IMG/VR virus record: IMGVR_UViG_3300044712_001937
Span: 124,001 to 188,000 of that record
Strand: one strand, 5' to 3'
Length of the DNA: 64,000 bases
Under the pieces are notes generated by a model, which worked only from the letters and a program-made list of their open reading frames with translations, had not been told where the DNA came from and did not search any database. The position numbers were made by a program, and so were the translations under genes. Shown one piece after another: positions 1 through 64,000 of the stretch (positions within the stretch are counted from its first letter, which is position 1; every line of letters begins with the position of its first letter).

Positions 1-1315
1 TGGAAATTCTTGTATTAATGAAGAAGAATTTTATGATAATTGTAAAGCTGCTGCATTTATTGCTACATTACAAGCAACATATACTGATTTTAAATATTTA
101 AAACCTGAAAGTAAAAAAATATGTGATAGAGAAGCGTTATTAGGTGTAAGTATTACAGGTTTTATGAACAATCCACAAATATTATTAAATCCAGATATTC
201 AAAAAAAAGGTGCTAAAATAGTTAAAGAAATAAATAAAGAAGTTGCTGAAATGATTGGTATTAATCAAGCAGCAAGAACTACTTGTGTTAAACCTTCAGG
301 TAATGCATCTACATTATTAGGTACTGCATCAGGAATTCATGGTGAACATTTTAGAAGATATTTTAGAAACGTTCAAGTTAATAAGGATGATGATATAGGC
401 ATTTATTTGAAAAAAATAAATCCTAAAATGTTTGAAAATTCAGTTTGGAGTGCAAATAATACCGATTGGGTAATTTCTTTTCCTATTGAAGCTAATGTTA
501 ATAGTATATTTAAAGATGAATTAGTAGGAACTAAATTATTGGAATATGTTAAATTAACTCAACAAAATTGGGTTGAAGAAGGAACTAATGTTGATTTGTG
601 TATTGAAAAATCAATTAGACATAATGTAAGTAATACTATTATCGTAGATAATTGGGAAGAAATTGAAAATTACATTTTTGAAAATAAACAATGGTTTTCA
701 GGAATAAGTTTATTACCAATGACAGGAGATAAAGATTATAATCAAGCACCATTTACTTCAATTTTAACATCAAAAGAATTAGTGAAAAAATATGGAGATA
801 TTGCAATGTATGCATCAGGATTGATTGTTGATGGTTTAAATGCATTTAATAATAATTTGTGGTTAGCTTGTGATATTCTAAATGGACTCGGTGAAAAAAT
901 TGAATATAATGAAGAAGATGTAAAAAATGAATTAATGAAATTAACTCCAAGAGAAGCTTGGAGTAATTTAGGTTTTAAAAACGGAACGTTAGATATTCTT
1001 TCAAAAACATTTATTAAACCAGAAGTTGAAGAATATAAAAGATATATGGATTCAACATTAATAGGTAGTGTACATAATTATGCATTAAAAAAAGATTGGA
1101 TTCGTAGAGCTAAACAATTTTCTGAACGATATTTTAAATCAATCAAAGAAATGACTTATTGCTTAAAAGATGTTAATAATTATCATAAATGGATTGAAAT
1201 TAATAGAGAATTGAAAGATGTTGATTGGGAAAATATAGTTGTGAAACCTAAATATACAGATATTGATACTACAGGAGCAGTTGCTTGTAGTGGTGGTGCT
1301 TGTGAATTAACATAA
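1..1315 (+). CDS. Ribonucleotide reductase catalytic subunit, C-terminal part (5'-truncated by window; class I vs II not resolved)
   Basis: Frame open from base 2 (GNSCINEEEF...REALLGVSITG); TCVKPSGNAS motif; C-terminal redox pair ACSGGAC. Confidence 0.9.
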   Translation, partial: GNSCINEEEFYDNCKAAAFIATLQATYTDFKYLKPESKKICDREALLGVSITGFMNNPQILLNPDIQKKGAKIVKEINKEVAEMIGINQAARTTCVKPSGNASTLLGTASGIHGEHFRRYFRNVQVNKDDDIGIYLKKINPKMFENSVWSANNTDWVISFPIEANVNSIFKDELVGTKLLEYVKLTQQNWVEEGTNVDLCIEKSIRHNVSNTIIVDNWEEIENYIFENKQWFSGISLLPMTGDKDYNQAPFTSILTSKELVKKYGDIAMYASGLIVDGLNAFNNNLWLACDILNGLGEKIEYNEEDVKNELMKLTPREAWSNLGFKNGTLDILSKTFIKPEVEEYKRYMDSTLIGSVHNYALKKDWIRRAKQFSERYFKSIKEMTYCLKDVNNYHKWIEINRELKDVDWENIVVKPKYTDIDTTGAVACSGGACELT

Positions 1316-1335
1316 ATATAATACTCAAATAGTTA

Positions 1336-1368
1336 TAAAAATCCTCTTAATATTTAAGGGGATTTTTT
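1336..1368 (+). terminator. Intrinsic terminator
   Basis: aaaaatcctcttaa-tat-ttaaggggattttt hairpin followed by U-tract. Confidence 0.8.
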
Positions 1369-1469
1369 ATTGTATATTAATTTGAATATATGCAAATAAA
1401 GCTATATTTGATATGTAACAAATTAATAATATCTTCGTACTTTATTTTATAATTAAAATATTAATATTT

Positions 1470-3506
1470 ATGTATCAGAACTGGATAAATTCAAGAGGTT
1501 TACGAACATTAAATTACCAAGAAAATGCAGTAACTAAAGTCAATAATAGTTTAGAGGAACAGGAAATAACTGTTTTAGCTGCATGTCCAAGTGCAGGAAA
1601 AACTATTATGACTATTCTTATTATGGATGAGTATCTTAAACAAAATCCAAATCATAAGGTAATGGTTTTAACACATGGAACAACTGTTTTACGTACTCAA
1701 TTTTATGATGTGCTTAAAGAAGTTAAACCTGATTTTTCTTATAATCTTGTTGAAAAAATTTCACAATATGACCCAAGTGTAGGTGCTAACATTTGTCTTC
1801 CACAAACTATTGCCGGATATAAATTAAATAAAATCGATTTATTGATTGTAGATGAAGCACATCAATTCTATTATGGTGAAAAATTAATTAAAGATATTAT
1901 TAAACAAACTCATCCTAAAAAACAATTATTACTTACAGGTTCACCTTCACCATTTATCGCTAAAAACTTACCAATAATTCCAATTACTTTAAATACCATT
2001 TATGATGAAGGAATGGTGTCAGATTTATATGTTGAAATCGCAACATCATCATATCAGTTTGATTTCACTGATGATTATAATCAGGATGATGAATTAAAAT
2101 CAACAGTTCATTTTAAAGACAGTGATACTAAGAAAACATTGGATGACCTTGTTGAAAAAATTGTAAATAGACTTAAAAGCATAAAAGGAAATGATTTAAT
2201 TAATTTCACGGGTTGGCTGCCAACATTAAAACATTTGCAGAAAACAATGATTGCTTGTAAATCAATTCAACAAGCAAATCAAGTTGAACATTACTTCAAT
2301 AAGATTGGAGTGAACTGTCTTAAATCAACTTCTGATACTGACGTAGATAGTAATAACATTCAACAATTTAAGGATGATAAGAATTGTTTGGTTCTTATTG
2401 TAGTTGGTCGTGGAATATTAGGATTTAACTATTCTGAACTTGTAAATGTTGTTGATATGACAGTTAGTAAAAATATTGATAGAGTTTATCAATTACTTTG
2501 TCGTGTTATTAGAATTCATCCCAAAGGTGAAAAGAAATTATTTATTAAAGTTGCACCAAATATTCATAGCGATTATTTTAAATATTTCATGACTGCTGTT
2601 TTATCTATGTCAGAAGCTGAATTTTTTACTAAATATAATGGTAAAAATTTCAATGATATGGTGATTCCGGTTATTAAAACCGATAATAAAAGAATTAAAA
2701 ATTCTGATGATAAAATTTCGGATAATAATAATTCTAACAAACCTAAGAATAAATTTAAATCTGTTATTTTTGAAGGTTTACCAGTATTCAGTTTTTTTAA
2801 AGATTTATATCATAAAAAAGACGATATTCTTCATATCTATGCTCGTACTACTATGAGAGATGTAAGGGCAGAATTTATGAAAACGATGCCAAATGGATAT
2901 TGGACAAAAGAAAAATGTATAGAAAGTGCTAAAAATTTTGAGAAGCTAAGTGATTGGTTTAAAAATGAGTATAATGCATATGATGCTGCATATAGAAATG
3001 GATGGTTAAATGAATGCTGCGAAAATTTAATTGTTAATAATAATAGAGGTTATTGGACTAAAGAAAAATGTATAGAAAGTGCTAAAAAATATCAAACACA
3101 ACAAGAGTGGATTAAAAATGAAGAAACTGCATATCAAGTTGCAAGACGACATAATTGGTTAGATATCTGTGAAAGTCATATGATTAAAAGAAATATCTGG
3201 AGTAAAGAAAAATGTATAGAAAGTGCTAAAAAATATCAAACTAAAGGAGAGTGGATTAAATATGATAAAAAAGCGTATCAAGCTGCAAGACATAATAATT
3301 GGTTAGATGATTGCTACTTTCATTTAAGTAATAAAATTAAATCATCAGGTTATTGGACTAAAGAAAAATGTTTAAAAGAAGCAAAAAAATATAAATTAAG
3401 AAATGATTTTAAAAATTATTCTGGAGGCGCATATCAAGCTGCACGAAAAAATGGTTGGCTTGATGAAATTTGCCAACATATGAAAAGACCAAATAAAAAC
3501 TCTTGA
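1470..3506 (+). CDS. SF2 (DEAH) helicase with C-terminal tandem repeats
   Basis: Walker A-like CPSAGKT, DEAH, TGS, motif VI-like QLLCRVIR; four (GY)WTKEKCIESAKK repeats. Confidence 0.85.
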   Translation: MYQNWINSRGLRTLNYQENAVTKVNNSLEEQEITVLAACPSAGKTIMTILIMDEYLKQNPNHKVMVLTHGTTVLRTQFYDVLKEVKPDFSYNLVEKISQYDPSVGANICLPQTIAGYKLNKIDLLIVDEAHQFYYGEKLIKDIIKQTHPKKQLLLTGSPSPFIAKNLPIIPITLNTIYDEGMVSDLYVEIATSSYQFDFTDDYNQDDELKSTVHFKDSDTKKTLDDLVEKIVNRLKSIKGNDLINFTGWLPTLKHLQKTMIACKSIQQANQVEHYFNKIGVNCLKSTSDTDVDSNNIQQFKDDKNCLVLIVVGRGILGFNYSELVNVVDMTVSKNIDRVYQLLCRVIRIHPKGEKKLFIKVAPNIHSDYFKYFMTAVLSMSEAEFFTKYNGKNFNDMVIPVIKTDNKRIKNSDDKISDNNNSNKPKNKFKSVIFEGLPVFSFFKDLYHKKDDILHIYARTTMRDVRAEFMKTMPNGYWTKEKCIESAKNFEKLSDWFKNEYNAYDAAYRNGWLNECCENLIVNNNRGYWTKEKCIESAKKYQTQQEWIKNEETAYQVARRHNWLDICESHMIKRNIWSKEKCIESAKKYQTKGEWIKYDKKAYQAARHNNWLDDCYFHLSNKIKSSGYWTKEKCLKEAKKYKLRNDFKNYSGGAYQAARKNGWLDEICQHMKRPNKNS

Positions 3507-3549
3507 TTTTTAATTTAAAAAATATTAATTTTGAATTTATTATTAAATA

Positions 3550-4146
3550 ATGATGTATTATTACAAACTTTCTATAATTTATAGTTATACTTTATTAAGT
3601 ATAGGTTTTATTTATTCTTATTGGTTTAATATTATTTCTATGATGAAAAAAATATATACTTTTTATTATAGAAATTTGTTAATTGAAAAAATTAAAGATT
3701 TTATCTTAATGCAAATATATTATTACGCATATGATAGTGAAAATTATTCATTAAAACATATTAACAATCCATTTGTGAATTTTTATTCAGATATTTTAAA
3801 TAAAGGTTTTGAATTTAATTATATTAATGAAAATTTATTAAATGAAACTATTTTTAAAACATATTCTAAAGAATTTAATTTTTTTATTTTCACTAAAAAT
3901 CATTTTAATACTGCAATGAATCATTTAATTGCTGATAGGTATCTTATGCGTGATATTTATATTAATGATAATGGTGAATTATCAGATAAAAAAATATTAA
4001 TAACTAATAAAGGAAAAAAACATCATTTAGATGGATTATCATTTGAAAGAAATTATAAACAAAGAAAATTACAAAAATTTGCATTATATATCGCAATATC
4101 AAGTTTTATAATTGCAACATTAAGTTTTTTATTAAAAATTAATTAA
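3550..4146 (+). CDS. Hypothetical membrane protein
   Basis: ORF with hydrophobic N- and C-termini; start uncertain. Confidence 0.5.
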   Translation: MMYYYKLSIIYSYTLLSIGFIYSYWFNIISMMKKIYTFYYRNLLIEKIKDFILMQIYYYAYDSENYSLKHINNPFVNFYSDILNKGFEFNYINENLLNETIFKTYSKEFNFFIFTKNHFNTAMNHLIADRYLMRDIYINDNGELSDKKILITNKGKKHHLDGLSFERNYKQRKLQKFALYIAISSFIIATLSFLLKIN

Positions 4147-4149
4147 CTC

Positions 4150-4401
4150 ATGTCTAAACTAATTGGTGGAACAGTACATCGCTACGAAAAGTATAATGGT
4201 GATGAAGATAAAGCGTTAAATCCTATTATTGTTAAATTAAATTTAGATTTCTATGAAACTAATAATAAATTAGCAAAAATTAGAAGAGATATTGATGAAT
4301 TCCAAAGTAATTGTAAGCATGATTATTATTTAGTTTATGAAAGTCCTGCTTATGATGATTGTTATAGATGTATTCATTGTGGAAAAGAAGAATGGTTTTA
4401 A
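4150..4401 (+). CDS. Hypothetical protein with C-terminal Zn ribbon
   Basis: CKH...CIHCG. Confidence 0.6.
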   Translation: MSKLIGGTVHRYEKYNGDEDKALNPIIVKLNLDFYETNNKLAKIRRDIDEFQSNCKHDYYLVYESPAYDDCYRCIHCGKEEWF

Positions 4402-4503
4402 ATTAAAGAAATATTTTTAATATAATACATAATTGTTTAAACTTTTTAATGTTTGAAACTATTTATATGTAAATAAGAATTACAAAATAAACGTTTCTAT
4501 ATT

Positions 4504-5073
4504 ATGGAAAGAAAATTAGACAAACATGTAATTAATTCAGGTGATAAATTCGGTAGACTTACTGTAATATCATATACTGATAGAATAGATAAAAAGGGTG
4601 AATATAAATGTAAATGTGATTGTGGAAATATTACATATGCAAGAACTCATTCATTAAAAACTGGAAAACATAAGTCTTGCGGATGTTTAATGAAGGAAAG
4701 TGTTGCTAAAAGATTTACATTACCCGATAATCAAGGTTTAATTAATGAATTATATAAAAATTATAAAAGTTCTGCTATTAATAGAGGTTATGAATTTTTG
4801 TTATCAAAAGAAAATTTTAAAAACTTAATTTTTAATAATTGTTATTATTGTGGTTCTGAACCTTTAAAAAACATTTCTTTAAGTAGAAGAAGAAAAATAA
4901 TTATTAACGATTTTAAATATAACGGAATTGATAGATTAAACAATGAAACAGGATATACATTAGAAAATGTAGTTAGTTGTTGTTATATTTGTAATAATGC
5001 AAAAAACATTTTAACTGAAAAAGAATTTTTAGAATGGATTGAAAAAATATATTCATATCAAAAGAATAAATAA
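4504..5073 (+). CDS. HNH-type homing endonuclease
   Basis: FGRLTV/CKCDCG/SCGC N-domain; CYYCG...GIDR.NN..GY...NVVSCCYICN. Confidence 0.85.
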   Translation: MERKLDKHVINSGDKFGRLTVISYTDRIDKKGEYKCKCDCGNITYARTHSLKTGKHKSCGCLMKESVAKRFTLPDNQGLINELYKNYKSSAINRGYEFLLSKENFKNLIFNNCYYCGSEPLKNISLSRRRKIIINDFKYNGIDRLNNETGYTLENVVSCCYICNNAKNILTEKEFLEWIEKIYSYQKNK

Positions 5074-5156
5074 TTATTTTATTTTTACGTTTATTTGAAA
5101 TAAAGTAACAAATATTAATAATTTTCGTATTTTTGTTAAATTTAAAATTTATATAT

Positions 5157-6623
5157 ATGATATCACCTATTTTAAGTTCGATTAATAAGTTTAATGAAAA
5201 CAATTTTATTCTATTAACTGACAGTTATAAACTAACACATTGGAAACAATATCCCAAAGGTACTACGAAAATTTATTCTTATCTTGAATCCCGTGGTGGT
5301 GAATTTGAGTCAACATTATTTTTTGGATTACAATATTACGTAATTAAATATTTGATTGATGTTCAAATAACTATGGATAATATTGATGAAGCTGAATATT
5401 TAAGTGGAATTCATTTTGGTACTACTGCTAATTTTAATCGTCAGGGTTGGGAACATATTGTTAAAAATCTTAATGGTAAATTACCACTTAAAATTAAGGC
5501 AGTTAAAGAAGGTACTTTAGTTCCAATTTCAAATATATTATTGAGTATTGAAAGTACTGATGAAAAATGTTATTGGTTAACTAATGTGGTTGAAACTTTG
5601 TTACTAAAATTATGGTATCCTATTACAATCGCCAGTAATTCTTTTTATTGTAAGAAAATGATTAAAGAGTGTTTGGAAGAAAGTGGTGGAGTTACTGCTG
5701 GATTACTTTTCAAACTTCATGATTTTGGATATCGTGGTGTTAGTTCCGAAGAAACTGCAGGTATTGGTGGTATGGCTCATTTAGTTAATTTCTTAGGAAC
5801 AGATACTTTAAAAGGCATTGTTTATGCTAACAATTATTATAAATCTGGAGTTTGTGGTTATTCAGTTCCAGCTTCTGAACATTCTGTTGCATGTAGTTTC
5901 GGAAAGGATTTTGAAGATGAATATTTCATGAATATGCTTAAAACATATTCTTCAGGAATAGTTTCAATTGTTTCAGATACTTATGATGTATTTAATTTCG
6001 TAAGTACAATGAGTAATAGGCATAAACAAGCTATTCTTGATAGAGATGGATGTGTTGTATTTCGTCCTGATAGTGGAGATGCTATTGAAGTTTTATCGAA
6101 ATTAATTGATATACTTTGGGATTGTTTCGGTGGTACATATGTTAAAGGATTTAAATTACTTGATTCTCATGTAAGGTTAATTCAAGGTGATGGAATTGAT
6201 AGAAAAACTTTATTGTTAATTATGAAAATGTTAATTAGCAAAGGTTATTCGATTGATAATATTGTATTTGGTTCTGGTGGTGGTCTATTACAAAAATTCG
6301 ATAGAGATACTTGTAAATTTGCAATTAAAGCGAGTTATGGTGAAAGAATTGTTAATGGAAAACTGATAAGTTTTAATATCAGCAAAGACCCTATTACTTC
6401 TAAAGGTAAACGTTCTAAAGCTGGAATGCTTAAACTTATAAAAACAACAGATGATAATTCTTTTAGAACTATTAGTTCTGCAGATATGACAAAAGAAATG
6501 TTTGATAGTTATGAAGATGAACTTGAAGTTGTTTTTGAAAACGGAGAAATTTTGCGTGAACAAACATTTGATGAAATTCGAAAATTATCTGAAAAATATT
6601 TAGAAATATTAATGAAAAATTAA
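5157..6623 (+). CDS. nadV: Nicotinamide phosphoribosyltransferase (NAMPT family)
   Basis: LTDSYKLTHW, LHDFGYRG, PASEHS, SDTYD, RPDSGD, IQGDG, GSGGGLLQK. Confidence 0.95.
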   Translation: MISPILSSINKFNENNFILLTDSYKLTHWKQYPKGTTKIYSYLESRGGEFESTLFFGLQYYVIKYLIDVQITMDNIDEAEYLSGIHFGTTANFNRQGWEHIVKNLNGKLPLKIKAVKEGTLVPISNILLSIESTDEKCYWLTNVVETLLLKLWYPITIASNSFYCKKMIKECLEESGGVTAGLLFKLHDFGYRGVSSEETAGIGGMAHLVNFLGTDTLKGIVYANNYYKSGVCGYSVPASEHSVACSFGKDFEDEYFMNMLKTYSSGIVSIVSDTYDVFNFVSTMSNRHKQAILDRDGCVVFRPDSGDAIEVLSKLIDILWDCFGGTYVKGFKLLDSHVRLIQGDGIDRKTLLLIMKMLISKGYSIDNIVFGSGGGLLQKFDRDTCKFAIKASYGERIVNGKLISFNISKDPITSKGKRSKAGMLKLIKTTDDNSFRTISSADMTKEMFDSYEDELEVVFENGEILREQTFDEIRKLSEKYLEILMKN

Positions 6624-6698
6624 ATATTTACGTATTTATATGAGATATTGTAAATATTAAAATTGAAATAATAATTAATTGTAAATAAATTAAACTGT

Positions 6699-8972
6699 AT
6701 GACTAAAAATTTTGTGAAACTCGATGAAAACTATTTTTTAACTACTCAAGTTATTAATAGTAATGTAACTGTAGAAGTTACAAAAAAAACCAACCATATC
6801 TTCGTGGTTGACGTATCTGGCTCAATGAGCTGGGAATTGAATAAAATCCGTACTCAACTTAAAAATAAACTTTCGAACATCATGAAAGATGGCGATACAA
6901 TTTCAATTGTATGGTTTTCCGGTAGTCGTGATGCTGGAGTTTTAAAAGAAGAAGTTGAAGTTAAATCACTCAAAACATTAAGTGACCTTAACGATGCTAT
7001 CGATAAATGGTTACGTCCTGTTGGATTAACAGCATTTTTGAAACCATTACAATTGGTTAAAGAAATTGTTGGTCGAATTAAAACTAACCGTCCCGATAGC
7101 GTATTCTCAATGATTTTCCTTACAGATGGTTATAATAATGACTGTCCTTGGAATGATGTTAAGAAAGCGTTAAAAGACCTTGAAAATGATTTTGCTTCTT
7201 CAACATTCGTTGAATATGGTTATTATGCTGACACTCAAAAATTGACCGAAATGGCTTCAATTATTGGTGGTGAAAAAATCAGTTGTGATGGATTTGATGA
7301 TTTTGAACCTATGTTCGACAATAAAATCTCACAATCAGCAAAAGGTGGAAAGAAAACTTTGGTTGAAATCACCGATAAATATTTGTATGATTTTGCATTT
7401 TCAGTTGCTGATGGTAGTATCATATTATATGGTATTTCCGATGGTAAAATTATGGTTGGTAGCAATATTAAAGAAATTCATTTCTTTTCTTCCAACGAAA
7501 TTGGTAATCCTAAAGGCAAATCCACTGTTGAAGATGATTCAGCACTTTATGGCGCAATCTATGTGCTTGCTGACAAACTGATGAATGACGATGCTGAAAA
7601 GATTTTCTACACACTTGGCGACCAATTTTATTATCAAATGTTGGCAAATGCATTTGGAAAACAAAAATTAAATGCGTTTAAAAATGCAATTAAGGAATGT
7701 GTTAACGATACTGCCAAAAGATTTCCAAATGGTAAAAGTCCAATTCAAAAAGTCGATGATAACGCATATTGCTTTATGAATTTAATTTCAGATTTGGGTG
7801 ATATGGGATGTATGTTCTATCCAAATCACGATGAATTTAATTACAATCGTATTGGAATTAAACGTGTTGCCAGAGGTAATGATTTATCAGATGCCGATAA
7901 AAAACGTCTTACCGAAGCTTCTAATGTTGAAGAAGCTGCTAAAATTGTTGAAGAACTTAAAGAAAAAAATGTTGAAATTAAATTTGTTAACAGTAATCCT
8001 GACAGGGGTTATTATTTAACTGATTTAGTTTGGAATGAAGCTCGTGCAAATCTTTCAATTCGTATATATATTGAAGGAGAAGCAATTCTTCCAGAAAATA
8101 AATTCGGTATTGATAAAGTTGGAAGTTTTAAATACAACACTTTTACGATTGTAAAAGATGGTATTTTAAATGTAAGCAAAATTCCGGTAAATTATTCTGA
8201 TGAATTATTGGCATTATTACAAAAAAATAATGTTTCATATCTTGTATCAGGTATACAATCAGGTACTGATAAATCCGATTTACGTATAATTATCGATTTA
8301 TCTTCAATTCCTGTTATCAACAGAGGTATGGTAAAAGCAATTTCTGCAAATGATTTAGCTAAAGCTGAATGGGATTTATTGAAACTCCAAGGAGATAAAA
8401 AAGTTTATGATTATTATCGTAAATCATTATTTCCAAAAACCAGCAAATCATTTCTTGAACTTGGTTTATCTCAGGAATGTGTTGACTGGTTAAAAGAAGT
8501 AGGTATTACTGATTTTAATGGTTTTGCACCTAAAACCGATGCTGCAGAATCAACTGATTTTTATATGTCAGTTAATCTTGAAACTAAAATAAAAGGTTTA
8601 TCATCTTTACCTAAAGTTGAAGATGTTGTTGCCAAAATTAAAGATGGTAAAGCATTGAAACTTAATGAATGGATAATGGCTGATGCAATTAAAAAATATC
8701 AGGCACAACTTGAATCTGATATATATAAAACATTACCGGAAGAAGGTCAAAAGGGTATATTAAAAACATATCTTGAAACCAAATCAGAAATCCTTAACAA
8801 ACAAAGAAGAAAAGCTTTGCAGGAAATTGCGCAAATTAAATTTGCACTTATTCTTTCAAAGAAATGGTTTAAAGAATTTAAATCATTCGATGAAAACAAA
8901 TTAAGTGTTAAATTCGATGAACAAGATTTGGAATTCACTTTCGATATGAGTGAAAAAGAAGTTAAGATTTAA
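6699..8972 (+). CDS. vWA domain protein
   Basis: MIDAS DVSGSM, conserved T, FLTDGYNN. Confidence 0.85.
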   Translation: MTKNFVKLDENYFLTTQVINSNVTVEVTKKTNHIFVVDVSGSMSWELNKIRTQLKNKLSNIMKDGDTISIVWFSGSRDAGVLKEEVEVKSLKTLSDLNDAIDKWLRPVGLTAFLKPLQLVKEIVGRIKTNRPDSVFSMIFLTDGYNNDCPWNDVKKALKDLENDFASSTFVEYGYYADTQKLTEMASIIGGEKISCDGFDDFEPMFDNKISQSAKGGKKTLVEITDKYLYDFAFSVADGSIILYGISDGKIMVGSNIKEIHFFSSNEIGNPKGKSTVEDDSALYGAIYVLADKLMNDDAEKIFYTLGDQFYYQMLANAFGKQKLNAFKNAIKECVNDTAKRFPNGKSPIQKVDDNAYCFMNLISDLGDMGCMFYPNHDEFNYNRIGIKRVARGNDLSDADKKRLTEASNVEEAAKIVEELKEKNVEIKFVNSNPDRGYYLTDLVWNEARANLSIRIYIEGEAILPENKFGIDKVGSFKYNTFTIVKDGILNVSKIPVNYSDELLALLQKNNVSYLVSGIQSGTDKSDLRIIIDLSSIPVINRGMVKAISANDLAKAEWDLLKLQGDKKVYDYYRKSLFPKTSKSFLELGLSQECVDWLKEVGITDFNGFAPKTDAAESTDFYMSVNLETKIKGLSSLPKVEDVVAKIKDGKALKLNEWIMADAIKKYQAQLESDIYKTLPEEGQKGILKTYLETKSEILNKQRRKALQEIAQIKFALILSKKWFKEFKSFDENKLSVKFDEQDLEFTFDMSEKEVKI

Positions 8973-8994
8973 ATTTGTTAAAGAATAAATATTT

Positions 8995-9025
8995 AAAATC
9001 CCGGCAATTAGTCGGGATTTTTTTG
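8995..9025. terminator. Bidirectional terminator between convergent genes
   Basis: aaaatcccggc-aatta-gtcgggattttttt. Confidence 0.8.
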
Positions 9026-9028
9026 TAT

Positions 9029-9307
9029 TTATTCTTCTAATTTCTTAGTCTCATCGTTTTTCGTTTTATTCCAAAATAAAGTAATAAATTCAGATGTTAT
9101 TGCTCCTATTTCAAATAATAATAAAATAACAGTTGCATATAATACATATTTATTTATTTCTTCATTATGTAAAGTTCCACTAACTGAAGCTTTTACTTGC
9201 ATATATAAAAAATATACCGTTGCATAAGTTATTAATCGTTTACTACTAGCAGAATCTCCTTGGTCTTCAAAAAAACCTGCAATCCAAATTAAAAATTTTT
9301 TTATCAT
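9029..9307 (-). CDS. Small 2-TM membrane protein (holin-like)
   Basis: SSKR motif followed by two hydrophobic helices. Confidence 0.55.
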   Translation of the reverse strand: MIKKFLIWIAGFFEDQGDSASSKRLITYATVYFLYMQVKASVSGTLHNEEINKYVLYATVILLLFEIGAITSEFITLFWNKTKNDETKKLEE

Positions 9308-9378
9308 AATTTTAAATTATTAATTAAAGTTATTATTATCGATTAATTATTTTCATATAAAATTGTGTTTGTAATTTT

Positions 9379-11247
9379 TCACTTCTTTACTTTTATTTTA
9401 CATAATTTACTAAAATTGTTACTATCCATTGTTTCCGTATATGTTTTACTATCTATTTCTTGATTTTCAATATTTAATATCTGCCAAAATATATTACGTA
9501 CACGAGTTTGTTTATTTTCTGTAATTGTTATTATAATTTTATTTCCATTTTTTTCATAAATTGTGGAATTAATATGTTTTACATTTACAGAACTATAACT
9601 AATTTTTTGAGATACTGAAAATGTTGTATCTTGTATAGAAGGACTACTACCAGAAGTTTTAGAAGCATAAAGAGTATTACCATATAGACCCATATTTATC
9701 CTACTACCATTTGGTGTAGGTTCTAAAGAATAATCGTCTGAAGGGTTACCTGTATCTATACATGGACTTGTAACTAAATCTAAAGTCCATCCAGTACCAT
9801 TCCAATGTCCTGCTGTAGATTTTAAATGATAGTCTAATGTTACTGTATTTACAAACTGAGGATTTGATGAAATATTTCCTGTACCTGTAGGAATTGAAAA
9901 ACTATTATTATAAAAATCTGAATAGGTATTTGAAAATGTTCCGCTTGTTGGGTAACCCCTTACTTCATATCCATAGCTATTTGAACAATTACTTATTATC
10001 GAATTTGTAATTACATTTCCCACATCTGTCATTTCATAAGGAAACCAGATAAACCTACCAGACCCAATACTATCAAATACGCAATTTTTAATTACATTGT
10101 TATTTGCATTCCATATCTCAATCCCAGAAGCTGCCCCTACAAATAAACTATTAGATATAACATTACCGCTACAAGTCTGCACCCCTTCAGGACCTTCAAT
10201 AGTATTCTGTATAGTTATAGCATTTAAAGGTCTTAAAACTGTTATATTATCAAATTTATTATTATATGCTCCATCTCTAATATCTATACCTTGGCTCCAT
10301 CCCCCCGGTGCGTCTATTGTAGAAATTGCTGTACAATTTAAAAATACATTCCCATAAGATTCATGGGCAACATAAAAATACTCTCCCATATCATAGGCAG
10401 TGCAATTTATAATACTATCTCCTGTACTGTGCGGATTTGGATAAGAACCATTTTTATATTCATCTTTAATTCCAATACCATGCCCTGGTGCACCATATGT
10501 ATAAGGATGTAAATTATATGCCTGACAATTTCGGATAGTGGTATTTTGTACATCTTGTAAGTTTATATGATAATCAGAAGATTCATATACCCAACCCACA
10601 GCAAAACTTTTAGTATTTTCTACCAAACAATCATGGCTTTGTCTCACTATTAAATTTACCATTCCTGCATCAGTAACTGTACAATTCCTTATTGTACAAT
10701 TATATGAACCATGTATATAAAGTCCTACTCCATCAGAATTAACAAAACCATTGGTTGTAGTGTGTACATTTTCAAATGTTACATGATGGGTATTCCAAAC
10801 CCAGATACCAAATACAGCACCTTTAATAGCTATATTCTTAAAATCCACATAAGGTGTGAATGCATCTATAACATCTGCAGAACCATTTGCTCCCTGAATC
10901 ATAGGAATAAGATTCCAATTTATAGAATCGTTGATGCGTAAGAATGGATTATAGTTTGGATTAGGAGTGTCTCCGGGTATTTGATAATACCCTTGAAAAA
11001 CAATATGAGCATTTGCTGTACCCGTACCGCCAACCATAAAATTCTCGTTTTGGTATAAACCAGCCTTTATGAAAATTGTATCTCCTGCTGTCCTTCCGAT
11101 AGAATTAGCATAAGTTACTGTCAAAAATGGAGTACTTGTAGATAAACCATCATTAGAATTACTTCCAGTTTTAGCAACATAGTAATTTGTAGCGTTTATA
11201 ACTAAATTACTAAGTATAAGAAATATTGAAATTATTACTTTCTTCAT
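9379..11247 (-). CDS. Secreted right-handed parallel beta-helix (pectin-lyase fold) protein
   Basis: Signal peptide MKKVIISIFLIL; YYVAKTGSNSNDGLS..PF.T; beta-helix repeats; SPCIDTG...RINMGLYG C-terminal motif. Confidence 0.8.
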   Translation of the reverse strand: MKKVIISIFLILSNLVINATNYYVAKTGSNSNDGLSTSTPFLTVTYANSIGRTAGDTIFIKAGLYQNENFMVGGTGTANAHIVFQGYYQIPGDTPNPNYNPFLRINDSINWNLIPMIQGANGSADVIDAFTPYVDFKNIAIKGAVFGIWVWNTHHVTFENVHTTTNGFVNSDGVGLYIHGSYNCTIRNCTVTDAGMVNLIVRQSHDCLVENTKSFAVGWVYESSDYHINLQDVQNTTIRNCQAYNLHPYTYGAPGHGIGIKDEYKNGSYPNPHSTGDSIINCTAYDMGEYFYVAHESYGNVFLNCTAISTIDAPGGWSQGIDIRDGAYNNKFDNITVLRPLNAITIQNTIEGPEGVQTCSGNVISNSLFVGAASGIEIWNANNNVIKNCVFDSIGSGRFIWFPYEMTDVGNVITNSIISNCSNSYGYEVRGYPTSGTFSNTYSDFYNNSFSIPTGTGNISSNPQFVNTVTLDYHLKSTAGHWNGTGWTLDLVTSPCIDTGNPSDDYSLEPTPNGSRINMGLYGNTLYASKTSGSSPSIQDTTFSVSQKISYSSVNVKHINSTIYEKNGNKIIITITENKQTRVRNIFWQILNIENQEIDSKTYTETMDSNNFSKLCKIKVKK

Positions 11248-11251
11248 ATTA

Positions 11252-12400
11252 TTATGGAATTGGAACATTTAAAACTCCCCAACTTGTACCGTTACTTTCA
11301 CATGTATAAATTTTACCATCACTGCTATCCCTAATACTTCTTCTAGCACCAGCTCCAGCAGTAGCTGCACTACCCAAACAACTAGCATTTGCAACTTCAG
11401 CTTGTGTAGGCGTATTATCAGTTAGTGTACAAGATTTCTGATTTTGTACTATATTTTCTGGAACGTATGTAACTCCATTTAAATAGATTGCTGTTGTTGC
11501 AGTAGTAGTCCCCTCTCTTATAGCTATTGCAGTTAATGTAGTATCTTTTTCTTCTGTTTCTCTGTCCCAAGTCCCAAAAAATAAATAGTGAGATTTAGTT
11601 GAATAAAACCCAGCGTGATTTCCAATACCTACATTATCACTTCCTGAAGCATTATTATATAAAGCATAAGTACCTACTGCTGTATTTCTATTTCCAGAAA
11701 CAGCAACGCCTAATGCTCCCAATCCTATTCCTACATTAGAAGCCCCGTATGCTGCCCATCCACCAATAGTAGACCTACCAATAGCCACATTGTCATCTGC
11801 TCCATTTAAATATATTAAAGCATTTGTTCCTATACCTACATTGTTATTTCCAGTAGAATTTGCATTTAATGCATTAGTTCCTAATTTAACATTAGTTCCT
11901 GAAGTTCCACCACCTCCATAAGTTTGAGCAATAGATATAGCTCTCCCTACAGTTACCATGCAACTGTCGTCTAAAACTACACCTTTATAGATTTGGTTTG
12001 CTACAATGGTGTCATTGCTTAATGAATCTGTATTAATAATATAAGTTAAAGTATCATTTTTACCCCATCTTGTAGTGTCTTGTACTGTAACATTTGATAA
12101 AATTGGGTTACCCTCTCCGGTAATTGACCAGCTTCTATTTATGGTTAAATCTTGTGATACTCCATTTATAGTAATTGTTCTGGATGTTGGTACAAATAAA
12201 TGCCAAATATTTCTAATATAATTTAATAATCTTTTATCATTTCTACCTACAATTTTATTATTACTTTTTACAACACTATTTGTAAATTGATTGGAAGAAA
12301 TAGTATCCATTCTTCCAATAAGAGTATCTGAACTAATTGTTTGTGCTTCCAATTGAAGACTTGTGAAAAATATAAAAATTAATATTAATAGTTTTTTCAT
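11252..12400 (-). CDS. Signal-peptide protein with YadA/Hep-Hag-like head repeats
   Basis: MKKLLILIFIFF; repeated NVGIGTNAL/NTAVGTYAL units. Confidence 0.75.
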   Translation of the reverse strand: MKKLLILIFIFFTSLQLEAQTISSDTLIGRMDTISSNQFTNSVVKSNNKIVGRNDKRLLNYIRNIWHLFVPTSRTITINGVSQDLTINRSWSITGEGNPILSNVTVQDTTRWGKNDTLTYIINTDSLSNDTIVANQIYKGVVLDDSCMVTVGRAISIAQTYGGGGTSGTNVKLGTNALNANSTGNNNVGIGTNALIYLNGADDNVAIGRSTIGGWAAYGASNVGIGLGALGVAVSGNRNTAVGTYALYNNASGSDNVGIGNHAGFYSTKSHYLFFGTWDRETEEKDTTLTAIAIREGTTTATTAIYLNGVTYVPENIVQNQKSCTLTDNTPTQAEVANASCLGSAATAGAGARRSIRDSSDGKIYTCESNGTSWGVLNVPIP

Positions 12401-12410
12401 ATGAATAATT

Positions 12411-13010
12411 TTATAATGATAAATTTTTTATTAAATAATAAATAATCCCATTTCCATGTTTAATGAATTCAATTAAATTATAATTTCCTGAAGTATTATC
12501 AATATCTGATGATAATACATCTTGAATCATACCTGAAAATGTAATTTCAGAACCATTTGCTCTTATAATTAAACTTGCTTTTCCACCAATTATAGTATCA
12601 TTAGAACCACTAATAACTAAAGCACTTACTTGATTATATGTATTATAGTATGTTCCTGAATATTTGTCAAGTTTTACTCCATTAACTGGATTATAATTTA
12701 AATTAGTTATTGGTTTAGAATTTCCAATATCTATAATTTGCTGTGTTGTAAGTCCAGTAGAAACACCACTAATTGGAATATATGCTGCTTTCCATTTATT
12801 TGTTTGACTATCCCATACATAAAACGAGTCAGTATCTCCTATTACAGCATACCAACCATCTAATCCTTCATTATAATTAGATTCTAATTCTGTTTTTGTG
12901 TTAAAAAAACCTTTATATTTTTCACTATTATTATCTAATGTATAAACACCTGTTTTTAAATATTGTCTATAAGCATTTTTAGATAAATTATCAAAATTAT
13001 TTGTTGACAT
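12411..13010 (-). CDS. Hypothetical (possible structural/fibre-associated) protein
   Basis: YKGFF...GWYAVIGDTDSFYVWD motif; preceded by AGTATTTAT motif on minus strand near 13030. Confidence 0.6.
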   Translation of the reverse strand: MSTNNFDNLSKNAYRQYLKTGVYTLDNNSEKYKGFFNTKTELESNYNEGLDGWYAVIGDTDSFYVWDSQTNKWKAAYIPISGVSTGLTTQQIIDIGNSKPITNLNYNPVNGVKLDKYSGTYYNTYNQVSALVISGSNDTIIGGKASLIIRANGSEITFSGMIQDVLSSDIDNTSGNYNLIEFIKHGNGIIYYLIKNLSL

Positions 13011-13163
13011 ATTATAATGTTTTAATAATAAATACTTTTAATTTAAAAAAAATAGATATAATAAATATATATTTAAAATAAATTTATCTTACATTAAATC
13101 AATATTTTAAATATTTTTTTAAAAAAATATTTAAAAAAATTTGGAGGATATTGAAACTTTTTT

Positions 13164-13171
13164 TATATTTG
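13164..13171 (+). promoter_or_regulatory. Bacteroidota sigmaA-type -7 element (TAnnTTTG) upstream of tRNA array
   Basis: TATATTTG with TTTG about 20 nt upstream. Confidence 0.6.
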
Positions 13172-13214
13172 CAGAGTATTTAAATGAAACGAAAATAATA
13201 AAAAATATTTAGAG

Positions 13215-13340
13215 ATGAAAACAACGGTATCAAGTAGAACAATTTCTATATCGACTTCAATTAGTCGCAATGGAAATTCTATATTTTGTTCAAATTTTGG
13301 AGGCAGAAGTAGAAATGATATCGGGTTATTGTTTTCATAA
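13215..13340 (+). CDS. Putative attenuator leader peptide (41 aa, Ser/Thr/Ile/Arg-rich)
   Basis: MKTTVSSRTISISTSISRNGNSIFCSNFGGRSRNDIGLLFS*; 3' end complementary to terminator 5' arm. Confidence 0.65.
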   Translation: MKTTVSSRTISISTSISRNGNSIFCSNFGGRSRNDIGLLFS

Positions 13341-13367
13341 GTTATGTGAACTTTGAAAATTAAACGA

Positions 13368-13398
13368 GAAACCCGATTCGAAAGATTCGGGTTTTTTT
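13368..13398 (+). terminator. Attenuator terminator
   Basis: aaacccga-ttc-gaaa-gat-tcgggttt plus U7. Confidence 0.85.
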
Positions 13399-13414
13399 GT
13401 TTTAAGTTAGTTAT

Positions 13415-13427
13415 GTTCTTTGACATG
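13415..13427 (+). promoter_or_regulatory. boxA-like antitermination element
   Basis: tgttctttgacat just before the first tRNA. Confidence 0.5.
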
Positions 13428-13438
13428 CTGGGAAATTT

Positions 13439-13526
13439 GTCGGGTTGCGTGAGTGGTCGAAACGGGGGTTCTGCAAAAGCTCTATTCCGAAAGGTACACA
13501 TTGGTTCAAATCCAATACCCGACTCA
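13439..13526 (+). tRNA. tRNA-Cys(GCA), long variable arm
   Basis: gtcgggt/acccgac acceptor, ct-gca-aa loop, U73. Confidence 0.85.
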
Positions 13527-13530
13527 ATAT

Positions 13531-13620
13531 TCTTGGGTTGCTTTAGTTGGTCGAAAAGTCCAGACTGTTAATCTGGTGAGATTTATCTCCATCATAGGTT
13601 CGAATCCTATCCCAAGAGCA
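13531..13620 (+). tRNA. tRNA-Asn(GTT), long variable arm
   Basis: tcttggg/cccaaga, ccaga-ctgttaa-tctgg, V-arm gagat-tt-atctc. Confidence 0.85.
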
Positions 13621-13687
13621 GTAATTTATTTATTAATATTTAGGTCGTTTGTTCGAATATAAAGTATTTATATTAAATATTTAATAT

Positions 13688-14272
13688 ATGAGTAATTTAA
13701 AAAATAATATCTTAAAATTAAGAGATGAAGGTAAAACATATAGTGAAATAAGTAAATTATTAAATTGTGCAAAAAGTACGATTTCTTATTATTGTAAATT
13801 ATATGGAAAATCAACTATTATTAGCAATAAAATAAATAATAGTGATATTTTATTATTTCAAGAGTTATATGATAATTATCATTCAGTTAATAAAGTTGCA
13901 TTTATTACAAATAGGTCTAAATCTACAATTTTAAAATATGTTAAAACTATAAAAAGAAATAAACAAACGTATGATGAAATAAAAAAAAATAACATTAAAT
14001 ATGTTAATAACTTTAGAAAAAGATTGAAAATAAAATCAGTTGATTATAAGGGCGGAAAATGTATTAAATGTGGTTATAATAAATGTATAGCAGCATTAGA
14101 ATTTCATCATAGAAATCCAAATAATAAAGATTTTGAAATTTCATCATCAAAAATTTTATCTTGGAATAAAATAAAAATTGAATTAGATAAATGTGATTTA
14201 GTTTGTAGTAATTGTCATAAAGAAATTCATTGGGATGTATCCCCTCTGCCTGATAAGCAGTTGGAAGGGTAA
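13688..14272 (+). CDS. HNH endonuclease with N-terminal HTH
   Basis: GGKCIKCGYNKC..ALEFHH...CSNCHKEIH. Confidence 0.85.
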   Translation: MSNLKNNILKLRDEGKTYSEISKLLNCAKSTISYYCKLYGKSTIISNKINNSDILLFQELYDNYHSVNKVAFITNRSKSTILKYVKTIKRNKQTYDEIKKNNIKYVNNFRKRLKIKSVDYKGGKCIKCGYNKCIAALEFHHRNPNNKDFEISSSKILSWNKIKIELDKCDLVCSNCHKEIHWDVSPLPDKQLEG

Positions 14273-14310
14273 TTTGGTTACATAAGGGTTCAATTCCCTT
14301 CTTCCCAACT
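14231..14310 (+). tRNA. Atypical tRNA-Ile(GAT)-like RNA lacking canonical D-arm
   Basis: tgggatg/cttccca acceptor; ctgc-ctgataa-gcag; T-arm aaggg-ttcaatt-ccctt; D-loop-like aatttggtta placed 3' of anticodon arm. Confidence 0.6.
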
Positions 14311-14317
14311 AAAATAT

Positions 14318-14402
14318 AGTGACGTGGATGAATGGTTTAGTCACCAGTCTGATACACTGGATTCTTAGGAATAATATGGGTTCGAATCCCATCGTCACTA
14401 CA
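14318..14402 (+). tRNA. tRNA-Ile(GAT), long variable arm
   Basis: agtgacg/cgtcact; ccagt-ctgatac-actgg; V-arm attc-ttag-gaat. Confidence 0.85.
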
Positions 14403-14457
14403 ATATTTAATAATAAATATTATGATATTAAATAAGTATTTATTATAAAATTTATTT

Positions 14458-14757
14458 ATGAAAAATATTAAATCAAAACAAAGACTATTTGAAGTTATTC
14501 AAAAAATAGATGACACTTATAAATCTAAAGAAATTCTTAATGAAACTAAAGCTTTTGGCAAATTAAGAAAATTAAATAAAAATTTATACGATGATACTAT
14601 TAATTTGGAAGAAAAAATTGGTGAAAATGTATTAAATTTAATTAAAGATTCTATTGAAAAAAATAATTTAAAATATAAAAATGATGAAGAACGTAAATTG
14701 GTATATCTTATAATTTTAGATTTGATTCTTAGTCGTTTTTTAGATAAAACAGAATAA
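14458..14757 (+). CDS. Hypothetical protein
   Basis: ORF after AGTATTTAT motif. Confidence 0.6.
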   Translation: MKNIKSKQRLFEVIQKIDDTYKSKEILNETKAFGKLRKLNKNLYDDTINLEEKIGENVLNLIKDSIEKNNLKYKNDEERKLVYLIILDLILSRFLDKTE

Positions 14758-14762
14758 CAATT

Positions 14763-14855
14763 GGAAAGTTACCCAAGTTGGTGAAGGGGACACACTGCTA
14801 ACGTGTTAGGTCATCTAATAAATGGCGCAAGAGTTCGAGTCTCTTACTTTCCGCA
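14763..14855 (+). tRNA. tRNA-Ser(GCT)
   Basis: Class II cloverleaf, ct-gct-aa, G73. Confidence 0.9.
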
Positions 14856-14919
14856 TTTGGTTTTTGGGTCTACTCCCGTGCTCAAGGATATCAAAAAATA
14901 TTTGTTAACGGGAGTCCTT

Positions 14920-15076
14920 GGAGAATTGGCAGAGTTGTTTAATGCGATGGTCTGGTTCAATATGATTGATTAAGGGTGAACTCCTTAGTCTTTTGCTCAT
15001 GAACGAAAACTATTGTTGCAAAGTAGAGAAGCAAATATTGAAAGCAACCAGAGGTTCGAAACCTTTATTCTCCACA
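14920..15076 (+). tRNA. tRNA-Ser(CGA or GGA)-like with 50-nt anticodon-loop insert
   Basis: ggagaat/attctcc, Ser-type D-arm, atggt-ct[insert]cgaaa-actat, enlarged V-arm. Confidence 0.65.
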
Positions 15077-15081
15077 AAAAT

Positions 15082-15170
15082 GGAAGATTGTCCGAGTGGT
15101 TTATGGAGGCGGTCTTGAAAACCGTTGTGCCCTAAAAAGCACCGTAGGTTCGAATCCTACATCTTCCGCA
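15082..15170 (+). tRNA. tRNA-Ser(TGA)
   Basis: Canonical class II cloverleaf. Confidence 0.93.
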
Positions 15171-15245
15171 ATAGAATCCCTTAAATAAGTAGTTGGTGTT
15201 GCCCCGTTACTGATGAGGATATTTGGGATAGTGTACGGGTTCTTT

Positions 15246-15330
15246 GGAAAGTAGCACTCAATGGTGAGTAACAAGGCTTGAACCCTTGGCTATCCTCCGG
15301 GGTAAGCGTTCGATTCGTTTACTTTCCGCA
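15246..15330 (+). tRNA. tRNA-Ser(TGA), 8/4 (allo-tRNA-like) fold
   Basis: ggaaagta/tactttcc 8-bp acceptor, agcg/cgtt 4-bp T-stem, caagg-cttgaac-ccttg. Confidence 0.75.
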
Positions 15331-15331
15331 C

Positions 15332-15577
15332 TTAAGTTGAATTTGCAGTTCAATTTAATATATGAATAGATAAGAACAATAGTATCTGCAAACTGCTATA
15401 AGTGTGTTTGTTCATATTGAATCCTTGCTTGCTTGGGACGCTGCTTCTAATGTTCAGTTGGGGTATTAAAATGCATCCGTGATTGACAACACGGAAACAA
15501 TAAAAATATCTTCCGAGACATTATCATGTTCGCAATAACATGTGGAATGCGTGAGTATAAGGCTCACACAAGGATTA
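15332..15577 (+). ncRNA. Unknown structured RNA(s) between tRNAs
   Basis: Two hairpins with complementary loops (tttgcag/ctgcaaa); multibranch domain closed by aatccttg/caaggatt. Confidence 0.5.
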
Positions 15578-15582
15578 AATCT

Positions 15583-15656
15583 GGTGACGTAGCTGAGTTG
15601 GTTTAGCGATGCCCTGAAAAGGCATAGAGGTCGGTTCGATTCCGACAGTCACCACA
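15583..15656 (+). tRNA. tRNA-Phe(GAA)
   Basis: atgcc-ctgaaaa-ggcat. Confidence 0.9.
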
Positions 15657-15818
15657 ATTAAAATCTGGTCACATAAGTGTATGTCCTAACCAGAAATACA
15701 TAACCTCATTAGCAGGGAGTATCTTAGTTTGGGCAACTAAGAATGTGAAAATAAAAATAGGTCGGGTTGCAGGTGGCGCAATTTGGCTAACTGTCTCACA
15801 AGGCATCCTATATAATAT

Positions 15819-15893
15819 GGAGATATAGCAAAGATGGTCTATGCAACGGACTGAAAATCCGAGGATACTGGCTCGATACCAGTTATCTCCACA
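15819..15893 (+). tRNA. tRNA-Phe(GAA), second copy
   Basis: cgga-ctgaaaa-tccg. Confidence 0.85.
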
Positions 15894-15902
15894 AAATAAT
15901 TT

Positions 15903-15976
15903 GCGAGTGTAGCACAACGGTTAGTGCGCCAGACTTCCAATCTGGGGATGTGGGTTCGATTCCCTTCACTCGCTCA
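15903..15976 (+). tRNA. tRNA-Gly(TCC)
   Basis: gcgagtg/cactcgc, ct-tcc-aa, U73. Confidence 0.92.
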
Positions 15977-15979
15977 TTT

Positions 15980-16053
15980 GAAGCTATAGTTTAATTGGAT
16001 AGAATGTCCCCAGCAAAGGGGTTGGTATAAGTTCGAGTCTTGTTGGCTTCACA
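15980..16053 (+). tRNA. tRNA-like RNA with aberrant anticodon loop
   Basis: Acceptor, D and T arms intact; cccc-agcaaa-gggg, no U33. Confidence 0.55.
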
Positions 16054-16103
16054 ATAGGTCTGAGGGAGTCCTTTGAAGGTATAAATAACCTGTCCCTCTC
16101 CAC

Positions 16104-16176
16104 GCAATAGTAGCATAGCGGTTAGTGTATCTGCCTACCACGCAGAATTTCGTGAGTTCGAGTCTCACCTATTGCT
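16104..16176 (+). tRNA. tRNA-Gly(ACC)
   Basis: gcaatag/ctattgc, tctgc-ct-acc-ac-gcaga, U73. Confidence 0.8.
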
Positions 16177-16225
16177 CTCGGTCGTTTTTTGTACTTCTCA
16201 GTATTTATATTGAAAAGTACAAATT

Positions 16226-16906
16226 ATGGCAAGAAAAGAAAAACAATACCATTTCATTTATAAAACTACTAATATTTTAACTGGTAAATATTATTATGGA
16301 ATGCATAGTGGCAATAATCTGGAGGATGGTTATTTAGGTTCAGGTAAAAGATTAAGACGTTCTATAAATAAATATGGCAAAGAAAACCATAAACGTGAAA
16401 TTATTGAATTTCTTCCGGATAGAAAATCTTTAATTGAACGTGAGAAAGAAATTGTTAATTTAAATGAAATTGCAAAAGTAGATTGCATGAATTTAGTTGT
16501 TGGTGGAAATGGTGGATTTAATGTAGAAATTGTGAAAAAGGGAAGATTAGCTGTTGATAATATTATGATAACAAGATATGGTATTAATTGGCGTTCTATT
16601 TTAGCTAAAAAAACTTTTAGTGATTTATCAATCAATAAACGTAATGAAATTAATAAAAAAATAATTGAAACCAATAAAAAAAATGGATTTACTTATGATA
16701 ATTTTAAAAATAAAAAGCATACCGAAGAAACAAGGAAAAAATTGAGTAAATCAAGAAAAGGAACAGGAATTGGTAATAAAAATTCACAATTTGATACATG
16801 TTGGATTACTAAAAATGGTATTAATAAAAAAATAAAAAAAGAAAATTTAATTTTATATTTAAAAGATAATTGGATTAAAGGTAGAAAATTAAAATGCATT
16901 CTATAG
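16226..16906 (+). CDS. GIY-YIG (Seg-like) homing endonuclease with NUMOD3
   Basis: FIYKTTN..TGKYYYGMH...YLGSG; KKHTEETRKKLS. Confidence 0.9.
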   Translation: MARKEKQYHFIYKTTNILTGKYYYGMHSGNNLEDGYLGSGKRLRRSINKYGKENHKREIIEFLPDRKSLIEREKEIVNLNEIAKVDCMNLVVGGNGGFNVEIVKKGRLAVDNIMITRYGINWRSILAKKTFSDLSINKRNEINKKIIETNKKNGFTYDNFKNKKHTEETRKKLSKSRKGTGIGNKNSQFDTCWITKNGINKKIKKENLILYLKDNWIKGRKLKCIL

Positions 16907-16970
16907 CTTAACTGGTAAAGCACATCCTTTGTAACGATGGGAAGCGGTTCGAGTCCGATAGAATGCTCTA
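16896..16970 (+). tRNA. Atypical tRNA-Thr(TGT)
   Basis: gcattcta/tagaatgc 8-bp acceptor; tt-tgt-aa loop with closing mismatch; weak T-stem. Confidence 0.55.
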
Positions 16971-17036
16971 AACTAATAGTTGATGCGAGATGGTGAGTGT
17001 ACATAAACACATGTGGTAAGATTATTAGTTTTATTT

Positions 17037-17109
17037 AGTGATGTGGCGCAATGGTTAGCGCAGGACTCTTATAAGGTCGAGGTTGGGGGTTCAAGTCCCT
17101 TCATCACTA
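17037..17109 (+). tRNA. tRNA-Ile(TAT)
   Basis: gact-ct-tat-aa-ggtc; A73. Confidence 0.85.
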
Positions 17110-17181
17110 CTAAATTTTTAAAATGTCTTTTATAATTGAAATAAAGATATTATTTTTGTTTAAATTAAAAATAAATGTATC

Positions 17182-17574
17182 ATGAGTATTCAGGAAAAAA
17201 TTAGGGAAGACATGGTTAATTCCATGAAGAACAAAGACTCTGAAAAGTTGAATTTGTTAAGAGTAGTTATTGGTGAATTTGGAAGAATTGGTAAAGAACT
17301 TTCAGATGAACAATCGGTAAAAGTTATTCAAAAAATGCATGAAAATGCAATTGAAATGAAAAACGATTATGAAATTAGTATACTTGAAGGTTATATTCCT
17401 AAAAAATTAGATGAATCTCAAATAAAAGAAATTGTAAAATCGATTATTGATTCAAATAATATTTCGAGTATTAAAGAAATGGGTAAAGTTATGGGTGAAT
17501 TAAAGAAACATCCTAATGTTGCTCAAATCGATAATAAAATAGCAAGTACTGTTATTAAAGAAATGTTGGCGTAA
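17182..17574 (+). CDS. yqeY: GatB/YqeY domain protein
   Basis: SIQEKIREDM..SMKNKD...YIPKKL...MGKVMG. Confidence 0.85.
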   Translation: MSIQEKIREDMVNSMKNKDSEKLNLLRVVIGEFGRIGKELSDEQSVKVIQKMHENAIEMKNDYEISILEGYIPKKLDESQIKEIVKSIIDSNNISSIKEMGKVMGELKKHPNVAQIDNKIASTVIKEMLA

Positions 17575-17588
17575 AGCCAACATTTTAT

Positions 17589-17663
17589 GCATCGGTAGCT
17601 CAGTGGTAGTAGCGTCTGCCTGTTAAGCAGAGGGTCGTAGGTTCAATCCCTACCCGGTGCGCA
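17589..17663 (+). tRNA. tRNA-Asn(GTT)
   Basis: tctgc-ctgttaa-gcaga; G73. Confidence 0.9.
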
Positions 17664-17700
17664 AATAAAAATTATAAGTATTTATAAGAAAATTTTTAAT

Positions 17701-17967
17701 ATGAGTAAAGTTGGTGATTTTTTAATTAATAGTTGGAATAGTTTTCCAAAAATTTATTTATATATTTTCTTAATAGCTATTATTGCTGGTTTAGCTGGTG
17801 GTATTGAAGTAGGTGGATATACAGTATTTATTTTAGGTGGTGCATTTATTGCATTTATTTGGCTTAGAATGATATGGAATTGGTTAGATAGTTGGTTGAA
17901 TTTAAGTTACAATTTAAAATTATTAGGATATTTGATTAAATCGTGGTTTACTAAAAATGAAAATTAA
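17701..17967 (+). CDS. Hypothetical 2-TM membrane protein
   Basis: Two hydrophobic helices. Confidence 0.6.
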   Translation: MSKVGDFLINSWNSFPKIYLYIFLIAIIAGLAGGIEVGGYTVFILGGAFIAFIWLRMIWNWLDSWLNLSYNLKLLGYLIKSWFTKNEN

Positions 17968-18487
17968 AAAAGTTATACATAAAAACGATAGAAGACCATT
18001 CCCTTATTTTGATTTCTTCATTCCTGTAATTATATTTCGAAATAAATCTTACTCAATTTCAAAATATTTTAAATTTGATTCTTCAACACTATACCATTTT
18101 GAAGATGAAGACCAATACGATATTAATAAATTAATGGGATTTAGTATTGGAATGCATCATAATAATTCGTTTAGATTTGGATGGAGACCTAATAAGGATT
18201 TAAGTAAAATGGAAATCGTAGGTTATGAATATTTAAATAAATTACGTATTCCTGAACTACCTATTTGTGAAGTTAAATTGGATAAATGGTATAAATTTGA
18301 ATTAAAATATATTGCAGAAACTGGTCAAATTGAGTATGTTGTAACAGATGGAAATGAAATTTTTAGTTGTAAACATCCTGCAACCAACATAAAAAGAAAA
18401 TTTAATCTTGGTTATAAATTATATCTTTACTTTGGTGGAAATAAAAAAGCACCTCATGATATGATTATTTATCAGGATAATGAATAA
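17957..18487 (+). CDS. Hypothetical phage protein
   Basis: DINKLMGFS..HHNNSFRFGWR...YFGGNKKAPHD; beta-rich. Confidence 0.7.
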   Translation: MKIKKVIHKNDRRPFPYFDFFIPVIIFRNKSYSISKYFKFDSSTLYHFEDEDQYDINKLMGFSIGMHHNNSFRFGWRPNKDLSKMEIVGYEYLNKLRIPELPICEVKLDKWYKFELKYIAETGQIEYVVTDGNEIFSCKHPATNIKRKFNLGYKLYLYFGGNKKAPHDMIIYQDNE

Positions 18488-18492
18488 TTGAT

Positions 18493-18568
18493 GCCGAAGT
18501 AGCTTTAATTGGTAGAGCACCTGACTTGTAATCAGGGGGTTGGGGGTTCGAGTCCCTTCTTCGGCTCA
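18493..18568 (+). tRNA. tRNA-Thr(TGT)
   Basis: cctga-cttgtaa-tcagg. Confidence 0.92.
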
Positions 18569-18600
18569 TAAAAATAATTTTATCAATAATACCAATATGA

Positions 18601-18834
18601 ATGACGGTGAAGAAAATAAACAGGGAAAAGTTAGCAACTTTATTTCTTTTTTTAGGAACATTTTTCAATCCTATGGGTTACGATGCAATACTAAAATATT
18701 TAATAGACAAGACCGGAAATTATTGGTATTCAATTTCTATTTTTTACCTATTATCAGTATTTTTCTTTATATTATATTTTGTATTTGCTAAAATAAATCC
18801 ATTAAATATTTTTAAATTTAATAAGAATAAATAA
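18601..18834 (+). CDS. Hypothetical membrane protein
   Basis: GTFFNPMGYDA; 2 TM helices. Confidence 0.6.
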   Translation: MTVKKINREKLATLFLFLGTFFNPMGYDAILKYLIDKTGNYWYSISIFYLLSVFFFILYFVFAKINPLNIFKFNKNK

Positions 18835-18872
18835 TAAAATATTAATAATTTGTTTTATATTTGTGATAACAT

Positions 18873-18947
18873 GTCTCCATAGCTCAACGGATAGAGCATT
18901 AGTCTTCTAAACTAAGGATTTGCGTTCGATTCGCAGTGGAGATACTA
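18873..18947 (+). tRNA. tRNA-Arg(TCT)
   Basis: ttagt-cttctaa-actaa. Confidence 0.9.
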
Positions 18948-18960
18948 ACAAAACTAAACT

Positions 18961-19080
18961 ATGACAGTTATTTGTCCCAAATGTAAACAAACAGTTTTTA
19001 TTTTTGAAAATAAAGATTATGTTATTTGTTGTGGAGAAGTAATCTTCGTAGTTAAAACGCTTCCATCGTCCAAGGGATAA
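18961..19080 (+). CDS. Small Zn-ribbon protein (39 aa, below ORF-track cutoff)
   Basis: MTVICPKCKQ...ICCGE. Confidence 0.5.
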   Translation: MTVICPKCKQTVFIFENKDYVICCGEVIFVVKTLPSSKG

Positions 19081-19132
19081 GGCATCGGTTTCCTAAACCG
19101 ATAATACAGGTTCGAGTCCTGTTGGGAGTACA
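19059..19132 (+). tRNA. tRNA-Arg(CCT)
   Basis: tcggt-ttcctaa-accga. Confidence 0.88.
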
Positions 19133-19160
19133 AAACTATTAACAAATAAAACCAAAAATT

Positions 19161-19358
19161 ATGCTTTATTGTAATTATTCTAATGAAATATCACGTGCTC
19201 GTAGGTTGATTAACATTTCAATCGATAGATTGATGTTTATAAAAAACAGATTTAGTGGTAATAACCAAAATCACAAGGATATTTTAGTTAAAACAGATAA
19301 ATTATTAGTTGAATATCAGGAATTGGATAAGGAGGTGAAAAAGCATGAATATCATTAG
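19161..19358 (+). CDS. Hypothetical protein
   Basis: ORF. Confidence 0.5.
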   Translation: MLYCNYSNEISRARRLINISIDRLMFIKNRFSGNNQNHKDILVKTDKLLVEYQELDKEVKKHEYH

Positions 19359-19623
19359 TATTGAGAATACAAAAAGATTTAATAGTTTTTCAAATAAAGT
19401 TGAAATATCTTCAAATTATAAATATAGTGATAATAAAAATTATTTACTTATACTTAATGATGATGATATTAACAATGATAATTGTATTATTAAATTAAGA
19501 GGATATTCTATATCTTGTTTATTGATTCCAAAAAGATATCGTTTTACTTTTTTTGATGAAACACCTATTGGTAAAATAATAAGACGTAATTTAACTGAAG
19601 ATTTTTCAATAAGCTATTACTAA
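19345..19623 (+). CDS. Hypothetical protein
   Basis: ORF. Confidence 0.5.
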   Translation: MNIISIENTKRFNSFSNKVEISSNYKYSDNKNYLLILNDDDINNDNCIIKLRGYSISCLLIPKRYRFTFFDETPIGKIIRRNLTEDFSISYY

Positions 19624-19633
19624 TAGCTTATTT

Positions 19634-19707
19634 GCTCCTGTAGTTCAATGGATAGAATGCTTGGTTTCGACCCAAATGATGCGAGTTCAAGTCTTGTCGG
19701 GAGTACT
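19634..19707 (+). tRNA. tRNA-Arg(TCG)
   Basis: ttgg-tttcgac-ccaa. Confidence 0.85.
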
Positions 19708-19721
19708 AAAAAAAAAGAATT

Positions 19722-19880
19722 ATGGCAACAAAAATAAGAGAAACTCCAATTTTATATGGAAAAGATGCTAAAAGATTTCTTGAAGCAATTGCTAATCCTA
19801 AAAAAATTTCAAAAGAAGAATTGGAGAGAATTAAAAAAAATTACGAAGAAATAAAAGGTATATCTAAAGGTATATTTTAA
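19722..19880 (+). CDS. Small protein resembling antitoxins of GNAT-toxin pairs
   Basis: MATKIRETPILYGKDAKRFLEAIANPKK (52 aa; not in ORF track). Confidence 0.55.
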   Translation: MATKIRETPILYGKDAKRFLEAIANPKKISKEELERIKKNYEEIKGISKGIF

Positions 19881-19883
19881 TAT

Positions 19884-19962
19884 GCATCTGTAGCTCAATT
19901 GGATTAGAGCACCTGTCTACGAAACAGGAGGTTTAAGGGTTCGAATCCCTTCAGATGTACTA
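19884..19962 (+). tRNA. tRNA-Arg(ACG)
   Basis: cctgt-ctacgaa-acagg. Confidence 0.92.
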
Positions 19963-20030
19963 ATTTTAATTAAAATATGAAGAGAACTAATACATCGTAA
20001 ATCAGGTTTCTTACAACTGATTTATGAATT

Positions 20031-20228
20031 ATGGAAAATTCCAATTTAAGTAAGAACCCGACCAAATATTGGTTGGTTGAACTCACGCTTACGAGTGGTG
20101 AAGTTCTCGAATTTTATGTTAAAGCTAAAACACAATTTGATGCTTATGAAAAAGCTGAAGAATATATGTTTTGGCTCGATAACAAAAAATTAAAAAATAA
20201 ATTAAAAGAGTTTAGGCTTATGCCTTAA
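20031..20228 (+). CDS. Hypothetical protein
   Basis: ORF. Confidence 0.55.
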   Translation: MENSNLSKNPTKYWLVELTLTSGEVLEFYVKAKTQFDAYEKAEEYMFWLDNKKLKNKLKEFRLMP

Positions 20229-20269
20229 AAAATGAGTTTTGATGGTATCTCGCCATGAAAAACCATTAC

Positions 20270-20326
20270 ATACGGGATGTAGATATTGGTGAACTGAAAC
20301 ATCTAAGTAATCAACGAGTCCCGTAT
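20270..20326 (+). ncRNA. Hairpin presenting a 23S rRNA helix-11 sequence
   Basis: GAACTGAAACATCTAAGTA (20291-20309) inside atacgggat/gtcccgtat stem. Confidence 0.65.
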
Positions 20327-20330
20327 TAAT

Positions 20331-20404
20331 GTGGGTAACGCATAAATGGTGGTGCACCAGCTTGCCATGCTGGAATAGAGTCGGTTCAATTCCGATTACC
20401 CACT
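20331..20404 (+). tRNA. tRNA-Gly(GCC)
   Basis: ccagc-ttgccat-gctgg; U73. Confidence 0.85.
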
Positions 20405-20462
20405 CTACATTTCGAAAATATTTTTTAGCTTTTTATAGTATTTATATGAAAAATATAATACT

Positions 20463-21176
20463 ATGGAAAAATGGAATGAAAATTCGATAAATTTATTACT
20501 TAAATATTTTAATGAAAATAAATCATATGAAGAAATAGCATTATTATTAAATCGAACATATTCTTCAATAAAAAATAAATTAAATAAACTTGGGTATAAA
20601 TTTAGAGATGTTAATCCTGCAATAATTTCTTATAAATGTGAAAATTGTGGAAATGAATTTAATGATAAAACTTCTGTTGAACGAAGATTTTGTTCAAATT
20701 CATGCGCAGCAAAAATTAATAATAAATTAAGGCATAAAATAAGTGATAAAAAATGTTTAAATTGTAATAAAATATTACATTCACATCAAAATAAATATTG
20801 TTCAAATAATTGTTGTACTGAATATCATTGGAAACAAACAATAACTAAAATCGAAAATGGCGATACATCATTTAATGAAAGAATATATAAAAAATATTTA
20901 ATTCATAAACATGGAAACAAATGTATGAAATGTGGTTGGAATGAAATTAATCCTGTAACTAAATTAGTTCCAATACAACTTGAACATAAAGATGGAAATT
21001 CTGATAACCATAATTTAAATAATTTAGAATTATTATGTCCTAATTGTCATTCACTAACTCCAACATTTGGTGCATTAAATAAAGGAAATGGACGTGATGC
21101 ATTAAAAAAGAAAAAATTAATATTCAAAGAAATAAAGTGTGATAATACATGGCAAAGGTCTACCCCGTCACACTAA
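20463..21176 (+). CDS. HNH endonuclease with Zn-finger repeats
   Basis: CENCG..FCSNSC; CMKCG...LEHKDGN..N...LLCPNCH. Confidence 0.88.
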   Translation: MEKWNENSINLLLKYFNENKSYEEIALLLNRTYSSIKNKLNKLGYKFRDVNPAIISYKCENCGNEFNDKTSVERRFCSNSCAAKINNKLRHKISDKKCLNCNKILHSHQNKYCSNNCCTEYHWKQTITKIENGDTSFNERIYKKYLIHKHGNKCMKCGWNEINPVTKLVPIQLEHKDGNSDNHNLNNLELLCPNCHSLTPTFGALNKGNGRDALKKKKLIFKEIKCDNTWQRSTPSH

Positions 21177-21179
21177 AAT

Positions 21180-22068
21180 AAATAACACAGAGGATTCATC
21201 GCTGTAGCAATACAGAGGAAGTTCAACACATCTCCGCAAAAAGTGGGAGGCTCAACGTTAATCGGAGTCGTTAATACCACTGAGGATGCAAGCCATACAG
21301 ATTTAGACGGTGTGCGGGTCTATGATAATCGGGTTGGTGCTTAGATAAATGATGAATTTAAGTTCTTTGATTTTTTATTTCATTATTTATTTTTTATAGT
21401 ATTTATATTTATAATTGAATATTATGAAAAATAAAATTTATTATGTGTATCAATTAATTTCTTCAAATGATGAAATTTTTTACATTGGAAAAGGTTCTGG
21501 TAATAGAATGTATCAGCATGTTAGTATTGCTATGGGTAAATCAATTAGTAGAACAAAAAATCTTAAACTATATAATAAAATAAAGAAAATTATTGATAGT
21601 GGTGGATTTATTAAATGTGAAATTATTTTTAAAAGTGAAAATGAAAATGATTGTTTTAATGAAGAAATAAGACTTATAGAAAAAATAGGTCTTATTAATT
21701 TATGTAATTTAACTATTGGTGGTGAAGGTACTTCGGGATATAAATTATCTGAAGAAACTAAATTAAAAATGTCTTTAGCTAAAAAAGATAAAAAAAGAGA
21801 AAATATAAGTAAAATTCATAAAGAAAATTTATTAAAAAATCCTCAAATTTTTAAAATTGGTCATGATGGTTATTGGAATGGTAAAACATTATCTGAAGAA
21901 ACTAAATTAAAAATGTCTTTAGCTAAAAAAGGTCGTAAATTTTCAAAAGAACATAAAGAAAAAATATCGCAATCATTAAAAGGACGAGAACTTTCAGAAA
22001 CACATAAAAATAATATTAAAAAATCAAAGACTTATTAAAACAGAAAGTTGACTACGCTCATGTTATTT
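21180..22068 (+). ncRNA. rnpB: Minimal RNase P RNA interrupted by a homing-endonuclease insert
   Basis: P1 aaataaca/tgttattt; P2 attcatc/gatgaat; P3 ctgta-gcaa-tacag; GAGGAAGUUCAAC pairing with AACAGAAA-GUUGACU (P4 with bulged U); tagataaat before the P2 3' strand. Confidence 0.85.
21424..22038 (+). CDS. GIY-YIG homing endonuclease with NUMOD3 repeats, inside rnpB
   Basis: YYVYQL...FYIGKGSGNR...NLTIGGEG; LSEETKLKMS twice. Confidence 0.88.
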   Translation: MKNKIYYVYQLISSNDEIFYIGKGSGNRMYQHVSIAMGKSISRTKNLKLYNKIKKIIDSGGFIKCEIIFKSENENDCFNEEIRLIEKIGLINLCNLTIGGEGTSGYKLSEETKLKMSLAKKDKKRENISKIHKENLLKNPQIFKIGHDGYWNGKTLSEETKLKMSLAKKGRKFSKEHKEKISQSLKGRELSETHKNNIKKSKTY

Positions 22069-22104
22069 ATTTTTATATATTTGTAGAAACTAAAAATTCC
22101 CTAC

Positions 22105-22377
22105 ATGAAGAAAATAATTTCTGTAAATGAAGAATATGACTATTATAATGGAAAGGTTGTGGCTTTTAAAGAAGACGATTCTATTTACATATATGCTTGC
22201 TATCATTATAGAGCATCAGAATATGGATTTTTCGATATATGTAATGATAAATCTCCACGTTATTTAGCTTATACAATAAATTCAATAAGACATGCATTAG
22301 AATGTCATGGTAATATATATGAATTTGATTCATTTAATGAATTCATAGAAAAAGCAAATGAAATATTTAATAATTAA
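22105..22377 (+). CDS. Hypothetical protein
   Basis: ORF after TATATTTG. Confidence 0.6.
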   Translation: MKKIISVNEEYDYYNGKVVAFKEDDSIYIYACYHYRASEYGFFDICNDKSPRYLAYTINSIRHALECHGNIYEFDSFNEFIEKANEIFNN

Positions 22378-22382
22378 TTAAT

Positions 22383-22937
22383 ATGCGTATCTCTACTCAA
22401 GACAAAAATGGAAATTGGATTCCAGCAACTCCACTACAATTAATGTGTGAAATAGAAAATTGTGATGTTACAGATAATAAAATTGGTGATATTCTTAAAG
22501 AATATTTTAGAAATCCAGAAGAATCTGATGGTTCAGATTGGGATTCAGAACCAATTATTCTATGTGAAAAACATAGTGCAAATCATTTAAAATGTCCTAA
22601 AAATTTGGAAGATGTATTTGAATGGTTATTAAAAATAACATCAGATAAAAATGATTTAAATAAATGGCTTAAATTACCTGAAGATGATGCTATTATTTCA
22701 GTACATCATACTATTGGAATGGCTATTAGAAATGAATTAGGTTTATGGCATAATGGAACTATTGTACCATTTTTTCATAATTTAGGTATATTTCATGCTG
22801 ATGATATGAGTACAATTATTTTAACTTCATTTCATAGGTCAAAAAATAATATTGATATTAAACTTGAAGAACAAGTTAAACATTATATAGATTATTGGGA
22901 AAAAGAAAATCCTGACGTTAATAAAGGTATATTATAA
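22383..22937 (+). CDS. Hypothetical protein (DUF6794-like C-terminus)
   Basis: HHTIGMAIRNELGLW...GIFHADDMSTIIL. Confidence 0.7.
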   Translation: MRISTQDKNGNWIPATPLQLMCEIENCDVTDNKIGDILKEYFRNPEESDGSDWDSEPIILCEKHSANHLKCPKNLEDVFEWLLKITSDKNDLNKWLKLPEDDAIISVHHTIGMAIRNELGLWHNGTIVPFFHNLGIFHADDMSTIILTSFHRSKNNIDIKLEEQVKHYIDYWEKENPDVNKGIL

Positions 22938-22984
22938 AAAAATCACATATTCTATATTATAGTATTTATAGAAAAATATTTATT

Positions 22985-23170
22985 ATGTGGATATATGAAA
23001 GAATTGAAGAAGAGTTTAATACATTGCCTGAATTAAAAAAGAGATTAAAAAAAATAGGCGAAGATGGCTGGGAGATTACATCGTATAATGAAAGTAATGA
23101 AAAATCTAAAATAAAAATCATTGTTTTAGTTAAAAAAGAAGAAATTAAAATAGAAAAAAAAGTTTTATAA
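22985..23170 (+). CDS. Small DUF4177-like protein
   Basis: LKKIGEDGWEI. Confidence 0.55.
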   Translation: MWIYERIEEEFNTLPELKKRLKKIGEDGWEITSYNESNEKSKIKIIVLVKKEEIKIEKKVL

Positions 23171-23171
23171 C

Positions 23172-23582
23172 ATGCAATTACTTGATGAAATTAAGAAAAT
23201 TATAAAAAAATATGAATTAAATCCTAAATTAATTCCAGAAGAATACCCAGATGTTTATCTTTATATTAGAATAAATCCGGAAGTTGAAAATATGTTTAAA
23301 TCATTAAAAAACGATTCATATTTTATAAATAAATATGAAAAGCATATAGGAAAAGGACATTACGGATTTTCTATTGGTCAACCAATAATCCCAAGTTGGA
23401 ATGAAGTTCTTGATGAAATAATTGAACTTTGTATAAAAAAAGACCCGAATTTTATAATAAAACAAATCAAAATGAAATTTGGCTTTATATGTTTTTATAC
23501 TGAAAGTGATGTAATTTCTGATTTAAATGAAATAGAAGCACTTATAACAAACACATTATTTAATATTAAATTTAAATATTAA
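23172..23582 (+). CDS. Hypothetical phage protein
   Basis: QIKMKFG..CFY motif. Confidence 0.6.
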   Translation: MQLLDEIKKIIKKYELNPKLIPEEYPDVYLYIRINPEVENMFKSLKNDSYFINKYEKHIGKGHYGFSIGQPIIPSWNEVLDEIIELCIKKDPNFIIKQIKMKFGFICFYTESDVISDLNEIEALITNTLFNIKFKY

Positions 23583-23615
23583 TCTGCAACATTATAATAA
23601 AATCTTCGTATTATT

Positions 23616-23885
23616 GTGAAAGATTTCGAATTATTAAAACGAACATATCCTGTATCAGAATATGACCGATATTGTGATGGGTATGATTTTATTATAAAAA
23701 ATAGTACACCTGAAGAACGACAGGATTGGAAGATTAAGGATAACGAAATCAAACGAATAATTAAAGCTGGTGAAAAATATATTTATCAAGTAGCTAAAGA
23801 AGGAAGAGAATTTAAAACAATGTGTATGTGTTTTGAGAATTATGCTATTATTCGGAAAAAAATATTTAAATTTGAAGATTATTAA
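23616..23885 (+). CDS. Hypothetical protein
   Basis: ORF directly after GCAAC-N16-CGTA promoter. Confidence 0.6.
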   Translation: MKDFELLKRTYPVSEYDRYCDGYDFIIKNSTPEERQDWKIKDNEIKRIIKAGEKYIYQVAKEGREFKTMCMCFENYAIIRKKIFKFEDY

Positions 23886-24035
23886 ATATAAAACATATGA
23901 ATTTATTAGATTTTTTAGATAAACAAAGTGATGGTAGATTAATATTAATTGGAGTAGTATTTGTTTTTGTAGTTGCTATTATTTTTGAAGGTATCGCTGA
24001 AATAATAAGATATCTTAAAAAGTAATATTTTTATT

Positions 24036-24111
24036 GGCTCTATAGCTCAATTGGTCAGAGTGACAGTCTCTAAAACTGGAGGTTATGGGTTCGAACCCCA
24101 TTAGAGCCACA
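24036..24111 (+). tRNA. Amber suppressor tRNA (anticodon CTA)
   Basis: ggctcta/tagagcc; cagt-ct-cta-aa-actg; canonical D and T arms; A73. Confidence 0.9.
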
Positions 24112-24133
24112 ATATTAACTAAAAACTAAATAA

Positions 24134-25036
24134 ATGAAAGAAATTATTCTTGACAATTCATTAACACCTGCAGTTGATTATAAATTCAATAACTTTAATC
24201 CTGAATATGCATTTAATGATTGTAAAGGTTTTAAAGTTGTCACTACTTTAGAATCTGAAATATTTCATCGTAATTATTTAACATATCTTGAATTATGTTG
24301 GAGAAAACATTATGGAATAGTTATTTCACCCACAATTTTATGGAATTTAGTTTTAAATAATTTTGCACATCAAGTTAATAAAACTCCCGAAAAATTCCGA
24401 AAATATTTTACTGAATCTGAAGAAAAACAAGAAATTATTGTACAACAAGGTGGAAATTTAATTGATGTAAATTTAATTATTTCAGAAATTACATCTAAAA
24501 TTCCTTCTAATATTATGGAAAATTTCTTTCCTAAATATACTACAGATACTGAAAAATCAAAAATTGCTAATTACACTGCATTTCTCGACATGGTTAGTCC
24601 ATATTATAACTATGGAATGTTATTATGTGGTATTCCTAAAATTAAAATATTAGGAGAAAAAAGCGATTGGTTAACTATGATGTATAATCTTGGCGCAATT
24701 GTTGCACAAATCCCGGAATTTGAAGAATATGTATTTAAAGTAACATCTATAATTGCTGATATTATCTATGAAAATATTGACTACAGTAAATTTTTTACTT
24801 TAGAAAGATGTGGTTCAGGAAGTCAAGTAATGGTATCTGGTTGGATTATCAATTTTTTTATTGAAATACCCCGTATTGCATATCCTGAAAACTTCATTTC
24901 TTGTGTTTCAAAAATAGATTATAAATGCTATAATGATGGTAATGATTATCGTCTTTATGCAGGATTATTCACTTCAATTATTGAAGATGGTTATCTTATT
25001 CCGGCATTTGATAATGTTTACTACAAAAAAATATAA
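24134..25036 (+). CDS. DUF4419-like protein
   Basis: HYGIVISPT.LW; CGIPKIKILGEKSDW; CGSG...SGWI. Confidence 0.75.
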   Translation: MKEIILDNSLTPAVDYKFNNFNPEYAFNDCKGFKVVTTLESEIFHRNYLTYLELCWRKHYGIVISPTILWNLVLNNFAHQVNKTPEKFRKYFTESEEKQEIIVQQGGNLIDVNLIISEITSKIPSNIMENFFPKYTTDTEKSKIANYTAFLDMVSPYYNYGMLLCGIPKIKILGEKSDWLTMMYNLGAIVAQIPEFEEYVFKVTSIIADIIYENIDYSKFFTLERCGSGSQVMVSGWIINFFIEIPRIAYPENFISCVSKIDYKCYNDGNDYRLYAGLFTSIIEDGYLIPAFDNVYYKKI

Positions 25037-25038
25037 AT

Positions 25039-25236
25039 ATGTTGTATATATTAATATTATTAATTTGGATTTTTTTATTAGTAAGTTATTTATTCATTTT
25101 TATTGTTAAATTTTTATGGAATTTTAAAATTTATACTTGGAAGAAACATTTTGATAATGATAATCCTATCGTTTCATTAAAAGAATTAATTTCAGAACTT
25201 ACAAAAGAAAAAAAAGATGATGAAGAGGAATATTAA
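25039..25236 (+). CDS. Small membrane protein
   Basis: N-terminal TM helix. Confidence 0.5.
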   Translation: MLYILILLIWIFLLVSYLFIFIVKFLWNFKIYTWKKHFDNDNPIVSLKELISELTKEKKDDEEEY

Positions 25237-25247
25237 TTTATTCCTCT

Positions 25248-26342
25248 TTATTGTTCATTTATCAAAATATTAAATTGATTTTCAGGAATTGGTTGTCCGG
25301 TATCGACATATTGATGAAGTAAAGAAAAACCACCTTTATCATTCTTAAATTGCCATAAATATTTAAATTGTTCATCGCCTAATAAATGTCCACGTCCTAT
25401 ATATTTTGATTTTTCTTCAAAAGTTAACTCTTTAAACCATTCTAAATCTTCATTTCGTGTACCTAATTTTTCAGTTTCAACTTTTTCTTCAGGTGTTTTA
25501 GGTTTATTAATAAATAATTTATCAGTTGGAACTCCTTTACTTTGTAAATATTTTAAATAACCATTAACGTCATTTCCAAACTGAGCTATTTTTCCTGTTG
25601 AATTATTTGCATCAGTTAATTCAATTCCATGCTGTGTTGCATCCACTACAACAATATGTAAAGGGTCACTTAAATCACGAGTTTCATCAATAACATAATG
25701 GAAAGTACTGGTTTTAGTATCACGATAACTTTGCCACATAGTATTTGCAGGTTGACCTATACAAAATCCATAATGTTTACCAGTTAAAGCTCCTGAAGTG
25801 TAATGAATACATTTCCCAACATCATTACCATCATATATTTTTATACCATTCCCTTCCCAAATAGGTTTTTCGTTAGTATCTACAGTTACTTTTCCCTTCC
25901 ATTCTGCATAACCTTTAGACATTTGTTCTAAACCATGAATGAATTCAGATAATCTTAAATAATTATTAAAAGTTTTATTATTGACAATATATCCACCTGA
26001 ATTACTTAATTGAGGAACATTAATTCTGTTCGAGTTAATTAATTCAGACATAGATGCAGTTAAATCTAACAAATTATTCATTCCATTTTCTCCAGCTTCA
26101 AGATAAGCTTTAGCCAATATTGGGATTAATACTTGATTTCTTGATGTATCACTACCTTTAATACGATTTACTACATTAAACGCAATATTATCAGCAACAT
26201 TACCTTTTCTTAAAATTGCCAAAGCTTGTTGTTCGGTCTGTTTTGATTCTAATAAAGCATTTACATTTTCAAGAATAACCTTTTTATCCTTTTTATTATT
26301 ATATTCAGTTAAATACAATATTTTTTTAAGTTTATCGTCCAT
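25248..26342 (-). CDS. Hypothetical jumbo-phage protein
   Basis: 364-aa ORF; YGFCIG...MWQSYR motif. Confidence 0.75.
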   Translation of the reverse strand: MDDKLKKILYLTEYNNKKDKKVILENVNALLESKQTEQQALAILRKGNVADNIAFNVVNRIKGSDTSRNQVLIPILAKAYLEAGENGMNNLLDLTASMSELINSNRINVPQLSNSGGYIVNNKTFNNYLRLSEFIHGLEQMSKGYAEWKGKVTVDTNEKPIWEGNGIKIYDGNDVGKCIHYTSGALTGKHYGFCIGQPANTMWQSYRDTKTSTFHYVIDETRDLSDPLHIVVVDATQHGIELTDANNSTGKIAQFGNDVNGYLKYLQSKGVPTDKLFINKPKTPEEKVETEKLGTRNEDLEWFKELTFEEKSKYIGRGHLLGDEQFKYLWQFKNDKGGFSLLHQYVDTGQPIPENQFNILINEQ

Positions 26343-27600
26343 TTTTATTCTCCCTCATACTTTGTATTTCTGGTTGACCTATATAATTTCTTAAATTTTT
26401 AGCTAAAATCCAACCAGTTCGTTTTTTTCCATCTTTATAAATTAAATCAATTTTCAATGATAATTCATTATCTTCAACATCATATTTAAATTCAATGATA
26501 TTAATTGTTTTATCTGGTTGTTGATGTGTGGCAATAATACCTTTTTCATTATTATTAACAAATTTAAATTGAGAAATATATGCTTGTAATTCTTGATATC
26601 CTTTAATATAAGAAAAATATTCACTATTTTCATCATTAAATCCATCAATAATATCATCTAATTTATTACCTACAACTCTGTTTAATTCAGTTAAATCCAT
26701 ATGATTATATCCTTCTTCGCTAATTTTATCAGCACTAAGTTCATTATTTTCACCAATAATATCTAAAAATTGGTCAAACGTTTCAATATTTTTCAAATCA
26801 TAATTGTAAATATATGGTAGAATTTTATCTAAGAAAATGAATGTTTCATCATCATCTATTTCCATAGGAAATGATTTTAATTGGTTAATAGCAGCTTCTT
26901 TTTCAGCTTCACCTTTTGATTCACCATATTCAGACATATAAATATCATTAATATCATCTAAATTATTCTCAGCTAAAAATTCTGTTAATTTACCTTCATC
27001 TTTAAATGAATCGATAACTTCATCTGTAGCACCCATAATTTTTGCAATTTCTTTTATTTTATTCATATTAACTGCTGATATTGAATTTTGCATATAATCC
27101 AATTCACTACTATCTACATCAGAATTTGAATTATAATATGAAGCATAACCATTTACATAATCATAATCATATTCAAGGTCTGTAGCATTTAATATAGCTT
27201 GTTTATCGGTATCAATATTAATCCAATGACCTTTATAATTATCAACAATATTAATATCTTTAATATTGGTTTTACCATATTCACTATTTTTTATGAAATT
27301 AAATAATTCTTCAGCATTTCCTGAATTTTCATAATTTAATAAGATTCTTAACAGTCCTCCACTATTACTATTATATGCTTCAATATATGGTAAGACATAT
27401 TGACGTACTTTTTCATCAACATTTGTATTATAAATTTCATATTGTTCACCAATATTTAATTTACTTAAATCTAATATTTTATTTTCTATAGCAAATTTGC
27501 TAAATTCATATGGTCTATATTTATATCGTTGACTTTGAGAAGCGGCTATTGCTCTTTTTCGATAATATGTAGTTACTAATTCTCTTTGTGCTTTATCCAT
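26332..27600 (-). CDS. Hypothetical acidic protein
   Basis: 422-aa ORF after AGTATTTATA on minus strand. Confidence 0.75.
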   Translation of the reverse strand: MDKAQRELVTTYYRKRAIAASQSQRYKYRPYEFSKFAIENKILDLSKLNIGEQYEIYNTNVDEKVRQYVLPYIEAYNSNSGGLLRILLNYENSGNAEELFNFIKNSEYGKTNIKDINIVDNYKGHWINIDTDKQAILNATDLEYDYDYVNGYASYYNSNSDVDSSELDYMQNSISAVNMNKIKEIAKIMGATDEVIDSFKDEGKLTEFLAENNLDDINDIYMSEYGESKGEAEKEAAINQLKSFPMEIDDDETFIFLDKILPYIYNYDLKNIETFDQFLDIIGENNELSADKISEEGYNHMDLTELNRVVGNKLDDIIDGFNDENSEYFSYIKGYQELQAYISQFKFVNNNEKGIIATHQQPDKTINIIEFKYDVEDNELSLKIDLIYKDGKKRTGWILAKNLRNYIGQPEIQSMRENKNGR

Positions 27601-27787
27601 ATTTATGGTAAATTTATTATAAATACTTATTTAACTTTGTTTTAAATTCTAATAGTATGAAAATTATAATTTATGTTATAAAACATATAAATTTATTTGT
27701 TTTATAAAAAAAGAATGTGCAAATTTGTAGCTCAATAGTATTTATACTTTTAAAAGTATTTTAATAAATTAATTTAAATTAAAAGTC

Positions 27788-28117
27788 ATGAAATAGGTAA
27801 AATTAGTAACAGTAACTCGAAAAGACTTAAACGCAGGGTATCAAGTTGCCCAAAGTATTCATGCTGCAACTACATTTGCAGTTAAATTTCCAAACCATTT
27901 CCTAAATTGGTTTGAATCTTCAAATTACGTCATATCGTTATCAGCCGATAACGAAGAACATCTCAAAAACATATATAATAAATTAGTTTCTAATGGAGCT
28001 AATGTTGTGGCATTTACTGAACCAGACATTAACGACCAATTAACATCTATTTGTTTTTATGGAACTCCGGAGATGCGTAAATTAACTCAAAATTTAGATT
28101 TAACACTTAAGAATTAA
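27788..28117 (+). CDS. pth2: Peptidyl-tRNA hydrolase (Pth2/PTRHD1-like) with in-frame TAG at codon 3
   Basis: ATG AAA TAG then VKLVTVTRKDLNAGYQVAQSIHAA...NYVISLS..NEEHL...FTEPDINDQLTSIC; next in-frame ATG is near the C-terminus. Confidence 0.8.
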
Positions 28118-28122
28118 TCGTT

Positions 28123-28407
28123 ATGGAAACATATAGAGTTGAATTTAAATTATATCAATACAATAGTGGTGCTGCCGATAATGGTACATTTACTAAAGGT
28201 ATTAATTGCTCTACCTTGGAAGAAGCTAAATCAATTAAAACTAAAATTGATAAAACTTATATTAATTATGAGTTTGATGATAACCTTTTAGAAGGTGATA
28301 ATGATGCTATATGGGTTAATGAATTAATATATAAATTAACTCCTTGTGGTGGATTTTTAAAAAGTATTGCAGAAATTTATTTAATAAGTAAAACAAAAAT
28401 TGAATAA
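28123..28407 (+). CDS. Hypothetical protein
   Basis: ORF. Confidence 0.6.
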   Translation: METYRVEFKLYQYNSGAADNGTFTKGINCSTLEEAKSIKTKIDKTYINYEFDDNLLEGDNDAIWVNELIYKLTPCGGFLKSIAEIYLISKTKIE

Positions 28408-28409
28408 TT

Positions 28410-28763
28410 ATGTACAGAATTACATATGAACAGGGTAATGGCTATCGTTGTGGCTGTTGCAGAAGAACAAGTGTTGAGACTATTGATTTAGTATCTGAAG
28501 AAGAAGTTTTTGATTGGATTGAAGAACTTCATGCATCATTTAAATTTCCAAATTGGGAAGATGAAGATGACCGAGAATTATTGTCTATTGAAAGAGAAAT
28601 TGGTGTTGATATTTCAGACCAATTTACCCCAAGACCTGATAAACTTGAAGCAAAAATTGCTGAAAGAAAAAATAAAATTGATGATAATAATAAAAAACGT
28701 GAATATGAAAATCGTCAATTAGAATATAAATTATATTTAGATTTAAAAAACAAATTTAATTAA
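28410..28763 (+). CDS. Hypothetical protein
   Basis: GYRCGCCR motif. Confidence 0.65.
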   Translation: MYRITYEQGNGYRCGCCRRTSVETIDLVSEEEVFDWIEELHASFKFPNWEDEDDRELLSIEREIGVDISDQFTPRPDKLEAKIAERKNKIDDNNKKREYENRQLEYKLYLDLKNKFN

Positions 28764-28765
28764 CT

Positions 28766-28801
28766 ATGAAAGATACATAGATACACTCCAGACCACCATA
28801 A
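28766..28801 (+). other. Amber-interrupted mini-ORF MKDT*IHSRPP* (putative regulatory leader)
   Basis: ATG AAA GAT ACA TAG ATA CAC TCC AGA CCA CCA TAA. Confidence 0.55.
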
Positions 28802-28863
28802 TAATATTCATAAGTAAGGTATCTTTTTTCATAACATAAGTATTTATATCAAAATTAATACTT

Positions 28864-29625
28864 ATGATAAATAAATTAAATTTAAAAGAAGGTGCTTATT
28901 ACATTGGTACATGTAGAAATACTAATATTGCTAAATGGTTTAATGGTAAATTTGTTTTTATTAATAGAAATTTTAATGAATTGTATGTAGAAACAATACC
29001 ATATTTCGGAGATGTAAAAAAAGAAAATAGTGATGGATTTATTCCCATTGAAGAAATAAAAATAAATTTTGATAATATTAGTGAAGAGAAGAATATTCAA
29101 GATTATAAAAATTATGCAAGAAAAATATATCTTAATTTATCTTCTGAAGATTTAACTAATGAAATTTGGAAAGAAATCCCAAATTATGAAGGTTTATATT
29201 ACGTTTCCAATTTAGGCAGAATAAAAAAATATGACAATAATAAAATAATGAGACAAAATTTTTGTCGAGAATATTTAGTTGTTGGATTAACTGATTATAA
29301 TCGCAAACGTAACACATGCAGGGTACATAGATTAGTTGCATTAACATTTAAAAAAAATAATGATGATACATTAGAAGTAAATCATATTAACGGAATAAAA
29401 ACTGATAATAGAGAAATTAATTTAGAATGGATTAGTCATTCAGAAAATTCTAAACATACTTATATTTCAGGAAATAAAATAAAAAAATTAACTCCTGAAA
29501 TGGTCGTAGATATTAAAAAAATGTTAAATAAAGGAGAAATCCAAAAAAATATTGCAAAAAAATATAATGTAGCTTGTAGTACAATATGTGAAATAAATAA
29601 AAATAAAAAATGGACAAATATTTAA
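28864..29625 (+). CDS. NUMOD4-HNH homing endonuclease with N-terminal extension
   Basis: EIWKEIPNYEGLYYVSNLGRI; VHRLVA; VNHINGIKTDN...NLEW. Confidence 0.9.
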   Translation: MINKLNLKEGAYYIGTCRNTNIAKWFNGKFVFINRNFNELYVETIPYFGDVKKENSDGFIPIEEIKINFDNISEEKNIQDYKNYARKIYLNLSSEDLTNEIWKEIPNYEGLYYVSNLGRIKKYDNNKIMRQNFCREYLVVGLTDYNRKRNTCRVHRLVALTFKKNNDDTLEVNHINGIKTDNREINLEWISHSENSKHTYISGNKIKKLTPEMVVDIKKMLNKGEIQKNIAKKYNVACSTICEINKNKKWTNI

Positions 29626-29641
29626 ATAAATATACAATATT

Positions 29642-29965
29642 ATGGAAACAACAATAAATTTCGATATCATAAAAATTAAAGAAGATATCAAGAAAATGGT
29701 AGAATTACAAAAATTTTATAAAAATCAGAGAAAAACTGAAAAAATAATTGGTGAAAGAAAAATATCAGCAGATGAAGCTGCATATAAACATAAATCAAAT
29801 CGTGGTGATTTACGAGTAATGTATGCAGTATATGGTTTAGCTAAAGGTAAATGTTTTTCTCAAATTGAAAATCATTATCCGGAAGATAAACATCCGCTTA
29901 AAGATTATCAAAATTCTATTGATAGAAAATTAGAAAAATACATGATTGAAGTAGAAGTATCATAA
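29642..29965 (+). CDS. Conserved-looking phage protein
   Basis: LRVMYAVYGLAKGKCFSQIE motif. Confidence 0.7.
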   Translation: METTINFDIIKIKEDIKKMVELQKFYKNQRKTEKIIGERKISADEAAYKHKSNRGDLRVMYAVYGLAKGKCFSQIENHYPEDKHPLKDYQNSIDRKLEKYMIEVEVS

Positions 29966-29969
29966 AATA

Positions 29970-29997
29970 AGAAGGGAGTACAAACTCCCTTTTTTTA
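29970..29997 (+). terminator. Intrinsic terminator
   Basis: aagggagt-acaa-actccctt plus U-tract. Confidence 0.85.
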
Positions 29998-30105
29998 TTA
30001 TGTTATATGAAATTATTATTTAGATATTAGATAAAATATCTTGCATTTAGATAAAATTATTTTTATTTTTACACAAAATAATTAAAATATTTTATCTAAA
30101 TTAAT

Positions 30106-30402
30106 ATGGAAGAAAAGGAAAATATCGTAATCGACACATTAGGAAATATTGATAATTCTAATATCACTGAAGAAATTGAAAAAGAAATTGCTGAAGAAGA
30201 AATTATTTCATCTAATTCTTCCGATGAAGCAGAAGAAAATAAAGAACTTTCTGAAGAAGAAAAACGTGAGAAATTTATTCAAGCATTAAAAGAATCTAAA
30301 AAAACTTATCATCCCAAAAAAGATTTTGGCACTACTTATAAAGCAAAACGTCAACGTAAAAATAGGGAAGCAAAAAAATCACGTAAAGCAAATCGTAAAT
30401 AA
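30106..30402 (+). CDS. Hypothetical protein, acidic N-terminus and basic C-terminus
   Basis: ORF composition. Confidence 0.7.
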   Translation: MEEKENIVIDTLGNIDNSNITEEIEKEIAEEEIISSNSSDEAEENKELSEEEKREKFIQALKESKKTYHPKKDFGTTYKAKRQRKNREAKKSRKANRK

Positions 30403-30405
30403 CTA

Positions 30406-30626
30406 ATGAAAATGGTAACTGGTACAACATCAGTTGAAAGTATCAACTTTTATCAAGTTGAACCTGACAGTCAATTTTTTCAGATATCGACCAAATTATT
30501 GAATATCTAAAATATCCTTATGAAAAAGAAGCATTAATTATGGCATTAGAAAATACTAAAAAAATGGGATATAAGATAAAGATAAAAAAATCATATAAAA
30601 AGGCAAATAAATGGAAAAAAATTTAG
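30406..30626 (+). pseudogene. Frameshifted paralog of 31280..31669
   Basis: After T6 run (30475-80) the -1 frame reads DIDQIIEYLKYP..ALENTKKMGY, matching IEQIIDYLKYP..ALENTKKNGY. Confidence 0.55.
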
Positions 30627-30629
30627 ATT

Positions 30630-31277
30630 ATGGAAATTAAAAAACCTGATATTTCATTCATTCCTGAAGATGAACTTAAAGAATATTATAATACTAATCC
30701 AGAAGTTCATTCTTGTGAAAAAAGAATGTTATTTAAAATTCCTGTTGGCGATATTCCTGAAGACCAGATAGAAGAATATATTAGAAATATTTCTTCAAAA
30801 ATTAAATATGGTGAATTAAATCATCCTGATTTTGGTAATATTACATTACCTTTTTTAAAAAATAAATTTAAGATGGAAAAAGAAGAAGTATATAGACGAA
30901 TTAATGGTGAATTAATATATCAGGATGTAAGGTGGGATAATGATATGAGACCTGATAATATTCCTGATGAAGATAAACCTGTTGCTGAATGGTTAAACTA
31001 TATTGAATTTCATTTAGAAAAAGCAAAAAATTGTAATTATCATTTAAAAAGACAATTAGCATTAGCTGAAATACGTAAAATAGCTGCTTTATCTGTAAAA
31101 GCATTAATAGTACATGGATGTCCTGAAAGAGATTTTACCAATGGAGAAATTATTTGGAAGAATAATAATTGGGTTAACAATAAAACTGGTGAACCTATAG
31201 CAAATCTAAATAATGATGAATGTAATCATGATTGTAATAATTGCGATTGTGATTGTAAAAAACAACAAGAAGAATAA
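30630..31277 (+). CDS. Hypothetical protein (MazG-like helical C-domain possible)
   Basis: EWLNYIEFHL...IRKIAAL.V.ALIVHGCPER. Confidence 0.65.
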   Translation: MEIKKPDISFIPEDELKEYYNTNPEVHSCEKRMLFKIPVGDIPEDQIEEYIRNISSKIKYGELNHPDFGNITLPFLKNKFKMEKEEVYRRINGELIYQDVRWDNDMRPDNIPDEDKPVAEWLNYIEFHLEKAKNCNYHLKRQLALAEIRKIAALSVKALIVHGCPERDFTNGEIIWKNNNWVNNKTGEPIANLNNDECNHDCNNCDCDCKKQQEE

Positions 31278-31279
31278 AT

Positions 31280-31669
31280 ATGATTACCGAATATGTAGAT
31301 ACTAAATATAATCAACTTGATGTTAATAAACAATCATTTGAAAACATTGAACAAATTATTGATTATTTAAAATACCCAATGTCATTTGATTTGAATTATT
31401 TGCTTGTTGCATTGGAAAATACTAAAAAAAATGGTTATGAATTGCATAAAAATGTAATTGTACCTGATAATACAAATCATAATGTTGATAATGGTATTAA
31501 AACTATTTTAAGTGCAATAAAAAGAAAGTATGATAAAAATACTTTTAATCCGGTTAATATTGGAAGCTGTTGTTGTGTAATTGATGCAAGTCACAATACT
31601 TGTGGTAATATTCATAATGAAGTTATAGTTCGTGACCCATATACATCATATTGTGCTCAAAATTATTAA
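31280..31669 (+). CDS. Hypothetical protein
   Basis: ORF. Confidence 0.6.
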   Translation: MITEYVDTKYNQLDVNKQSFENIEQIIDYLKYPMSFDLNYLLVALENTKKNGYELHKNVIVPDNTNHNVDNGIKTILSAIKRKYDKNTFNPVNIGSCCCVIDASHNTCGNIHNEVIVRDPYTSYCAQNY

Positions 31670-31671
31670 TT

Positions 31672-31902
31672 ATGGCTTATTACGATTATTTTAACCAAAA
31701 AAAACCATCAAGATGGAAACGATTTATTTGGGCAATAACTCCTGATTGGTGGGATGATTTATGGTGGGAAAAAAATAGTTTTGGAAATCATGATATTGTT
31801 TTTGGTGGAGAATATCGTATTGTTAAAACTTTTAAAACAGGAAACCTTGCTCTTATAATAGCAATAGGAACTTTAATCGCTTTTATAATTTATATTTCAT
31901 GA
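31672..31902 (+). CDS. Small membrane protein
   Basis: Trp-rich with C-terminal TM helix. Confidence 0.55.
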   Translation: MAYYDYFNQKKPSRWKRFIWAITPDWWDDLWWEKNSFGNHDIVFGGEYRIVKTFKTGNLALIIAIGTLIAFIIYIS

Positions 31903-32267
31903 ATAATATTGATTTAAATAATACATATTGGGACGATGTAATTGGATTCGTCAGTGAAATTTTAGATGGTGGAGGTGTTGATAGACGCTGGATATTACGA
32001 GAAATTGGAACTAATAAACCATTAGGTTCATTAAGAATTGTATCTCATCCAGATTGTCCACCGGGACAACTTCGTTCATTTTTCACATATGTTACTTCAA
32101 TTAGAAAAAAAACTAAAGAAGAAAAAATGCAAACTACTGAAGATTATCAAGTAGATTTAATGGAATTAGAAGTATTCTCAATTAGTGATGATATTAAAAC
32201 TGAAAGTTTAAAACATGAAGCACCTTTTAGAGAATTTGAAAATTGGTTTGGAGTAAAGATATTTTAA
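31899..32267 (+). CDS. Hypothetical protein
   Basis: ORF. Confidence 0.65.
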   Translation: MNNIDLNNTYWDDVIGFVSEILDGGGVDRRWILREIGTNKPLGSLRIVSHPDCPPGQLRSFFTYVTSIRKKTKEEKMQTTEDYQVDLMELEVFSISDDIKTESLKHEAPFREFENWFGVKIF

Positions 32268-32287
32268 TAATTAACTAATATAAAACA

Positions 32288-33187
32288 ATGGAAACTACTG
32301 ATTTAGTAAAAAATGCAATAATGGAAAAAGAAGAAAATAAAGGAAAAGATTTTACAGCAACCACTGGTAAAGGTGGTGGTTTAAGATTTAACAAAGGTAA
32401 ACTAAGATATGATTTAGTTCAACCAAGAGCACATCAGGATATGGTAGAAGTATTAACAGATGGTGCTAATAAATATTTCGCAAGAAATTGGGAAAATGGT
32501 TTATCTTGGACATCTGTAATTGCAAGTCTTAAAAGACATATATGTGCTATTGAAAAAGGAGAAGATTATGACCCTGAAAGTGGTAGATTGCATATTGCAC
32601 ATGCAGCATGTAATGTTCATTTTTTAAATGCATTTTATTATATATTTCCACAAGGTGATGATAGACCTAAACGTTTTTTAAAAACGCCTAAAATTGGATT
32701 AGATATTGATGGTGTTTTAGCTGATTTTTCAGGTTCTTGGTCAACACTTTATCCAGAAATTCAAGCTCAACCTAATTCATGGTTTTTTGATAGGAAAATT
32801 AGTGAAAGATTTAATATAATGCGTGAAAACGGTGAGTTAGATGAATTTTATTTGAATTTAAAACCATTAATTAATCCAGAAGAATTGCCTTTTGAACCAT
32901 GTTGTTATATTACATCAAGACCTGTTGATAGTAAAATCACAGAACAATGGCTTGATAAAAATAATTTTCCATGTAAACCTGTAATTTCTGTTGATATCAG
33001 AAAAAGTAAAGTAGAAGTTGCTAAAGAACAAGGTATTGAGTTTTTTATTGATGATTCATATGAAAATTTTGTTGATTTAAATAATAATGGCATATTTACT
33101 TATTTATATACTACATCTTGGAATAAAAGGTATGATGTAGGTCATATGCGCTTAAATTGTTTAAAAGATTTACCATTTCTTAAATAA
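32288..33187 (+). CDS. dATP/dGTP diphosphohydrolase (DUF5664-like) fused to HAD 5'-nucleotidase
   Basis: KLRYDL...GANKY..RNW..G..W...SLKRH...DPESG.LHIAHAACN; then LDIDGVLADF, ITSR, FIDD. Confidence 0.85.
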   Translation: METTDLVKNAIMEKEENKGKDFTATTGKGGGLRFNKGKLRYDLVQPRAHQDMVEVLTDGANKYFARNWENGLSWTSVIASLKRHICAIEKGEDYDPESGRLHIAHAACNVHFLNAFYYIFPQGDDRPKRFLKTPKIGLDIDGVLADFSGSWSTLYPEIQAQPNSWFFDRKISERFNIMRENGELDEFYLNLKPLINPEELPFEPCCYITSRPVDSKITEQWLDKNNFPCKPVISVDIRKSKVEVAKEQGIEFFIDDSYENFVDLNNNGIFTYLYTTSWNKRYDVGHMRLNCLKDLPFLK

Positions 33188-33278
33188 TTTTTAATCTTTT
33201 ATTTTAGTTGTTTATAGTTTAAGTGTTCTTTTTTAGTATTTATTAATAAAATCACTATAAACAACTAATTAAAAAGTT

Positions 33279-33917
33279 ATGACTGATATCTTAAATGATA
33301 TTATTGATAATATTAAATTAAAACCAAATAAATGGAAAATTCTTAATAAATGGATTATTAGGATTTCAATTATATTAATAGGCTGTGCATTTGTTATTGG
33401 TCAAATTAAAGTTATTAATTTAAATAGAATATCTAAATTAGAAGAAAAGGTTGATGAAAATACCATTGCAACTAATAAAGTACGTGATGATTTAAATAAA
33501 AATTTTGATTTACTTAATCATCGTATTGATAAAGTATATGATGATGGATATTATTCATTTAATGAATATCAAATTTATACTAAAAAACAAATAGGGTTAA
33601 TAATCGATTATAGTAATACTAATAAAGATTTACTTAAACAAATGATTGATTTAAATGGATATGAAATTAATAAACAAATTCAAAATAATTTAGAAAAATC
33701 AAAAAATAAAAACATATTAATTAAACCTGTCGCTAATCTAAATTATCAAAATTTAATGATTACAATTAATGATAATGATGACACTATTTTTTATGTAACA
33801 GGTGCAATAAAAAAATATCTCGACTCATTATTAATTGATGATAGATATAAAATCATTAATGCATATATAAATAAAGGAAATAGTGCATTATTTGATATTG
33901 AATTTACAAATAAATAA
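33279..33917 (+). CDS. Single-TM coiled-coil protein
   Basis: TM helix near N-terminus. Confidence 0.65.
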   Translation: MTDILNDIIDNIKLKPNKWKILNKWIIRISIILIGCAFVIGQIKVINLNRISKLEEKVDENTIATNKVRDDLNKNFDLLNHRIDKVYDDGYYSFNEYQIYTKKQIGLIIDYSNTNKDLLKQMIDLNGYEINKQIQNNLEKSKNKNILIKPVANLNYQNLMITINDNDDTIFYVTGAIKKYLDSLLIDDRYKIINAYINKGNSALFDIEFTNK

Positions 33918-33922
33918 AAATA

Positions 33923-34567
33923 ATGAAACTTTGTATAATATCTGACACTCATAATAAACATAAACATCTTGGTGTTTTACCCGAAGCTGATGTTATTATT
34001 CACTGTGGTGATTTTACTTCAGTTGGAAAAGAACATGAAGTTGAAAACTTCATGAAATGGTTTAGTAAATTAGACCAATATAAATATAAAATTATTATCG
34101 CAGGTAATCATGATTGGTTGTTTGAAAAAAATGGAATTCTTGCCAGAGATTTAGTACCTAAAAACGTAATTTATTTGGAGGATAATGAAGCAATTATTGA
34201 AGGATTTAAATTTTACGGAACACCAGTTCAAAAAAGATTTTGTGATTGGGCATTTAACCGTGATGAGCATATTCTTCAAAAACATTGGAATGCAATTCCT
34301 GATGATGTTGATGTGTTAATAACACATGAAACTCCATATACAATATTAGATTATGTTCCTTGGAGTAATAAACATGAAGGTTCTGCTTCACTATATTCTG
34401 AAGTTGTTGGAAGAATTAAACCTATGATTCATTGTTTTGGACACATTCACGAAGGATATGGAATTAGAATTATTGGTGATATACGTTTCATTAATGCATC
34501 AAATTTAAATGGTGATTATGAATGTGTAAATGCACCAGTTATAGAAATAATAAAAAAGCCAGAATAA
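33923..34567 (+). CDS. Calcineurin-like metallophosphoesterase (MPPED-type)
   Basis: SDTH, HCGDFT, AGNHD, ITH, FGHIHE. Confidence 0.92.
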   Translation: MKLCIISDTHNKHKHLGVLPEADVIIHCGDFTSVGKEHEVENFMKWFSKLDQYKYKIIIAGNHDWLFEKNGILARDLVPKNVIYLEDNEAIIEGFKFYGTPVQKRFCDWAFNRDEHILQKHWNAIPDDVDVLITHETPYTILDYVPWSNKHEGSASLYSEVVGRIKPMIHCFGHIHEGYGIRIIGDIRFINASNLNGDYECVNAPVIEIIKKPE

Positions 34568-34580
34568 TCTGGCTTTTCTT

Positions 34581-35003
34581 TTATACAATAGTTTTAGTTG
34601 TAGTAGTTTTAGGTGGTACTAATTGTAAGAATATCAATAAAACTCTCACCCATTCTGCATTATAAATTACATTTGAACTTGCAGCAAATCCTATTATTAC
34701 TGATATTAATCCATATATGTTAATTTCATTAAAAATTCCCACATGAAAATACCAACCAAGCACACCCATAATTAACGCGACAACCCAACTTGTAATACTT
34801 CTTCCTAATGATGATAAGTTTTTCAAAATATATTTTGTAACAAGTCCTGTAAGAATTAATACTCCGGCACTAAAACTTGCAATTGTTGTAAATAATAAAT
34901 TAAAATCAAATTGAGAAGTAGCAATATCATTGGTTTGCCCAAAAATTGCTATTGGTGATAATAACAATAAAATTGTTAATAGATACTTAAATATTTTTTT
35001 CAT
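34581..35003 (-). CDS. Multi-TM membrane protein (holin-like)
   Basis: Signal/TM plus three hydrophobic helices. Confidence 0.6.
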   Translation of the reverse strand: MKKIFKYLLTILLLLSPIAIFGQTNDIATSQFDFNLLFTTIASFSAGVLILTGLVTKYILKNLSSLGRSITSWVVALIMGVLGWYFHVGIFNEINIYGLISVIIGFAASSNVIYNAEWVRVLLIFLQLVPPKTTTTKTIV

Positions 35004-35112
35004 AATTATATTTTTTTCATAAATACATATAAAATATTATTTTAAAACATAACTTTTCAAATATTTTCATCTATTTATTACTAAAATTATTATAATTAAT
35101 ATAGTTATTAAC

Positions 35113-35439
35113 GTGAATATCAGTGAATTATTTGAAAAAATTCAAGACCAGTTAAATATTGATGATTTGAATGGTGAATTTACATTACATGGAAATTGTA
35201 TTGTATGGTTATTTAATTTAGAAAATAATTGTGAAGAAATTGAAATTTCTGAAAATGATGATGATGAATTTGATTTTTACTCAAGTGATGTAAGTAGTAC
35301 AGAAGAACTATTACAAGAAGCATATAATAGTGATTTAGAAATGTTAAATGAACTACTTGATGAGTTGGAAGAAATTGATAATTGGAATACTTCAGATTAT
35401 GAAATCGTAGAAAATACAATTTCTTTTAAAATTTTCTAA
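35113..35439 (+). CDS. Highly acidic small protein
   Basis: Asp/Glu-rich, almost no Arg/Lys. Confidence 0.65.
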   Translation: MNISELFEKIQDQLNIDDLNGEFTLHGNCIVWLFNLENNCEEIEISENDDDEFDFYSSDVSSTEELLQEAYNSDLEMLNELLDELEEIDNWNTSDYEIVENTISFKIF

Positions 35440-35498
35440 ATTTATGCAACTATTAAGATTAGTTTTCGTAAATTTGTAAGAAAACTAATCTTAATATT

Positions 35499-36521
35499 AT
35501 GGGTGGTCGTGCATTAAAACAATATGGTGTTGAAACTGAAAGAAAAAACACTGATGAATTTCTTAAAATTGGTAATGAAATTCAAACACAAATTAATTTA
35601 AGCTTTGCAGGTTTGTTAGAATCTACAATAGTAACCTGTTACCATTCAAAAGCAGACCACGGAGATTTAGATGTTCTTTTGAAAATTACACATGATTTTC
35701 ATAACAAGAATGTTAATCTTAGAGAATATATCCAAAACACATTTAAACCTAATGCCATTAATAATAATGGTGGTGTGTATTCTTTTGATTATAAAAATTT
35801 TCAAATTGATTTTATCCCAATTAAAGAATCAAAATGGGAAACAGCTAAAATTTATTTTTCATACGACCCATTAGGCAATATTATGGGTAAAACCTTTCAT
35901 AAATTTGGATTATCTTATGGATGGGATGGTTTATTTTATAAATTTAGAAACTTTAATGGTACAAATTCACAAGATATTTTACTTACTACTGATATAAGAA
36001 AAATCTTTGAATTTGGTGGATATGATTTTGATAGATATCTTCTTGGATTTGAAACATTAGAAGACATTATAAAATTCTGCATCGATGGAAAATATTTTGA
36101 TTCTGAAATGTTTGAGATGGAAAATCTCAATCATATTGATAGAAAAAGAAATCGTAAACGTGGTTCATATCATCTATTTTTAAATTATCTTAAGGATAAT
36201 AATATTACAACTAAATTTGAATTTAAAAAGAATAAAGTAGATTATATTCCATTAATAAATCAAACATTCCCGGAAGCTAATTTTTTAGAAAAATTAAATA
36301 TTTTAGCTGAAAAAGATAGACAGAATAAAATTTTAGCTCAAAAATTCAATGGCGATTTAGTTATGTCTTGGCTTCCTGATTTAAAAGGAAAAGAATTAGG
36401 TAAGGTTATAACTGATTTTAAAGTAGCATTAGGTGATGATTATAATGATTTTATCTTGAATAATAATTATGATGTTATCCGGAACTATTTCATGGAAATT
36501 TATAATGGAAACAATAAGTAA
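35499..36521 (+). CDS. Pol-beta superfamily nucleotidyltransferase (phage type)
   Basis: MGGRAL...K.DHGDLDVL...QIDFI. Confidence 0.75.
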   Translation: MGGRALKQYGVETERKNTDEFLKIGNEIQTQINLSFAGLLESTIVTCYHSKADHGDLDVLLKITHDFHNKNVNLREYIQNTFKPNAINNNGGVYSFDYKNFQIDFIPIKESKWETAKIYFSYDPLGNIMGKTFHKFGLSYGWDGLFYKFRNFNGTNSQDILLTTDIRKIFEFGGYDFDRYLLGFETLEDIIKFCIDGKYFDSEMFEMENLNHIDRKRNRKRGSYHLFLNYLKDNNITTKFEFKKNKVDYIPLINQTFPEANFLEKLNILAEKDRQNKILAQKFNGDLVMSWLPDLKGKELGKVITDFKVALGDDYNDFILNNNYDVIRNYFMEIYNGNNK

Positions 36522-37392
36522 AGGTAAAGTAAAAAATCATACGCTTAAAGTTGGAAGTAAAAATCTTAATTCCGAAAATTGGAAAGTTTTTAATCCAAAT
36601 GGTAAACATATGTTTACTTGTGGTGAAAGAAAAGCATTATGGTATTTAGATAGAAATTTAGCAAAACGTATTGGTTCAAAGTCAATTGAGTTAACTTTTA
36701 AACCTAAAGGTAATGGATATGAAGATAACGAAATCTTTGGTCGATGTTCACGAATAACAAGATGTGTTGTTACGGGGTTATTAATTGACCTACAAAGACA
36801 TCATATAGTTCCGTATTGCTATCGCACGTATTTTCCAGAAGCATATAAATCTAAAAATCATCATGATGTGGTTCTTATTAATCACTTAACTCATGCAGAA
36901 TATGAACAAATTGCTAATGATTTTAAAGATGAAATTGCACAAATATATGGTGTTAAAACTATTAGTGAATTAAATACTGAATATACTGCCAAACTTAGAG
37001 AAATTGGTAAAAGAAATTCAATATTGTTGAATACTATTCATTCAATATTTAAATCATTTAATAAACTTCCAAATTCAGTTATTCTTGAAAAACTTAAATT
37101 TATTTCAGATGAAACTGAAATTCCATTTGATTTAGTTAAAACATTTAACTATATTCAACTTTATAAATTATATACTATAATAAAAAAACAACATATTCAA
37201 GAAGTATATGATTTCAAAGATAAAAATAGATTTCTATATGACCACGGATATCATGTAGTACAAAAATTAGATAATGATGAAAAAATGGGTGAATTTGTTA
37301 AAATATGGCGTAAACATTTTATCAATACAATGAAACCAAAATTCATGCCTAAAGGTTGGTCTATTGATTTCAGAGTAAAAACAAAAATTTAA
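36505..37392 (+). CDS. HNH-like protein resembling the EXD2 C-terminal domain
   Basis: VFNPNGKHMFTC..KALWYL..LA; CVVTG...RHHIVPYCYR.YFP..KSKNHHDVVL; W..HF...MKPKF.P.GW. Confidence 0.7.
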   Translation: METISKGKVKNHTLKVGSKNLNSENWKVFNPNGKHMFTCGERKALWYLDRNLAKRIGSKSIELTFKPKGNGYEDNEIFGRCSRITRCVVTGLLIDLQRHHIVPYCYRTYFPEAYKSKNHHDVVLINHLTHAEYEQIANDFKDEIAQIYGVKTISELNTEYTAKLREIGKRNSILLNTIHSIFKSFNKLPNSVILEKLKFISDETEIPFDLVKTFNYIQLYKLYTIIKKQHIQEVYDFKDKNRFLYDHGYHVVQKLDNDEKMGEFVKIWRKHFINTMKPKFMPKGWSIDFRVKTKI

Positions 37393-37397
37393 AATTT

Positions 37398-38507
37398 ATG
37401 AGCATTGTAAATGTAGGTCAAAAATTTGATTTTAATGACATTCTTATCGTCCCTAAAATTTTTACACATATAAAAAGTCGTTATAAAAATATTGAACTTT
37501 CAAATGAATTACCATTAATGACAGCACCTATGGATACTGTTGTTAATACTTCAAATGCACATGTTTTTTTGAATCGTGGTATTACGGTAGTTTTACCAAG
37601 AACAGTAGATTATAATACGTATTATAATTATGTGTTTAAATATCCAAAAAATAATATTTTCTGGAGTGTAGGTTTTGAAGACCTTGATAATTTTTATGAT
37701 AATAATTTTAAACATTTTCCTAAATACGCTAATATTTGTATTGATACTGCTAATGGTCATATGTTGAGAATTATTGATTATTGTAGAGAAATAAAAAGAT
37801 TACGACCAGATATAAAAATAATGGTTGGTAACATTGCAAATCCTGAAACATATTCATTATATGCTAAATATGATTGTGTTGATTATATTCGTATTGGAAT
37901 TGGTAATGGTAATGGTTGCTTAACGACTAAACAATCCGGAATTGGTTTTCCAATGGCTTCTTTAATATCTGAAGTATATGAACAAAAACAAGAATTCATA
38001 AAAAACAATGATATTGATATAAAACATCAGAATTCCATTTTAAAAACAAAACCAGTAAAAACAATACCTGCAATAGTTGCTGATGGTGGAATGAAAGATT
38101 ATGCTGATATAATTAAGGCATTAGCGTTGGGAGCTGATTATGTTATGATTGGCTCAATTTTTAATAAAGCATTAGAAAGTTGTGCCGATAACTATTTATA
38201 TGGAATTAAATTAAATAATAAATTAGCAAAATATTTTTTTGATAAAGGTTATCCTGTAAAAAAATATTTTCGTGGAATGAGCACCAAAGCAGCTCAAAAA
38301 GCAATGGGAAAGACAGAGTTTAAAACATCTGAAGGTATTGTAAGATTTAGAAAAGTTGAATATCATTTAGATGGATGGGTTAATAATTTTAATCATTATC
38401 TCAGAAACGCAATGTCATATACTAACTCAAAAAAAATAAATGATTTCATTGGAAATATTGAAATCTGTGAAATATCAAAATCTGCTTATGACCGATTTAA
38501 CAAATAA
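37398..38507 (+). CDS. guaC: GMP reductase / IMPDH family
   Basis: DFNDILI, APMDTV, IDTANGH, GIGNGNGCLT, ADGG, GADYVMIG, FRGMS, SEG. Confidence 0.85.
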   Translation: MSIVNVGQKFDFNDILIVPKIFTHIKSRYKNIELSNELPLMTAPMDTVVNTSNAHVFLNRGITVVLPRTVDYNTYYNYVFKYPKNNIFWSVGFEDLDNFYDNNFKHFPKYANICIDTANGHMLRIIDYCREIKRLRPDIKIMVGNIANPETYSLYAKYDCVDYIRIGIGNGNGCLTTKQSGIGFPMASLISEVYEQKQEFIKNNDIDIKHQNSILKTKPVKTIPAIVADGGMKDYADIIKALALGADYVMIGSIFNKALESCADNYLYGIKLNNKLAKYFFDKGYPVKKYFRGMSTKAAQKAMGKTEFKTSEGIVRFRKVEYHLDGWVNNFNHYLRNAMSYTNSKKINDFIGNIEICEISKSAYDRFNK

Positions 38508-38511
38508 AGTA

Positions 38512-38892
38512 ATGAATATGCCTGTTAATGAGATGCATGTTTTATTAACAAAATATCAATCAGTATTAGAAGTAGTTAAAAGAAAAAATAAAATACATGA
38601 AATTGCATATATTATTGATATTTCATATAATCATATAATTAATAATCATAATAATTTAAATCCGGATTGGAAAACTTGGACAATAGTTGTAGTTTTAGAT
38701 TTATTTGATAATATTAATAATGATTCAGATATTATCAATATAATTGACGACTTTATATTATTTTACATTAATAATTATAAAACATATATTGATGATATTG
38801 GTTTATCTGCAAGTATTTACGATAGAGATTGCGGATTCATTAATTTATATATGTTTAATTATAAAAAAATAAAACTCTTGCATTTAATTTAA
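38512..38892 (+). CDS. Hypothetical protein
   Basis: ORF. Confidence 0.5.
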   Translation: MNMPVNEMHVLLTKYQSVLEVVKRKNKIHEIAYIIDISYNHIINNHNNLNPDWKTWTIVVVLDLFDNINNDSDIINIIDDFILFYINNYKTYIDDIGLSASIYDRDCGFINLYMFNYKKIKLLHLI

Positions 38893-38927
38893 AATTTAAT
38901 TAAATTTGATACTTAATTTATATAATA

Positions 38928-39161
38928 ATGGAATATTATTTCAAATATAAAAGATTTGAAGAAACTTATATTTATGCTGACAATAAAGTTGATACTCAAC
39001 AATTCTTTGATAATTTAATTAAAGATGGTTGGCAAATAATCTATTATAATGAAGAAAAATTTAAAACATTATCTCATATTCCATCAGGTAGTAATATTCC
39101 TAATACAATAGATAATCTAAAAATAACTGTAATTGCAGGAAAGAAACAAAAAATGTTATGA
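38928..39161 (+). CDS. Hypothetical protein
   Basis: DGWQIIYYNE, similar to 22985 ORF. Confidence 0.55.
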   Translation: MEYYFKYKRFEETYIYADNKVDTQQFFDNLIKDGWQIIYYNEEKFKTLSHIPSGSNIPNTIDNLKITVIAGKKQKML

Positions 39162-39325
39162 GTAAAGATTCAGGATATTTAGTTAAAACTAAATCCGGAA
39201 AAGAAGGTAGGACTTATCATAGAGAGAAAAAAATAAATAATAAAACAGTTGTCCATATAAATGGAATGGATATTCCTATGTTATGTAATACTGATACATT
39301 AGAAATAATTGGATTCATTGATTAA
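39158..39325 (+). CDS. Small hypothetical protein (55 aa, not in track)
   Basis: MSKDSGYLVKTKSGKEGRTYH...IIGFID*. Confidence 0.55.
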   Translation: MSKDSGYLVKTKSGKEGRTYHREKKINNKTVVHINGMDIPMLCNTDTLEIIGFID

Positions 39326-39331
39326 TATAAA

Positions 39332-39724
39332 ATGAATAATTTAAAAGAATCTTCAACATATTTAATTAGATTTGGTAGTAGTGATACTATTCACTCGATA
39401 ACCATATTAATTGCAACTGAAAAAGCATATTTCATAAGATGGAATCGTGGTATTGAATCTCAAGATACATGGGAATTAAAATCAATATTGGAGAAAAATT
39501 ATTTAATGGTTGAAGATATTACAGAAAAAATGAATTGTGATTATGCTAAAATACCTAAAAATTTAAATTTACTTAAACCAACATTTCAAACTTCAAAAGA
39601 AATTTGTCCTATTTGTCATGGTATGGGAACTGTTCCAGATACAAGTAGTACAGCAGGTAGAATTTCTTGTCCTTTATGTCAAGGAAATAAACTTATAACA
39701 ACTAAAATAGAAGGATTAGTTTAA
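39332..39724 (+). CDS. Protein with DnaJ-type Zn finger
   Basis: CPICHGMG...CPLCQG. Confidence 0.7.
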   Translation: MNNLKESSTYLIRFGSSDTIHSITILIATEKAYFIRWNRGIESQDTWELKSILEKNYLMVEDITEKMNCDYAKIPKNLNLLKPTFQTSKEICPICHGMGTVPDTSSTAGRISCPLCQGNKLITTKIEGLV

Positions 39725-40183
39725 TTCATTAAACTCTGGAATCCAACGTTTTGGCATTCTTTTAAATGATAACTCAATTTCTCTTTTTCCATCATTTCTA
39801 TTGTATTTTACAAATCTATATTTCCAAGATTTGTATAATTTAGATGGTTCAAATATTGTTACTTCTTTCCAAAATTTCCAATGTCCCCTTGGTTTACCAT
39901 TATGCCACATTGAAACATAATAAAAATAATGAGTGTAATTTTCTTTGAGATATTTCTCAACTTCCCTACGATATCCTTTAATTATGAAGTTTCCTTTATA
40001 TTTTGAATATATAAAAAATAAACAATATGAACCTTCATACCAGTCAGGTTTACCATCAGGCATAACTTCAATAACAGGATAAAGTTTATTCACTTTATAT
40101 CCTAATTCTTTAGCTTTATCTATAGTATCATTCATAAAATGAAAACTTTTACCTGAACCTGCTGGATAATCTTTCATATTCAT
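39716..40183 (-). CDS. Hypothetical protein
   Basis: ORF. Confidence 0.65.
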   Translation of the reverse strand: MNMKDYPAGSGKSFHFMNDTIDKAKELGYKVNKLYPVIEVMPDGKPDWYEGSYCLFFIYSKYKGNFIIKGYRREVEKYLKENYTHYFYYVSMWHNGKPRGHWKFWKEVTIFEPSKLYKSWKYRFVKYNRNDGKREIELSFKRMPKRWIPEFNELN

Positions 40184-40202
40184 AATTAATAATTTTTAAA
40201 AA

Positions 40203-40400
40203 GTTTAGGGAGATATTGAAGTATATCGGTAGGTTATGCTTTCGTATTTTCACCAGACCTCAATATCTCCGGGCATTGTTAAGCTTATTATAGTTCACCA
40301 CTCATCTGCCGAAGCAGAACCTAAACTAATTGTTATGTGCCATAACTGCGTGTTACCTCTACAGCAAAGTCGGATATTTCTATCCAAAGAACTACGACAC
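40203..40400 (-). ncRNA. Structured RNA downstream of tRNA-like units
   Basis: gtttagg/cctaaac outer stem, 11-bp ggagatattga stem, cUUCGg tetraloop on minus strand. Confidence 0.55.
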
Positions 40401-40403
40401 ATT

Positions 40404-40477
40404 TGTAGCGATGGCAGGACTCGAACCTACGACTTCCCCTTTCACAGAGGCGAGCTAACCAACTGCCCTACATCGCA
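40404..40477 (-). ncRNA. tRNA-like RNA with 6-nt anticodon loop
   Basis: D arm and GGTTCGAGTCC T-arm intact; cctct-gtgaaa-agggg. Confidence 0.7.
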
Positions 40478-40564
40478 AAGCTTCTGAAATCTATTACATA
40501 TGTTATCTGCAGATTCATATGCTTTTAATATAACCGAAACTAAAATCAACCTTCCGATTGATAA

Positions 40565-40637
40565 TGATGACGTGACTGGACTCGAACCTGCGACTCCCCC
40601 GATAACGGGTTACTCTAACCACCTGAGTTACACGCCA
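40565..40637 (-). ncRNA. tRNA-like RNA with 4-nt anticodon loop
   Basis: tggcgtg/cacgtca; cccg-ttat-cggg. Confidence 0.7.
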
Positions 40638-40720
40638 AACGATAAGTATATTACGTAATTCTACTTTACCGTATTGTTCACCTTACTCCATATGACTTTC
40701 AGACAAACAACTTCTTTAAT

Positions 40721-40939
40721 TGTAGGGATAGAAGGATTCGAACCTAAGACCTCCGTATTTCTATTGAATATTACCCTTTAAATCAATATTTCTAACTTCT
40801 CTTTAGCAGCTTGCAAGTCCACTTTCAGTCCCTTGTTATAATACTTGAAATATTAAATAATACCCTCACCATAAAAATCATAAACCACGTGTATTTCACT
40901 TTCTTTATGGACGGTACTCTACCACTGAGCTATATCCCC
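40721..40939 (-). ncRNA. tRNA-like RNA with about 154-nt insert replacing the anticodon loop
   Basis: ggggata-tagctcagtggtagagt-accgt[insert]acgg-aggtc-ttaggttcgaatcc-tatccct-aca. Confidence 0.7.
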
Positions 40940-41007
40940 GTAAAAAATAAAAGAACTTTAAATTAGTTTACAATATTACGATTAATTTTTTAAATTGTTA
41001 CTAAATT

Positions 41008-41433
41008 TTAAAATATTTTATCACTAATTGTATGAATGGCTGAACCAGCCTCTAATCCTATTGAAAATATTATCACTAAATTCCAATTAATATGTTGAAA
41101 AATATTAGTACCACAACTGAAATATAGTATTAAGAATGGTATTAATCCAACATAAATGACTCTGATAATAGTACCTATTATTAATCCATGTGAAAATATA
41201 CTTCGATGATAAAACATTTCTTGATATGGAATCCAAATCATTTTTAATAACCACCATCGATTATATGGAGCACTATTAGTATCCAAATCGCCATTAAACA
41301 TAAAAGACGCAAATAAATATGCAAATAAAATAATTCCGGTAATCTTATAATCATTGGTAAAATGATATGTACCATATGCAATAACTGGTGTAACAACCAA
41401 AGTTATAATATCATGAGTTTTTCCATTTGGCAT
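41008..41433 (-). CDS. DUF2227-like metal-binding membrane protein
   Basis: MPNGKTHD...DLD...W.PY...HRS.FSHG..IGT..R...H...D. Confidence 0.8.
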   Translation of the reverse strand: MPNGKTHDIITLVVTPVIAYGTYHFTNDYKITGIILFAYLFASFMFNGDLDTNSAPYNRWWLLKMIWIPYQEMFYHRSIFSHGLIIGTIIRVIYVGLIPFLILYFSCGTNIFQHINWNLVIIFSIGLEAGSAIHTISDKIF

Positions 41434-41511
41434 AATTCAAAATTTAATTGTTTACATAAATCAATACGAAATGAGTGTGAAATTGTTGCAAATTTTTAGT
41501 ATTTATTAAAA

Positions 41512-44500
41512 ATGTATTTTATGAATATTTTTAATATTATTAAAGAAGAAATTCAAAACGTTGATGAAACATACCAAAGTGTTAGTGAAATAAAACAATT
41601 AGCATCAGATATTTTGATGAAAACTGCTGAAAAAAATGTTGAGAATTTTAATAATAAACATGTTTTTGATTATTTATATGGTATACATTTAAGTGAAATA
41701 GATACTTATAAATATACTGATTTGGTTGATTTTATAAAAAATATAAATATACAAATTTACTATGTACCTAAAGAAAATAACGGTATATATGGAAATTATT
41801 CAGTTTATAATATTAAATCAAAAAAAGAATTTAATCCTAATGCATCAAGAGAAATTAATGCGTTTTATGATTATCAAGATTTGAAAAATGATATTGATAG
41901 TTACATTAAACAAAATAATGGTATTGATGATAAAATACTATATATTAAAATATTTTATAAATTCTACAATACATTAATACATGAGTTACAACATGCTTAT
42001 GATGATTATCGCAGTAAAACTATGGCTTTTAATACTAAACAAAATAAAAGTTATAGAAATAAATATGATACTGCAGTAAATACGAATCAAAATCAAAATG
42101 AATTGCAATATGATTTAGAGAAAAATAAAGCATATCTTAATTTACCACATGAAATTTGGGCAAGATTTACTCAAGCAGTAACAAAAACATATTTCAGTAC
42201 TGTTGATTTTAAAAGTGATAATACAATTACCAATTTAATGTATCCTATTGACAAAGTTGTTGATAATTTTAAAAGAAATTTTCAAGGATATCATCTCCTA
42301 TCTGATAATATGAAAAAAAAATTACTTAATAAAGTAGTCCAATTTTGGCATTATGAACAGGATAAAATAAATAAAAGAAATAGTGATAAAAATAGTAATG
42401 AAATTAATAGTGATAAACCAATTAGTGAAGCTGCTAAAAATATATCTGATACTGAAATTATAATAGATAAAGGAACTGAATTATTTCATGGAACTATTGA
42501 AGAATTTGAAAAGGAAAAAACAACAGTTGGTGGCTATGATAATATATTTTGGACTACATTAGATTCTTCAATTGCTCAAACATATATTCCACAGTCAAGT
42601 AATATATATACTAATAGTAGTCATTATGCAATGCCAAGTGACGACCCTATGGTTGTTAAAACTCAATTAATAATGGGAATTAATTATGATTATTCAAAAG
42701 CTGAATTTAAAAATCATAGAGCAATTTCATATTTTGAAGCACCTATTTTTCAAGAATATTCAGATAATTATGAAAAAGCAAATAATTTAGCGTATCAGAA
42801 ATATCTCGAAATTGAAAATTTTATAAAAGAAGTTAAAATTAAAGAAACTAATGATACTGTAACCGATGAGGATTATGATAAATGGGGAGTATTACAAGAT
42901 GAATATGATTATTTACTTAAACAATCCAGAGAGCTTAATGTCAGTAAATTTAAAAATGATTTTGTTAACCAAAAGTTTATGGAAATGGGTTATAAACCAA
43001 CTGGAACTGAACACGCTCCAGATAATAATTATAGCTGGAAATTAAAATATGATAATGGTCAAGTACAACCTGCAAATTATAAAGCAAAAGGTAGATTGTT
43101 AATAGTAATTCCACAAAGAGATTTAAAAATATTAGACACTACTGATAGAGGTAATCGTGAAGGTGATTTAACTGATTTGGATTATCATAAACATAATTGG
43201 TTTCAAAGTGCTGAACAACATGGCTATGATGGAATTAAAATTAATGATTTTGCACAAAGTTCAGACCAAGGAAATCTTGGACATACTTCTATCGGTTTAT
43301 TTAAAAATACTTTAAAAGATGTTAAAATTGAAGAAATTGACGCAACTCATAATGATTTAGAACCTCATTTTCAAAGTAGTAATTGGCAATCACCTGAATA
43401 TAAAAAATATAAAGGAATTAATGAAATAATTGATGAAGAATTAGAAAAAATTATTCATATTTACGAAAATCCAGATATTGTTAAAAGTGAAGAAAATAAT
43501 ATTAATATTCATTATAATGACCGTAATGCCTATCCTTTTACAACATTTAAAGATTTTGGTAATAGAGTCTTCATAGGAAAAGAAGGTGGTACACATACTA
43601 CAATTGTTTATTATTATAAAGATGAATTACCTTCTGATGTTATGGATAGAATGAGACTTCATATTGAATATGATGGTAGAATTTTTCTTAATGAAAAAAT
43701 AATTTCATTTTGGCATTATCCTGATGAAGATAATTTTAAAGAAATAATTATAAATCTTGAAAAAGCTTTCTTAAATGATAGACATATGAATGTTAATATT
43801 TGGAATGACCCGAATTATAAAATTGAAGTTAAAAATTCAGATTTAAGTTATAATATTATTCCAATTCAACAATATATTAAATCTGAAAATCCAAGTGAAC
43901 TTGATTATAAACAACATATTATGTCTCCATTACTTAAACAAAAAAAATCAGTTCCTCTTGGCTATGGTTCAAAAAACCCTAAAAATACACCTGAATATAG
44001 AAATATGAGAAGAATAGAATTTCAAAGTGATGAAAGTATTAAACATTTAAATAAAATAATTTCTGAAATGGCTAATATATTAAATGAAGGTATCCCTGTA
44101 TTTCACGGTTCAGATAGAAAATTCTCAACTTTCGATATGTCAAAAATTGGAAGTGGTGATGGAAAAAATTTAGGTGGCTGGGGAATTTATTTTTCAGATA
44201 GCGAAGATGTTAGTAGTCGATATGTAACTTCAAATGGTTTCTTAGGTGAATATGAACTACGCAATGGAAACTATTTCGACTTAGACTCAGCATTAGAAGA
44301 TGGTGAACGTATAATTAGAAGACTTCAACAATTAGGAATAGATGAAAATCAAATTGAAGAATTTCAAAATGACTATGTGGAACAAGCTGAAAATTATGGT
44401 AATATTGATAATAAGCAAGCATATGATTGGCTTTCATATGTATTAGGTGGAGAAAAAGAAGCTTCAATGTTCCTTAAATCTATGGGATATATCGGAAATA

Positions 44501-44574
44501 CGTTTACAGATAAATGGAATAGAGATGCAAGAAATTATGTTGTGTTTGATACAAGTTCAATAATTTATACCTAA
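41512..44574 (+). CDS. Polyvalent protein: zincin HExxH plus two ADP-ribosyltransferase-like domains
   Basis: LIHELQHAYDD...EIWAR; LFHGT...IFWT...AQTY; VFHGS..F..F....IGSGDG...GWGIYFSD...NYVVFD. Confidence 0.7.
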   Translation: MYFMNIFNIIKEEIQNVDETYQSVSEIKQLASDILMKTAEKNVENFNNKHVFDYLYGIHLSEIDTYKYTDLVDFIKNINIQIYYVPKENNGIYGNYSVYNIKSKKEFNPNASREINAFYDYQDLKNDIDSYIKQNNGIDDKILYIKIFYKFYNTLIHELQHAYDDYRSKTMAFNTKQNKSYRNKYDTAVNTNQNQNELQYDLEKNKAYLNLPHEIWARFTQAVTKTYFSTVDFKSDNTITNLMYPIDKVVDNFKRNFQGYHLLSDNMKKKLLNKVVQFWHYEQDKINKRNSDKNSNEINSDKPISEAAKNISDTEIIIDKGTELFHGTIEEFEKEKTTVGGYDNIFWTTLDSSIAQTYIPQSSNIYTNSSHYAMPSDDPMVVKTQLIMGINYDYSKAEFKNHRAISYFEAPIFQEYSDNYEKANNLAYQKYLEIENFIKEVKIKETNDTVTDEDYDKWGVLQDEYDYLLKQSRELNVSKFKNDFVNQKFMEMGYKPTGTEHAPDNNYSWKLKYDNGQVQPANYKAKGRLLIVIPQRDLKILDTTDRGNREGDLTDLDYHKHNWFQSAEQHGYDGIKINDFAQSSDQGNLGHTSIGLFKNTLKDVKIEEIDATHNDLEPHFQSSNWQSPEYKKYKGINEIIDEELEKIIHIYENPDIVKSEENNINIHYNDRNAYPFTTFKDFGNRVFIGKEGGTHTTIVYYYKDELPSDVMDRMRLHIEYDGRIFLNEKIISFWHYPDEDNFKEIIINLEKAFLNDRHMNVNIWNDPNYKIEVKNSDLSYNIIPIQQYIKSENPSELDYKQHIMSPLLKQKKSVPLGYGSKNPKNTPEYRNMRRIEFQSDESIKHLNKIISEMANILNEGIPVFHGSDRKFSTFDMSKIGSGDGKNLGGWGIYFSDSEDVSSRYVTSNGFLGEYELRNGNYFDLDSALEDGERIIRRLQQLGIDENQIEEFQNDYVEQAENYGNIDNKQAYDWLSYVLGGEKEASMFLKSMGYIGNTFTDKWNRDARNYVVFDTSSIIYT

Positions 44575-44624
44575 ATTTTGTAACAAATCAAATTATAACT
44601 CGTACATTTGCTTAAATTAATTAT

Positions 44625-45263
44625 ATGAATAATATATTAAAAATAATACGTGAAGTTTTTCAAGATTTTATTAAAGAAGCTGCTGGTGAAAAAAATGCTG
44701 AATATAAATACCAAAAATATGGTATCGAACCAGAATTTTCAAGTTTTGAAAAACAATATGGAGCACAACAACTAAGACAAAATAAAGACGAAATTATTTA
44801 TGAAGAAGGTAGATGGAAATTAATTAAAAATCCTACTACACTTCAAAATATTGGTGCAAGTGCTCGTGGAGTTATTGTTAGTAATGGTGATTTATATATT
44901 GAATCATATGGTGGCGAAAAAATTCATCACGATATATTAAGTATATTAGGACAAAAAGGAATTTTACCTACAGTTCCAAAAAAGAATTGGGTTAGTCAAT
45001 TACCCCAACAATCCGGATTCTTAACAGTTCAACGTTATAAAAATACTCCATATATCGCAATTGGTGAAAGTAATAAATTAATTTATAACGAACTCGATTA
45101 TAATCAACAAATAAAATATTATGATGAATTCCTAAATAAAGCTAAAGCTAAAAATCCTAATATCACCTTTGTTAATAAACTTGTTAATATAAAACTTCAA
45201 CCAAATATAGGTTCAAATGTTATGAATGAGGATACATTGAAATCATTAGAAAGGGTGATGTAA
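44625..45263 (+). CDS. Hypothetical protein
   Basis: ARGVI..NGDLY...IHHDIL. Confidence 0.7.
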   Translation: MNNILKIIREVFQDFIKEAAGEKNAEYKYQKYGIEPEFSSFEKQYGAQQLRQNKDEIIYEEGRWKLIKNPTTLQNIGASARGVIVSNGDLYIESYGGEKIHHDILSILGQKGILPTVPKKNWVSQLPQQSGFLTVQRYKNTPYIAIGESNKLIYNELDYNQQIKYYDEFLNKAKAKNPNITFVNKLVNIKLQPNIGSNVMNEDTLKSLERVM

Positions 45264-45329
45264 ATCACCCTTTTTCATTTAACTTAATAAATATCTCAGC
45301 GTATACTTATTAAAAAATAAGATACGAAT

Positions 45330-45617
45330 ATGATTTGGAAAAATGCAAAACGAGTTTATTCTACTAAACTTAATTGGTTGTTAAATCGACCTAATTTCAA
45401 CAATTGTAAATATGAATTTCTAAGGAAAATGACTGATAACGAAATTAATATTTATCTTAATGAAGTTAAAAATCAATTGAAAATAGAAGGAATATTAATG
45501 AATAATCTTACTAACTATAATAACGTATTTAACTCCTTATTAAAACAAAGAGAAGAAATTTTTCTCCTATTTAAACAATTAGGTCACGATACTGGCGATG
45601 ATGAAATTTTAATATAA
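45330..45617 (+). CDS. Hypothetical protein
   Basis: ORF after TAAC-N16-CGTA. Confidence 0.55.
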   Translation: MIWKNAKRVYSTKLNWLLNRPNFNNCKYEFLRKMTDNEINIYLNEVKNQLKIEGILMNNLTNYNNVFNSLLKQREEIFLLFKQLGHDTGDDEILI

Positions 45618-45673
45618 ATTTTATTTGTTATTTCAATTTTAAATTCTAAATTTGTTTGTTTAAATATACAAAC

Positions 45674-46567
45674 ATGACAATTATTGCTTTAGTCCAAAAT
45701 GGATTTGAAATGCTCGTTCACTATAATAATGAAGGTGAATTTCAACACGTTTTAAATACCAAAACTCAAAAAAATATGATGGTCGAATTCTGCCAAATAG
45801 GTAAAGGATTCGAAATAGAAAAATCCAAAGATTCATTCATTCCTATGATGGTTGTTTCTAATGCAACATATATGTATGTAATCGAAGCTAATATTTATAT
45901 ACCAAAATTTTTGTTCATAAAACCCGAATAATATGTGTGATTTAATTATTAATATTTGGTTTGCTTGGCATCCAGTAAAAACCATCAATAAAGAATGGAT
46001 TTGGCTTAAATTCGTGAAAAGAACAATAGATGAAAGACCTGTCAAATATCATGGACTTTTACCTGAAATTACATATGAAAAACTTGAACCAATAAAAAAA
46101 ATATCTGCCGATATTGAAACCGATAATAAATCTACCTATTATTATGAATAAAAACGAAGCAATACAAATAGCTATTGAAGCACTTGAAAATATTCTCGAA
46201 ATGAAAAAAGCTATTAAGAATAAACTTGAGTTTATTAATGAACAAGAGTATGAAAAAGCTGCGGAACAAAGAGATATCGAAAAAAAATGTTTAGATAATT
46301 TACCGAATTTAAATGATTTGGAAGAAATAATAAAAATAGCTAAATCTTAAATATATGGCAAGCTACGAACCAGACTACGACCTAATTAAAGCTAAAGAAA
46401 TTATCGAAAAACTTAACGATAAAAACGAAAAAGATTGGCTGTTAAAATACTATATCAACCACCAAAATAAAGAAATCGAAAAACTAAAAAAGAAAATCGA
46501 AGATTATCAAAATTTCTTTAAACTTCTTCAAAGTTTTTTGCCAAAATATACTGATATTATAGGATAA
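45674..46567 (+). CDS. Run of four small hypothetical genes (45674-45931, 45933-46151, 46144-46350 UVR-like, 46355-46567)
   Basis: Adjacent ORFs; EYEKAAEQRD UvrB/C motif in the third. Confidence 0.55.
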
Positions 46568-46582
46568 ATAATACTTCATTAT

Positions 46583-47488
46583 ATGAAAAACGAAATAACT
46601 GTAAAAGATATATTAATCAAATTCATGGAATGGCAAATGGAAACCAATCCATTAATTGCTAATTTTACCCATAATACAGTTGCTAATAAATTCCTGACCA
46701 AATATCCAGAATTCGATGAAAATTTAAAAATTAAATTCGAAACAAAAACTGGTGTAGTTTCTGGAATCAATACTATTGAAATGGAAAAAAAAGTTAATAT
46801 CGATAATTTATATCATATCTGTAAAAGAACAAACTTAGGCGAAAACGCCAGAGAATTATATAAAATTGTACAATTATTCACAAACGCAATGTTCGTGGAT
46901 TTAGGTGTTAAAACTGGCAATTCCTCCGAAATCCTACTAATGAATGCATATGAAAATAATAATCATGTTTATGGAATAGATGTCGATTTCTCAATGTTAA
47001 GCCCTTATATATCTTGTAATCAAAATTATATTCCATTATATGGTGATTCAGTTACAATAGGTGAAAAATGGATTAGACCAATCGACTTAATTTTCATCGA
47101 TACCCTTCATGTTAAAGAACAAACATTAATGGAACTATTATTCTGGTATCCTAATGTTAAAGAAGGTGGATATATCATACTTCACGATACAAATTGGGAA
47201 TCAACTAAACATGATAATTATGGTGATATTGTCTGGGATACTGTAGATTTAGCTATTCTTAAATTCTTTCAAATTCAAAACCTAAACTATAATGATGAAT
47301 TTATTGAAGTAATACATTACCCTAAATATAACGGCATGACCTTTATCAAAATCAAAAAGAAAAAAGATTATGCTAAAAATATAAGCGAAGAAGATTGGCA
47401 AAATATTATAGAAAAAAGAAATTATTTGATACGTTCAATCTGGAATGAAAATAATATCGGTGATTTATTAATTGATTTAAAATTATAA
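46583..47488 (+). CDS. Class I SAM-dependent methyltransferase (Methyltransf_24-like)
   Basis: VDLGVKTGNSS, GDS, IDLIFIDTLH, GGYIILHD. Confidence 0.85.
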   Translation: MKNEITVKDILIKFMEWQMETNPLIANFTHNTVANKFLTKYPEFDENLKIKFETKTGVVSGINTIEMEKKVNIDNLYHICKRTNLGENARELYKIVQLFTNAMFVDLGVKTGNSSEILLMNAYENNNHVYGIDVDFSMLSPYISCNQNYIPLYGDSVTIGEKWIRPIDLIFIDTLHVKEQTLMELLFWYPNVKEGGYIILHDTNWESTKHDNYGDIVWDTVDLAILKFFQIQNLNYNDEFIEVIHYPKYNGMTFIKIKKKKDYAKNISEEDWQNIIEKRNYLIRSIWNENNIGDLLIDLKL

Positions 47489-47504
47489 ATTTAATATAAA
47501 TATA

Positions 47505-48569
47505 ATGAGCAAACCTATACTTGAATTCAATGCCAAATATAAAAAAGGCGTATTCGCAAATACTGAAGATATTTATAATCTGTTTAAAAATTATAGAGAT
47601 AGAATAACTGTCGAACTAAAAGAAAAAGGTGTGTATAACGACAATACCGAAAGATTAGTTATCGAAATAAAAGTTAAACCCAAACCAGAAAATAATTCTG
47701 ATACTAAACCAGATGTTAAACCTAAAATAAAATCTGAATGCCCTAAAAGTCCTAATGGTAAACATGAATATATCTTAGCTCCAGATAGCTTCGATTTACC
47801 ATTCTGTAAACATTGCTATAAATCAAACTAAAATAATTAAAAATTACAATCCTATGACAACTAAACAAAAAATTAAAGAAGCTATTTCTCTTATCAATTG
47901 GTGGTTAATTGCAATAATGTCCATAATTATGAACGCAGCATTAATATGTGATAAATCAAATAATAATTTATTCATATTCTTAAAATATAATTTCATATTT
48001 ATATTCATAGTTATTATTATGATTCTTGATAGATACATGAATATAGATTTAAGAGAAAATAAGAAAAATCTTAAATCTAAACATAATTGCAGTTGTAATA
48101 ACTGTAGTTGTAATGATGAAAATAATACTAAAATAGGAGGAAATAATAATCCTGATGATGTATTACTATAAACTAATATTCTAAAATAAATATAACATAA
48201 TATAATATTCTAATGGAAGAAACTATTGAAGCACTAACTAATATTGAGGATTTCGACATTATCGAAAAAACTCAAGAACTCTATGATAAAATCGGTGATG
48301 ATTTAAGTATTGAGAAAATTATTAGCTTAAAACCTGATATCAATATAATTTCTAACGAATGTAAGAAATTCAAAATGTTCGATAACGCTAAAGATAAATA
48401 TGAAGAATTTATAAAATCAATTGACGAAATTGAAGATAAAAATTCAAGACTTATCGCAGCTTGGAATCATATGGATGATAGAATGACTAATGCACCAACA
48501 AGTCTACATTTTAGAGGCGCAATTATCCTAACATTACCAATTTTAGACTATGTGTTAGAATCTTTTTAA
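47505..48569 (+). CDS. Three small hypothetical genes (47505-47831, 47854-48171, 48213-48569)
   Basis: Adjacent ORFs. Confidence 0.55.
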
Positions 48570-48679
48570 AAACAAACCTAAATATAAACCATTCTAAAAC
48601 TAAACTTAAATTTATAAAACATATAATTATATATCTATCACAGCTTTGGACGAGCTTCGTAAAATCCACAACAAATAAT

Positions 48680-48823
48680 ATGGAAGGACAAGAATTATTA
48701 AACGCTATCTCCACACTATCGGCAAGCTTAGACCCAATAATGAGAGCAAGTAAAGTTAACGATACAGCTAATGTTGATATCGTGGTTGCAAAAATTATTG
48801 AATTGGTTAAGAAAGTTAAATAA
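48680..48823 (+). CDS. Small hypothetical protein (47 aa)
   Basis: MEGQELLNAISTLSASLDPIMRAS...KKVK*. Confidence 0.5.
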   Translation: MEGQELLNAISTLSASLDPIMRASKVNDTANVDIVVAKIIELVKKVK

Positions 48824-49044
48824 AAAGTGTAAACCATATCATATAATTTAGATATGGTATGGTTTTATATTTGTTTTACTTAAATCAATACTTTAGATTT
48901 AGGAGTTTAACTATCTGATTTTTAATTTTCTAAAAAAATTTTTTAAAAAAAATTTGACTTTATAATTCTAAAGGCAGGAAAATATTCTCAGATTTTAAAA
49001 AAAATTTTCTAAAAAATAATCACTTCTGTGGTACTATGCATGTT

Positions 49045-49120
49045 GCACCCCCAGCCCTAAAAGGGGGTAGGTAGAGGGGGGGAGAGGGGGAGGGATACGG
49101 AGGGGAGTAGTGGTGTGGGT
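49045..49120 (+). other. G-rich island (G-quadruplex potential) in long intergenic region
   Basis: Runs of G5, G7, G5, G3, G4 in an otherwise very AT-rich genome. Confidence 0.7.
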
Positions 49121-49242
49121 TACACACTTCTAATCTTCTGAATCTCGCACAGTTCTAACCCTGTAGCATTTAGATAATAAGAAATAACTCTATGTTGTAG
49201 TATTCATAAGCATTTAGATTAAATTAATAATTATCTAACATG

Positions 49243-49280
49243 TTTTATCTAAATAGATTTATCTAAATAGATTTATCTAA
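49243..49280. repeat. 14-nt tandem repeat (TTTATCTAAATAGA, about 2.6 copies)
   Basis: Direct inspection; TTATCTAA/TTAGATAA also at 49171 and 49231. Confidence 0.7.
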
Positions 49281-49451
49281 GTTGTTTTATTTAACATGCT
49301 TTTTTTGCCTATTTTAAAGACTATATTTAAACGCATGTATTAAATGGATACTTTACATTACTTTAGTATAAATCTTTCACTATATTTATAAGATTATTAT
49401 AAGAAACAAAAAAAGGAAGTATTAATATACTTCCTTTTTTGTTGGTTAGGT

Positions 49452-50069
49452 TTAACCAAGTATTAAGGTTTGACCATCAATTTTAAATTGCTCCAAATTT
49501 TCAACTATAAAAGTTCTAAATTTATCACTTCGTAAATCCAATTCTTTTTTGATTGTGTTTTTTGCGATAGTTTTTGCGGAGCTGTTAACGGTTTTATATT
49601 CTCCTTTAACCTTTACAGTTTTTCTTACACTTTGCCCGAAAATGTGTAAAGCTCCAGTCTCTTTATGTATGCGAAGGGCAGGGGTGACGTTTATATATGC
49701 GTCAGTCTGTGCAATGCTTTGAGCTGTGCGGTCTTCGAGCTTTTCAGATAAGTTTTTTATTGCACTGTTGACCATTTCAGATAATGCAACTTTGCAAACT
49801 TCAATATTAACCTTACATTTTTCGGAAATAGCTTTAAGGTCTGCATCTGTGCAGGATTGCAAACGTTTTAAATCGGTTTCTTTGGCATTTTTAACAGATA
49901 GGTTAATATTAATAACATAGTCGGAAATTTCACCTGTAGACTGTGAAATATAATTCGACAAGTTAATAAATGTAACGCCCTTAACATTAAAAAAGGCAGT
50001 AAAGAAAGTTTTTAAACTTGTAAGGTTAGCAACCTGTAAGTTAAATAAGAAAGATAATAAGTTTTTCAT
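49452..50069 (-). CDS. Hypothetical phage protein
   Basis: KGEYKTVNSSAKTIAK; preceded by TAAC-N16-CGTT on minus strand. Confidence 0.75.
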   Translation of the reverse strand: MKNLLSFLFNLQVANLTSLKTFFTAFFNVKGVTFINLSNYISQSTGEISDYVININLSVKNAKETDLKRLQSCTDADLKAISEKCKVNIEVCKVALSEMVNSAIKNLSEKLEDRTAQSIAQTDAYINVTPALRIHKETGALHIFGQSVRKTVKVKGEYKTVNSSAKTIAKNTIKKELDLRSDKFRTFIVENLEQFKIDGQTLILG

Positions 50070-50269
50070 GTTGTTAATATTTATTTGGTTTGTATCTATA
50101 TAAACGTAAAAAAACAATTTAGGTTATCTTTTTTATAAGTTTTTTAAATAAAACTTGTTTATTTAGAATGAATATTAATAGTAACTTTTTAATTAAAAAA
50201 TGTAACCTTTTTTTAAATTTGGGGTATACTTATACAAATAACACACTTTTTAATTTAAATCTTTACATT

Positions 50270-50938
50270 ATGAAAACTTCTGTTAAATACAACAAATCAA
50301 ACGTATTAAAAAATGCTTGGTCTATACTTCGCAAGTCTAACAACCTAAAGAGCTGGTCAGACTGCATGAAAGATGCATGGAATATAGAAAAGAATGGTTT
50401 TTCTGATATTTCAATCAGTACCATATATAATAAGTATTTTAAACAGATATTTAACTATGTTTTAAATAAGATACATAAATACGAAATTGCGCAGGAAATA
50501 ACTCAGGATATTTTTCTTAAAGTAAATGAACATATCAATAATTATGATGTTGACAGAGCAAGTTTAAAGACTTGGATTTATAAAATTGCAAACAATAAAG
50601 TTATTGATTATTGGAGAAGTTTAGAAAACAGAACCAAAGATTTAAAAACGCAAATATCAGATTTTCAGGATGAGAACGGCAAAGAATATTTTCAAATTGC
50701 TGATAATTCAGATATTGAAACCTATACCAATGGAATAGAGATAAATGAGGCTGTAAGTTTGGCATTATCAAACCTTAAACCTGAATATCGTAAAATTGCG
50801 GAATTATGTTTTATTGAGGGTTTAAAATATAACGAAATATCTGAAAAGTTGAATATCCCAATGGGTACGGTAAAAGGCAATATTAACCGTATTAGGGCAA
50901 TGTTACAAGAAAGTTTACAATCAGTATATCAAAATTAA
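50270..50938 (+). CDS. ECF-family RNA polymerase sigma factor with short N-terminal extra domain
   Basis: AQEITQDIFLK, KTWIYKIANNKVIDYWR (region 2); LKYNEISEKLNIPMGTVK..INR.R (region 4). Confidence 0.92.
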   Translation: MKTSVKYNKSNVLKNAWSILRKSNNLKSWSDCMKDAWNIEKNGFSDISISTIYNKYFKQIFNYVLNKIHKYEIAQEITQDIFLKVNEHINNYDVDRASLKTWIYKIANNKVIDYWRSLENRTKDLKTQISDFQDENGKEYFQIADNSDIETYTNGIEINEAVSLALSNLKPEYRKIAELCFIEGLKYNEISEKLNIPMGTVKGNINRIRAMLQESLQSVYQN

Positions 50939-51018
50939 AAACGTTTAAATTTGGGGTTTAAATACCCCAAATTTTAAATGTACAATGTATAAGTATAAAC
51001 CAAATAAACAATATAGCA

Positions 51019-51273
51019 ATGAAAACATTTAACCGTACAAGTTTACCGATGACAATTAAATATAATAAAAGGATATACACCCGTAACGATACCGAAAGCA
51101 GTTTATTAATGCAGGGTATTAGTTTAAATTCGTACATTAATTGTATGAAGTTAGCAGGTAGGAAAGTAATTTTGTGTAATGTACTAAGTAGAAACTTAAA
51201 AGGTAAAACAGATTTACATGGGCAACCTTATAAACCTACGCAATGGGTTTTTATACACAAACCTGTTAAATAG
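51019..51273 (+). CDS. Hypothetical protein
   Basis: ORF. Confidence 0.6.
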   Translation: MKTFNRTSLPMTIKYNKRIYTRNDTESSLLMQGISLNSYINCMKLAGRKVILCNVLSRNLKGKTDLHGQPYKPTQWVFIHKPVK

Positions 51274-51378
51274 AACCTATAAAATAAATCATATATTAAT
51301 TTATAATATATGGTTTATTTTGTAACAATTTTAATTAAAAAACGTATACTAATATACAAACCATAACAAACAAGACAA

Positions 51379-51645
51379 ATGAAAAATTCAGTAGTTGTAA
51401 ATTGCTCAAATGGTATAGTACGCCCATTACATGAAATAGCAAGTGAAATCCGTAAAGATTGGAAAAACGTTTATTTCGGTGCAGTTCCATACTTAGATGC
51501 AATGCGAAGTTTGGATAAGATAACCGATAACTACGGCATGGATAGTGCAAAGGATATTGTACTGTATTTTCTTTCCAATGCTTCAACTTGGAGAGGTGAC
51601 AATGCCAAACGTATTAAAGCAGAATTAAAGACAATGACAAAATAA
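51379..51645 (+). CDS. Conserved phage hypothetical protein
   Basis: RPLHEIASEIRKDW..VYFGAVPYLDAM...YFLSNA.TWRG..A..IKAEL. Confidence 0.8.
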   Translation: MKNSVVVNCSNGIVRPLHEIASEIRKDWKNVYFGAVPYLDAMRSLDKITDNYGMDSAKDIVLYFLSNASTWRGDNAKRIKAELKTMTK

Positions 51646-51814
51646 AGAAGTGTTTATTTAATGTAAAGTAAAAAGAGGTTGCAGGGATGCACCCTCTTTT
51701 TTTGTTTATACAATGTTCATATACATACATTTTTTAATTAAAAAGTTTAAATGTTTGTAACAATCTTAATTAAAAACCGTATACTAATGTACAAACCAAA
51801 TAAATATTAAGACA

Positions 51815-52375
51815 ATGACAAATTTAATTATCTCTATTACAAGCATTGAAGAAAAAAATTCAATTGAACAAGCTGGTTGTATTCTTTACAATGAAAAAAA
51901 AGGTACTTATTTACTACCTACCGATGCAATAGGTATTGATTTAAAAGGTTATTCAATTATTAATCGAAGTAGTTTATCTATTGAAGTTAAACAACCTGAA
52001 AAAAATAATGCCGAAAAGAGAAAAGAAAAGGAAATCAGAGTATATCAAAAACTTATTTCTCAGGGTTACACAAAGAAAGATTTAAGTAAATGGAATTTTT
52101 TTGATGTTAATCTGAAAGTTGTTTCTATTGAAGAAATTTCTTCAAATAAGATTGAGGAATGTTTAATTGCAACAAGCCACAAAGATTTAAAGAATGTTAT
52201 AATTAAACACATCTCAACCCGTAGCAACAGTAAAACCTTAAAATCTGCCTTAAAAATAGGTCAAACTGTTACCGCCAAAGTGTTAAGTTTAGAAGAACCA
52301 GAAACAAAGGTTGCAATAGGGATTAAACTATATAAACCTGAATATATTGCAAGTAAATACTTGCGGTTAAAATAA
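51815..52375 (+). CDS. Hypothetical protein
   Basis: ORF in promoter cassette. Confidence 0.7.
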   Translation: MTNLIISITSIEEKNSIEQAGCILYNEKKGTYLLPTDAIGIDLKGYSIINRSSLSIEVKQPEKNNAEKRKEKEIRVYQKLISQGYTKKDLSKWNFFDVNLKVVSIEEISSNKIEECLIATSHKDLKNVIIKHISTRSNSKTLKSALKIGQTVTAKVLSLEEPETKVAIGIKLYKPEYIASKYLRLK

Positions 52376-52490
52376 TAAAATTAGGTAAATTAAAACCCGT
52401 ATAGTAATGTACGGGTTTTTTTGTTTATATATGTAACAATCTTAATTAAAAACCGTAAACTAATGTACAAACCAAATAAATATTAAGACA

Positions 52491-52685
52491 ATGAGTAACG
52501 AAAACAAAACATATATAGGAACTTACAAAGTTGTGAAGTTCTTTAAGGTTTCAGGTAGAAGACAAATATTAAGACGTGGGTTAAGTTTGGAAGAGGCAAA
52601 GAGAGTAGTTAATACTTATCCAGATTCTAATCGTAGTCTGGTAGGTTTTACTAAACAATTCAGTGCCAATAAGTATTTTGTATAA
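52491..52685 (+). CDS. Small phage protein
   Basis: YKVVKFF...RGLSLEEAK. Confidence 0.7.
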   Translation: MSNENKTYIGTYKVVKFFKVSGRRQILRRGLSLEEAKRVVNTYPDSNRSLVGFTKQFSANKYFV

Positions 52686-52767
52686 TGTACTTTTTTAATT
52701 AAAAACCTGTAACATCTTACAGGTTTTTTCGTATATAGATATATATATAACCATAACAATTACGACA

Positions 52768-53211
52768 ATGATTGAAAAGATTAAGAACATATTGGACGAA
52801 GTTTTACCCGCTAATGCTTTTAGATATGTAGGTTTAAGTTCAGGTAGTTTTGGCGGTGACTATATTAAAATCGGTATTGCTGCAAGTGATTTAAATATTC
52901 ACCAAGTAGCAGGACAAAAACCGCAATTAGTTTCTTTAATGTTGCATTTGGACGATATGGAATTGCATCCCCAATGTTTTGGCGGTAATGGTGGGCAAAG
53001 CATATACAGAATGCCAAATTTGGAGCTAAGAGAAGAAAAGTATTTAGCCATGAAGAACGTAAAAATACCATTCAGGCAACCAAAGAGAGAAGAAAAATTT
53101 ATCTTAGCTACAATACGCAAATTTGCCGAAAATTGGCTGCAAGCATTAAAAGATAATAAAGAGGTTTTAATGTATCAAGACTTGGTAAACTACGATGCAA
53201 TATTAAGCTAA
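52768..53211 (+). CDS. Hypothetical protein
   Basis: ORF in promoter cassette. Confidence 0.7.
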   Translation: MIEKIKNILDEVLPANAFRYVGLSSGSFGGDYIKIGIAASDLNIHQVAGQKPQLVSLMLHLDDMELHPQCFGGNGGQSIYRMPNLELREEKYLAMKNVKIPFRQPKREEKFILATIRKFAENWLQALKDNKEVLMYQDLVNYDAILS

Positions 53212-53294
53212 GACTAACCAACAATTTTAATTAAAAACCGTGTAACATTTGCACGGTTTTTTCGTATATAGATATAACCAATAGTATTAAGACA

Positions 53295-53561
53295 ATGAGA
53301 ACAATTGACAAAATAATAACCAAAGTGAATGGTAGATATGGTGCTCCAATGGGCAGGTCTAATGTTATCCCAGAACCAAGTGAGACTATAAATGGGAAAC
53401 CACATTATAAAATTGTTGGTAAGGTTTTTGATTGTAAAGTACCAATGTGCAATGATGGTGCTTATGACAAAGGAGGTGCTTATTGGGGTATAGGTTCAAC
53501 TTTAAGAGTTAAGTATAATAAAGATTTAACATATATTGAGTTTTATAGAAGTGATTATTAA
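53295..53561 (+). CDS. Conserved phage hypothetical protein
   Basis: RYGAPMGR...GAYDKGGAYWG. Confidence 0.75.
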   Translation: MRTIDKIITKVNGRYGAPMGRSNVIPEPSETINGKPHYKIVGKVFDCKVPMCNDGAYDKGGAYWGIGSTLRVKYNKDLTYIEFYRSDY

Positions 53562-53578
53562 CCAATAACATTAAGACA

Positions 53579-54099
53579 ATGAAACCAATATTAATAAAGT
53601 ACAATATTTCTGAAAATAGAGCGCAAGAAATTGCGGACGAATTAAGTGAGATTAAAGATTTTTCAATTCTTTCATCTATAACAACCATTAAGGATAATGT
53701 ACAAAAACATTTGGGGTTAATAGCTAAGAATGAAATTGATTTTATTAATGAAGTTTGCGAAGTAGCATATAATTGCAAAGGTTTATACTTGTAACAAACT
53801 TTAATTAATAACTGTAACAATTGTACTAACTTTTCGTATACTAATGTACAAACCAAATAAATATTACGACAATGGCAGAGTATAAAGTAAGTCTGGAAAT
53901 TCAGCTCGATGCTAAAAATCCATTAGAAGCTGCAAAAACTTTTGAATCTTGGATTAAAGAAGTAGGTGAACATTTTCAATACCATGTACAAGAAGAAAAT
54001 ACTCCTGAAATCTTTTCAGTTGACTTGAATGAAGAAGATGAGGATGCAGTATTACCAGTAAAACCGGAGGATTATAATCCTATCATTTGTAAAATCTAA
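53579..54099 (+). CDS. Two small hypothetical genes (53579-53794, 53872-54099)
   Basis: ORFs with shared 5' UTR ending GACAATG. Confidence 0.65.
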
Positions 54100-54431
54100 T
54101 GTACAATTTTTAATTAAAAAAATGTAACATCTTTCAGGTTTTTTTCTATACTAATGTACAAACCAATAAATAATAACAATTTAAATTTAATGCCATGAGT
54201 AAAACATTTAAAGACGTTAAGAAGTATTATAACGGTAAAGAAAGTATTAACAATCGCAAACAGCAAAGAACTCTAAAACAAATGAGTCAATACGCTGGTA
54301 TTGGGATTGAAAGAGAGTAAAACAAATAAACAAAATTAAGGGAGATTATCTCCCTTTTTTTTATTTAAAATAGGTAACAATTTTAATTAAAAAACGTATA
54401 CCTATATACAAACCAAATAAATATTACGACA

Positions 54432-54719
54432 ATGGAAGCAATTGATAATTATGTAAAGGAAATACAAGAAGCACAAATTAAAGATTGGAATAGGCATGGT
54501 TTTACATTACCTCATCCAATTATATCAATGACTAAAGGTCAAAAGTTTTATAAAATATACATCACTACATTTGGAAGTAAAGCAATTCATTGCTTTGTCG
54601 ATTTTGATGGTAATATCTTTAAAGCTGCCAGTTTAAATGCACCAGCTAAAGGTATAAGAGGGAATATCAATAATGAGAAGAAACCTTTATTATGTGGTGA
54701 TTTTTATAGATACAGGTAA
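54432..54719 (+). CDS. Conserved phage hypothetical protein
   Basis: HCFVD..GNIFKAAS.NAPAKGIRGNI. Confidence 0.75.
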   Translation: MEAIDNYVKEIQEAQIKDWNRHGFTLPHPIISMTKGQKFYKIYITTFGSKAIHCFVDFDGNIFKAASLNAPAKGIRGNINNEKKPLLCGDFYRYR

Positions 54720-54768
54720 CAATTTTAATTAAAATACGTATATCAATATACAATCAATAATTAAGACA

Positions 54769-54984
54769 ATGAATGAAGTAAGAGCAAAAATAGTGGTGAT
54801 GTCGCATTTATCCGATGCAGGTTTTGAAGTAAATGTAAATCCAATACAGGCACAAAAACGAATTGAATTTGCAAAGTTTATTATCTTAAAAGTAAAAGGA
54901 GATTTAAACCTAATGATTGACCCAACTAAATTATGGGATGAGTTTATGGGTATATCAATACTAAAGTCAGGAAAGGGAGAATAA
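54769..54984 (+). CDS. Hypothetical protein
   Basis: VMSHLSDA motif. Confidence 0.65.
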   Translation: MNEVRAKIVVMSHLSDAGFEVNVNPIQAQKRIEFAKFIILKVKGDLNLMIDPTKLWDEFMGISILKSGKGE

Positions 54985-55042
54985 TTCTCCCTTTTTTAAT
55001 TAAAAAATGTAACAATAATAAAACATTTACGTATAATATAGT

Positions 55043-55082
55043 AGGCAGGGTGAAACTTGGGTGCGGTAATCCGACCCTGCCT
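55043..55082 (+). ncRNA. Small hairpin RNA, copy 1
   Basis: aggcagggt-gaaacttgggtgcggtaatccg-accctgcct directly after ECF promoter. Confidence 0.55.
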
Positions 55083-55211
55083 TTATGTTTGCTTATTTAG
55101 ATTTAGTTTAAATAAAGTTTGTGATAATTTTAATTAAAAAAGTTTATATTTGTATAACAATTTTAATTAAAAAACGTATTACTATATATAAACCAAATAA
55201 AATAAAATATT

Positions 55212-56108
55212 ATGGCAAGGATTAAAAAAGTTAAAATCGGAACAGAAGCACTCACATTAAGTGAATTACTGTTTAAGGTTGAAATGAGGGATAATCCACG
55301 TAGAACAAACAGCGAATATTCAAAAGTCGTTGTAGGTACTATTTTTCAGGATGATTTTAGAGGTGAATTAGAAGTTGATTTAAACTACTGTTCACCACGT
55401 TATGAACTTGTTCCTAACAGTGAAATATTTCCAGAAATCAAACGTGTATTAAACGAAAATGAGGTTGAATATACAGTAACATATTCGCACCTTAATTTTG
55501 CCCGTTTTTACGTTGACTACGTAATAACTGACGCTCGATATGCTTACAGGATTAAAAGCAGTAAAGGCGATATTATTCAACCTATGCTTAGAGTTCAGCA
55601 CTCTTACAATGGTTTAACTAAGTATAAAATCACTTTCGGATATTTCCGTTTGGTTTGTACCAATGGCTTATCTATTCCAGTTCAAGAAATGAACGAATTC
55701 AATTTATGTATCGTTGGTAAACATACTGATTCGATTAAACACTCATTCAAAAAATTGGATGTTATGTTGAAGTTGTTTGTTAACGATGCAAAGCAAATTA
55801 CTGAAAGTATTACAGCTAAATATGAATTACTTGGCGGTCGCATGATTACTAATGTAGAAGACCGTATAACTGAGGTTTTAGAAGCCTCTGGTATCATTGC
55901 AGTTGAAACCAAAGGGTTTAACAGCGTTGAGGATATTAAAACCCGTATAAATAAAGAAACATATTTGTACAATGGGCAAGTAAATGAATGGCTCATTTAT
56001 AATGGAATTAACTCATATATTAATGATGATTCCAGAAATATTGCAGCACCAGAGAAAAGGCAGGAAACTGATAGCAAGGTACTTGAATACATGCTCACTA
56101 CATGTTAA
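55212..56108 (+). CDS. DUF932-family protein
   Basis: YELVPN...HSYNG....ITFG.FRLVCTNGL. Confidence 0.8.
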   Translation: MARIKKVKIGTEALTLSELLFKVEMRDNPRRTNSEYSKVVVGTIFQDDFRGELEVDLNYCSPRYELVPNSEIFPEIKRVLNENEVEYTVTYSHLNFARFYVDYVITDARYAYRIKSSKGDIIQPMLRVQHSYNGLTKYKITFGYFRLVCTNGLSIPVQEMNEFNLCIVGKHTDSIKHSFKKLDVMLKLFVNDAKQITESITAKYELLGGRMITNVEDRITEVLEASGIIAVETKGFNSVEDIKTRINKETYLYNGQVNEWLIYNGINSYINDDSRNIAAPEKRQETDSKVLEYMLTTC

Positions 56109-56397
56109 ATAAAAGGGGTTAATCCCCATTTATTTTTAATATTAATTTGTATATTTGTACAAATTTCAAATTTCTATAAAGAGTGTGCTATCAGTTTAAC
56201 CAGAACTGGCACACTTTTTTTATTTAAAATAGTTTGTACAATCTATAACATTTTTAATTAAAAACCGTAAACTAATGTACTAAATTTACATTCGTCACTT
56301 AAAAAACCTGTTATGTCAAAAATGTAACAGGTTTTTTATTTTTACTTGCATTTGATTGTACATAATGTATTTTTGCTGTACTTATGTATAACCTAAA

Positions 56398-58567
56398 ATG
56401 AAGTACACAAATTATTTAATGAAATGTGACTATGTTAATTGTGAGAAAATTATTAACGATAGTCCTGAATATATGAAACCTATTACTGTTCCAATGTCCA
56501 TTATCGGTGCTGTTGGCGGTTTATGTATCATTGGTGGAATGTTCCCAATGACTTATATTATTGATACATTTCGCAATGTACGCTATCAATATTTAAGATA
56601 TTATAGAAAATCTCACCCATTTAAACAAATTAATTTGAATTGATTTTAATTAAAAACTGTAACATTAACAGTTTTATTTCGTATTATATTGTACAACCAA
56701 ATAAATAATACAACAATGAGAGCAGATATTTTAATCGAAAAATTTGAAAGACAAACAGCAGATTTATTAAATAAACAAACTGTTGAGATATTCAAAGAAC
56801 TGGTTTTATTATTTGGAGAAATGAAACAAGTTCAACCAAATTTAAAACGTTTATATATTGGTATGGGAACATACGCAATTGATGGTGATTATATTGTCGA
56901 ATATAATGATTTCGAAGACGAAAGTAATACCGATGAGATTATTGGTAAAATTGATGAAGAACTTGTAAGATACAAAGGTTTAGCCAAAAATAGCGATTTT
57001 TCTGAACAAATTAATGATTGTATTAATAATGATAATAATGCTATTTTTAACGCTTCAAACCATATGAATGAGGCATGTATTGAATTCGTTAAACTTTGTA
57101 ATTATATTCAAGAAATTAAAATGACTACATTATTTTCTGGTGTTAACGAAAATGGTGTGATTGTTGATTATGGTGCTGGTTCGCATTTAGATACTTATAT
57201 TGATGCTGTTGAAAGTTCAGAGGTTGAACTACTTGTTAAGAATAAAATTCCAATAATATTTCATCAAACACATTCAGAAGAGTATTATAAATATACTCAC
57301 CTAAAAGACTGATTTTAATTAAAAACCTTGCAACAATTGTGAGGTTTTTTCGTATATAAATGTACAACCAATAATTAAGACAATGACAAAGAAAGCATTT
57401 ATCGAATTAGCAAGCTATCACCAATACGGTAAACGTAATGAACGTGGTTTTATAGCTTTGTTCTTTGATTGGATGAGAGGTGATGATGGCGTTGGTTATA
57501 AATATTGTGTTTATGCCAGAGCTTTAAACTCAACAAAGAAAGAACTTATTGATGCATTATATAATGCAATTACCAAAGATGAGGATACTCCTTGGTATGT
57601 TCAAACAATTATTGCACAGGAAAATAAACAAAGATTTAAAGTTCCTATTGTTGCGAGTGGTTTATTTAATCTAATTAAACATAACTAATAGATTTAAACC
57701 TGCTTAGGCAGGTTTTTCTTTTTATAAAAAGAATGATATTTCTTATGTAATATTTTTATACGTTAGTCAACAATAAAAAACATTTATTAATTTCTTATGT
57801 ATATTTGTGGTATGTATATTAAACCTCATTAGTCTCATGGATAAATTATATGTTATAAATAAGAAACATTTAGATGATTTTAAAGGTTATACCGGAGAAT
57901 TAGTTATCATTGTTCATATACATAGTTTAGGGCATTGTACTATTGAAAGTACTTTAACAGGTCGATTATGGTATGCTGATATTGAGAATGATTTAGTTGA
58001 GGCTATTGAAGCTCAAAATAAAGAAGAAATATTTGAAGAAGTTTTGCAACAATTATTTTAATATATCGTATTATAATGTACAAAGATGTTAAACTAATAC
58101 ATATATAAAATGTGTAAAAATAATAAAGTTCAGCACAGATGGGAATCAATGAAAACTGAAAACCCAGCATTGTACAAGTTACTCAAAAGTAAAGTAAATA
58201 AGAAATAAGGTTGTCTATATTGTTATTTGGTTGTAGTCCTCCTGCTTGTCACAGGAGGATTTTTTTGTTTATATCTGTAACATTTTTAATTAAAATTCGT
58301 ATTACTATATACAAACCAATAATAAAGACAATGATTATTAAACCTGAAATTAAATATAAAGAATTTACTGTTTATCCTGATAACTATTTTGGATATTCCC
58401 TTTATGATAGAAATGGTAAATGGTGTCAATCTGCTACTAATATTGAATCATTAAAAGGTTCAGTAGAATGCATACTTTTAGCTGATATTGAATTAACACC
58501 TAATGAATATTGGAAAAGAAAAAATGCAATATTGAAAAAATATAACTTAATTTCTTGTAACAATTAA
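56398..58567 (+). CDS. Several hypothetical genes (56398-56643, 56716-57312, 57383-57688, 57837-58061, 58330-58567)
   Basis: ORFs, most behind ECF-type promoters. Confidence 0.6.
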
Positions 58568-58762
58568 AAACAAATTTCGTATATTTACATATCAGAAGCG
58601 ATTAAGAATCTGCTTCAAAACAAAGTAACTGGATTATAAACTTAAAATGCCAGAATTATGAAAAATGCCGTAAATTTAGCAGCTCCCACGAGGGGTACTC
58701 CCAAGTAGAAAAACTATATAATAATAATTAAATTCCGAATAAATAATAATTAGAAAGAAAAT

Positions 58763-59054
58763 AACTGTTCAGGATAAACCAAAAATAACTAAAAGATATG
58801 AAATCCTTGCAAGGTTAGTCTTTTTGGTTTTGACTACACAATCCGCACGCTTGGCTGTCTATATATTAAATGACTGCCTGTGCACCATATGAATGCCCGC
58901 CTTACGCTTATCCCTCCCGCATCCCTAACGGCTTGCAGGTGGCAACAGCGAGGCTGCAAAACTTGTCCGGATACATACACGGTGCGATAATATACCGCAA
59001 ACGATGGAGTAATCATTCCGGATGCCCGTAAATCAGTCAAATTCCTGAACAGTT
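58763..59054 (+). ncRNA. About 290-nt GC-rich structured RNA candidate
   Basis: 12-bp closing stem aactgttcagga/tcctgaacagtt with nested stems; promoter at 58556; terminator 59057-59091. Confidence 0.65.
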
Positions 59055-59156
59055 TTAGTCCCCTGACCATCGTGTGTGAGGGGATTTTTTTGTTTATATC
59101 TGTAACATTTTTAATTAAAATTCGTATACTAATATACAACCAATAAAAATAAGACA

Positions 59157-59960
59157 ATGAAAGAATTTAAATCAATCGCTAATGCAAAGAAATTAACTAA
59201 ACTTACTTATTTAGGTGATGTTAATAAAAGCGCAAAATTAGCTAAAAATGGTAAAATTTCACACCAAATGACTTATGGAATTTACCTTGCTCCTGCAAAT
59301 GTTTCAGGTTATAATACCTGTCCTTTCTCTACTCCTGAATGCCGTAAAGGTTGTTTAGCCACATCCGGTCGTGCTGGTATGGAAATAATGGCAGGTAAAA
59401 CCAAAATTGAAAATTGTAGAACTACAAAAACAAAATTATTTTACGAAAATAATGAGTTTTTTATGCAATGGTTAATTGCTGAAATGCTAAACCATAAAAC
59501 CAATGCTGAAAAAAATGGTTACGGTTTTTCTGCCCGTTTAAATTGCACCAGTGATATTGACTGGCAAAATACCTATTATAATGGTAAAAATATCTTTGAG
59601 ATATTTCCTGACGTTCAATTCTACGATTATACAAAGAACCCTAACAAGTTCAATAATAAGCCTTTAAACTATCATTTAACTTTCTCATATACAGGTAAAA
59701 ACTGGGTTAAATGTAAAGAGTTACTTGAAGTTGGTTATAATATCTCAATGATATTCAACGTAAAAGACGAAAACTTATTTCCAAAAACATTTGGCGGTTA
59801 TGAAGTTGTTAACGGTGACAAAACAGATTATAGGGTTAACGATGGCAATGGTAAGATAATTGGTTTGAAATTTAAACGTATTGCTGACCAATTGGCACAA
59901 AAAGAAGTTATCAATAGTTGTTTTGTAGTTCAACCAGATAACGAACTTTGCCAGTTTTAA
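59157..59960 (+). CDS. GP88-family protein
   Basis: LAPA..SGYNTCP..TPEC..GCL..SGR; RLNCTSDI; FYDYTK; YHLTFS; GD.TD.R. Confidence 0.8.
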   Translation: MKEFKSIANAKKLTKLTYLGDVNKSAKLAKNGKISHQMTYGIYLAPANVSGYNTCPFSTPECRKGCLATSGRAGMEIMAGKTKIENCRTTKTKLFYENNEFFMQWLIAEMLNHKTNAEKNGYGFSARLNCTSDIDWQNTYYNGKNIFEIFPDVQFYDYTKNPNKFNNKPLNYHLTFSYTGKNWVKCKELLEVGYNISMIFNVKDENLFPKTFGGYEVVNGDKTDYRVNDGNGKIIGLKFKRIADQLAQKEVINSCFVVQPDNELCQF

Positions 59961-60080
59961 CCATAATAAAGCACACTATTAAATTGGTGTGCTTTATTAT
60001 TTGCGGTGAATAAATAAACTATTAGCCTTAAATTTTGCGGTGAATATTAATGTACAAGTTTTAATTAAAAACATACTATT

Positions 60081-61891
60081 ATGGATAAGTTTTATATTGA
60101 TAGACAATTTGGTCAACCAATTTTTATAGATGTTGAAATGGGTATAGTTCAAAACTGTTATAATGAAAGTGAAAACTTTAATAATAAAATGAATGAACAT
60201 TATAAAGGCAAAGAAATATCTTTTCTTAAAACCGATTTCGAGAATAGAATGAAAGGTACTTACCATAATGTACGTTCATTATCCGTTTGTACTGCCCTTA
60301 ATAAAATTGATGCTGTTAAGTCTAAGATACAAAACATTAATAATCTCATTGGTAGCTTAGACTCTAAAAATAGTAGAATTCCTGAGCTTAAAGAAACAAT
60401 TAAAGAGTATGAGATTGAGCAATCTAAGTTTGAAAAGGAATTGATTTCGGAGCGTCAAAGAATGATATCTGAACATAAATATAACTTTCCAGTATAACAA
60501 TTTTAATTAAAAATGTTTAACCTAATCTAAATAATTATGAGCAAAGTTAAAGAATTTTCCAGAAATGAACTTGTCCAAACCATTCTCGATAACACTAAGA
60601 AAGAGTTAACAGGTGTTAAGACTATTGAAACTGTTGACAATAGTACCAAGGATAGTATTGAAACTATTCTTGAAAGCACAAAAGAGTTCTTAGATACTCT
60701 TTCGTATGATGAGCTTACAGTAATGGTAGAGGCTATATAAAACACATAATGTGTTAAGTATCATTTATGCTTGTGTGTAATTGATTTTGTTAGAGAAAAT
60801 AAAAATTCCTGAATTATAGTTATTCAGGAATTTTTTTATATTTATATATATACAATTATAACAATCTACAATGAGAATAGAGCAATTAGATAATGCTGCA
60901 TTGGAAAATGCACGTAGGAGTTTTATTGATAATATTAATCAAATTATCGGTGAAAACAATAATGACTATGTACGAATGTGGTTAGAAAAATTGTCATTGT
61001 ATGAACTAAAACAATTGTACGAAGACTTTCAAAGAATCAATTCCAATAAGAATAATCATTGTACGTGTTTTTAATTAAAACTATTGTACATATATTTCCC
61101 GGTTTGTTTTGTAACATTTAATTCTATTGTACGTATACCATTGTACAACCAATAAAAAAAATAAACAAATGAAAAAATCAATTCTTAATGTAATTAATAA
61201 ATGTTATAGTATATATCAAGAATCTGGTTATGGTGCAGCTATTGACCATATCGAAGCTATGAGAGCTGATAAGAAACCAGTTTATACTGATATCGTTTAT
61301 GAGCATTGTACGGAGTGTGATAACGATATGCCAAGCTTAAACCATATCTGTTTAATCTGTGGACAAGGTACAAGCATACCTATTAGTAATGTACATGTTC
61401 CAGAGTTCATTCAAAATATGGATTGGAAATTACTCAGAGAACAAAAAGAAACTATACTCACTATTGTTAAATGGAATAAAATTCCATTGTTAAACGAAAA
61501 TTTGGAAGGTATTATCTCATTATTGGATAGTGTTCAGGATTATGCTGTTGATGTCGCTGGCTATTCCGAAACAGATGTATTTCTGTTTGATAGGGATGAC
61601 CAGAAAGAAGAAAACGCTAAGAAAGAAGTAAAGAGATTATTGGGCGATATTCCTGATGGTGAATATACTGCCAATTTTAACGCTAATAAATGTACAGAAG
61701 GTTTAAAAATCATCGGTTATCAAATAATAAATGATGATACAAATGATTTACATCCAGATATGGAAGGAAGCTTCTGTATATATTCAAAGGAGCAATGCGA
61801 AGAAATTTTAAACCATGAACCTAATAAATCTTTTAGACTTCTTCCAATACATGAAGGAGATATAGAAGAACCTACATTCATGAACATATAA
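60081..61891 (+). CDS. Hypothetical genes (60081-60497, 60537-60740, 60871-61074, 61169-61891)
   Basis: ORFs; Zn-ribbon CTECD..CLICG in the last. Confidence 0.6.
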
Positions 61892-61961
61892 TTTAAAATT
61901 TAATATTTTTATTGTATTTATATAAAATAATTATTATTTTTACTTAATTAAATTTTATAAT

Positions 61962-62153
61962 ATGAAAAAAGTTCTCATTATTTCAGCATTAATTGCATGT
62001 ATGAGTTTTAGTTTTTCTCAAACTAATGCTCAATGTATTGTAACAAAAGTTGATGGTGTAAACCCAACTTCCTTGTATCCAGAACCGCCTCCAGATATTC
62101 CGCCTGAAGGCGGACCTGGCCCTGATACTGGCGGTCCTGGAAATCCAAAATAA
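61962..62153 (+). CDS. Small secreted peptide with Pro/Gly-rich tail
   Basis: Signal peptide MKKVLIISALIACMSFS; PEPPPDIPPEGGPGP. Confidence 0.6.
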   Translation: MKKVLIISALIACMSFSFSQTNAQCIVTKVDGVNPTSLYPEPPPDIPPEGGPGPDTGGPGNPK

Positions 62154-62266
62154 GGAGTTTAAAACTCCGGAATGTTCTATGAATGTTCCGGAGTTTTTAT
62201 TTAAACTGATTAGTAATGATATTTATTAAATTCTTTTTTTAAGTATGTATATAAAATACTGGAATT

Positions 62267-62611
62267 ATGTTAACACAAGAAGTATTAGACAATCACATTC
62301 TTTATTTAAAAAAGAATAAATATAGAAACAAAATCCAAGAACTTAAACTTGAGCATTGTACAGATAATAAAGGCGACTATATCTATCTTGTTCAAATCAT
62401 TATAAAAAAATCATTACGCAATACCGGATATGGCTCTCTGGTATTGTCCGAAGTTATTAAAATAGCTAATGAACATAATGTACGCATTAAATTATGGGTT
62501 AGTGGTATACTCGGTGGTGATGTTAAAAGATTATACGAATTCTATGGCAAACATGGATTCTTTTTAATTAAAAAAGATAATGATGGATATATGATTTATA
62601 ATCCACATTGA
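62267..62611 (+). CDS. GNAT-family acetyltransferase
   Basis: LRNTGYGS motif A; FYGKHGF. Confidence 0.8.
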   Translation: MLTQEVLDNHILYLKKNKYRNKIQELKLEHCTDNKGDYIYLVQIIIKKSLRNTGYGSLVLSEVIKIANEHNVRIKLWVSGILGGDVKRLYEFYGKHGFFLIKKDNDGYMIYNPH

Positions 62612-62643
62612 AACATTTTTATTTAAAATCCGTATACATAATT

Positions 62644-62682
62644 GTCAGGGTTATACTTGGGTGAAGTAATCCAACCCTGCCT
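62644..62682 (+). ncRNA. Small hairpin RNA, copy 2
   Basis: cagggt-tatacttgggtgaagtaatcca-accctg after TGAAAC-N16-CGTA. Confidence 0.5.
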
Positions 62683-62858
62683 TATATTTTAACTTTAGAA
62701 TAATTCTAAATTAGGTAGGTAGACTACTGATAATACAATCTATTTAATGAAACCATTGTACATATTTTAATTAATACCATTGTACGGTTATATTTTTTGG
62801 TTTATCTGTAACAATTTATTCTTACTCTCGTATCATACACTAACCAATAAATATTATT

Positions 62859-63668
62859 ATGAAACATAAAAATACAATTCCAGAACCTAATATTAATGAA
62901 GTTAATACAAACTGGTCAACTCCCTCATTGTCATTATTTTCTGCTATTAACAGTTTAAGAAAAGCTTTAAGTAGCGGCTATAAAGCACAATTAATCAGAA
63001 TGGTAAATGAAGATTGTGCTTATCCTATACTCGAAGACATTAAGAAATTAAAACAAGATTTCCGGGAATATACTGGTAATGGTGCATATATGCAAACCCG
63101 TGAAGATATCCTCAACAATACATCATACTCCGATTTTGAAAAACATCTCATGCTTAACTATAATACAGTTTTTGGTACAAGAGAAGCTATGCTTGAATAT
63201 TACCAAACTGGTAAACTTTCTAAAGATAACTTCTTTGGAGCTGGTATTTCACATCTGGTTAAAGTATCAGATATGGTTGAGTATTTAAAAGCAAACAATC
63301 AAGACGGTTCTGAAACTGAACGTATTGATATATTTACCAAACAATATCTAACTCTGGAAACCTCTGGTAAAAAACAATGGTACGATAATGTTAAACCTAT
63401 CAATGCCAGAAATAATCGTGTACCAAAGAAATTTAACCATAAGGTTTGGGTGGTACAAATATTGAACGAGAAACAGGGTAAACCTAATATCCCACTATAC
63501 CAAAGGTTTTTAATTAAAACGTTCAATATGGTTTTATACCCACTAAAATTCATACCTGTTAAATCGGTACTTAGAATGAATGAGTATAGTAATTATACCT
63601 TTCGAATTGGAGATGTGGTTAATGGTTTCTCTGTTGAGTTCCAGATACCAAAGAAATTTAAGTTTTAA
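62859..63668 (+). CDS. Hypothetical protein
   Basis: ORF. Confidence 0.7.
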   Translation: MKHKNTIPEPNINEVNTNWSTPSLSLFSAINSLRKALSSGYKAQLIRMVNEDCAYPILEDIKKLKQDFREYTGNGAYMQTREDILNNTSYSDFEKHLMLNYNTVFGTREAMLEYYQTGKLSKDNFFGAGISHLVKVSDMVEYLKANNQDGSETERIDIFTKQYLTLETSGKKQWYDNVKPINARNNRVPKKFNHKVWVVQILNEKQGKPNIPLYQRFLIKTFNMVLYPLKFIPVKSVLRMNEYSNYTFRIGDVVNGFSVEFQIPKKFKF

Positions 63669-63686
63669 ATATAAATCATTGTATAT

Positions 63687-63920
63687 ATGAATAATCAAAA
63701 AGTTAAAACAATTGCTGCTAATTCAGCAGCAATGTTAGAATTAGAATTACAAGAACTAATTAATAATAACTGCAATATAATAGCTGTAGTTCCAGCAATA
63801 TCTTCAATAGGTAGGTATAATTCATCTAATGGATATTCAGATTCAATTTATGTTGTAGTCTACGAAACTAAACCTTCCGTTAGTGTTTTACCTAATGGTG
63901 GTACTATTGTACAAATATAA
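63687..63920 (+). CDS. Hypothetical protein
   Basis: ORF. Confidence 0.55.
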   Translation: MNNQKVKTIAANSAAMLELELQELINNNCNIIAVVPAISSIGRYNSSNGYSDSIYVVVYETKPSVSVLPNGGTIVQI

Positions 63921-64000
63921 AATATTAACAAAAATACTTAATTTGCTTTATAGTTTTGATTTTTTATCTAAGGATTTTTTGTATATTGAAAGTAAAATCA

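What the first reader, a model, noticed from the sequence alone, without database searches (positions are those of the whole stretch)
21180..22068. Phage RNase P RNA of minimal size carrying a GIY-YIG gene looped out of helix P19
Seen: P1, P2, P3 and a P4 with the diagnostic bulged U (AGU-U-CAAC / GUUGACU after AACAGAAA). The 5' part (to about 21357) and the 3' part (22039-22068) are separated by about 680 nt containing a GIY-YIG/NUMOD3 ORF. The insert is closed by a long stem (taagttctttgattttt from 21359 pairing with aaaaatcaaagactta from 22019), whose 3' arm is the ORF's last codons. Without the insert the RNA is only about 210 nt with a strongly reduced specificity domain, comparable to archaeal type T RNAs. 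Inference: a homing endonuclease tolerated as an IVS-like loop in a catalytic RNA, either retained or excised to give a two-piece ribozyme that serves the adjacent tRNA array.
Basis: partly seen in the sequence, partly recalled or inferred. Interest (0 to 1): 0.85.

Follow-up and report, generated by a model that had tools for sequence, protein, structure and literature searches.

The report
Phage RNase P RNA carrying endonuclease gene
A 365-kb phage carries, at the end of its tRNA gene array, a miniature version of the tRNA-trimming ribozyme RNase P whose gene is interrupted by a mobile nuclease gene held in a long hairpin, and this phage RNA family is large and seems undescribed.

Summary

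- **RNA gene.** Window 21180-21358 plus 22037-22068 are the two halves of one structured RNA gene. They are split by a 678-nt insert that encodes a GIY-YIG/NUMOD3 homing endonuclease.
- **Insert-free alleles.** More than 70 distinct insert-free relatives exist in jumbo-phage and metagenome contigs. One of them (L197) is about 97% identical to the window's RNA.
- **Covariation.** P1, P2, P4 (with its bulged U), P5, P7, P15, P16 and P17 all covary.
- **Rfam.** The interrupted gene gets no RNase P hit. 23 of 25 insert-free relatives hit the archaeal RNase P model end to end (L197 E=5e-8), though all are below the curated threshold.
- **Insertion site.** The insert sits at the P19 position, where some relatives have a short hairpin. 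Six other alleles carry a homologous endonuclease gene at the same site, each closed by a long stalk of differing sequence.
- **Own promoter-like motif.** The cassette carries the phage's recurrent gene-start motif.
- **Not tested.** Ribozyme activity, and whether the insert stays in the RNA or is cut out.
- **Literature.** I found no paper describing a phage RNase P RNA.

The parts
21180..21358 (+). 5' segment of the RNase P-like RNA. It holds: P1 5' (21180-87, 21190-92); P2 5' (21193-200); P3 (21202-15); GAGGAA and the P4 5' strand (21215-27, bulged U21223); P5 (21229-32 with 21285-88); P7 (21243-46 with 21277-80); GCAAGCC and P15 (21292-95 with 21335-38); P16/17 (21300-08 with 21318-30); L15 GGGU (21331-34); AGAUAAAU (21343-50); P2 3' (21351-58).
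   Evidence: Family model R1 hit, 132.7 bits. About 97% identical to the insert-free allele L197. Helices supported by covariation. All 49 invariant family positions are kept.
21359..21377 (+). 5' arm of the closing stalk (extended P19).
   Evidence: Pairs with 22017-22034 in the minimum-energy fold; 14 of the 16 computed pairs have probability 0.95 or more. As strong a duplex is found in 5 of 20,000 genome controls. Equivalent stalks occur in six other alleles.
21398..21406 (+). AGTATTTAT, the phage's recurrent gene-start (promoter-like) motif, 26 nt upstream of the endonuclease ATG and inside the loop.
   Evidence: 65 copies in the genome; 33 lie 20-36 nt upstream of the ATG of an ORF of at least 80 aa, against about 1% expected. 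The same motif is present in the homologous cassettes.
21424..22038 (+). GIY-YIG / NUMOD3 homing endonuclease gene (204 aa).
   Evidence: Pfam PF22945 and PF07460. phrog_314, homing endonuclease. GIY-YIG structures 9u75/9u7u. Present/absent polymorphism against L197.
22017..22034 (+). 3' arm of the closing stalk, made of the last codons of the endonuclease ORF.
22037..22068 (+). 3' segment of the RNA: J19/4 and CR-V ACAGAAAGUUGACUA (22040-54), P4 3' strand (22047-53), P1 3' (22057-59, 22061-68).
   Evidence: Identical to the 3' end of L197 apart from P1. P1 and P4 pairs covary across the family.
20463..21176 (+). HNH endonuclease ORF abutting the 5' end of the RNA gene. It is a second mobile nuclease at this locus and is not part of the RNA.
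   Evidence: phrog_1271, E=7.6e-24. Another allele (L186) has an HNH ORF inside the P16/17 loop.

Best explanation
**What it is (shown by comparison).** This is a phage-encoded, miniature RNase P-type RNA gene. The mature core is about 210 nt: a bacterial-like catalytic domain without P18 and a strongly reduced specificity domain. It lies at the end of the phage's 49-gene tRNA array, on the same strand. A site-specific GIY-YIG homing endonuclease cassette has inserted at the position of helix P19, between the 3' strand of P2 and the AAAACAGAA linker that leads into P4.

**How the insert is accommodated (shown).** The start of the cassette and the last codons of its ORF pair into a long stalk. 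The 678-nt insert is therefore presented as an oversized P19 hairpin loop, and P1, P2 and P4 can still form across it.

**What it most likely does (inferred).** With the host RnpA protein (the phage has none), the RNA still works as an RNase P that trims the 5' leaders of the phage's own pre-tRNAs.

**How the endonuclease is expressed (inferred).** It is transcribed mainly from its own phage promoter-like motif inside the loop. Such mRNAs lack the 5' arm of the stalk, so translation of the last codons is not blocked.

**Fate of the insert (open).** Transcripts that start upstream carry both arms. Either they keep the insert as a giant P19, or host RNase III cuts the 18-27 bp stalk. A cut would leave a two-piece ribozyme held together by P1, P4 and the stalk stub.

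**How the endonuclease spreads (inferred).** It cuts insert-free alleles near the highly conserved AGAUAAAUGA...AAAACAGAA DNA.
For: **RNA family and fold**
- Insert-free homologs occur in related jumbo phages and in metagenomes.
- A 57-sequence alignment gives 44 RNAalifold pairs, 32 of them with compensatory changes. These include P1, P3, P4, P5, P7, P15, P16 and P17.
- My own counts: P4 is paired in 452 of 456 cells and P2 in 398 of 398, each with up to five pair types per position.

**RNase P identity**
- RF00373 matches over the full model in 23 of 25 members, E from 1.5e-8 to 0.19. L197 gives 39.5 bits, E=5e-8.
- GAGGAA-N-UUC, GCAAGCC, L15 GGGU, AGAUAAAU and ACANAANNNNGNNUA are conserved.
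- The phage model's best hit on five bacterial rnpB loci is the true rnpB of a Bacteroidota genome, though weakly (11.3 bits, E=0.027).

**Insertion**
- L197 reads GATGAGAT|AAAACAGAAAG where the window has the insert.
- Short hairpins sit at the same site in L234, L282, L289, L318 and L323.

**Persistence and insulation**
- All 8 endonuclease homologs that I looked up (59-71% identity), and the one in L308, lie in or directly after a member of this RNA family. Counting the window, 7 distinct alleles carry the gene in the P19 site.
- Every P19-site cassette has a stalk of -19 to -47 kcal/mol, against -9 to -17 for the 3 free-standing cassettes. The stalk bases differ in a compensating way: UAA/UUA, CAC/GUG, AAA/UUU.
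- The window's RNA keeps 49 of 49 invariant positions. The changes in the other interrupted alleles are mostly compensatory P15 pairs.

**Own promoter-like motif:**

**Context**
- 49 tRNA genes and a tmRNA gene in the genome.
- No RnpA gene.
- Only one copy of the RNA gene.

**Expression of a relative**
- A wastewater RNA-seq run holds a 201-nt contig that covers just the RNA of an insert-free relative.
Against: - No Rfam RNase P model reaches its gathering score on any family member (best 41.3 against 84 bits), and none hits the interrupted gene itself.
- A genome-wide reciprocal search with the phage model did not find rnpB in five bacterial genomes.
- The specificity domain that normally reads the tRNA T-loop is nearly absent in this allele.
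- The RNA is dispensable for the clade: only 2 of the 7 searched records rated at least 90% complete carry it (six close relatives and one unrelated 536-kb contig).
- No RNA data exist for the interrupted allele. The RNA-seq contig could in principle come from contaminating DNA.
- Catalysis, dependence on RnpA and RNase III processing are all untested.
Confidence: 0.7

Rival explanations
1. The RNA gene was functional but has been inactivated by the endonuclease insertion. The phage now relies on host RNase P, and the two halves are a recent pseudogene.
For: - The RNA is not essential in this clade: it was found in only 2 of the 7 complete records searched.
- Homing endonucleases spread whether or not they harm a dispensable target.
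- No expression data exist for the interrupted allele.
Against: - All 49 invariant positions are intact.
- The same arrangement persists in 7 diverged alleles whose endonucleases have drifted to 59-71% identity. Each retains P1, P2 and P4 complementarity across the insert, and each has a long closing stalk that is weaker in the free-standing cassettes.
- This is the only copy in the genome.
Confidence: 0.12
2. The family derives from RNase P RNA but is no longer a tRNA-processing enzyme. It could be a decoy that titrates host RnpA or tRNAs, or a ribozyme or scaffold with another substrate.
For: - Scores against all RNase P models are far below threshold.
- The specificity domain varies from about 50 to about 170 nt and is nearly absent here.
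- A precedent exists: the camelpox RNase P-like RNA had no activity in vitro (PMC3001073).
Against: - Every catalytic-core element that can be checked is conserved and under covariation: J3/4, P4 with its bulged U, J5/15, L15 GGU, J18/2 and J2/4.
- The gene sits in tRNA arrays in most loci.
Confidence: 0.13
3. The insert is a self-splicing or enzyme-excised intron, so that a contiguous 210-nt RNA is regenerated by ligation.
For: GIY-YIG endonuclease genes are typical passengers of phage group I introns. A stalk closing the insert also resembles archaeal rRNA introns.
Against: - No Rfam family of any kind, at E up to 10, hits 21100-22150, so no group I or II intron is detected.
- Outside the ORF only about 65 AT-rich nucleotides remain, too few for an intron core.
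- The stalk has a single 1-nt bulge, not a bulge-helix-bulge motif.
- Related cassettes also occur free-standing, next to the RNA gene.
Confidence: 0.03

Closest known systems
Bacterial/archaeal type A RNase P RNA (Rfam RF00010, RF00373; clan CL00002)
   Same: - The P1-P2-P3 arrangement, with P2 and P4 forming a pseudoknot.
- P4 with a bulged U.
- P5, P7, and P15 with an L15 GGU.
- The CR-I, CR-IV and CR-V sequences.
- The J18/2-P2-J2/4 stretch closely resembles a Bacteroidota rnpB.
   Different: - Length of 200-330 nt rather than 350-400 nt.
- No P18 in most members, and a specificity domain reduced to P7 plus one hairpin in this allele.
- Encoded by a virus.
- Scores only 17-41 bits against a gathering score of 84.
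Type T minimal RNase P RNA of Thermoproteaceae (Lai et al. 2010, cited in PMC7191817)
   Same: About 200 nt, with most of the specificity domain lost and the catalytic domain kept.
   Different: - The phage RNA keeps P5, P7 and a bacterial-style L15.
- Rfam's type T model did not come up as the match.
- It presumably works with a bacterial host's single protein subunit, not with archaeal proteins.
Free-standing GIY-YIG 'Seg' endonucleases of T-even phages, e.g. SegB in the tRNA gene cluster (PMC13096335)
   Same: A GIY-YIG homing endonuclease with its own promoter, living in a phage tRNA region and spreading by cutting endonuclease-free alleles. Three relatives of this cassette are indeed free-standing beside the RNA gene.
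   Different: Here the cassette lies inside a structural RNA gene, in a helix loop, and has acquired a closing stalk built partly from its own coding sequence.
Intervening sequences (IVS) of bacterial 23S rRNA removed by RNase III (own knowledge)
   Same: An extra segment sits in a peripheral helix of an essential structured RNA and is closed by a long duplex. It is tolerated because the pieces stay together without ligation.
   Different: The host molecule is a ribozyme, not rRNA. The insert is a mobile nuclease gene of 678 nt. Excision has not been shown here.
Endonuclease ORFs looped out of peripheral helices of group I introns, e.g. I-TevI in the T4 td intron (own knowledge)
   Same: The ORF lies in a loop of a catalytic RNA, its end overlaps structural sequence, and it has its own late-type promoter.
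   Different: The host RNA is not an intron and is not removed. The function at stake is the ribozyme's own trans activity.
[quoted passage not shown]
   Same: A virus-encoded RNA that resembles RNase P RNA.
   Different: That RNA was inactive and has weak similarity. The phage family has full core conservation, strong covariation and linkage to tRNA arrays.

Membership tests
RNase P RNA (Rfam clan CL00002) | Scores at or above a family's curated gathering threshold | tested here: not met
   The interrupted gene gets no hit. Insert-free relatives score 17-41 bits against 84 for RF00373. The E-values are nevertheless significant (1.5e-8 to 6e-3 in 19 of 20) and the matches span the full model.
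RNase P RNA (Rfam clan CL00002) | P4 long-range helix with a bulged U, flanked by GAGGAA(A) (CR-I) and ACAGAA (CR-V) | tested here: met
   Window 21215-21227 pairs with 22047-22053. Across 57 sequences 452 of 456 cells are paired, with 3-5 pair types at five positions.
RNase P RNA (Rfam clan CL00002) | P1, P2 and P3 arrangement, with P2 crossing P4 (pseudoknot) | tested here: met
   P1 and P3 are predicted by RNAalifold with compensatory changes. P2 is paired in 398 of 398 cells, with up to 5 pair types.
RNase P RNA (Rfam clan CL00002) | J5/15, P15 and L15 with GGU for the tRNA 3' end; CR-IV AGNNNNAU | tested here: met
   GCAAGCC, GGGU-UGGU and AGAUAAAU are invariant in the alignment. P15 changes in alleles outside the search pattern are compensatory.
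RNase P RNA (Rfam clan CL00002) | Specificity domain with CR-II/CR-III for T-loop recognition | tested here: inconclusive
   In this allele only about 50 nt lie between the P5 strands (P7 plus one hairpin). Larger relatives have about 170 nt with GNRA hairpins, but these were not matched to CR-II/III by any model.
RNase P RNA (Rfam clan CL00002) | Cleaves pre-tRNA 5' leaders | not testable with these tools
   Needs an in vitro assay or complementation.
Type T (minimal) RNase P RNA, RF02357 | Matches the type T model and comes from Thermoproteaceae-type lineages | tested here: not met
   cmscan against all 4227 families kept RF00373 as the best clan member on every relative. The similarity is one of size only.
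GIY-YIG homing endonuclease | GIY-YIG catalytic domain plus a DNA-binding module | tested here: met
   PF22945 E=1.1e-12 and NUMOD3 E=3.9e-12. phrog_314. Aligns with GIY-YIG structures, including the YVY...YIGKG..R..H motifs.
GIY-YIG homing endonuclease | Present/absent polymorphism at a fixed site in otherwise homologous genes | tested here: met
   L197 and more than 70 other alleles lack it. Seven alleles have it at the same J2/4 (P19) site.
GIY-YIG homing endonuclease | Cleaves the insert-free allele | not testable with these tools
   Needs a biochemical assay.
Group I/II self-splicing intron | Conserved intron core detectable by a covariance model | tested here: not met
   Zero Rfam matches at E up to 10 on 21100-22150.
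RNase III-excised intervening sequence | Long duplex closing the insert | tested here: met
   18 bp here, and up to about 27 bp in L321 and L322.
RNase III-excised intervening sequence | Excision without religation in vivo | not testable with these tools
   No RNA run holds the interrupted allele.

The most novel reading that the evidence does not exclude
A large, previously unrecognised family of virus-encoded miniature RNase P ribozymes exists in jumbo phages with big tRNA arrays. In some members the gene is naturally split by a homing-endonuclease cassette with its own promoter. The active enzyme would then be assembled from two RNA pieces: a 5' piece of about 190 nt and a 3' piece of about 45 nt that is co-transcribed with, or cut from, the endonuclease mRNA. 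That would be the first natural two-piece RNase P RNA, and the first homing endonuclease housed directly in a trans-acting ribozyme rather than in an intron or intein.
Probability: 0.3. Interest if true: 0.92.

Novelty: new variant of a known kind. Interest (0 to 1): 0.85.

Why it matters
- **RNase P in viruses.** In what I found, RNase P RNA is described from cells and organelles only (the one viral precedent being an inactive camelpox look-alike). A phage-encoded family with more than 70 distinct members, always near tRNA genes, would extend phage takeover of translation from tRNAs and tmRNA to tRNA maturation itself.
- **Natural minimal ribozymes.** The family offers a series of 200-330 nt bacterial-type RNase P variants with graded specificity domains.
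- **A natural tolerance experiment.** The interrupted alleles show that a catalytic RNA can carry a 0.7-kb protein-coding cassette in helix P19.
- **Selection on the mobile element.** The cassette appears to have been selected to insulate its host RNA with a stalk made partly of its own codons.
- **Testability.** The question of one piece or two pieces can be tested directly.
- **Practical point.** Current Rfam thresholds miss the whole family.

Tried and rejected
- **Exact 14-mer search.** Searching AGAGGAAGTTCAAC in viral contigs gave 117 loci. All were chance matches in coding sequence.
- **Synteny through a neighbour gene.** The neighbouring DUF6794 protein found two loci, neither with the RNA.
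- **GenBank phages.** BLAST of the region found nothing.
- **Rfam on the interrupted gene.** Searches on the window, the region and the whole genome gave no RNase P hit. This is explained by the insert and by the family's divergence.
- **Chance hits to the search pattern.** GGTTGGTGCNTAGATAAAT also hits an unrelated protein gene (translated ...QCGWCIDKYGLRWQ...) in about 20 metagenome and 8 genome contigs. I discarded those.
- **Cellular genomes.** Among 185,579 species genomes only two contigs carry the RNA. Both are filed under Patescibacteria MAGs, and one is a 362,763-bp phage-sized scaffold. I read these as mis-binned phage DNA, not as a host assignment.
- **Reciprocal genome-wide search.** The phage model did not find bacterial rnpB. 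Searching the rnpB loci directly gave only one weak correct hit.
- **Sigma-70 promoter and terminator scan.** The result was not above chance.
- **Sequencing runs.** Only DNA runs hold the interrupted allele. No joint skipping the insert was seen in any run.
- **Intron reading.** Rejected for lack of any intron core.
- **Structure counts.** I did not type a 414-character structure string into the count of structure pairs. I made the pair counts with my own script and with RNAalifold instead.

Full report
**Setting.** The window is bases 124001-188000 of a complete 364,702-bp phage genome with direct terminal repeats and 26% G+C.
- The genome carries 49 tRNA genes and one tmRNA gene. Nearly all lie on the + strand between 104 and 148 kb, and none encodes a 3' CCA.
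- The feature under study lies at the downstream end of this array, on the same strand.

- P1 is 21180-87 with 22061-68, and 21190-92 with 22057-59. P2 is 21193-200 with 21351-58.
- P3 is a five-pair hairpin with a GCAA loop (21202-15).
- GAGGAA runs into AGUUCAAC (21215-27). That strand pairs with GUUGACU (22047-53), leaving U21223 bulged.
- ACAGAAAGUUGACUA (22040-54) fits the universal CR-V pattern. AGAUAAAU (21343-50) fits CR-IV.
- The ORF 21424-22038 is a GIY-YIG plus NUMOD3 protein, and PHROGs calls it a homing endonuclease.
- The closing stem 21359-77 with 22017-34 forms in the minimum-energy fold of the whole 889 nt, together with P1. Fourteen of its 16 computed pairs have probability 0.95 or more. 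A second tier, 21436-51 with 21997-22011, also forms.
- Only 5 of 20,000 equally spaced window pairs elsewhere in this AT-rich genome pair as strongly.

**Rfam on the interrupted gene is negative.** There is no RNase P hit at gathering on the window. No family of any kind hits 21100-22150 at E up to 10. RF00010 and RF00011 find nothing in the whole genome. The question therefore had to be settled by comparison with relatives.

**Relatives without the insert.**
- A conserved 757-aa protein recovered 29 loci from related jumbo phages. BLAST of the 5' segment against those records found homologs in eleven of them.
- In these homologs AGATAAAT is followed by the ACA-AA motif after 19 nt, instead of about 700 nt.
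- The conserved 19-mer GGTTGGTGCNTAGATAAAT then found 14 viral loci and 117 metagenome loci. About 95 of the metagenome loci are true members, which reduce to 66-76 distinct sequences of 200-330 nt.
- L197 is about 97% identical to the window's RNA, with the same P4. It reads GATGAGAT|AAAACAGAAAG where the window has GATGAATT, then 21359-22036, then AAAACAGAAAG. So the endonuclease gene is an insertion of about 678 nt between the P2 3' strand and the linker into P4.

**The fold is real.**
- On 57 distinct sequences (alignment A1), RNAalifold predicts P1, the base of P3, P4, P5, P7, P15, P16 and P17. That is 44 pairs, 32 of them with compensatory changes.
- RNAalifold cannot show P2 together with P4, because the two cross. 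My own counts give P2 paired in 398 of 398 cells and P4 in 452 of 456, with up to five pair types per position.
- The P15 pairs are invariant in A1 only because the search pattern fixed them. In alleles found by other routes they change in a compensating way.

**It is an RNase P-type RNA.**
- On insert-free relatives, cmscan against all 4227 Rfam families gives RNaseP_arch (RF00373) over the whole model, at the right place and strand. This holds in 4 of 5 loci and in 19 of 20 loci, with E from 1.5e-8 to 0.19.
- L197, the natural joined form of this gene, scores 39.5 bits, E=5e-8. On a 301-nt stretch it scores 31.4 bits, E=1.4e-7, and the alignment covers P1 to P1.
- P4 is not part of the Rfam model's nested structure, so its covariation is independent support.
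- All scores are well below the gathering score of 84. By Rfam's own rule this is not a member, and I report that as a defining feature not met.
- A model built from 19 minimal members (R1) hits the window at 132.7 bits and finds no second copy in the genome.
- Genome-wide, R1 does not find rnpB in five bacterial genomes. On the five true rnpB loci, its best hit is the real rnpB of a Bacteroidota genome, at 11.3 bits and E=0.027. That rnpB shares the AGAUAAAUGAU...UAAAACAGAA stretch. I take this as weak reciprocal support and a hint about origin, no more.

**The insertion site is P19.**
- P19, where present, lies between P2 and J2/4, stacks on P2, varies in length and has been lost many times (PMC12974513).
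- Most members of the phage family have no helix there. L234, L282 and L289 have a 5-bp hairpin at exactly this point, and its stem sequence resembles the base of the window's stalk. Two marine alleles have longer hairpins there: 8 bp by my reading in L318, and a similar one in L323.

**The endonuclease lineage is specialised on this RNA gene.**
- The protein has several dozen close homologs (roughly 45-78% identity). The eight that I looked up are 59-71% identical to it.
- All eight, plus the one in L308, lie in or directly after a member of this RNA family.
- Counting the window, seven distinct alleles carry the gene in the P19 site: the window, L308, L312, L314, L320, L321 and L322. In three (L316, L318, L323) it sits just downstream of the RNA gene or in its 3' end.
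- Every P19-site cassette has a long stalk between its 5' untranslated region and its last codons, at -19 to -47 kcal/mol. The free-standing ones reach only -9 to -17.
- The stalk bases differ in a compensating way (UAA/UUA, CAC/GUG, AAA/UUU). The numbers are small, but this is what selection for insulating the host RNA predicts.
- The window's RNA keeps all 49 invariant family positions.

**The cassette has its own start signal.**
- AGTATTTAT occurs 65 times in the genome. 33 copies lie 20-36 nt upstream of the ATG of an ORF of at least 80 aa, against about 1% expected.
- One copy is at 21398, 26 nt before the endonuclease ATG and downstream of the stalk's 5' arm. The homologous cassettes have it too.
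- I infer that endonuclease mRNAs start inside the loop, lack the 5' arm and run on through the RNA's 3' segment.

**Expression.**
- Only DNA runs hold the interrupted allele, and none shows a joint that skips the insert.
- A wastewater RNA-seq run holds a 201-nt contig at depth 35. It covers 21168-21353 of a roughly 92%-similar allele and then continues straight into AAAACAAGAAGUUGAC, which is the insert-free form.
- This suggests a discrete small RNA, but DNA carry-over cannot be excluded.

**What is not shown.**
- Catalysis. The phage has no RnpA gene, so a host protein would be needed.
- The fate of the insert.
- The endonuclease's target site.
- The RNA is also an accessory gene: only 2 of the 7 searched records rated at least 90% complete carry it (six close relatives and one unrelated 536-kb contig).

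**Literature.** Four searches found no report of a phage-encoded RNase P RNA. The only viral precedent found is the inactive camelpox RNase P-like RNA (PMC3001073). The library does not cover subscription journals, so prior description cannot be excluded.

Noticed in passing
window 13439-13525, 13531-13619, 14318-14401 (and genome-wide): Many amino acids are served by two phage tRNA genes: a normal one of about 73 nt and one of 84-89 nt with a long variable arm. The long form occurs even for class I amino acids (Cys, Asn, Ile in the window; by length also Gln, Glu, Val, Trp and Lys elsewhere). ARAGORN finds no introns in the three that I inspected.
   Followed up: partly
window 24036-24110: A tRNA with a CUA anticodon (an amber suppressor; ARAGORN labels it Pyl) scores 70 bits on the Rfam tRNA model. 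It hints at TAG read-through or recoding in part of the phage's programme.
   Followed up: no
window 21137-21172: A hairpin directly upstream of the RNA gene is conserved. Its stem is GUGUGA/UCACAC and its loop contains CAUGGCAAAGGUCUACCCC. It recurs upstream of the RNA in many alleles with covarying stems (GUGUGG/CCACAC, GUGAUG/CAUCAC, CGUGG/CCACG, GUGCAAG/CUUGCAC). The reading frame is not conserved, so it is a nucleic-acid element of unknown role.
   Followed up: partly
window 20463-21176; L186 (reverse strand) 300-1000: A second mobile nuclease, an HNH endonuclease, abuts the 5' end of the RNA gene. In another allele (L185/L186) an HNH ORF sits inside the P16/P17 hairpin loop, and a copy of GGTGTCGGTT occurs on each side of the ORF. 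The RNA gene therefore appears to be a hot spot for homing endonucleases.
   Followed up: partly
L312 and L314 (upstream of the endonuclease gene), L323: Some alleles have one or two extra GNRA-capped hairpins (for example CUCC-GAAA-GGAG and CAUAUC-GUAA-GAUAUG) between the P15 3' strand and AGAUAAAUGA. This is the position of bacterial P18.
   Followed up: no
L318/L319 around 1100-1860: In a marine allele the endonuclease gene is inserted in the 3' end of the RNA gene. The last 17 nt (GGTAAGCTCAGTCTCAC) are duplicated, which gives two alternative 3' ends.
   Followed up: no
genome G000 111992-112351 (outside the window): The phage encodes its own tmRNA, whose tag peptide ends in ...AELAIAA.
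   Followed up: no
L325, L329 (genome contigs): The only two 'cellular' genome records that carry this RNA are contigs binned into Patescibacteria/Paceibacterota MAGs. One is a 362,763-bp scaffold, the same length as a jumbo-phage contig in IMG/VR (L178). This is probably mis-binning.
   Followed up: partly
whole genome; e.g. window 21398: AGTATTTAT is a strongly positioned gene-start motif: 33 of 65 copies lie 20-36 nt upstream of an ATG. It is probably a promoter of the phage's own transcription programme.
   Followed up: partly

What the first reader, a model, noticed from the sequence alone, without database searches (positions are those of the whole stretch)
24036..24111. Amber suppressor tRNA in a phage segment that is not visibly TAG-recoded
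Seen: canonical cloverleaf, anticodon CUA, G1-C72, A73, which is not a typical Gln acceptor. TAG stops are rare among ORFs here (e.g. 16906, 19358, 51273) and long genes are not fragmented. Known: code-15 phages recode TAG to Gln. Inference: a targeted or regulatory suppressor, or an early stage of codon capture.
Basis: partly seen in the sequence, partly recalled or inferred. Interest (0 to 1): 0.65.

Follow-up and report, generated by a model that had tools for sequence, protein, structure and literature searches.

The report
Amber suppressor tRNA, unrecoded jumbo phage
A 365-kb soil phage that uses the ordinary genetic code still keeps a well-formed tRNA that would read the UAG stop codon as an amino acid, as its relatives do; this has been reported before in another giant phage and is still unexplained.

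Summary
Window 24036-24110 (+) is a canonical tRNA with anticodon CUA, and it has the best Rfam tRNA score in the window.

The window lies in a complete 364,702-bp, 26% GC jumbo myophage from rhizosphere metagenomes. The phage has 49 tRNAs, a tmRNA and a CCA-adding enzyme.

The whole genome uses the standard code:
- Making TAG a sense codon adds about 1% ORF coverage, no more than making TGA sense does.
- No 10-kb block is recoded.
- TAG ends about 5.5% of genes.
- No release factor or aminoacyl-tRNA synthetase gene was found.
- Homology across five genomes shows no conserved gene with an in-frame TAG.

New here: all five relatives that are at least 90% complete carry a CUA tRNA, mapped to the same slot at the end of the tRNA island in the three fully fetched. 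The bodies have diverged to about 65% identity, but 17 of 21 stem pairs show compensatory changes and TCTAA in the anticodon loop is invariant. So the tRNA is under selection, without recoding.

One gene, a baseplate hub, keeps TAG in 18 of 19 homologues. An overlapping -1 frame at a slippery T9 run explains that.

The inserted amino acid is unresolved (lysine or glutamine likeliest). Xanthomonas jumbo phage XacN1 is a direct published precedent. This is a new member of a known, unexplained kind.

The parts
24036..24110 (+). tRNA with anticodon CUA (amber suppressor type). G1-C72, A73, 5-nt variable loop, no encoded CCA.
   Evidence: ARAGORN; Rfam RF00005 at 70.1 bits; cloverleaf drawing. In the six-sequence clade alignment, 17 of 21 pairs show compensatory changes.
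13439..20405 (+). tRNA island: 20 sense tRNAs interspersed with GIY-YIG homing endonuclease genes. The CUA tRNA sits 3.6 kb beyond its last member, Gly-GCC. The order Thr, Arg, Gly, then CUA is shared with relatives.
23616..23885 (+). 89-aa gene upstream of the tRNA. Its homologue is also found just upstream in G005 and G006, which marks the slot as syntenic.
   Evidence: Reciprocal-best-hit synteny table.
23897..24025 (+). 42-aa hydrophobic ORF. Its TAA stop lies 10 nt before the tRNA, on the same strand, so co-transcription is likely (inferred).
24134..25036 (+). DUF4419 gene starting 23 nt after the tRNA. It is part of a G000-specific insertion and is not a conserved partner of the tRNA.
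   Evidence: Pfam PF14388, E 2.6e-30; no homologue next to the CUA tRNA of G005, G006 or G008.
16226..16906 (+). TAG-terminated GIY-YIG/NUMOD3 homing endonuclease gene (226 aa). The read-through extension is 3 codons. Orthologues in relatives end in TAA.
19161..19358 (+). TAG-terminated 65-aa ORF; extension of 1 codon.
51019..51273 (+). TAG-terminated 84-aa ORF; extension of 2 codons.

Best explanation
This is a genuine, selectively maintained UAG-decoding tRNA in a phage that itself uses the standard code.

**Likely mechanism**
1. It is transcribed with the same-strand genes at the end of the tRNA island (inferred).
2. Its ends are trimmed by host RNase P and 3' nucleases (inferred).
3. CCA is added, because the gene encodes none. 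The phage encodes its own tRNA nucleotidyltransferase (shown).
4. A host synthetase charges it, because the phage encodes no synthetase of the six families searched (shown). By E. coli identity rules lysine or glutamine is likeliest (inferred, unresolved).
5. It then competes with host RF1 at UAG.

**Cost and benefit**
- No conserved phage gene contains an in-frame TAG. Only about 5.5% of phage genes stop at TAG, and their run-on tails are short, so the cost to the phage is small.
- The benefit therefore lies outside the conserved phage ORFs. Candidates are an effect on host or rival-element translation, or rescue of TAG codons that arise in variable accessory genes.
- The clade sits stably in the 'low GC, few TAG stops, suppressor acquired, not yet recoded' state of the Borges model.
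For: **The tRNA is real**
-.

**It is under selection**
- All five clade relatives that are at least 90% complete (G005, G006, G007, G008, plus G000) have one CUA tRNA. It lies in the syntenic slot in the four genomes where the slot was mapped; G007 was not mapped.
- The bodies are only 61-67% identical, like the other tRNAs of these genomes.
- Even so, 17 of 21 stem pairs show compensatory double changes and TCTAA is invariant.
- The copy in the distant 180-kb phage G001 is 84% identical. It is the best-conserved tRNA between the two genomes.

**The genome uses the standard code**
- ORF coverage is 80.5% under code 11, 81.8% with TAG as sense and 82.6% with TGA as sense.
- A greedy gene set covers 88.9%.
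- No 10-kb bin gains more than 0.08 with TAG as sense, and the bins that gain are tRNA-island bins.
- No real-frame TAG aligns to a sense codon across five genomes, except in one 55-aa ORF of G005.
- 80 clade sheath genes have no in-frame stop.

**No release factor or synthetase gene**
- No RF-1 domain.
- No tRNA-synt_1c, _2, _1b, _2b or _1.

**Maturation**
- A CCA-adding enzyme is encoded at L046:9591-11834, phrog_2244, E 2.4e-67.

**Precedents in standard-code phages**
- XacN1, Summit, and BUCT-ZZ01 and Phosso.
- 25 IMG/VR contigs carry similar tRNAs.
- G001 and G004 are both standard code.
Against: - No expression, processing or charging data exist. All four holder runs are DNA contigs.
- No beneficiary gene or host target was identified.
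- The discriminator differs within the clade (A in G000, G007 and G008; G in G005 and G006). The amino acid may therefore differ between members, or some copies may be poorly charged.
- The G006 copy has a weak D-arm.
- Similarity-based isotype assignment is unreliable here: leave-one-out accuracy was 57%.
- TAG-terminated genes show no enrichment of back-up stops. That argues against strong suppression.
Confidence: 0.6

Rival explanations
1. Partial or incipient code-15 recoding: a few phage genes carry in-frame TAG codons and need the tRNA to be made.
For: - The Borges model places suppressor acquisition before recoding.
- One small ORF in relative G005 (152047-152454) has an in-frame TAG aligned to Leu of its G006 homologue.
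- In G000, two TAG sites have coding sequence on both sides.
Against: - Both G000 sites have an ATG at codon +2 after the TAG, and the junction is absent from relatives.
- Such same-frame neighbours are as frequent after TAA, 54 per 312, as after TAG, 4 per 21.
- No block gains coverage.
- No conserved gene in five genomes has a TAG opposite a sense codon.
- 80 sheath genes are clean.
Confidence: 0.07
2. Targeted programmed read-through: the tRNA exists to extend one or a few specific TAG-terminated proteins, for example the gp26-like baseplate hub protein.
For: - The baseplate-hub gene (genome 43400-44344, minus strand) is the only one of 77 four-member orthogroups with TAG in all members. 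G001 also has TAG there.
- 13 of 14 further IMG/VR homologues keep TAG.
Against: - Extension length is not conserved: 14, 14, 6, 14, 4, 7 and 3 codons.
- The TAG is the dinucleotide-plus-one of a conserved Leu-Ala (TTA/CTA GCN) in an overlapping -1 frame. That frame is open from a T9 slippery run and shows third-position variation in 11 distinct sequences. The one homologue with Leu-Ser (CTG AGC) has TGA instead.
- Other TAG stops are poorly conserved among orthologues, 12 of 73 once this family is excluded.
- Most TAG-terminated genes with an aligned G001 orthologue end in TAA there; the hub gene is the only one that keeps TAG in G001.
Confidence: 0.07
3. Neutral passenger or decaying tRNA: an anticodon mutant of a redundant tRNA copy that persists because TAG is rare. 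It has no function.
For: - Phage tRNAs here evolve fast and are often duplicated.
- No target was found.
- The G006 copy looks degenerate in the D-arm.
Against: - It holds the syntenic position in the four genomes where the slot was mapped, and a CUA tRNA is present in all five that are at least 90% complete.
- The anticodon loop is invariant while 17 of 21 stem pairs changed compensatorily.
- The window's copy has the top Rfam score of all the tRNAs there.
- Similar CUA tRNAs recur in unrelated standard-code phages.
Confidence: 0.12
4. The tRNA does not act as a suppressor. It could be a decoy or substrate for a host anticodon nuclease or modification enzyme. Or it decodes something else after modification of C34.
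For: - Phage tRNAs are known to counter tRNA-targeting defences (established knowledge, not tested here).
- No back-up stops follow TAG.
Against: - Nothing in the sequence departs from an elongator tRNA.
- Strict conservation of C34-U35-A36 across a diverged clade is what decoding of UAG predicts.
- A lysidine-type change at C34 would read UAA, which ends 84% of the phage's own genes. That would be very costly.
Confidence: 0.08
5. It is tRNA-Pyl, as ARAGORN labels it.
For: ARAGORN names every CUA tRNA 'Pyl'.
Against: - It has a canonical D-loop with G18G19, a 5-nt variable loop, a 5-bp anticodon stem and a GGTTCGAA T-loop.
- From established knowledge, tRNA-Pyl has a small D-loop without GG, a 3-nt variable loop and a 6-bp anticodon stem.
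- No class II synthetase core of families tRNA-synt_2 or _2b is in the genome. PylS, PF01409, was not searched.
Confidence: 0.01

Closest known systems
CUA suppressor tRNAs of Xanthomonas jumbo myophage XacN1 (Yoshikawa et al. 2018, PMC5852040)
   Same: - A jumbo myovirus of about 385 kb with a near-complete tRNA set and a standard-code genome.
- CUA tRNAs for which in-silico read-through of the 18 amber stops found no target.
- That is the same situation and the same negative result as here.
   Different: - XacN1 carries two copies in each 66-kb terminal repeat and has a GC-rich host. Here there is one copy at the end of an internal tRNA island in a 26% GC genome.
- No sequence relation was found: the phage search gave only BUCT-ZZ01 and Phosso.
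- Here, conservation across a whole clade is shown.
Suppressor tRNAs of TAG-recoded (code 15) phages: crAss-like, Lak, Agate and others (Borges et al., bioRxiv 10.1101/2021.08.26.457843)
   Same: - A phage-encoded CUA tRNA in a low-GC genome with few TAG stops.
- No phage synthetase; the tRNA depends on a host enzyme.
- A likely Bacteroidota-type host (inference).
   Different: - Those phages have in-frame TAG in structural and lysis genes, low code-11 coding density and sometimes RF2.
- None of that is present here.
Other standard-code phages with a predicted suppressor tRNA: Stenotrophomonas phage Summit (PMC9022506), Synechococcus phage BUCT-ZZ01 (ON615601), Sinorhizobium jumbo phage Phosso (PV764938)
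   Same: - CUA tRNAs sit among ordinary phage tRNAs.
- For Summit the authors state that no target genes were identified.
- The BUCT-ZZ01 and Phosso tRNAs are 80% identical to the window's over 62-75 nt.
   Different: - The hosts and phage families are unrelated.
- The BUCT-ZZ01 copy is not annotated in its record.
- The code of these isolates was taken from their deposited annotation. It was not re-tested here.
Laboratory amber suppressors of E. coli and T4: supE (Gln), synthetic tRNA(CUA) series, T4 psu1+ (established knowledge; McClain 1970 is cited in PMC8386662)
   Same: - The same anticodon and the same mode of action, competition with RF1.
- In E. coli, class I tRNA bodies with CUA and A73 tend to be charged by LysRS, and those with U1-A72 and G73 by GlnRS.
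   Different: - Those arise by single mutations of sense tRNAs under laboratory selection.
- This one is a natural gene conserved in a phage clade.

Membership tests
tRNA (Rfam RF00005) | Matches the tRNA covariance model above its gathering score, with a full cloverleaf. | tested here: met
   70.1 bits against a gathering score of 29, model positions 1-71 of 71; ARAGORN cloverleaf.
Amber suppressor tRNA | Anticodon 5'-CUA-3' at positions 34-36 in a 7-nt loop with U33 and a purine at 37. | tested here: met
   The loop is C32 U33 C34 U35 A36 A37 A38. TCTAA is invariant in six clade copies.
Amber suppressor tRNA | It is aminoacylated and inserts an amino acid at UAG in vivo. | not testable with these tools
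   No RNA runs hold the locus. Only DNA contigs were laid.
Code-15 (TAG to Gln) recoded phage system | In-frame TAG codons in conserved genes, and a marked gain in coding density when TAG is read as sense. | tested here: not met
   - Coverage is 80.5% against 81.8%.
- No bin gains more than 0.08.
- No TAG lies opposite a sense codon in conserved genes of five genomes.
- 80 sheath genes have no in-frame stops.
Code-15 (TAG to Gln) recoded phage system | Accessory factors seen in some members: a phage RF2, or a synthetase for the suppressor. | tested here: not met
   No RF-1 domain. No PF00749, PF00152, PF00579, PF00587 or PF00133. All controls gave positive hits.
tRNA-Gln identity (bacterial GlnRS or GatCAB rules, established knowledge) | Weak U1-A72 pair, G2-C71, G3-C70, G10, U35; discriminator G73 in E. 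coli. | tested here: not met
   - The tRNA has G1-C72, G2-C71, C3-G70, G10, U35 and A73.
- The phage's own tRNA-Gln have U1-A72 with A73. So 1-72 and 3-70 fail, and 73 is uninformative here.
- Host rules are unknown, so charging with Gln is not excluded.
tRNA-Lys identity (E. coli LysRS rules, established knowledge) | U35 and A73, in a class I body; C34 and A36 are tolerated in suppressors. | tested here: inconclusive
   - U35, A73, G1-C72 and a 5-nt variable loop are present.
- Its loop differs from the phage's own tRNA-Lys(CUU) only at position 36, and both share a G10.U25 pair.
- But clade copies G005 and G006 have G73.
- The 1-NN isotype classifier is only 57% accurate.
tRNA-Arg identity | A20 and C35. 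| tested here: not met
   The nearest bodies by similarity are Arg tRNAs. But the tRNA has U20 and U35.
tRNA-Pyl | Compact D-loop without G18G19, a 3-nt variable loop, a 6-bp anticodon stem, and a cognate PylRS. | tested here: not met
   It has a canonical 9-nt D-loop with GG, a 5-nt variable loop and a 5-position anticodon stem with a mismatch at 27-43. PylRS itself was not searched.

The most novel reading that the evidence does not exclude
A whole clade of 300-365-kb, 26-31% GC soil jumbo phages has kept an amber suppressor for a long time without recoding any conserved gene. This would be because the tRNA works in trans: it forces read-through of UAG-terminated host (or rival mobile-element) genes. 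It might act together with the phage's own tmRNA, which would tag the run-on products. That would make it a translational host-takeover or anti-competitor device, not a decoding aid.
Probability: 0.15. Interest if true: 0.75.

Novelty: new member of a known kind. Interest (0 to 1): 0.4.

Why it matters
Suppressor tRNAs are usually read as a marker of stop-codon recoding, and annotation pipelines may switch genetic code when they see one. This case shows that a CUA tRNA can be conserved under selection across a clade of giant phages that all use the standard code, with the same slot mapped in four of the genomes.

Two consequences follow:
- The presence of such a tRNA is not evidence of code 15.
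- The 'suppressor acquired, not yet recoded' state can be long-lived.

The clade is also a clean natural system for asking what an amber suppressor does for a non-recoded virus. It offers several complete genomes, a conserved locus, and no confounding release factor or synthetase genes.

Tried and rejected
**Searches that found nothing**
1. Exact and degenerate scans for the same tRNA in IMG/VR found nothing. A looser pattern found 25 contigs.
2. The DUF4419 neighbour has no relatives in IMG/VR. It is not conserved next to the tRNA, so it was rejected as a partner.

**Code tests**
3. TGA recoding was rejected. 19 TGA sites looked 'coding on both sides' by a crude codon score. On inspection they were antisense or low-complexity frames. 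There is no UCA tRNA.
4. A raw six-frame cross-genome BLAST for TAG opposite sense codons gave 272 hits. All were alternative frames of conserved genes. Filtering to real genes left two, one of them spurious.
5. The apparent code-15 gain in IMG/VR tRNA-array loci came from spurious ORFs running across tRNA genes.

**Candidate read-through products**
6. The GT 501 aa + 266 aa and 128 aa + 62 aa 'read-through fusions' were rejected. Each has an ATG at +2. Only the first 225 aa of the glycosyltransferase is conserved in relatives, and the extension has no Pfam family.
7. The baseplate-hub TAG as a suppressor target was rejected in favour of the overlapping -1 frame.

**Isotype, relatives and reads**
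8. Isotype assignment by nearest neighbour is too inaccurate, at 57%. The Arg-like body is contradicted by U20 and U35.
9. BLAST with the window's tRNA missed the true CUA tRNAs of relatives. They were found only after fetching whole genomes.
10. The 253-aa downstream gene retrieved only unrelated contigs, so it was useless for measuring prevalence.
11. Laid contigs showed no variants and no RNA.

- Read laying was given 5,001 letters.

Full report
**1. The observation**

ARAGORN finds 22 tRNA genes in the window. One lies at 24036-24110 (+) and has anticodon CUA. Rfam's tRNA model scores it 70.1 bits (E 3e-13), the best tRNA match in the window.

The sequence gives the following:
- G1-C72, G2-C71, C3-G70 and A73.
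- A D-arm GCUC/GAGU with a G10.U25 wobble, and a D-loop with G18G19 and U20.
- Anticodon loop C-U-CUA-A-A, on a stem with four Watson-Crick pairs and an A27.G43 mismatch.
- A 5-nt variable loop and a standard GGUUCGAAC T-arm.
- No encoded CCA.

**2. What the window belongs to**

The window is bases 124001-188000 of a single 364,702-bp IMG/VR virus record. The record has direct terminal repeats and is rated 100% complete. It is 26.3% GC, and its last 127 bases repeat its start.

It encodes:
- 49 tRNAs and a tmRNA (tmRNA at Rfam 81.9 bits).
- A tail sheath, a baseplate wedge protein, a large terminase, a DnaB-like helicase, a DNA polymerase and a tRNA nucleotidyltransferase.

It is a jumbo myovirus, distant from all isolates: the best tail-sheath identity is about 31%. 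The same DNA occurs in contigs of four rhizosphere metagenome runs. No RNA run holds it, and the laid contigs show no variants.

Genes lack Shine-Dalgarno motifs: GGAG occurs upstream of 5 of 252 genes. The Bacteroidota promoter motif TAnnTTTG is enriched upstream of starts, and so is its bipartite form. The counts are 80 against 50.6 +/- 8.2, and 11 against 1.1 +/- 0.8. TTGACA and TATAAT are depleted. A Bacteroidota-type host is an inference from this.

**3. Is the genome recoded?**

No. The evidence:
- ORFs of at least 100 aa cover 80.5% of the genome under code 11. They cover 81.8% if TAG is sense and 82.6% if TGA is sense.
- A greedy non-overlapping gene set covers 88.9%. Its stops are TAA 412, TGA 53 and TAG 27, so TAG is 5.5%.
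- In 10-kb bins, the gain from reading TAG as sense never exceeds 0.08. The two bins that reach 0.07-0.08 are tRNA-island bins, where spurious ORFs run across tRNA genes and the TGA-sense gain is similar.
- Read-through extensions after TAG (median 9.5 codons) are like those after TAA (6) and TGA (7).
- Only four TAG sites have coding-like sequence for at least 50 codons on both sides. That is the same proportion as for TAA: 4 of 21 against 54 of 312. Three of the four have a start codon at +1 or +2.
- The two substantial cases are adjacent genes. One is a glycosyltransferase of 501 aa followed by 266 aa. The other is a 128-aa protein followed by 62 aa. Their junctions are not conserved in relatives.
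- An apparent excess of TGA sites was made of antisense frames.
- The genome has no RF-1 domain protein.
- It has no synthetase core of families tRNA-synt_1c, _2, _1b, _2b or _1. All controls were positive.

**4. Relatives**

The tail sheath retrieves 80 IMG/VR loci at 55-70% identity.

I fetched three complete relatives whole: G005 (321.6 kb), G006 (327.2 kb) and G008 (327.7 kb). All three use the standard code, with TAG at 5-8% of stops. Each carries 39-54 tRNAs, and G005 and G006 also carry a tmRNA. Each has exactly one CUA tRNA at the same end of the tRNA island, after Gly-GCC and Ser-GCU. Flanking orthologues confirm the slot.

G007 (91% complete) has one too. Three fragments of 32-75% completeness gave no hit to a loop pattern, which says little. 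None of the 80 sheath genes contains an in-frame stop.

The CUA tRNAs of relatives are only 61-67% identical to the window's. That is typical of tRNAs in these genomes, whose median is 65-71%. Yet in the six-sequence alignment the consensus is a cloverleaf. In it, 17 of 21 pairs have changed on both sides and stayed paired, and TCTAA in the anticodon loop is invariant. That is the signature of selection on a working tRNA that reads UAG.

The discriminator is A in G000, G007 and G008, and G in G005 and G006.

**5. The same kind of tRNA elsewhere**

- The phage collection holds two similar CUA tRNAs. One is in Synechococcus phage BUCT-ZZ01, next to a tmRNA, and one is in Sinorhizobium jumbo phage Phosso.
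- A loose pattern finds 25 IMG/VR contigs with CUA tRNAs inside tRNA arrays. Their flanks show no real in-frame TAG.
- Two of these records were fetched whole. G001 (180.5 kb, 26% GC) and G004 (218 kb, 42% GC, TAG at 16% of stops) both use the standard code.
- The G001 copy is 84% identical to the window's and has compensatory acceptor-stem changes. It is the best-conserved tRNA between the two phages; the others have a median of 63%. This suggests horizontal exchange or unusually strong constraint.

**6. Is there a target gene?**

I compared stop codons across reciprocal-best-hit orthologues. Of 77 orthogroups present in all four clade genomes, one has TAG in all four, and also in G001. It is the 314-aa gene at genome 43400-44344 (-), a T4_baseplate / baseplate-hub (gp26-like) protein. 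Thirteen of 14 further IMG/VR homologues also end in TAG.

This looked like a target, but it is not:
- Four codons before the TAG lies a conserved run, GAT TTT TTT TTC CC.
- The -1 frame is open from that run for about 70 codons in all 11 distinct sequences.
- The -1 peptide (FFFP..LAGEYKKMV.EEI.ILTKHAKFQ...) is conserved upstream of its own ATG, and the variation sits at -1-frame third positions.
- The zero-frame TAG is simply the overlap of Leu-Ala (TTA/CTA GCN) in that frame. The one homologue with Leu-Ser (CTG AGC) has TGA instead.
- Zero-frame extensions vary from 3 to 14 codons.

So the conserved TAG is explained by dual coding at a probable -1 frameshift or slippage site just upstream of the 844-aa tape-measure-like gene. 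This follows the classic tail-chaperone arrangement (established knowledge). Other TAG stops are poorly conserved: 12 of 73 orthologue comparisons.

A filtered cross-genome search found a single believable TAG opposite a sense codon. It is in a 55-aa ORF of G005, opposite a Leu in G006.

**7. Which amino acid?**

This is unresolved.
- The nearest bodies in the phage are Arg(ACG) and Lys(CUU). But U20 and U35 rule out the ArgRS determinants, and nearest-neighbour isotyping is only 57% accurate.
- The anticodon loop differs from the phage's tRNA-Lys(CUU) only at position 36.
- A73 with G1-C72 matches the clade's Lys tRNAs. It does not match its Gln tRNAs, which all begin with U1 or A1.
- By E. 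coli rules (established knowledge), class I CUA tRNAs with A73 tend to take Lys, and U35 also attracts GlnRS. TAG-recoded phages of Bacteroidota read TAG as Gln.
- My estimate is Lys about 0.3, Gln about 0.3 and other about 0.4.

**8. Interpretation**

*Shown:*
- It is a real CUA tRNA, and it is conserved by selection.
- The genome and the clade use the standard code.
- The phage has no release factor and no synthetase of the families searched.
- It has its own CCA-adding enzyme.
- No conserved in-frame TAG and no conserved read-through extension exists.

*Inferred:*
- It is co-transcribed with same-strand neighbours: there are 10 nt after the upstream stop and 23 nt before the next ATG.
- It is charged by a host enzyme and competes with RF1.
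- Its cost is low because TAG stops are few and the tails are short.
- Its benefit lies outside the conserved phage ORFs.

This matches the published, unexplained case of jumbo phage XacN1, where in-silico read-through of 18 amber stops found nothing. It also matches phage Summit. And it fits the pre-recoding state in the model of Borges et al., with the added point that the state is stable across a clade.

**9. Verdict**

It is not new in kind. The added value is the clade-wide conservation under selection without recoding, with synteny mapped in four genomes, and the elimination of the only apparent target.

I give it an interest score of 0.4 and class it as a new member of a known kind.

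Noticed in passing
L033:4380-4440 (genome 43,380-43,440, minus strand), outside the window: There is a conserved slippery run GATTTTTTTTTCCC four codons before the stop of the gp26-like baseplate-hub gene. The -1 frame stays open for about 70 codons and is conserved in 11 distinct clade sequences. It lies just upstream of an 844-aa tape-measure-like gene. This is probably a programmed -1 frameshift or transcriptional slippage of the tail-chaperone type.
   Followed up: partly
window 13439-13525, 13531-13619, 14318-14401; genome 104574-104658, 106791-106875, 107847-107932, 109731-109814, 120697-120784: Many tRNAs come in pairs. One is of normal length. The other is 84-89 nt, with an extra stem-loop (often a GAAA or UUCG loop) in the variable region. 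This holds for Cys, Asn, Ile, Gln, Glu, Val, Trp and Lys, amino acids whose bacterial tRNAs normally have short variable loops. Long forms also occur in G005, G006 and G008.
   Followed up: partly
window 16104-16177; genome 219501-219596; relatives G005, G006, G008: Some tRNAs have A at position 34 that are unusual for bacteria. These are Gly(ACC) in the window, a 96-nt His(AUG) that alone ends in an encoded CCA, and Leu(AAG), Ser(ACU) and Cys(ACA) in relatives.
   Followed up: no
genome 111992-112353 (L037:6992-7353): The phage encodes a tmRNA (Rfam 81.9 bits) with a long tag ending in LAIAA. It is conserved in G005 and G006. Cyanophage BUCT-ZZ01 also has a tmRNA 1 kb from its CUA tRNA, so suppressor and tmRNA co-occur.
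   Followed up: partly
whole genome, upstream regions of genes: There are no Shine-Dalgarno motifs. TAnnTTTG and TTTG-N17-21-TAnnTTTG are enriched 20-40 nt upstream of starts, while TTGACA and TATAAT are depleted. This suggests a Bacteroidota-type host.
   Followed up: partly
window 14231-14308 (+): Rfam reports an extra weak tRNA match here (30.8 bits, just above the gathering score) that ARAGORN does not call. It sits directly before tRNA-Ile(GAU).
   Followed up: no
window 16226-16906 and 21415-22038 (+): GIY-YIG/NUMOD3 homing endonuclease genes are interspersed among the tRNA genes. An HNH homing endonuclease of 665 aa lies next to the tail sheath gene, at genome 59243-61240.
   Followed up: no
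window 5133-6623 (+) and 41512-44574 (+): There is a nicotinamide phosphoribosyltransferase gene (NAD salvage, as reported for gut jumbo phages). There is also a 1020-aa protein with a C-terminal ART-PolyVal ADP-ribosyltransferase domain.
   Followed up: no
L035:1729-4227 (genome 74729-77227, +): The large terminase ORF (832 aa) matches terminase families only in its first 300 residues or so. Residues 372-824 match a DNA helicase family. It may be a fusion or an inserted element.
   Followed up: no
G005 152047-152454 (L165): A small ORF in the tRNA island of relative G005 has an in-frame TAG at codon 21, aligned to Leu of its G006 homologue. It is the only believable in-frame TAG found in five genomes.
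   Followed up: partly
window 46000-64000 (genome 170-190 kb): ORFs of at least 80 aa cover only 58-68% here under any code. The region appears to be packed with very short genes.
   Followed up: no

Follow-up and report, generated by a model that had tools for sequence, protein, structure and literature searches.

Recoded phages, among them Lak, crAss-like and other gut phages, carry suppressor tRNAs, for which a role as a post-transcriptional switch has been put forward (Borges et al., 10.1101/2021.08.26.457843; Peters et al., PMC9523058). Between 26% and 71% of their genes, mainly late and lysis genes, contain many in-frame stops, and their coding density collapses under code 11. The authors of the paper on Xanthomonas phage XacN1 could not identify the target genes of its suppressor tRNAs, and those of the papers on RsoM2USA and Atu_ph07 guessed at suppressor targets only as "several potential genes". 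PTH2 proteins have been noted in jumbo phages and in phage tRNA arrays (Iyer et al., PMC7824862; Morgado and Vicente, PMC5966550); these reports deal with the superfamily that concerns us here and make no mention of an early stop or of a link to a suppressor tRNA. Synthetic AND gates have paired an amber suppressor tRNA with an amber-interrupted gene (e.g., PMC11669171). Our full-text search, with subscription journals outside its coverage, found no paper in which an early stop within a PTH2 gene is connected with a suppressor tRNA.

Here we analyze a locus in which these elements occur together. Within a 64,000-nt stretch of viral DNA (the window), a small gene for a PTH2-fold protein is interrupted at its third codon by an in-frame amber stop, and an amber suppressor tRNA lies on the same strand 3.7 kb away. 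Comparison of this locus with its relatives makes it highly probable that the stop and the suppressor tRNA form a dedicated one-tRNA, one-gene translational gate on a PTH2-fold hydrolase.

A hidden gene with an early in-frame stop

Positions 27788-28117 of the window (+ strand) read ATG AAA TAG GTA AAA and onward. The ATG, a single Lys codon and the in-frame TAG (27788-27796, with the TAG at 27794-27796) are followed, in frame 0 relative to this leader, by a body of 106 sense codons (27797-28114) and by the true terminator, TAA, at 28115-28117. Direct reading therefore bears out the preliminary description, which had reported ATG AAA TAG ahead of 106 in-frame codons and placed the next in-frame ATG near the C terminus; the first ATG after the stop is codon 92, and the earliest in-frame GTG, TTG or ATG of any kind is a GTG at codon 70, so a canonical start cannot give the whole PTH2 domain. 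The base directly 3' of the TAG is a G, a purine. The TAG at 27794-27796, which had been marked for a check against reads, is upheld by a separate assembly, at ~20x depth, of a rhizosphere metagenome run that may itself be the source sample; the two sequences are identical over positions 26800-29200. The sequencing runs that matched when we sought RNA-level evidence were DNA only. The hidden gene and its early in-frame stop are real.

A promoter-like motif, TTTG-N11-AGTATTTATA, occupies positions 27724-27746 (+ strand), ends 42 nt before the ATG and is kept upstream of the gene in relatives. In its general form, TTTG-N6-11-AGTATTTATA, the motif has three exact matches in the window (13648-13672, 16188-16209 and 27724-27746) against 0.07 expected, and 13 copies genome-wide at no more than one mismatch, mostly 15-50 nt before ORF starts; it may serve as a promoter. 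We found no conserved protein partner beside the gene/tRNA pair, the neighbors being DUF4419, homing endonucleases and unknowns, and PADLOC gave no match. Genes for GIY-YIG and HNH homing endonucleases are dotted through the tRNA region, including positions 21415-22038 and 28864-29625 of the window. The same region holds long class I tRNAs for Cys (87 nt, 13439-13525), Asn (89 nt, 13531-13619) and Ile (84 nt, 14318-14401) beside normal-length duplicates; these may contain insertions or introns.

The protein encoded by the body matches the Pfam family PTH2 (PF01981) over residues 1-75 with 26.6 bits against a cut-off of 23, and phrog_1866 with an E-value of 5.5e-13. Its AlphaFold2 model is confident (pLDDT 95.5, pTM 0.88), and the best 15 Foldseek matches comprise 14 structures of archaeal Pth2 or human Bit1 and the uncharacterized Atu0240 (2gax), with TM scores of 0.63-0.83 overall, ~0.74-0.83 for the Pth2 and Bit1 crystal structures, and E-values down to 2e-8. 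The Pfam threshold and the predicted Pth2 alpha/beta fold thus place the product in the PTH2 superfamily. The Pth2 equivalog models TIGR00283 and NF003314 score it at 20 bits against cut-offs of 82 and 126. The initial assignment to a Pth2/PTRHD1-type peptidyl-tRNA hydrolase therefore stands at the level of fold and superfamily and fails at that of a bona fide Pth2 equivalog; we do not claim membership of PTRHD1, since the PTRHD1 literature gave no biochemical information. Canonical Pth2 uses the Lys of a GKGK loop and the Asp of a DAG-T motif as catalytic residues. The RxDL and AQxxHA motifs are retained in the body, the canonical GKGK lysines align with Ala/Tyr, and an invariant E-P-D ... 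T stands in place of the C-terminal catalytic motif; across our alignments the invariant residues are R8, G14, Q19, H22, E75-P76-D77 and T83. The product is a divergent, EPD-motif PTH2-fold protein and presumably acts as an aminoacyl- or peptidyl-tRNA hydrolase.

Other PTH2 genes in these phages are not gated. A canonical PTH2 with an ordinary start is also present in XacN1 (ORF295), Atu_ph07 (gp680) and RsoM2USA (ORF157), whereas the gated copies belong mostly to the divergent EPD-motif branch. The phage genome to which the window belongs (G000) itself encodes a distant EPD-motif PTH2-like paralog of 189 aa (G000:C1:270799-271383, - strand) with an ordinary ATG and no early stop, and second EPD-type copies of this kind also occur in related complete genomes. 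Gating is therefore a property of particular PTH2 branches, which hints that the gated enzyme may have a specialized role tied to the suppressor.

The window comes from a complete virus record of 364,702 bp that has direct repeats at its termini. This genome has 26% G+C, 49 tRNAs and one tmRNA, and ARAGORN places 22 of the tRNAs within the window. A phage-encoded tRNA(CUA) and a low G+C content are typical of recoded phages, and it could be supposed that this phage uses the alternative code 15, with TAG as a sense codon throughout. Yet reading TAG as sense leaves genome-wide coding density as it is under code 11, TAG ends 26 genes in a crude call of 507 (431 end in TAA and 50 in TGA), and our scan of the genome found an in-frame TAG in one gene only. 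Coding density and stop usage rule out genome-wide TAG recoding, in agreement with the earlier statement that TAG is not globally recoded here, and we regard the use of code 15 as extremely unlikely.

A codon-usage-scored scan of the whole genome turned up no second case of an ATG-X-TAG leader ahead of a long coding frame that lacks a start, and no further TAG-gated or TAG-interrupted gene was convincing in this genome, in pT24 or in a further genome, G001. Four TAG sites flanked on both sides by coding sequence were rejected as adjacent genes with an immediate ATG, a pattern that TAA shows as well. At G000:C1:216527 (+) and, just past the end of the window, at G000:C1:188031 (+), a TAG is followed by a coding frame, of 88 and 68 codons respectively. 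Both score well and have neither a canonical start nor an ATG leader; they could represent unusual starts, frameshifts or more cases of read-through. An RF-1 domain gene was not found in this genome. The tmRNA lies at G000:C1:111992-112351, 12 kb upstream of the window start, and its tag peptide ends in ...AELAIAA.

Conservation of the stop and its match to a suppressor tRNA

The early stop is widely conserved. It is present in all 12 of the closest IMG/VR loci, none of which has a sense codon at that place, in 33 of 34 loci of a wider, alignment-based viral scan and in all 77 metagenome loci with a readable 5' end. The first three distant homologs, from two uncultured phages of ~635 kb and from Tenacibaculum phage pT24, are 35-46% identical and all gated, with leaders M-T-stop, M-N-N-stop and M-K-stop directly before the domain. 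De-duplication of the viral and metagenome contigs left 100 distinct bodies, of which 92 have TAG, 7 TAA and 1 no stop; in other words, the check on conservation called for at the outset shows an in-frame stop just ahead of the domain and a few codons after an ATG in 99 of 100 distinct homologs, at pairwise identities down to ~35%. A profile search puts the size of the family at 2,864 clusters at 50% identity.

The amber at codon 3, presented as the hallmark of the window gene, proved to be the commonest arrangement and not a fixed one. Counted from the nearest upstream ATG, the stop is at codon 3 in 62 of 103 loci, at codon 4 or 5 in 34 and at codon 2 or 6-10 in the rest, and the overall range across homologs runs from codon 2 to about codon 20. 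The leader peptide itself is unconserved (MK, MT, MKL, MAQ, MSH and others). In all 103 distinct loci the +4 base after the stop is a purine, against a background of ~69%. A purine after a stop codon favors nonsense suppression, and we infer that it does so at this gate. In the phage LR756500, a second leader, ATG AAG TAG ATT, follows directly after the gated gene (L151:8320-8400) with only 14 codons behind it, and looks like a remnant of a duplicated 5' end. At L013:1800-3000, the leader and its TAG are the in-frame continuation of an endonuclease-like ORF.

Two mundane explanations for such a stop are a sequencing error and a decaying pseudogene. Pseudogenes are usually recognized by a lone premature stop, and in GenBank the gene has been left out or shortened by annotators. 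Against these explanations, the separate 20x assembly is identical to the window, the stop is kept in more than 100 loci, and the body is intact, with invariant motifs and a confidently predicted fold. With more than 100 independent loci sharing the early stop, neither chance nor sequencing error can explain it, and the probability that we assign to error or decay is negligible.

Many database proteins of the family start inside the domain, as would be expected if gene callers were halted by the early stop. The gated gene is absent or cut short in the GenBank records LC168164, LT960552, KY630187, OQ632216, MF403008 and MG752970 and in those of the Erwinia pEa_SNUABM phages, and in Salmonella phage Arash it is annotated only as a 50-aa "peptidyl-tRNA hydrolase".

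The suppressor tRNA of the window is a 75-nt molecule at positions 24036-24110 (+ strand), for which ARAGORN draws a cloverleaf with a 7-nt anticodon loop, CU-CUA-AA. It is thus a nonsense suppressor in the sense of having a cloverleaf and an anticodon complementary to a stop codon. The canonical tRNA(CUA) reported earlier at 24036-24111 is accordingly genuine, and its end is corrected to 24110. ARAGORN's label for it, "tRNA-Pyl", is assigned from the anticodon by itself. The architecture of tRNA-Pyl includes a small D-loop without the conserved GG and a 3-nt variable loop. The window tRNA has G1-C72 and A73, a D-loop with GG, a standard T-loop of the GGTTCGAA type and a variable loop of 5 nt, and we rejected an identity as tRNA-Pyl on these grounds. 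In deposited records, such suppressors are labeled tRNA-Pyl, tRNA-OTHER or, in Myrna, tRNA-Ser. A covariance model built from 18 such suppressor tRNAs finds suppressor tRNAs as its top matches in other phages. Similarity to the 48 other tRNAs of the genome is 70-76%, values that are uninformative on amino-acid identity. Because suppressor scaffolds differ between phage lineages, the suppressors probably insert ordinary amino acids, and the residue may not be the same in all of them. Within the window, two opposite-strand genes lie between the tRNA and the gated gene, so the two are not co-transcribed there.

Among the 12 close loci, all have a tRNA(CUA) 30-1,300 nt upstream on the same strand, and the usual distance between suppressor and gene across the family is 30 nt to 5 kb, again on the same strand. 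The distinct set includes 62 TAG loci with a CUA tRNA in the fetched flank, and wherever a TAG locus has any suppressor in its flank, that suppressor is CUA; the other TAG loci mostly have very short flanks or belong to a clade of ~600 kb phages. All four TAA loci with enough flank carry a tRNA(UUA) and no CUA. The co-occurrence of TAG and tRNA(CUA) that had been proposed for scoring is thus upheld, with no discordant pair of stop and anticodon among loci that have a suppressor in the flank. On the maximum-likelihood tree, TAA rows fall at no fewer than three places, forced by well-supported branches and each nested among TAG/CUA relatives. The UUA tRNAs share acceptor and arm sequences with the CUA tRNAs of these relatives, and two different scaffolds have switched to UUA.

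The third stop codon is represented by Agrobacterium phage Atu_ph07, whose authors describe an opal suppressor as its only suppressor. We find the tRNA(UCA) at ~430.7 kb and neither CUA nor UUA among its tRNAs. One of its PTH2 genes has a Shine-Dalgarno sequence, an ATG, five codons and then an in-frame TGA; in GenBank this gated CDS is made to start from an ATG inside the gene and thereby loses the first beta strand. The corresponding gene of Sinorhizobium phage Phosso, 73% identical to that of Atu_ph07, has TAG at codon 4. From this TAG we predicted a CUA suppressor, and two tRNA(CUA) genes were found in Phosso, of which one is on the same strand, 4.6 kb upstream. Where the stop is missing, a suppressor was missing as well: in Klebsiella phage RaK2 the gene lacks an early stop, its EPD motif is degenerate, and none of the phage's nine tRNAs is a suppressor, while the stopless locus L048 has no suppressor within 6 kb. 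In pT24, whose genome is complete, the pair stands by itself: the one solid tRNA gene, located 2.6 kb upstream of the gated gene, is an amber suppressor. We saw no further gated gene in pT24, and 33 of its 288 crude genes end in TAG.

This covariation of TAG with CUA, TAA with UUA and TGA with UCA, together with one confirmed prediction, argues that the suppressor decodes the stop in its client gene. Together with the conservation of the early stop, it also lends strong support to two ideas put forward in the preliminary description, namely that the hydrolase is made only on amber read-through and that the amber is read by the phage's own tRNA(CUA). By comparison of loci, the putative gate is shown to be ancient, under selection and matched to its cognate suppressor.

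Read-through, restart and exceptional loci

The arrangement could in principle work without any suppressor if ATG-X-stop were a tiny upstream ORF and ribosomes, having terminated, restarted at the very next codon, with the tRNA serving other ends. Indeed, 47 of 103 loci have a weak start codon, ATT or ATA, directly after the stop, but in the other 56, the window included, the codon there is GTA, GTT, AAT, AAC or AAA, none of them a start codon; GTA and GTT are the forms found in the window and most of its close relatives. Phages of proteobacteria (Pectobacterium CBB, Cronobacter GAP32, Serratia BF, Yersinia fHe-Yen9-03, Acinetobacter ME3, Salmonella Arash and Ralstonia RsoM2USA) have a good Shine-Dalgarno sequence 6-9 nt before the ATG, and the codon after their stop lies 15-18 nt from it and is AAT, AAC or ATT. 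In the 735 kb phage LR756501 (L149:7989-8330), in-frame TAGs occur both at codon 3 and at about codon 37, each followed by ATT TA, with two tandem tRNA(CUA) genes 2.1 kb downstream of the gated gene in a region that otherwise uses the standard code. Restart cannot account for this second TAG, inside the body, nor does it predict a match between stop and anticodon for all three stop codons. The points in its favor come from particular groups: in some large phages the TAG is retained although no tRNA(CUA) could be detected, and in mycobacteriophages a GTG after the TAG sits at a good Shine-Dalgarno spacing. Overall, we judge restart in place of read-through to be very unlikely.

These groups merit description in their own right. 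In the clade of ~600 kb phages that keep the early TAG (LR745206, LR756502, the L039 contig and L040-L049), a canonical tRNA(CUA) was not found in a search that covered the L039 contig in full and nearly all tRNA matches of LR745206. The early TAG of this clade is always followed by ATT, and it is possible that UAG is read there by host or near-cognate tRNAs or by unusual tRNAs, or that ribosomes restart at AUU. LR756504 has no canonical tRNA(CUA) and only a tRNA with an 8-nt anticodon loop, A-U-U-C-U-A-A-C, which contains UCUA (L138:346-421, equivalent to LR756504 281045-281120, - strand; anticodon reported by ARAGORN as "tcta"). The gated gene of this phage reads TAG ATT, and the tRNA could read AGA, UAG or UAGA. 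Quadruplet decoding of UAGA by this tRNA was considered and rejected, as the +1 frame closes after about 10 codons.

In the cluster C mycobacteriophages Myrna and IkeLoa, a start codon is followed by TAG and then GTG, with the Shine-Dalgarno sequence placed for the GTG and a tRNA(CUA) 130-250 nt downstream; these phages retain the adjacency of gene and tRNA but may bypass the gate. The gated frame of XacN1 has an in-frame ATG four codons after its TAG. In this phage, the EPD-type domain forms the C-terminal part of a 283-codon frame (L249:949-1797, equivalent to AP018399 243744-244592) that opens with a Shine-Dalgarno sequence and then ATG AAG TAG; by eye, the N-terminal half of the frame looks like an HD-type phosphohydrolase.

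The proposed gate and its relation to known recoding systems

We propose that ribosomes would start at the ATG, add one Lys and reach the UAG, where release factor 1 would terminate and leave only a dipeptide, or the tRNA(CUA) would insert an amino acid and allow the full protein to be made. The output of such a gate would track suppressor activity relative to release-factor activity. Placing the stop at the very start would mean that a failed read-through costs no more than a di- to tetrapeptide and that any inserted residue is likely to be tolerated. With low confidence, we suggest that the gate ties the dose of the hydrolase to suppressor-tRNA activity or to termination capacity. Candidate purposes include a sensor of release-factor capacity, which comes near to the switch suggested in the preliminary description, matching of hydrolase dose to suppressor dose, feedback on the suppressor, and a delay or threshold filter.

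A broader and tentative possibility is that gene and tRNA make up a portable circuit, in which the tRNA would mainly control this enzyme and the EPD-type PTH2 would act on the very state of translation that the gate measures. Two versions can be envisaged. In one, the gate would be a ratiometric release-factor sensor, with UAG sensing RF1, UGA sensing RF2 and UAA both; in the other, it would be a feedback controller whose product hydrolyzes the suppressor's own acyl or peptidyl form. A suppressor of this kind, resident in the phage, could also seed later whole-genome stop-codon recoding in phages.

Alternatively, the main job of the suppressor could lie elsewhere, in C-terminal extension of TAG-ended phage or host proteins or as a first step to recoding, with the hydrolase a secondary passenger or sensor. 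The genes that end in TAG in G000 and pT24 would be partly read through, and Borges et al. propose that suppressors are acquired before recoding. Nevertheless, searches of G000 and pT24 revealed no second in-frame client, the authors of the XacN1 paper saw nothing informative apart from amber terminators, and ochre suppressors would act on the main terminator of these phages, a point against strong read-through in general. Its tight linkage to the suppressor, and the joint switching of the two, mark the hydrolase gene as the selected client, and we consider a main job elsewhere unlikely.

The proposed gate on the hydrolase suggests what the suppressor tRNAs of standard-code jumbo phages are for, the proposed client being a small PTH2-family gene with a cognate stop at the second to fifth codon. 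It would constitute a natural one-tRNA, one-gene AND gate, conserved in phages of Bacteroidota, Proteobacteria and probably Actinobacteria, and would provide an evolutionary foothold that may explain how suppressor tRNAs persist ahead of genome-wide recoding. Its recognition also corrects the annotation of a gene that is missing or truncated in many GenBank records. As the gate is present in cultured phages (Tenacibaculum pT24, Cronobacter GAP32, Serratia BF, Acinetobacter ME3, Sinorhizobium Phosso and the cluster C mycobacteriophages), it is directly testable.

Several known systems share parts of this design. The prfB gene for release factor 2 has an early in-frame UGA that is passed by a +1 frameshift with the help of a Shine-Dalgarno-like stimulator and without a dedicated tRNA, and its product reads the stop. 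Here, too, an early in-frame stop would set output by competition between termination and recoding, but the body is in frame 0, recoding would fall to a suppressor tRNA, and the product is no release factor; with no +1 shift, the locus does not qualify as prfB-type recoding. The bar minigenes of phage lambda are stand-alone units of a start, one or two sense codons and a stop, which are toxic through drop-off of peptidyl-tRNA and are associated with the host pth (rap) phenotype. The leader described here has the same start, one or two sense codons and stop, and a thematic tie to peptidyl-tRNA hydrolase. Its codons vary, however, and the mini-frame continues in frame into a conserved domain (106 codons in the window) in all loci, so that it is not a stand-alone minigene of the bar type. 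As in the decoding of selenocysteine and pyrrolysine, a dedicated tRNA would read UGA or UAG in particular genes, although the tRNA(CUA) of the window has an ordinary D-loop and T-loop, and we know of no SECIS- or PYLIS-like requirement for this gate. Synthetic AND gates likewise yield protein only if the mRNA and the suppressor tRNA are both present, whereas those gates are engineered and the one proposed here is natural and conserved among phages from at least three bacterial phyla.

A parallel also exists with recoded phages, in which, as is proposed here, a phage tRNA decodes in-frame stops in phage genes while the host stays on the standard code. The differences are that the genome studied here keeps the standard code, that a single small gene with one stop at its very start is involved, and that all three stop codons are used across lineages, each with its cognate tRNA. 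What appears to be new is that suppressor-dependent decoding, known in phages, has been reduced to a dedicated single-gene gate that is apparently usable with any of the three stops.

Follow-up and report, generated by a model that had tools for sequence, protein, structure and literature searches.

Short upstream reading frames that control a downstream gene through the ribosome translating them are well described. In leader-peptide translational attenuation (ermC/ermB, cat/cmlA, SecM-secA, MifM-yidC2), a ribosome held at a defined codon melts an RNA helix that sequesters the initiation region of the next gene, the trigger being a drug or a secretion defect. RAPP-like arrest peptides (ApdA, ApdP and the RAGP of SecM; PMC10951233, PMC12992588) halt the ribosome at a C-terminal R-A/G-P-P, with the last Pro as A-site Pro-tRNA, and are encoded upstream of protein-localisation genes, usually with a signal or membrane segment. 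TnaC, the leader of the tna operon, arrests at its stop codon with peptidyl-tRNA(Pro) in the P site, senses free tryptophan and controls Rho-dependent termination, while the leaders of amino-acid operons (trp, his) read out the availability of one particular charged tRNA through stalling at a hungry sense codon. Two further systems involve an internal stop codon: an engineered switch with amber codons in a tna or trp leader, which is transcriptional (rut masking) and driven by an orthogonal tRNA and an unnatural amino acid (reviewed in PMC6412442, section 6 and Fig. 8), and eukaryotic AMD1, where only ribosomes that read through a stop reach an arrest site at the next in-frame stop (PMC13025110). 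In phages, stop-codon recoding (code 15 and similar; bioRxiv 10.1101/2021.08.26.457843) combines low G+C content, rare TAG stops, a phage-encoded tRNA(CUA) and in-frame TAGs proposed to regulate translation.

Here we describe an 11-codon mini-ORF, interrupted by an in-frame stop codon, that is conserved in giant phages and that we interpret as a leader peptide gated by the phage's own suppressor tRNA. It differs from the erm/cat/SecM/MifM attenuators in its proposed trigger, which is whether an early stop codon is decoded by a phage suppressor tRNA, in its masking strand, which is the leader's own stop codon region, and in having only 11 codons. It shares with the RAPP-like peptides an Arg two residues before a P-site Pro at the very C-terminus, but the A site would hold a stop codon and release factor, the usual middle residue is Pro rather than Ala or Gly, the peptide is much shorter and the neighbours are not Sec/YidC genes. 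TnaC has no internal stop. In the trp and his leaders it is a sense codon that stalls the ribosome, while here the alternative to decoding is termination and the tRNA is supplied by the phage. Unlike the engineered switch, the present one is natural and apparently translational, and in AMD1 readthrough has no dedicated suppressor tRNA, the tail is long and the upstream main ORF is affected.

A conserved mini-ORF with an in-frame stop

The analysed stretch, called the window below, comprises 64,000 nt (bases 124001-188000) of IMGVR_UViG_3300044712_001937, a complete virus record of 364,702 bp with direct terminal repeats and 26% G+C, representing a jumbo phage assembled from rhizosphere or wetland metagenomes. 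The genome has 49 tRNA genes, 22 of them in the window, where a dense array of 20 tRNA genes lies within 7 kb (13439-20405) and includes duplicated Phe, Cys, Ser, Thr, Asn and Gly genes and four Arg isoacceptors. The features of the locus are collected in Table 1. The original prediction, which described the mini-ORF as a readthrough sensor with a stall motif behind its amber codon, was confirmed as to position and sequence, as was the other early amber codon in the same operon, that of pth2 (ATG AAA TAG), where the Pfam PTH2 match begins at the first residue after the TAG.

Table 1. Features of the leader locus, numbered from the first base of the window
Position	Strand	Feature	Remarks
24036-24110	+	Phage-encoded amber suppressor tRNA, anticodon CUA	Proposed input of the switch; found by ARAGORN; best tRNA match in the window in Rfam (70.1 bits)
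27737-27745	+	Promoter-like motif AGTATTTAT upstream of pth2	Inferred start of the operon; the same motif precedes pth2 in relatives
27788-28117	+	pth2 (peptidyl-tRNA hydrolase 2)	In-frame amber as codon 3 (27794-27796)
28410-28763		117-aa ORF	Precedes the 100-nt gap that holds the leader
28766-28801	+	Leader mini-ORF, MKDT-amber-IHSRPP-stop
28778-28780	+	Amber gate, codon 5 of the leader
28790-28801	+	Arg-Pro-Pro-stop	Proposed slow-termination (arrest) site
28796-28808	+	Last codon, stop and following bases	5' strand of the ancestral anti-start helix; in this genome only CCAUAAUA still matches
28809-28866	+	HNH-cassette leader region (fold z = -3.3)	Two copies of CATAAGTA (28809-28816, 28835-28842) complementary to the HNH start region (28857-28866); GGTATCTTTTTTCATA segment (28818-28833) complementary to the leader's own start; promoter-like AGTATTTAT (28839-28847)
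28864-29625	+	NUMOD4-HNH homing endonuclease gene (Pfam)	Inserted between the leader and its target; absent at this place in most relatives
29638-29645	+	UAUUAUGG at the start of gene 29642	Complementary to the leader's CCAUAAUA; homologous position paired in relatives
29642-29965	+	107-aa protein of unknown function	Ancestral regulated gene; synteny in more than 60 loci
29969-29994	+	Intrinsic-terminator-like hairpin ending the operon	An equivalent GC hairpin with a T run follows the homologue in a relative (L001)

The mini-ORF is more than a chance occurrence. The whole genome holds only one ORF of the form ATG-x(1-8)-TAG-x(1-8)-R-[PA]-P-stop, and two Arg-Pro-Pro-stop strings in all, against about 0.9 expected from base composition. 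When relatives were collected with the flanking proteins and with DNA patterns (IMG/VR and metagenome contigs of up to 363 kb, with 107-aa proteins 51-75% identical to that of the window), every locus with enough upstream DNA was found to carry the mini-ORF, in 54 distinct nucleotide versions. The consensus is M-[KR]-[DEHN]-[TKL]-stop-[IVFM]-x-x-R-P-P-stop, and nearly all versions have 11 codons, with rare 9-10-codon forms and ends of R-A-P, R-S-P, R-D-P or K-P-P. Among 53 aligned versions, the in-frame stop is TAG in 49 and TAA in 3, and the end is R-P-P-stop in 48 and R-A-P, R-S-P or R-D-P followed by stop in the rest. Arg9 is invariant as an amino acid but is encoded by AGA (38), CGA (14) and CGT (1), Pro10 uses all four codons, and Pro11 and the terminal TAA never change. 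Although Pro11 (CCA in 45 of 53) and the TAA are also constrained by an RNA helix (see below), so that only Arg9 and Pro10 are clean evidence for selection on the end of the peptide, the part after the in-frame stop is under selection as a peptide, which means that ribosomes must read the stop. ARAGORN and Rfam identified no tRNA fragment, attachment site or known RNA family at the site.

The gene in front of the leader varies, being pth2 in about half of the loci and one of three other small gene families elsewhere, with a spacing of -4 to +42 nt, while the gene behind it is constant, a homologue of 29642 about 120-250 nt downstream, or further where an HNH gene is inserted. As was originally predicted, the NUMOD4-HNH gene is a secondary insertion that separates the leader from 29642. 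Related genes (window 28864-29625; L002 9290-10078; L005 801-1574; L013 2687-3439, the L numbers denoting loci of relatives) lie immediately after the leader in three lineages (window, L005 type, L011 type) and immediately before it in another (L002 type), and the flanks of the leader look like a hot spot for this homing endonuclease. In the L002 type the HNH frame runs into the leader and ends on its TAG, and suppression would extend the endonuclease by seven residues. The function of the 107-aa protein remains unassigned, as Pfam, PHROGs, PADLOC, a PDB profile search and the ESM Atlas gave nothing usable and tblastn against GenBank phages found no match.

Stop codons and suppressor tRNA anticodons

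Every related locus with a few kilobases of flank carries a suppressor tRNA, which had not been noted in the original prediction. In all amber-type loci the anticodon is CUA and both pth2 and the leader carry TAG, whereas in L076 and L107 the anticodon is UUA, pth2 starts ATG AAG TAA and the in-frame stop of the leader is TAA. These two UUA tRNAs share acceptor and T arms with the commonest CUA type, so the change is C34 to U34 in an orthologous gene. A short contig, L069, also has a TAA leader, but its tRNA is off the contig. An early TAG (TAA in the ochre genomes) lies directly before the conserved N-terminus in all 24 loci where pth2 precedes the leader. It should be noted that in the ochre-type genomes of this first clade the terminal stop of the leader is also TAA and so is suppressible too.

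A second clade, reached from the pth2 of the 735-kb phage LR756501.1 (L110), has the same module with different sequences. Here pth2 has an early stop, a mini-ORF preceded by a Shine-Dalgarno sequence lies downstream of it (for example M-S-stop-S-R-P-P-stop or M-K-stop-T-C-K-P-P-stop), and a gene beginning MET follows, and then the suppressor tRNA(s); hhalign showed no homology between the downstream genes of the two clades. In one of these genomes, L125, the tRNA is UUA and both gates are TAA. The match between anticodon and stop codon at two separate sites, seen in at least two independent lineages, is the strongest evidence that the suppressor tRNA decodes these stops. In each of five genomes of this clade (L110, L117, L118, L123, L125) the first nine bases of the leader equal the first nine bases of that genome's pth2 (for example ATGTCGTAG or ATGACGTAA) and change together between genomes, while the pth2 of L124 begins M-K-D-T-stop-I, like the leader of the window clade, suggesting that the leader arose from, or exchanges with, the 5' end of pth2.

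The anticodon appears to be what is conserved, not the tRNA body. Suppressor tRNAs of relatives fall into several unrelated sequence types with different discriminator bases, and some relatives carry two unrelated tRNA(CUA) genes side by side (L033 1404-1823, L035 1451-1870). The nearest paralogues of the tRNA(CUA) of the window are Arg(ACG) at 73% and Lys(CUU) at 71%; the amino acid carried by the suppressor is unresolved.

Genome-wide reassignment of TAG, as in code 15, can be rejected in spite of the matching tRNA. Treating TAG as sense adds little ORF length, TAG ends 34 of 609 long ORFs, pth2 is the only long gene with an early in-frame TAG, and the only 3 TAG-joined ORF pairs are adjacent genes or junk frames. 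Only two conserved in-frame TAGs were found in 365 kb, both within the first five codons.

A stop at codon 2-4 of pth2 also occurs in the uncultured huge phages LR756504.1, LR745206.1 and LR756501.1 and in cultured Tenacibaculum phage pT24 (LC168164.1) and Yersinia phage fHe-Yen9-03 (LT960552.1). A tRNA(CUA) was found in three of these five genomes (pT24, fHe-Yen9-03, LR756501.1), with none within the 6.3-kb loci of LR756504.1 and LR745206.1, the only parts of those two genomes searched. The pth2 of LR756501.1, and of L117, has a second in-frame TAG at codon 37 (L110 3094-3096); that phage may use TAG as a sense codon more widely. No leader was found near the pth2 of the Yersinia phage, and Arg-Pro-Pro-stop strings elsewhere in LR745206.1 (L112 and L114) are not gated leaders. 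Mycobacteriophage pth genes have an ordinary annotated GTG start, which in Myrna and IkeLoa is directly preceded in frame by GTG TAG or ATG TAG. Myrna showed no CUA tRNA. The preceding stop may be coincidence or a start-stop element.

A helix between the leader end and the downstream start codon

An additional feature emerged when the leader-to-gene regions of HNH-free relatives were folded, as the same long-range helix was obtained each time. The last codon of the leader, its stop and the next seven bases (CCA UAA UAGUGUG) pair with the bases just before and including the downstream start (CACAUUAUU AUG G). In a fixed, ungapped register, 50 of 61 sequences have 10-15 contiguous pairs, with a mean duplex energy of -13.7 kcal/mol against -3.3 for shuffled partners. 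Over 46 distinct rows, twelve positions are paired in 76-100% of rows and seven show compensatory double changes (at one position the pairs are G-C 24, U-A 6 and A-U 5). Slid registers pair far less, and none of 1000 partner shuffles reached the observed pairing. In the second clade, three of five genomes (L118, L123, L125) hide the downstream AUG with a different sequence placed 0-6 nt after the leader stop, while L110 and L117 show no such helix.

Of several possible explanations for these observations, we favour a suppression-gated translational attenuator, and consider this reading likely. Ribosomes would start at the leader ATG, which often lies just after, or overlaps, the stop of the preceding gene, and meet the in-frame stop at codon 5, where without suppression they are released and nothing else happens. 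With the suppressor tRNA they would translate six more codons and reach Arg-Pro-Pro-stop, where termination is expected to be slow. From the known extent of the bacterial ribosome on mRNA we infer that a ribosome with Pro11 in the P site and UAA in the A site covers about +1 to +13, which is the paired strand, whereas one halted at the gate ends short of it; holding the helix open would allow the 107-aa gene to be translated. Comparison shows that the stop is decoded, that the peptide end is selected and that the helix exists and covaries, but the pause and the direction of the effect are inferred. R-P-P-stop is not the canonical RAPP motif, and the inference of a pause rests on published work in other bacteria, where C-terminal poly-Pro lowers termination efficiency the most in E. 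coli (PMC6412442) and R-A/G-P-P motifs arrest ribosomes (PMC10951233, PMC12992588). Only DNA runs from rhizosphere and wetland metagenomes hold the sequence, and there are no transcript, ribosome-profiling or proteomic data. The lack of Shine-Dalgarno sequences, the TTTG-type promoter elements and the Tenacibaculum relative suggest, by inference only, a host among the Bacteroidota.

In the window itself the transcription unit appears to run from the promoter-like AGTATTTAT before pth2 to the terminator, in the order pth2, a 94-aa ORF, the 117-aa ORF, the leader, the HNH gene and the 107-aa gene. The motif is a candidate phage promoter element, with 14 copies between 13028 and 41506 (for example at 27619 on the minus strand) against 3.7 expected in the window, oriented with the genes and often about 10 nt after TTTG or TTGT. 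The HNH cassette has replaced the hairpins HP1 and HP2 found in relatives (see below) and has brought its own promoter-like motif, a hairpin over its own start codon and the segment GGTATCTTTTTTCATA, which is complementary to the start of the leader (TATGAAAGATAC, 28765-28777). Related versions of this segment occur in the L005 and L011 cassettes, and it could shut off leader translation or be a remnant of the insertion event; the hairpin it forms is absent in HNH-free relatives, and a scan found no terminator there. Only the 8 complementary bases of CCAUAAUA and UAUUAUGG remain, 840 nt apart (-8.4 kcal/mol), although the leader is intact in all three HNH-invaded lineages. In the L005 type the HNH start region imitates the original start and can pair with the leader end at -8.7 kcal/mol, about half the ancestral strength. 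In the window, control may have been kept, weakened or transferred to the HNH gene.

An output at the level of transcription, as with TnaC, is a possible but unlikely alternative, in which the paused ribosome would block Rho or alter a terminator/antiterminator formed by HP1 and HP2. These two conserved hairpins lie inside the loop closed by the long helix (alignment columns 55-129), HP1 being built on two to four tandem TTGCGAA/TTCGCAA heptamers and HP2 being a near-palindrome (TTGA..TCAC...GTGA..TCAA) almost invariant in sequence. They are 97% paired, with four pairs showing compensatory changes and G.U as the commonest state at several positions, and some relatives carry an additional GC-rich hairpin before the gene; the engineered amber switch also works in this way (PMC6412442). 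However, the trailing U's of HP2 are paired within an extended stem, leaving no free U-tract, both hairpins are missing in several relatives that keep the leader and the anti-start helix, and that helix has the stronger covariation. The two outputs are not mutually exclusive, and the hairpins may stabilise the closed state, add a transcriptional layer or be protein-binding sites.

It is somewhat less probable still that the paused ribosome acts backwards, as in AMD1 (PMC13025110), with ribosomes that pass the gate queueing into and throttling pth2 or whichever gene lies upstream, a negative feedback on suppression-dependent expression. The leader ATG lies -4 to +5 nt from the upstream stop in many loci, and an 11-codon ORF would put the AUG one ribosome footprint behind the terminal P site. 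Against this, the spacing and identity of the upstream gene vary, and it is the distance and base-pairing to the downstream gene that are conserved.

We regard as improbable that the product matters rather than the act of translation, either as a peptide acting in trans or as a short peptidyl-tRNA(Pro) that drops off and serves as a substrate or signal for Pth2 (the generation of peptidyl-tRNA for Pth2 was suggested as an alternative in the original prediction). The leader is co-located with pth2, and codons 2-4 and 6-8 show moderate amino-acid conservation, but residues 3, 4, 6, 7 and 8 vary widely, the length drops to 7-9 codons in some lineages and the covarying helix is left unexplained. 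The peptidyl-tRNA alternative gained no support. That the ORF is incidental, a by-product of a DNA or RNA signal (a homing-endonuclease target, a promoter or only the anti-start strand) or of chance, is very improbable, since, although HNH genes flank it in several lineages and its last 6 bases and the following 7 are constrained by pairing, the ATG is invariant, the length is fixed, the codon changes at Arg9 and Pro10 lie outside the helix, the stop type switches with the anticodon in three genomes, a Shine-Dalgarno sequence is present in the second clade and the pattern occurs once per genome.

Suppressor tRNAs in phages with the standard code

What suppressor tRNAs do in phages that keep the standard code is unresolved. 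The authors of jumbo phage XacN1 looked behind terminal ambers and could not find targets for their tRNA(CUA) (PMC5852040), and in the literature searched we found no link between phage suppressor tRNAs and pth2 or a leader peptide. The present results provide candidate answers, as they name two conserved targets and indicate that the place to look is the 5' ends of genes. Such genes are being missed by annotation, the deposited pth2 CDS of Tenacibaculum phage pT24 starting at an internal ATG and the gene of Yersinia phage fHe-Yen9-03 being unannotated. Leader-peptide attenuators are known and an engineered amber version exists, but a natural one driven by a phage suppressor tRNA appears to be new, and would add a stop codon versus a suppressor tRNA to the inputs of this family. 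The repeated link between suppressor tRNA and peptidyl-tRNA hydrolase calls for a functional explanation.

More broadly, and with a probability that we judge only slightly better than even, suppressor tRNAs carried by standard-code jumbo and huge phages may be regulatory molecules with dedicated targets, namely stop-codon gates placed in the first two to five codons of pth2 (seen here in at least five distant lineages) and of an arrest-type leader peptide (two clades). Together these would form a natural amber- or ochre-switch regulon that couples expression to suppressor activity, and that may be the seed from which full stop-codon reassignment evolves.
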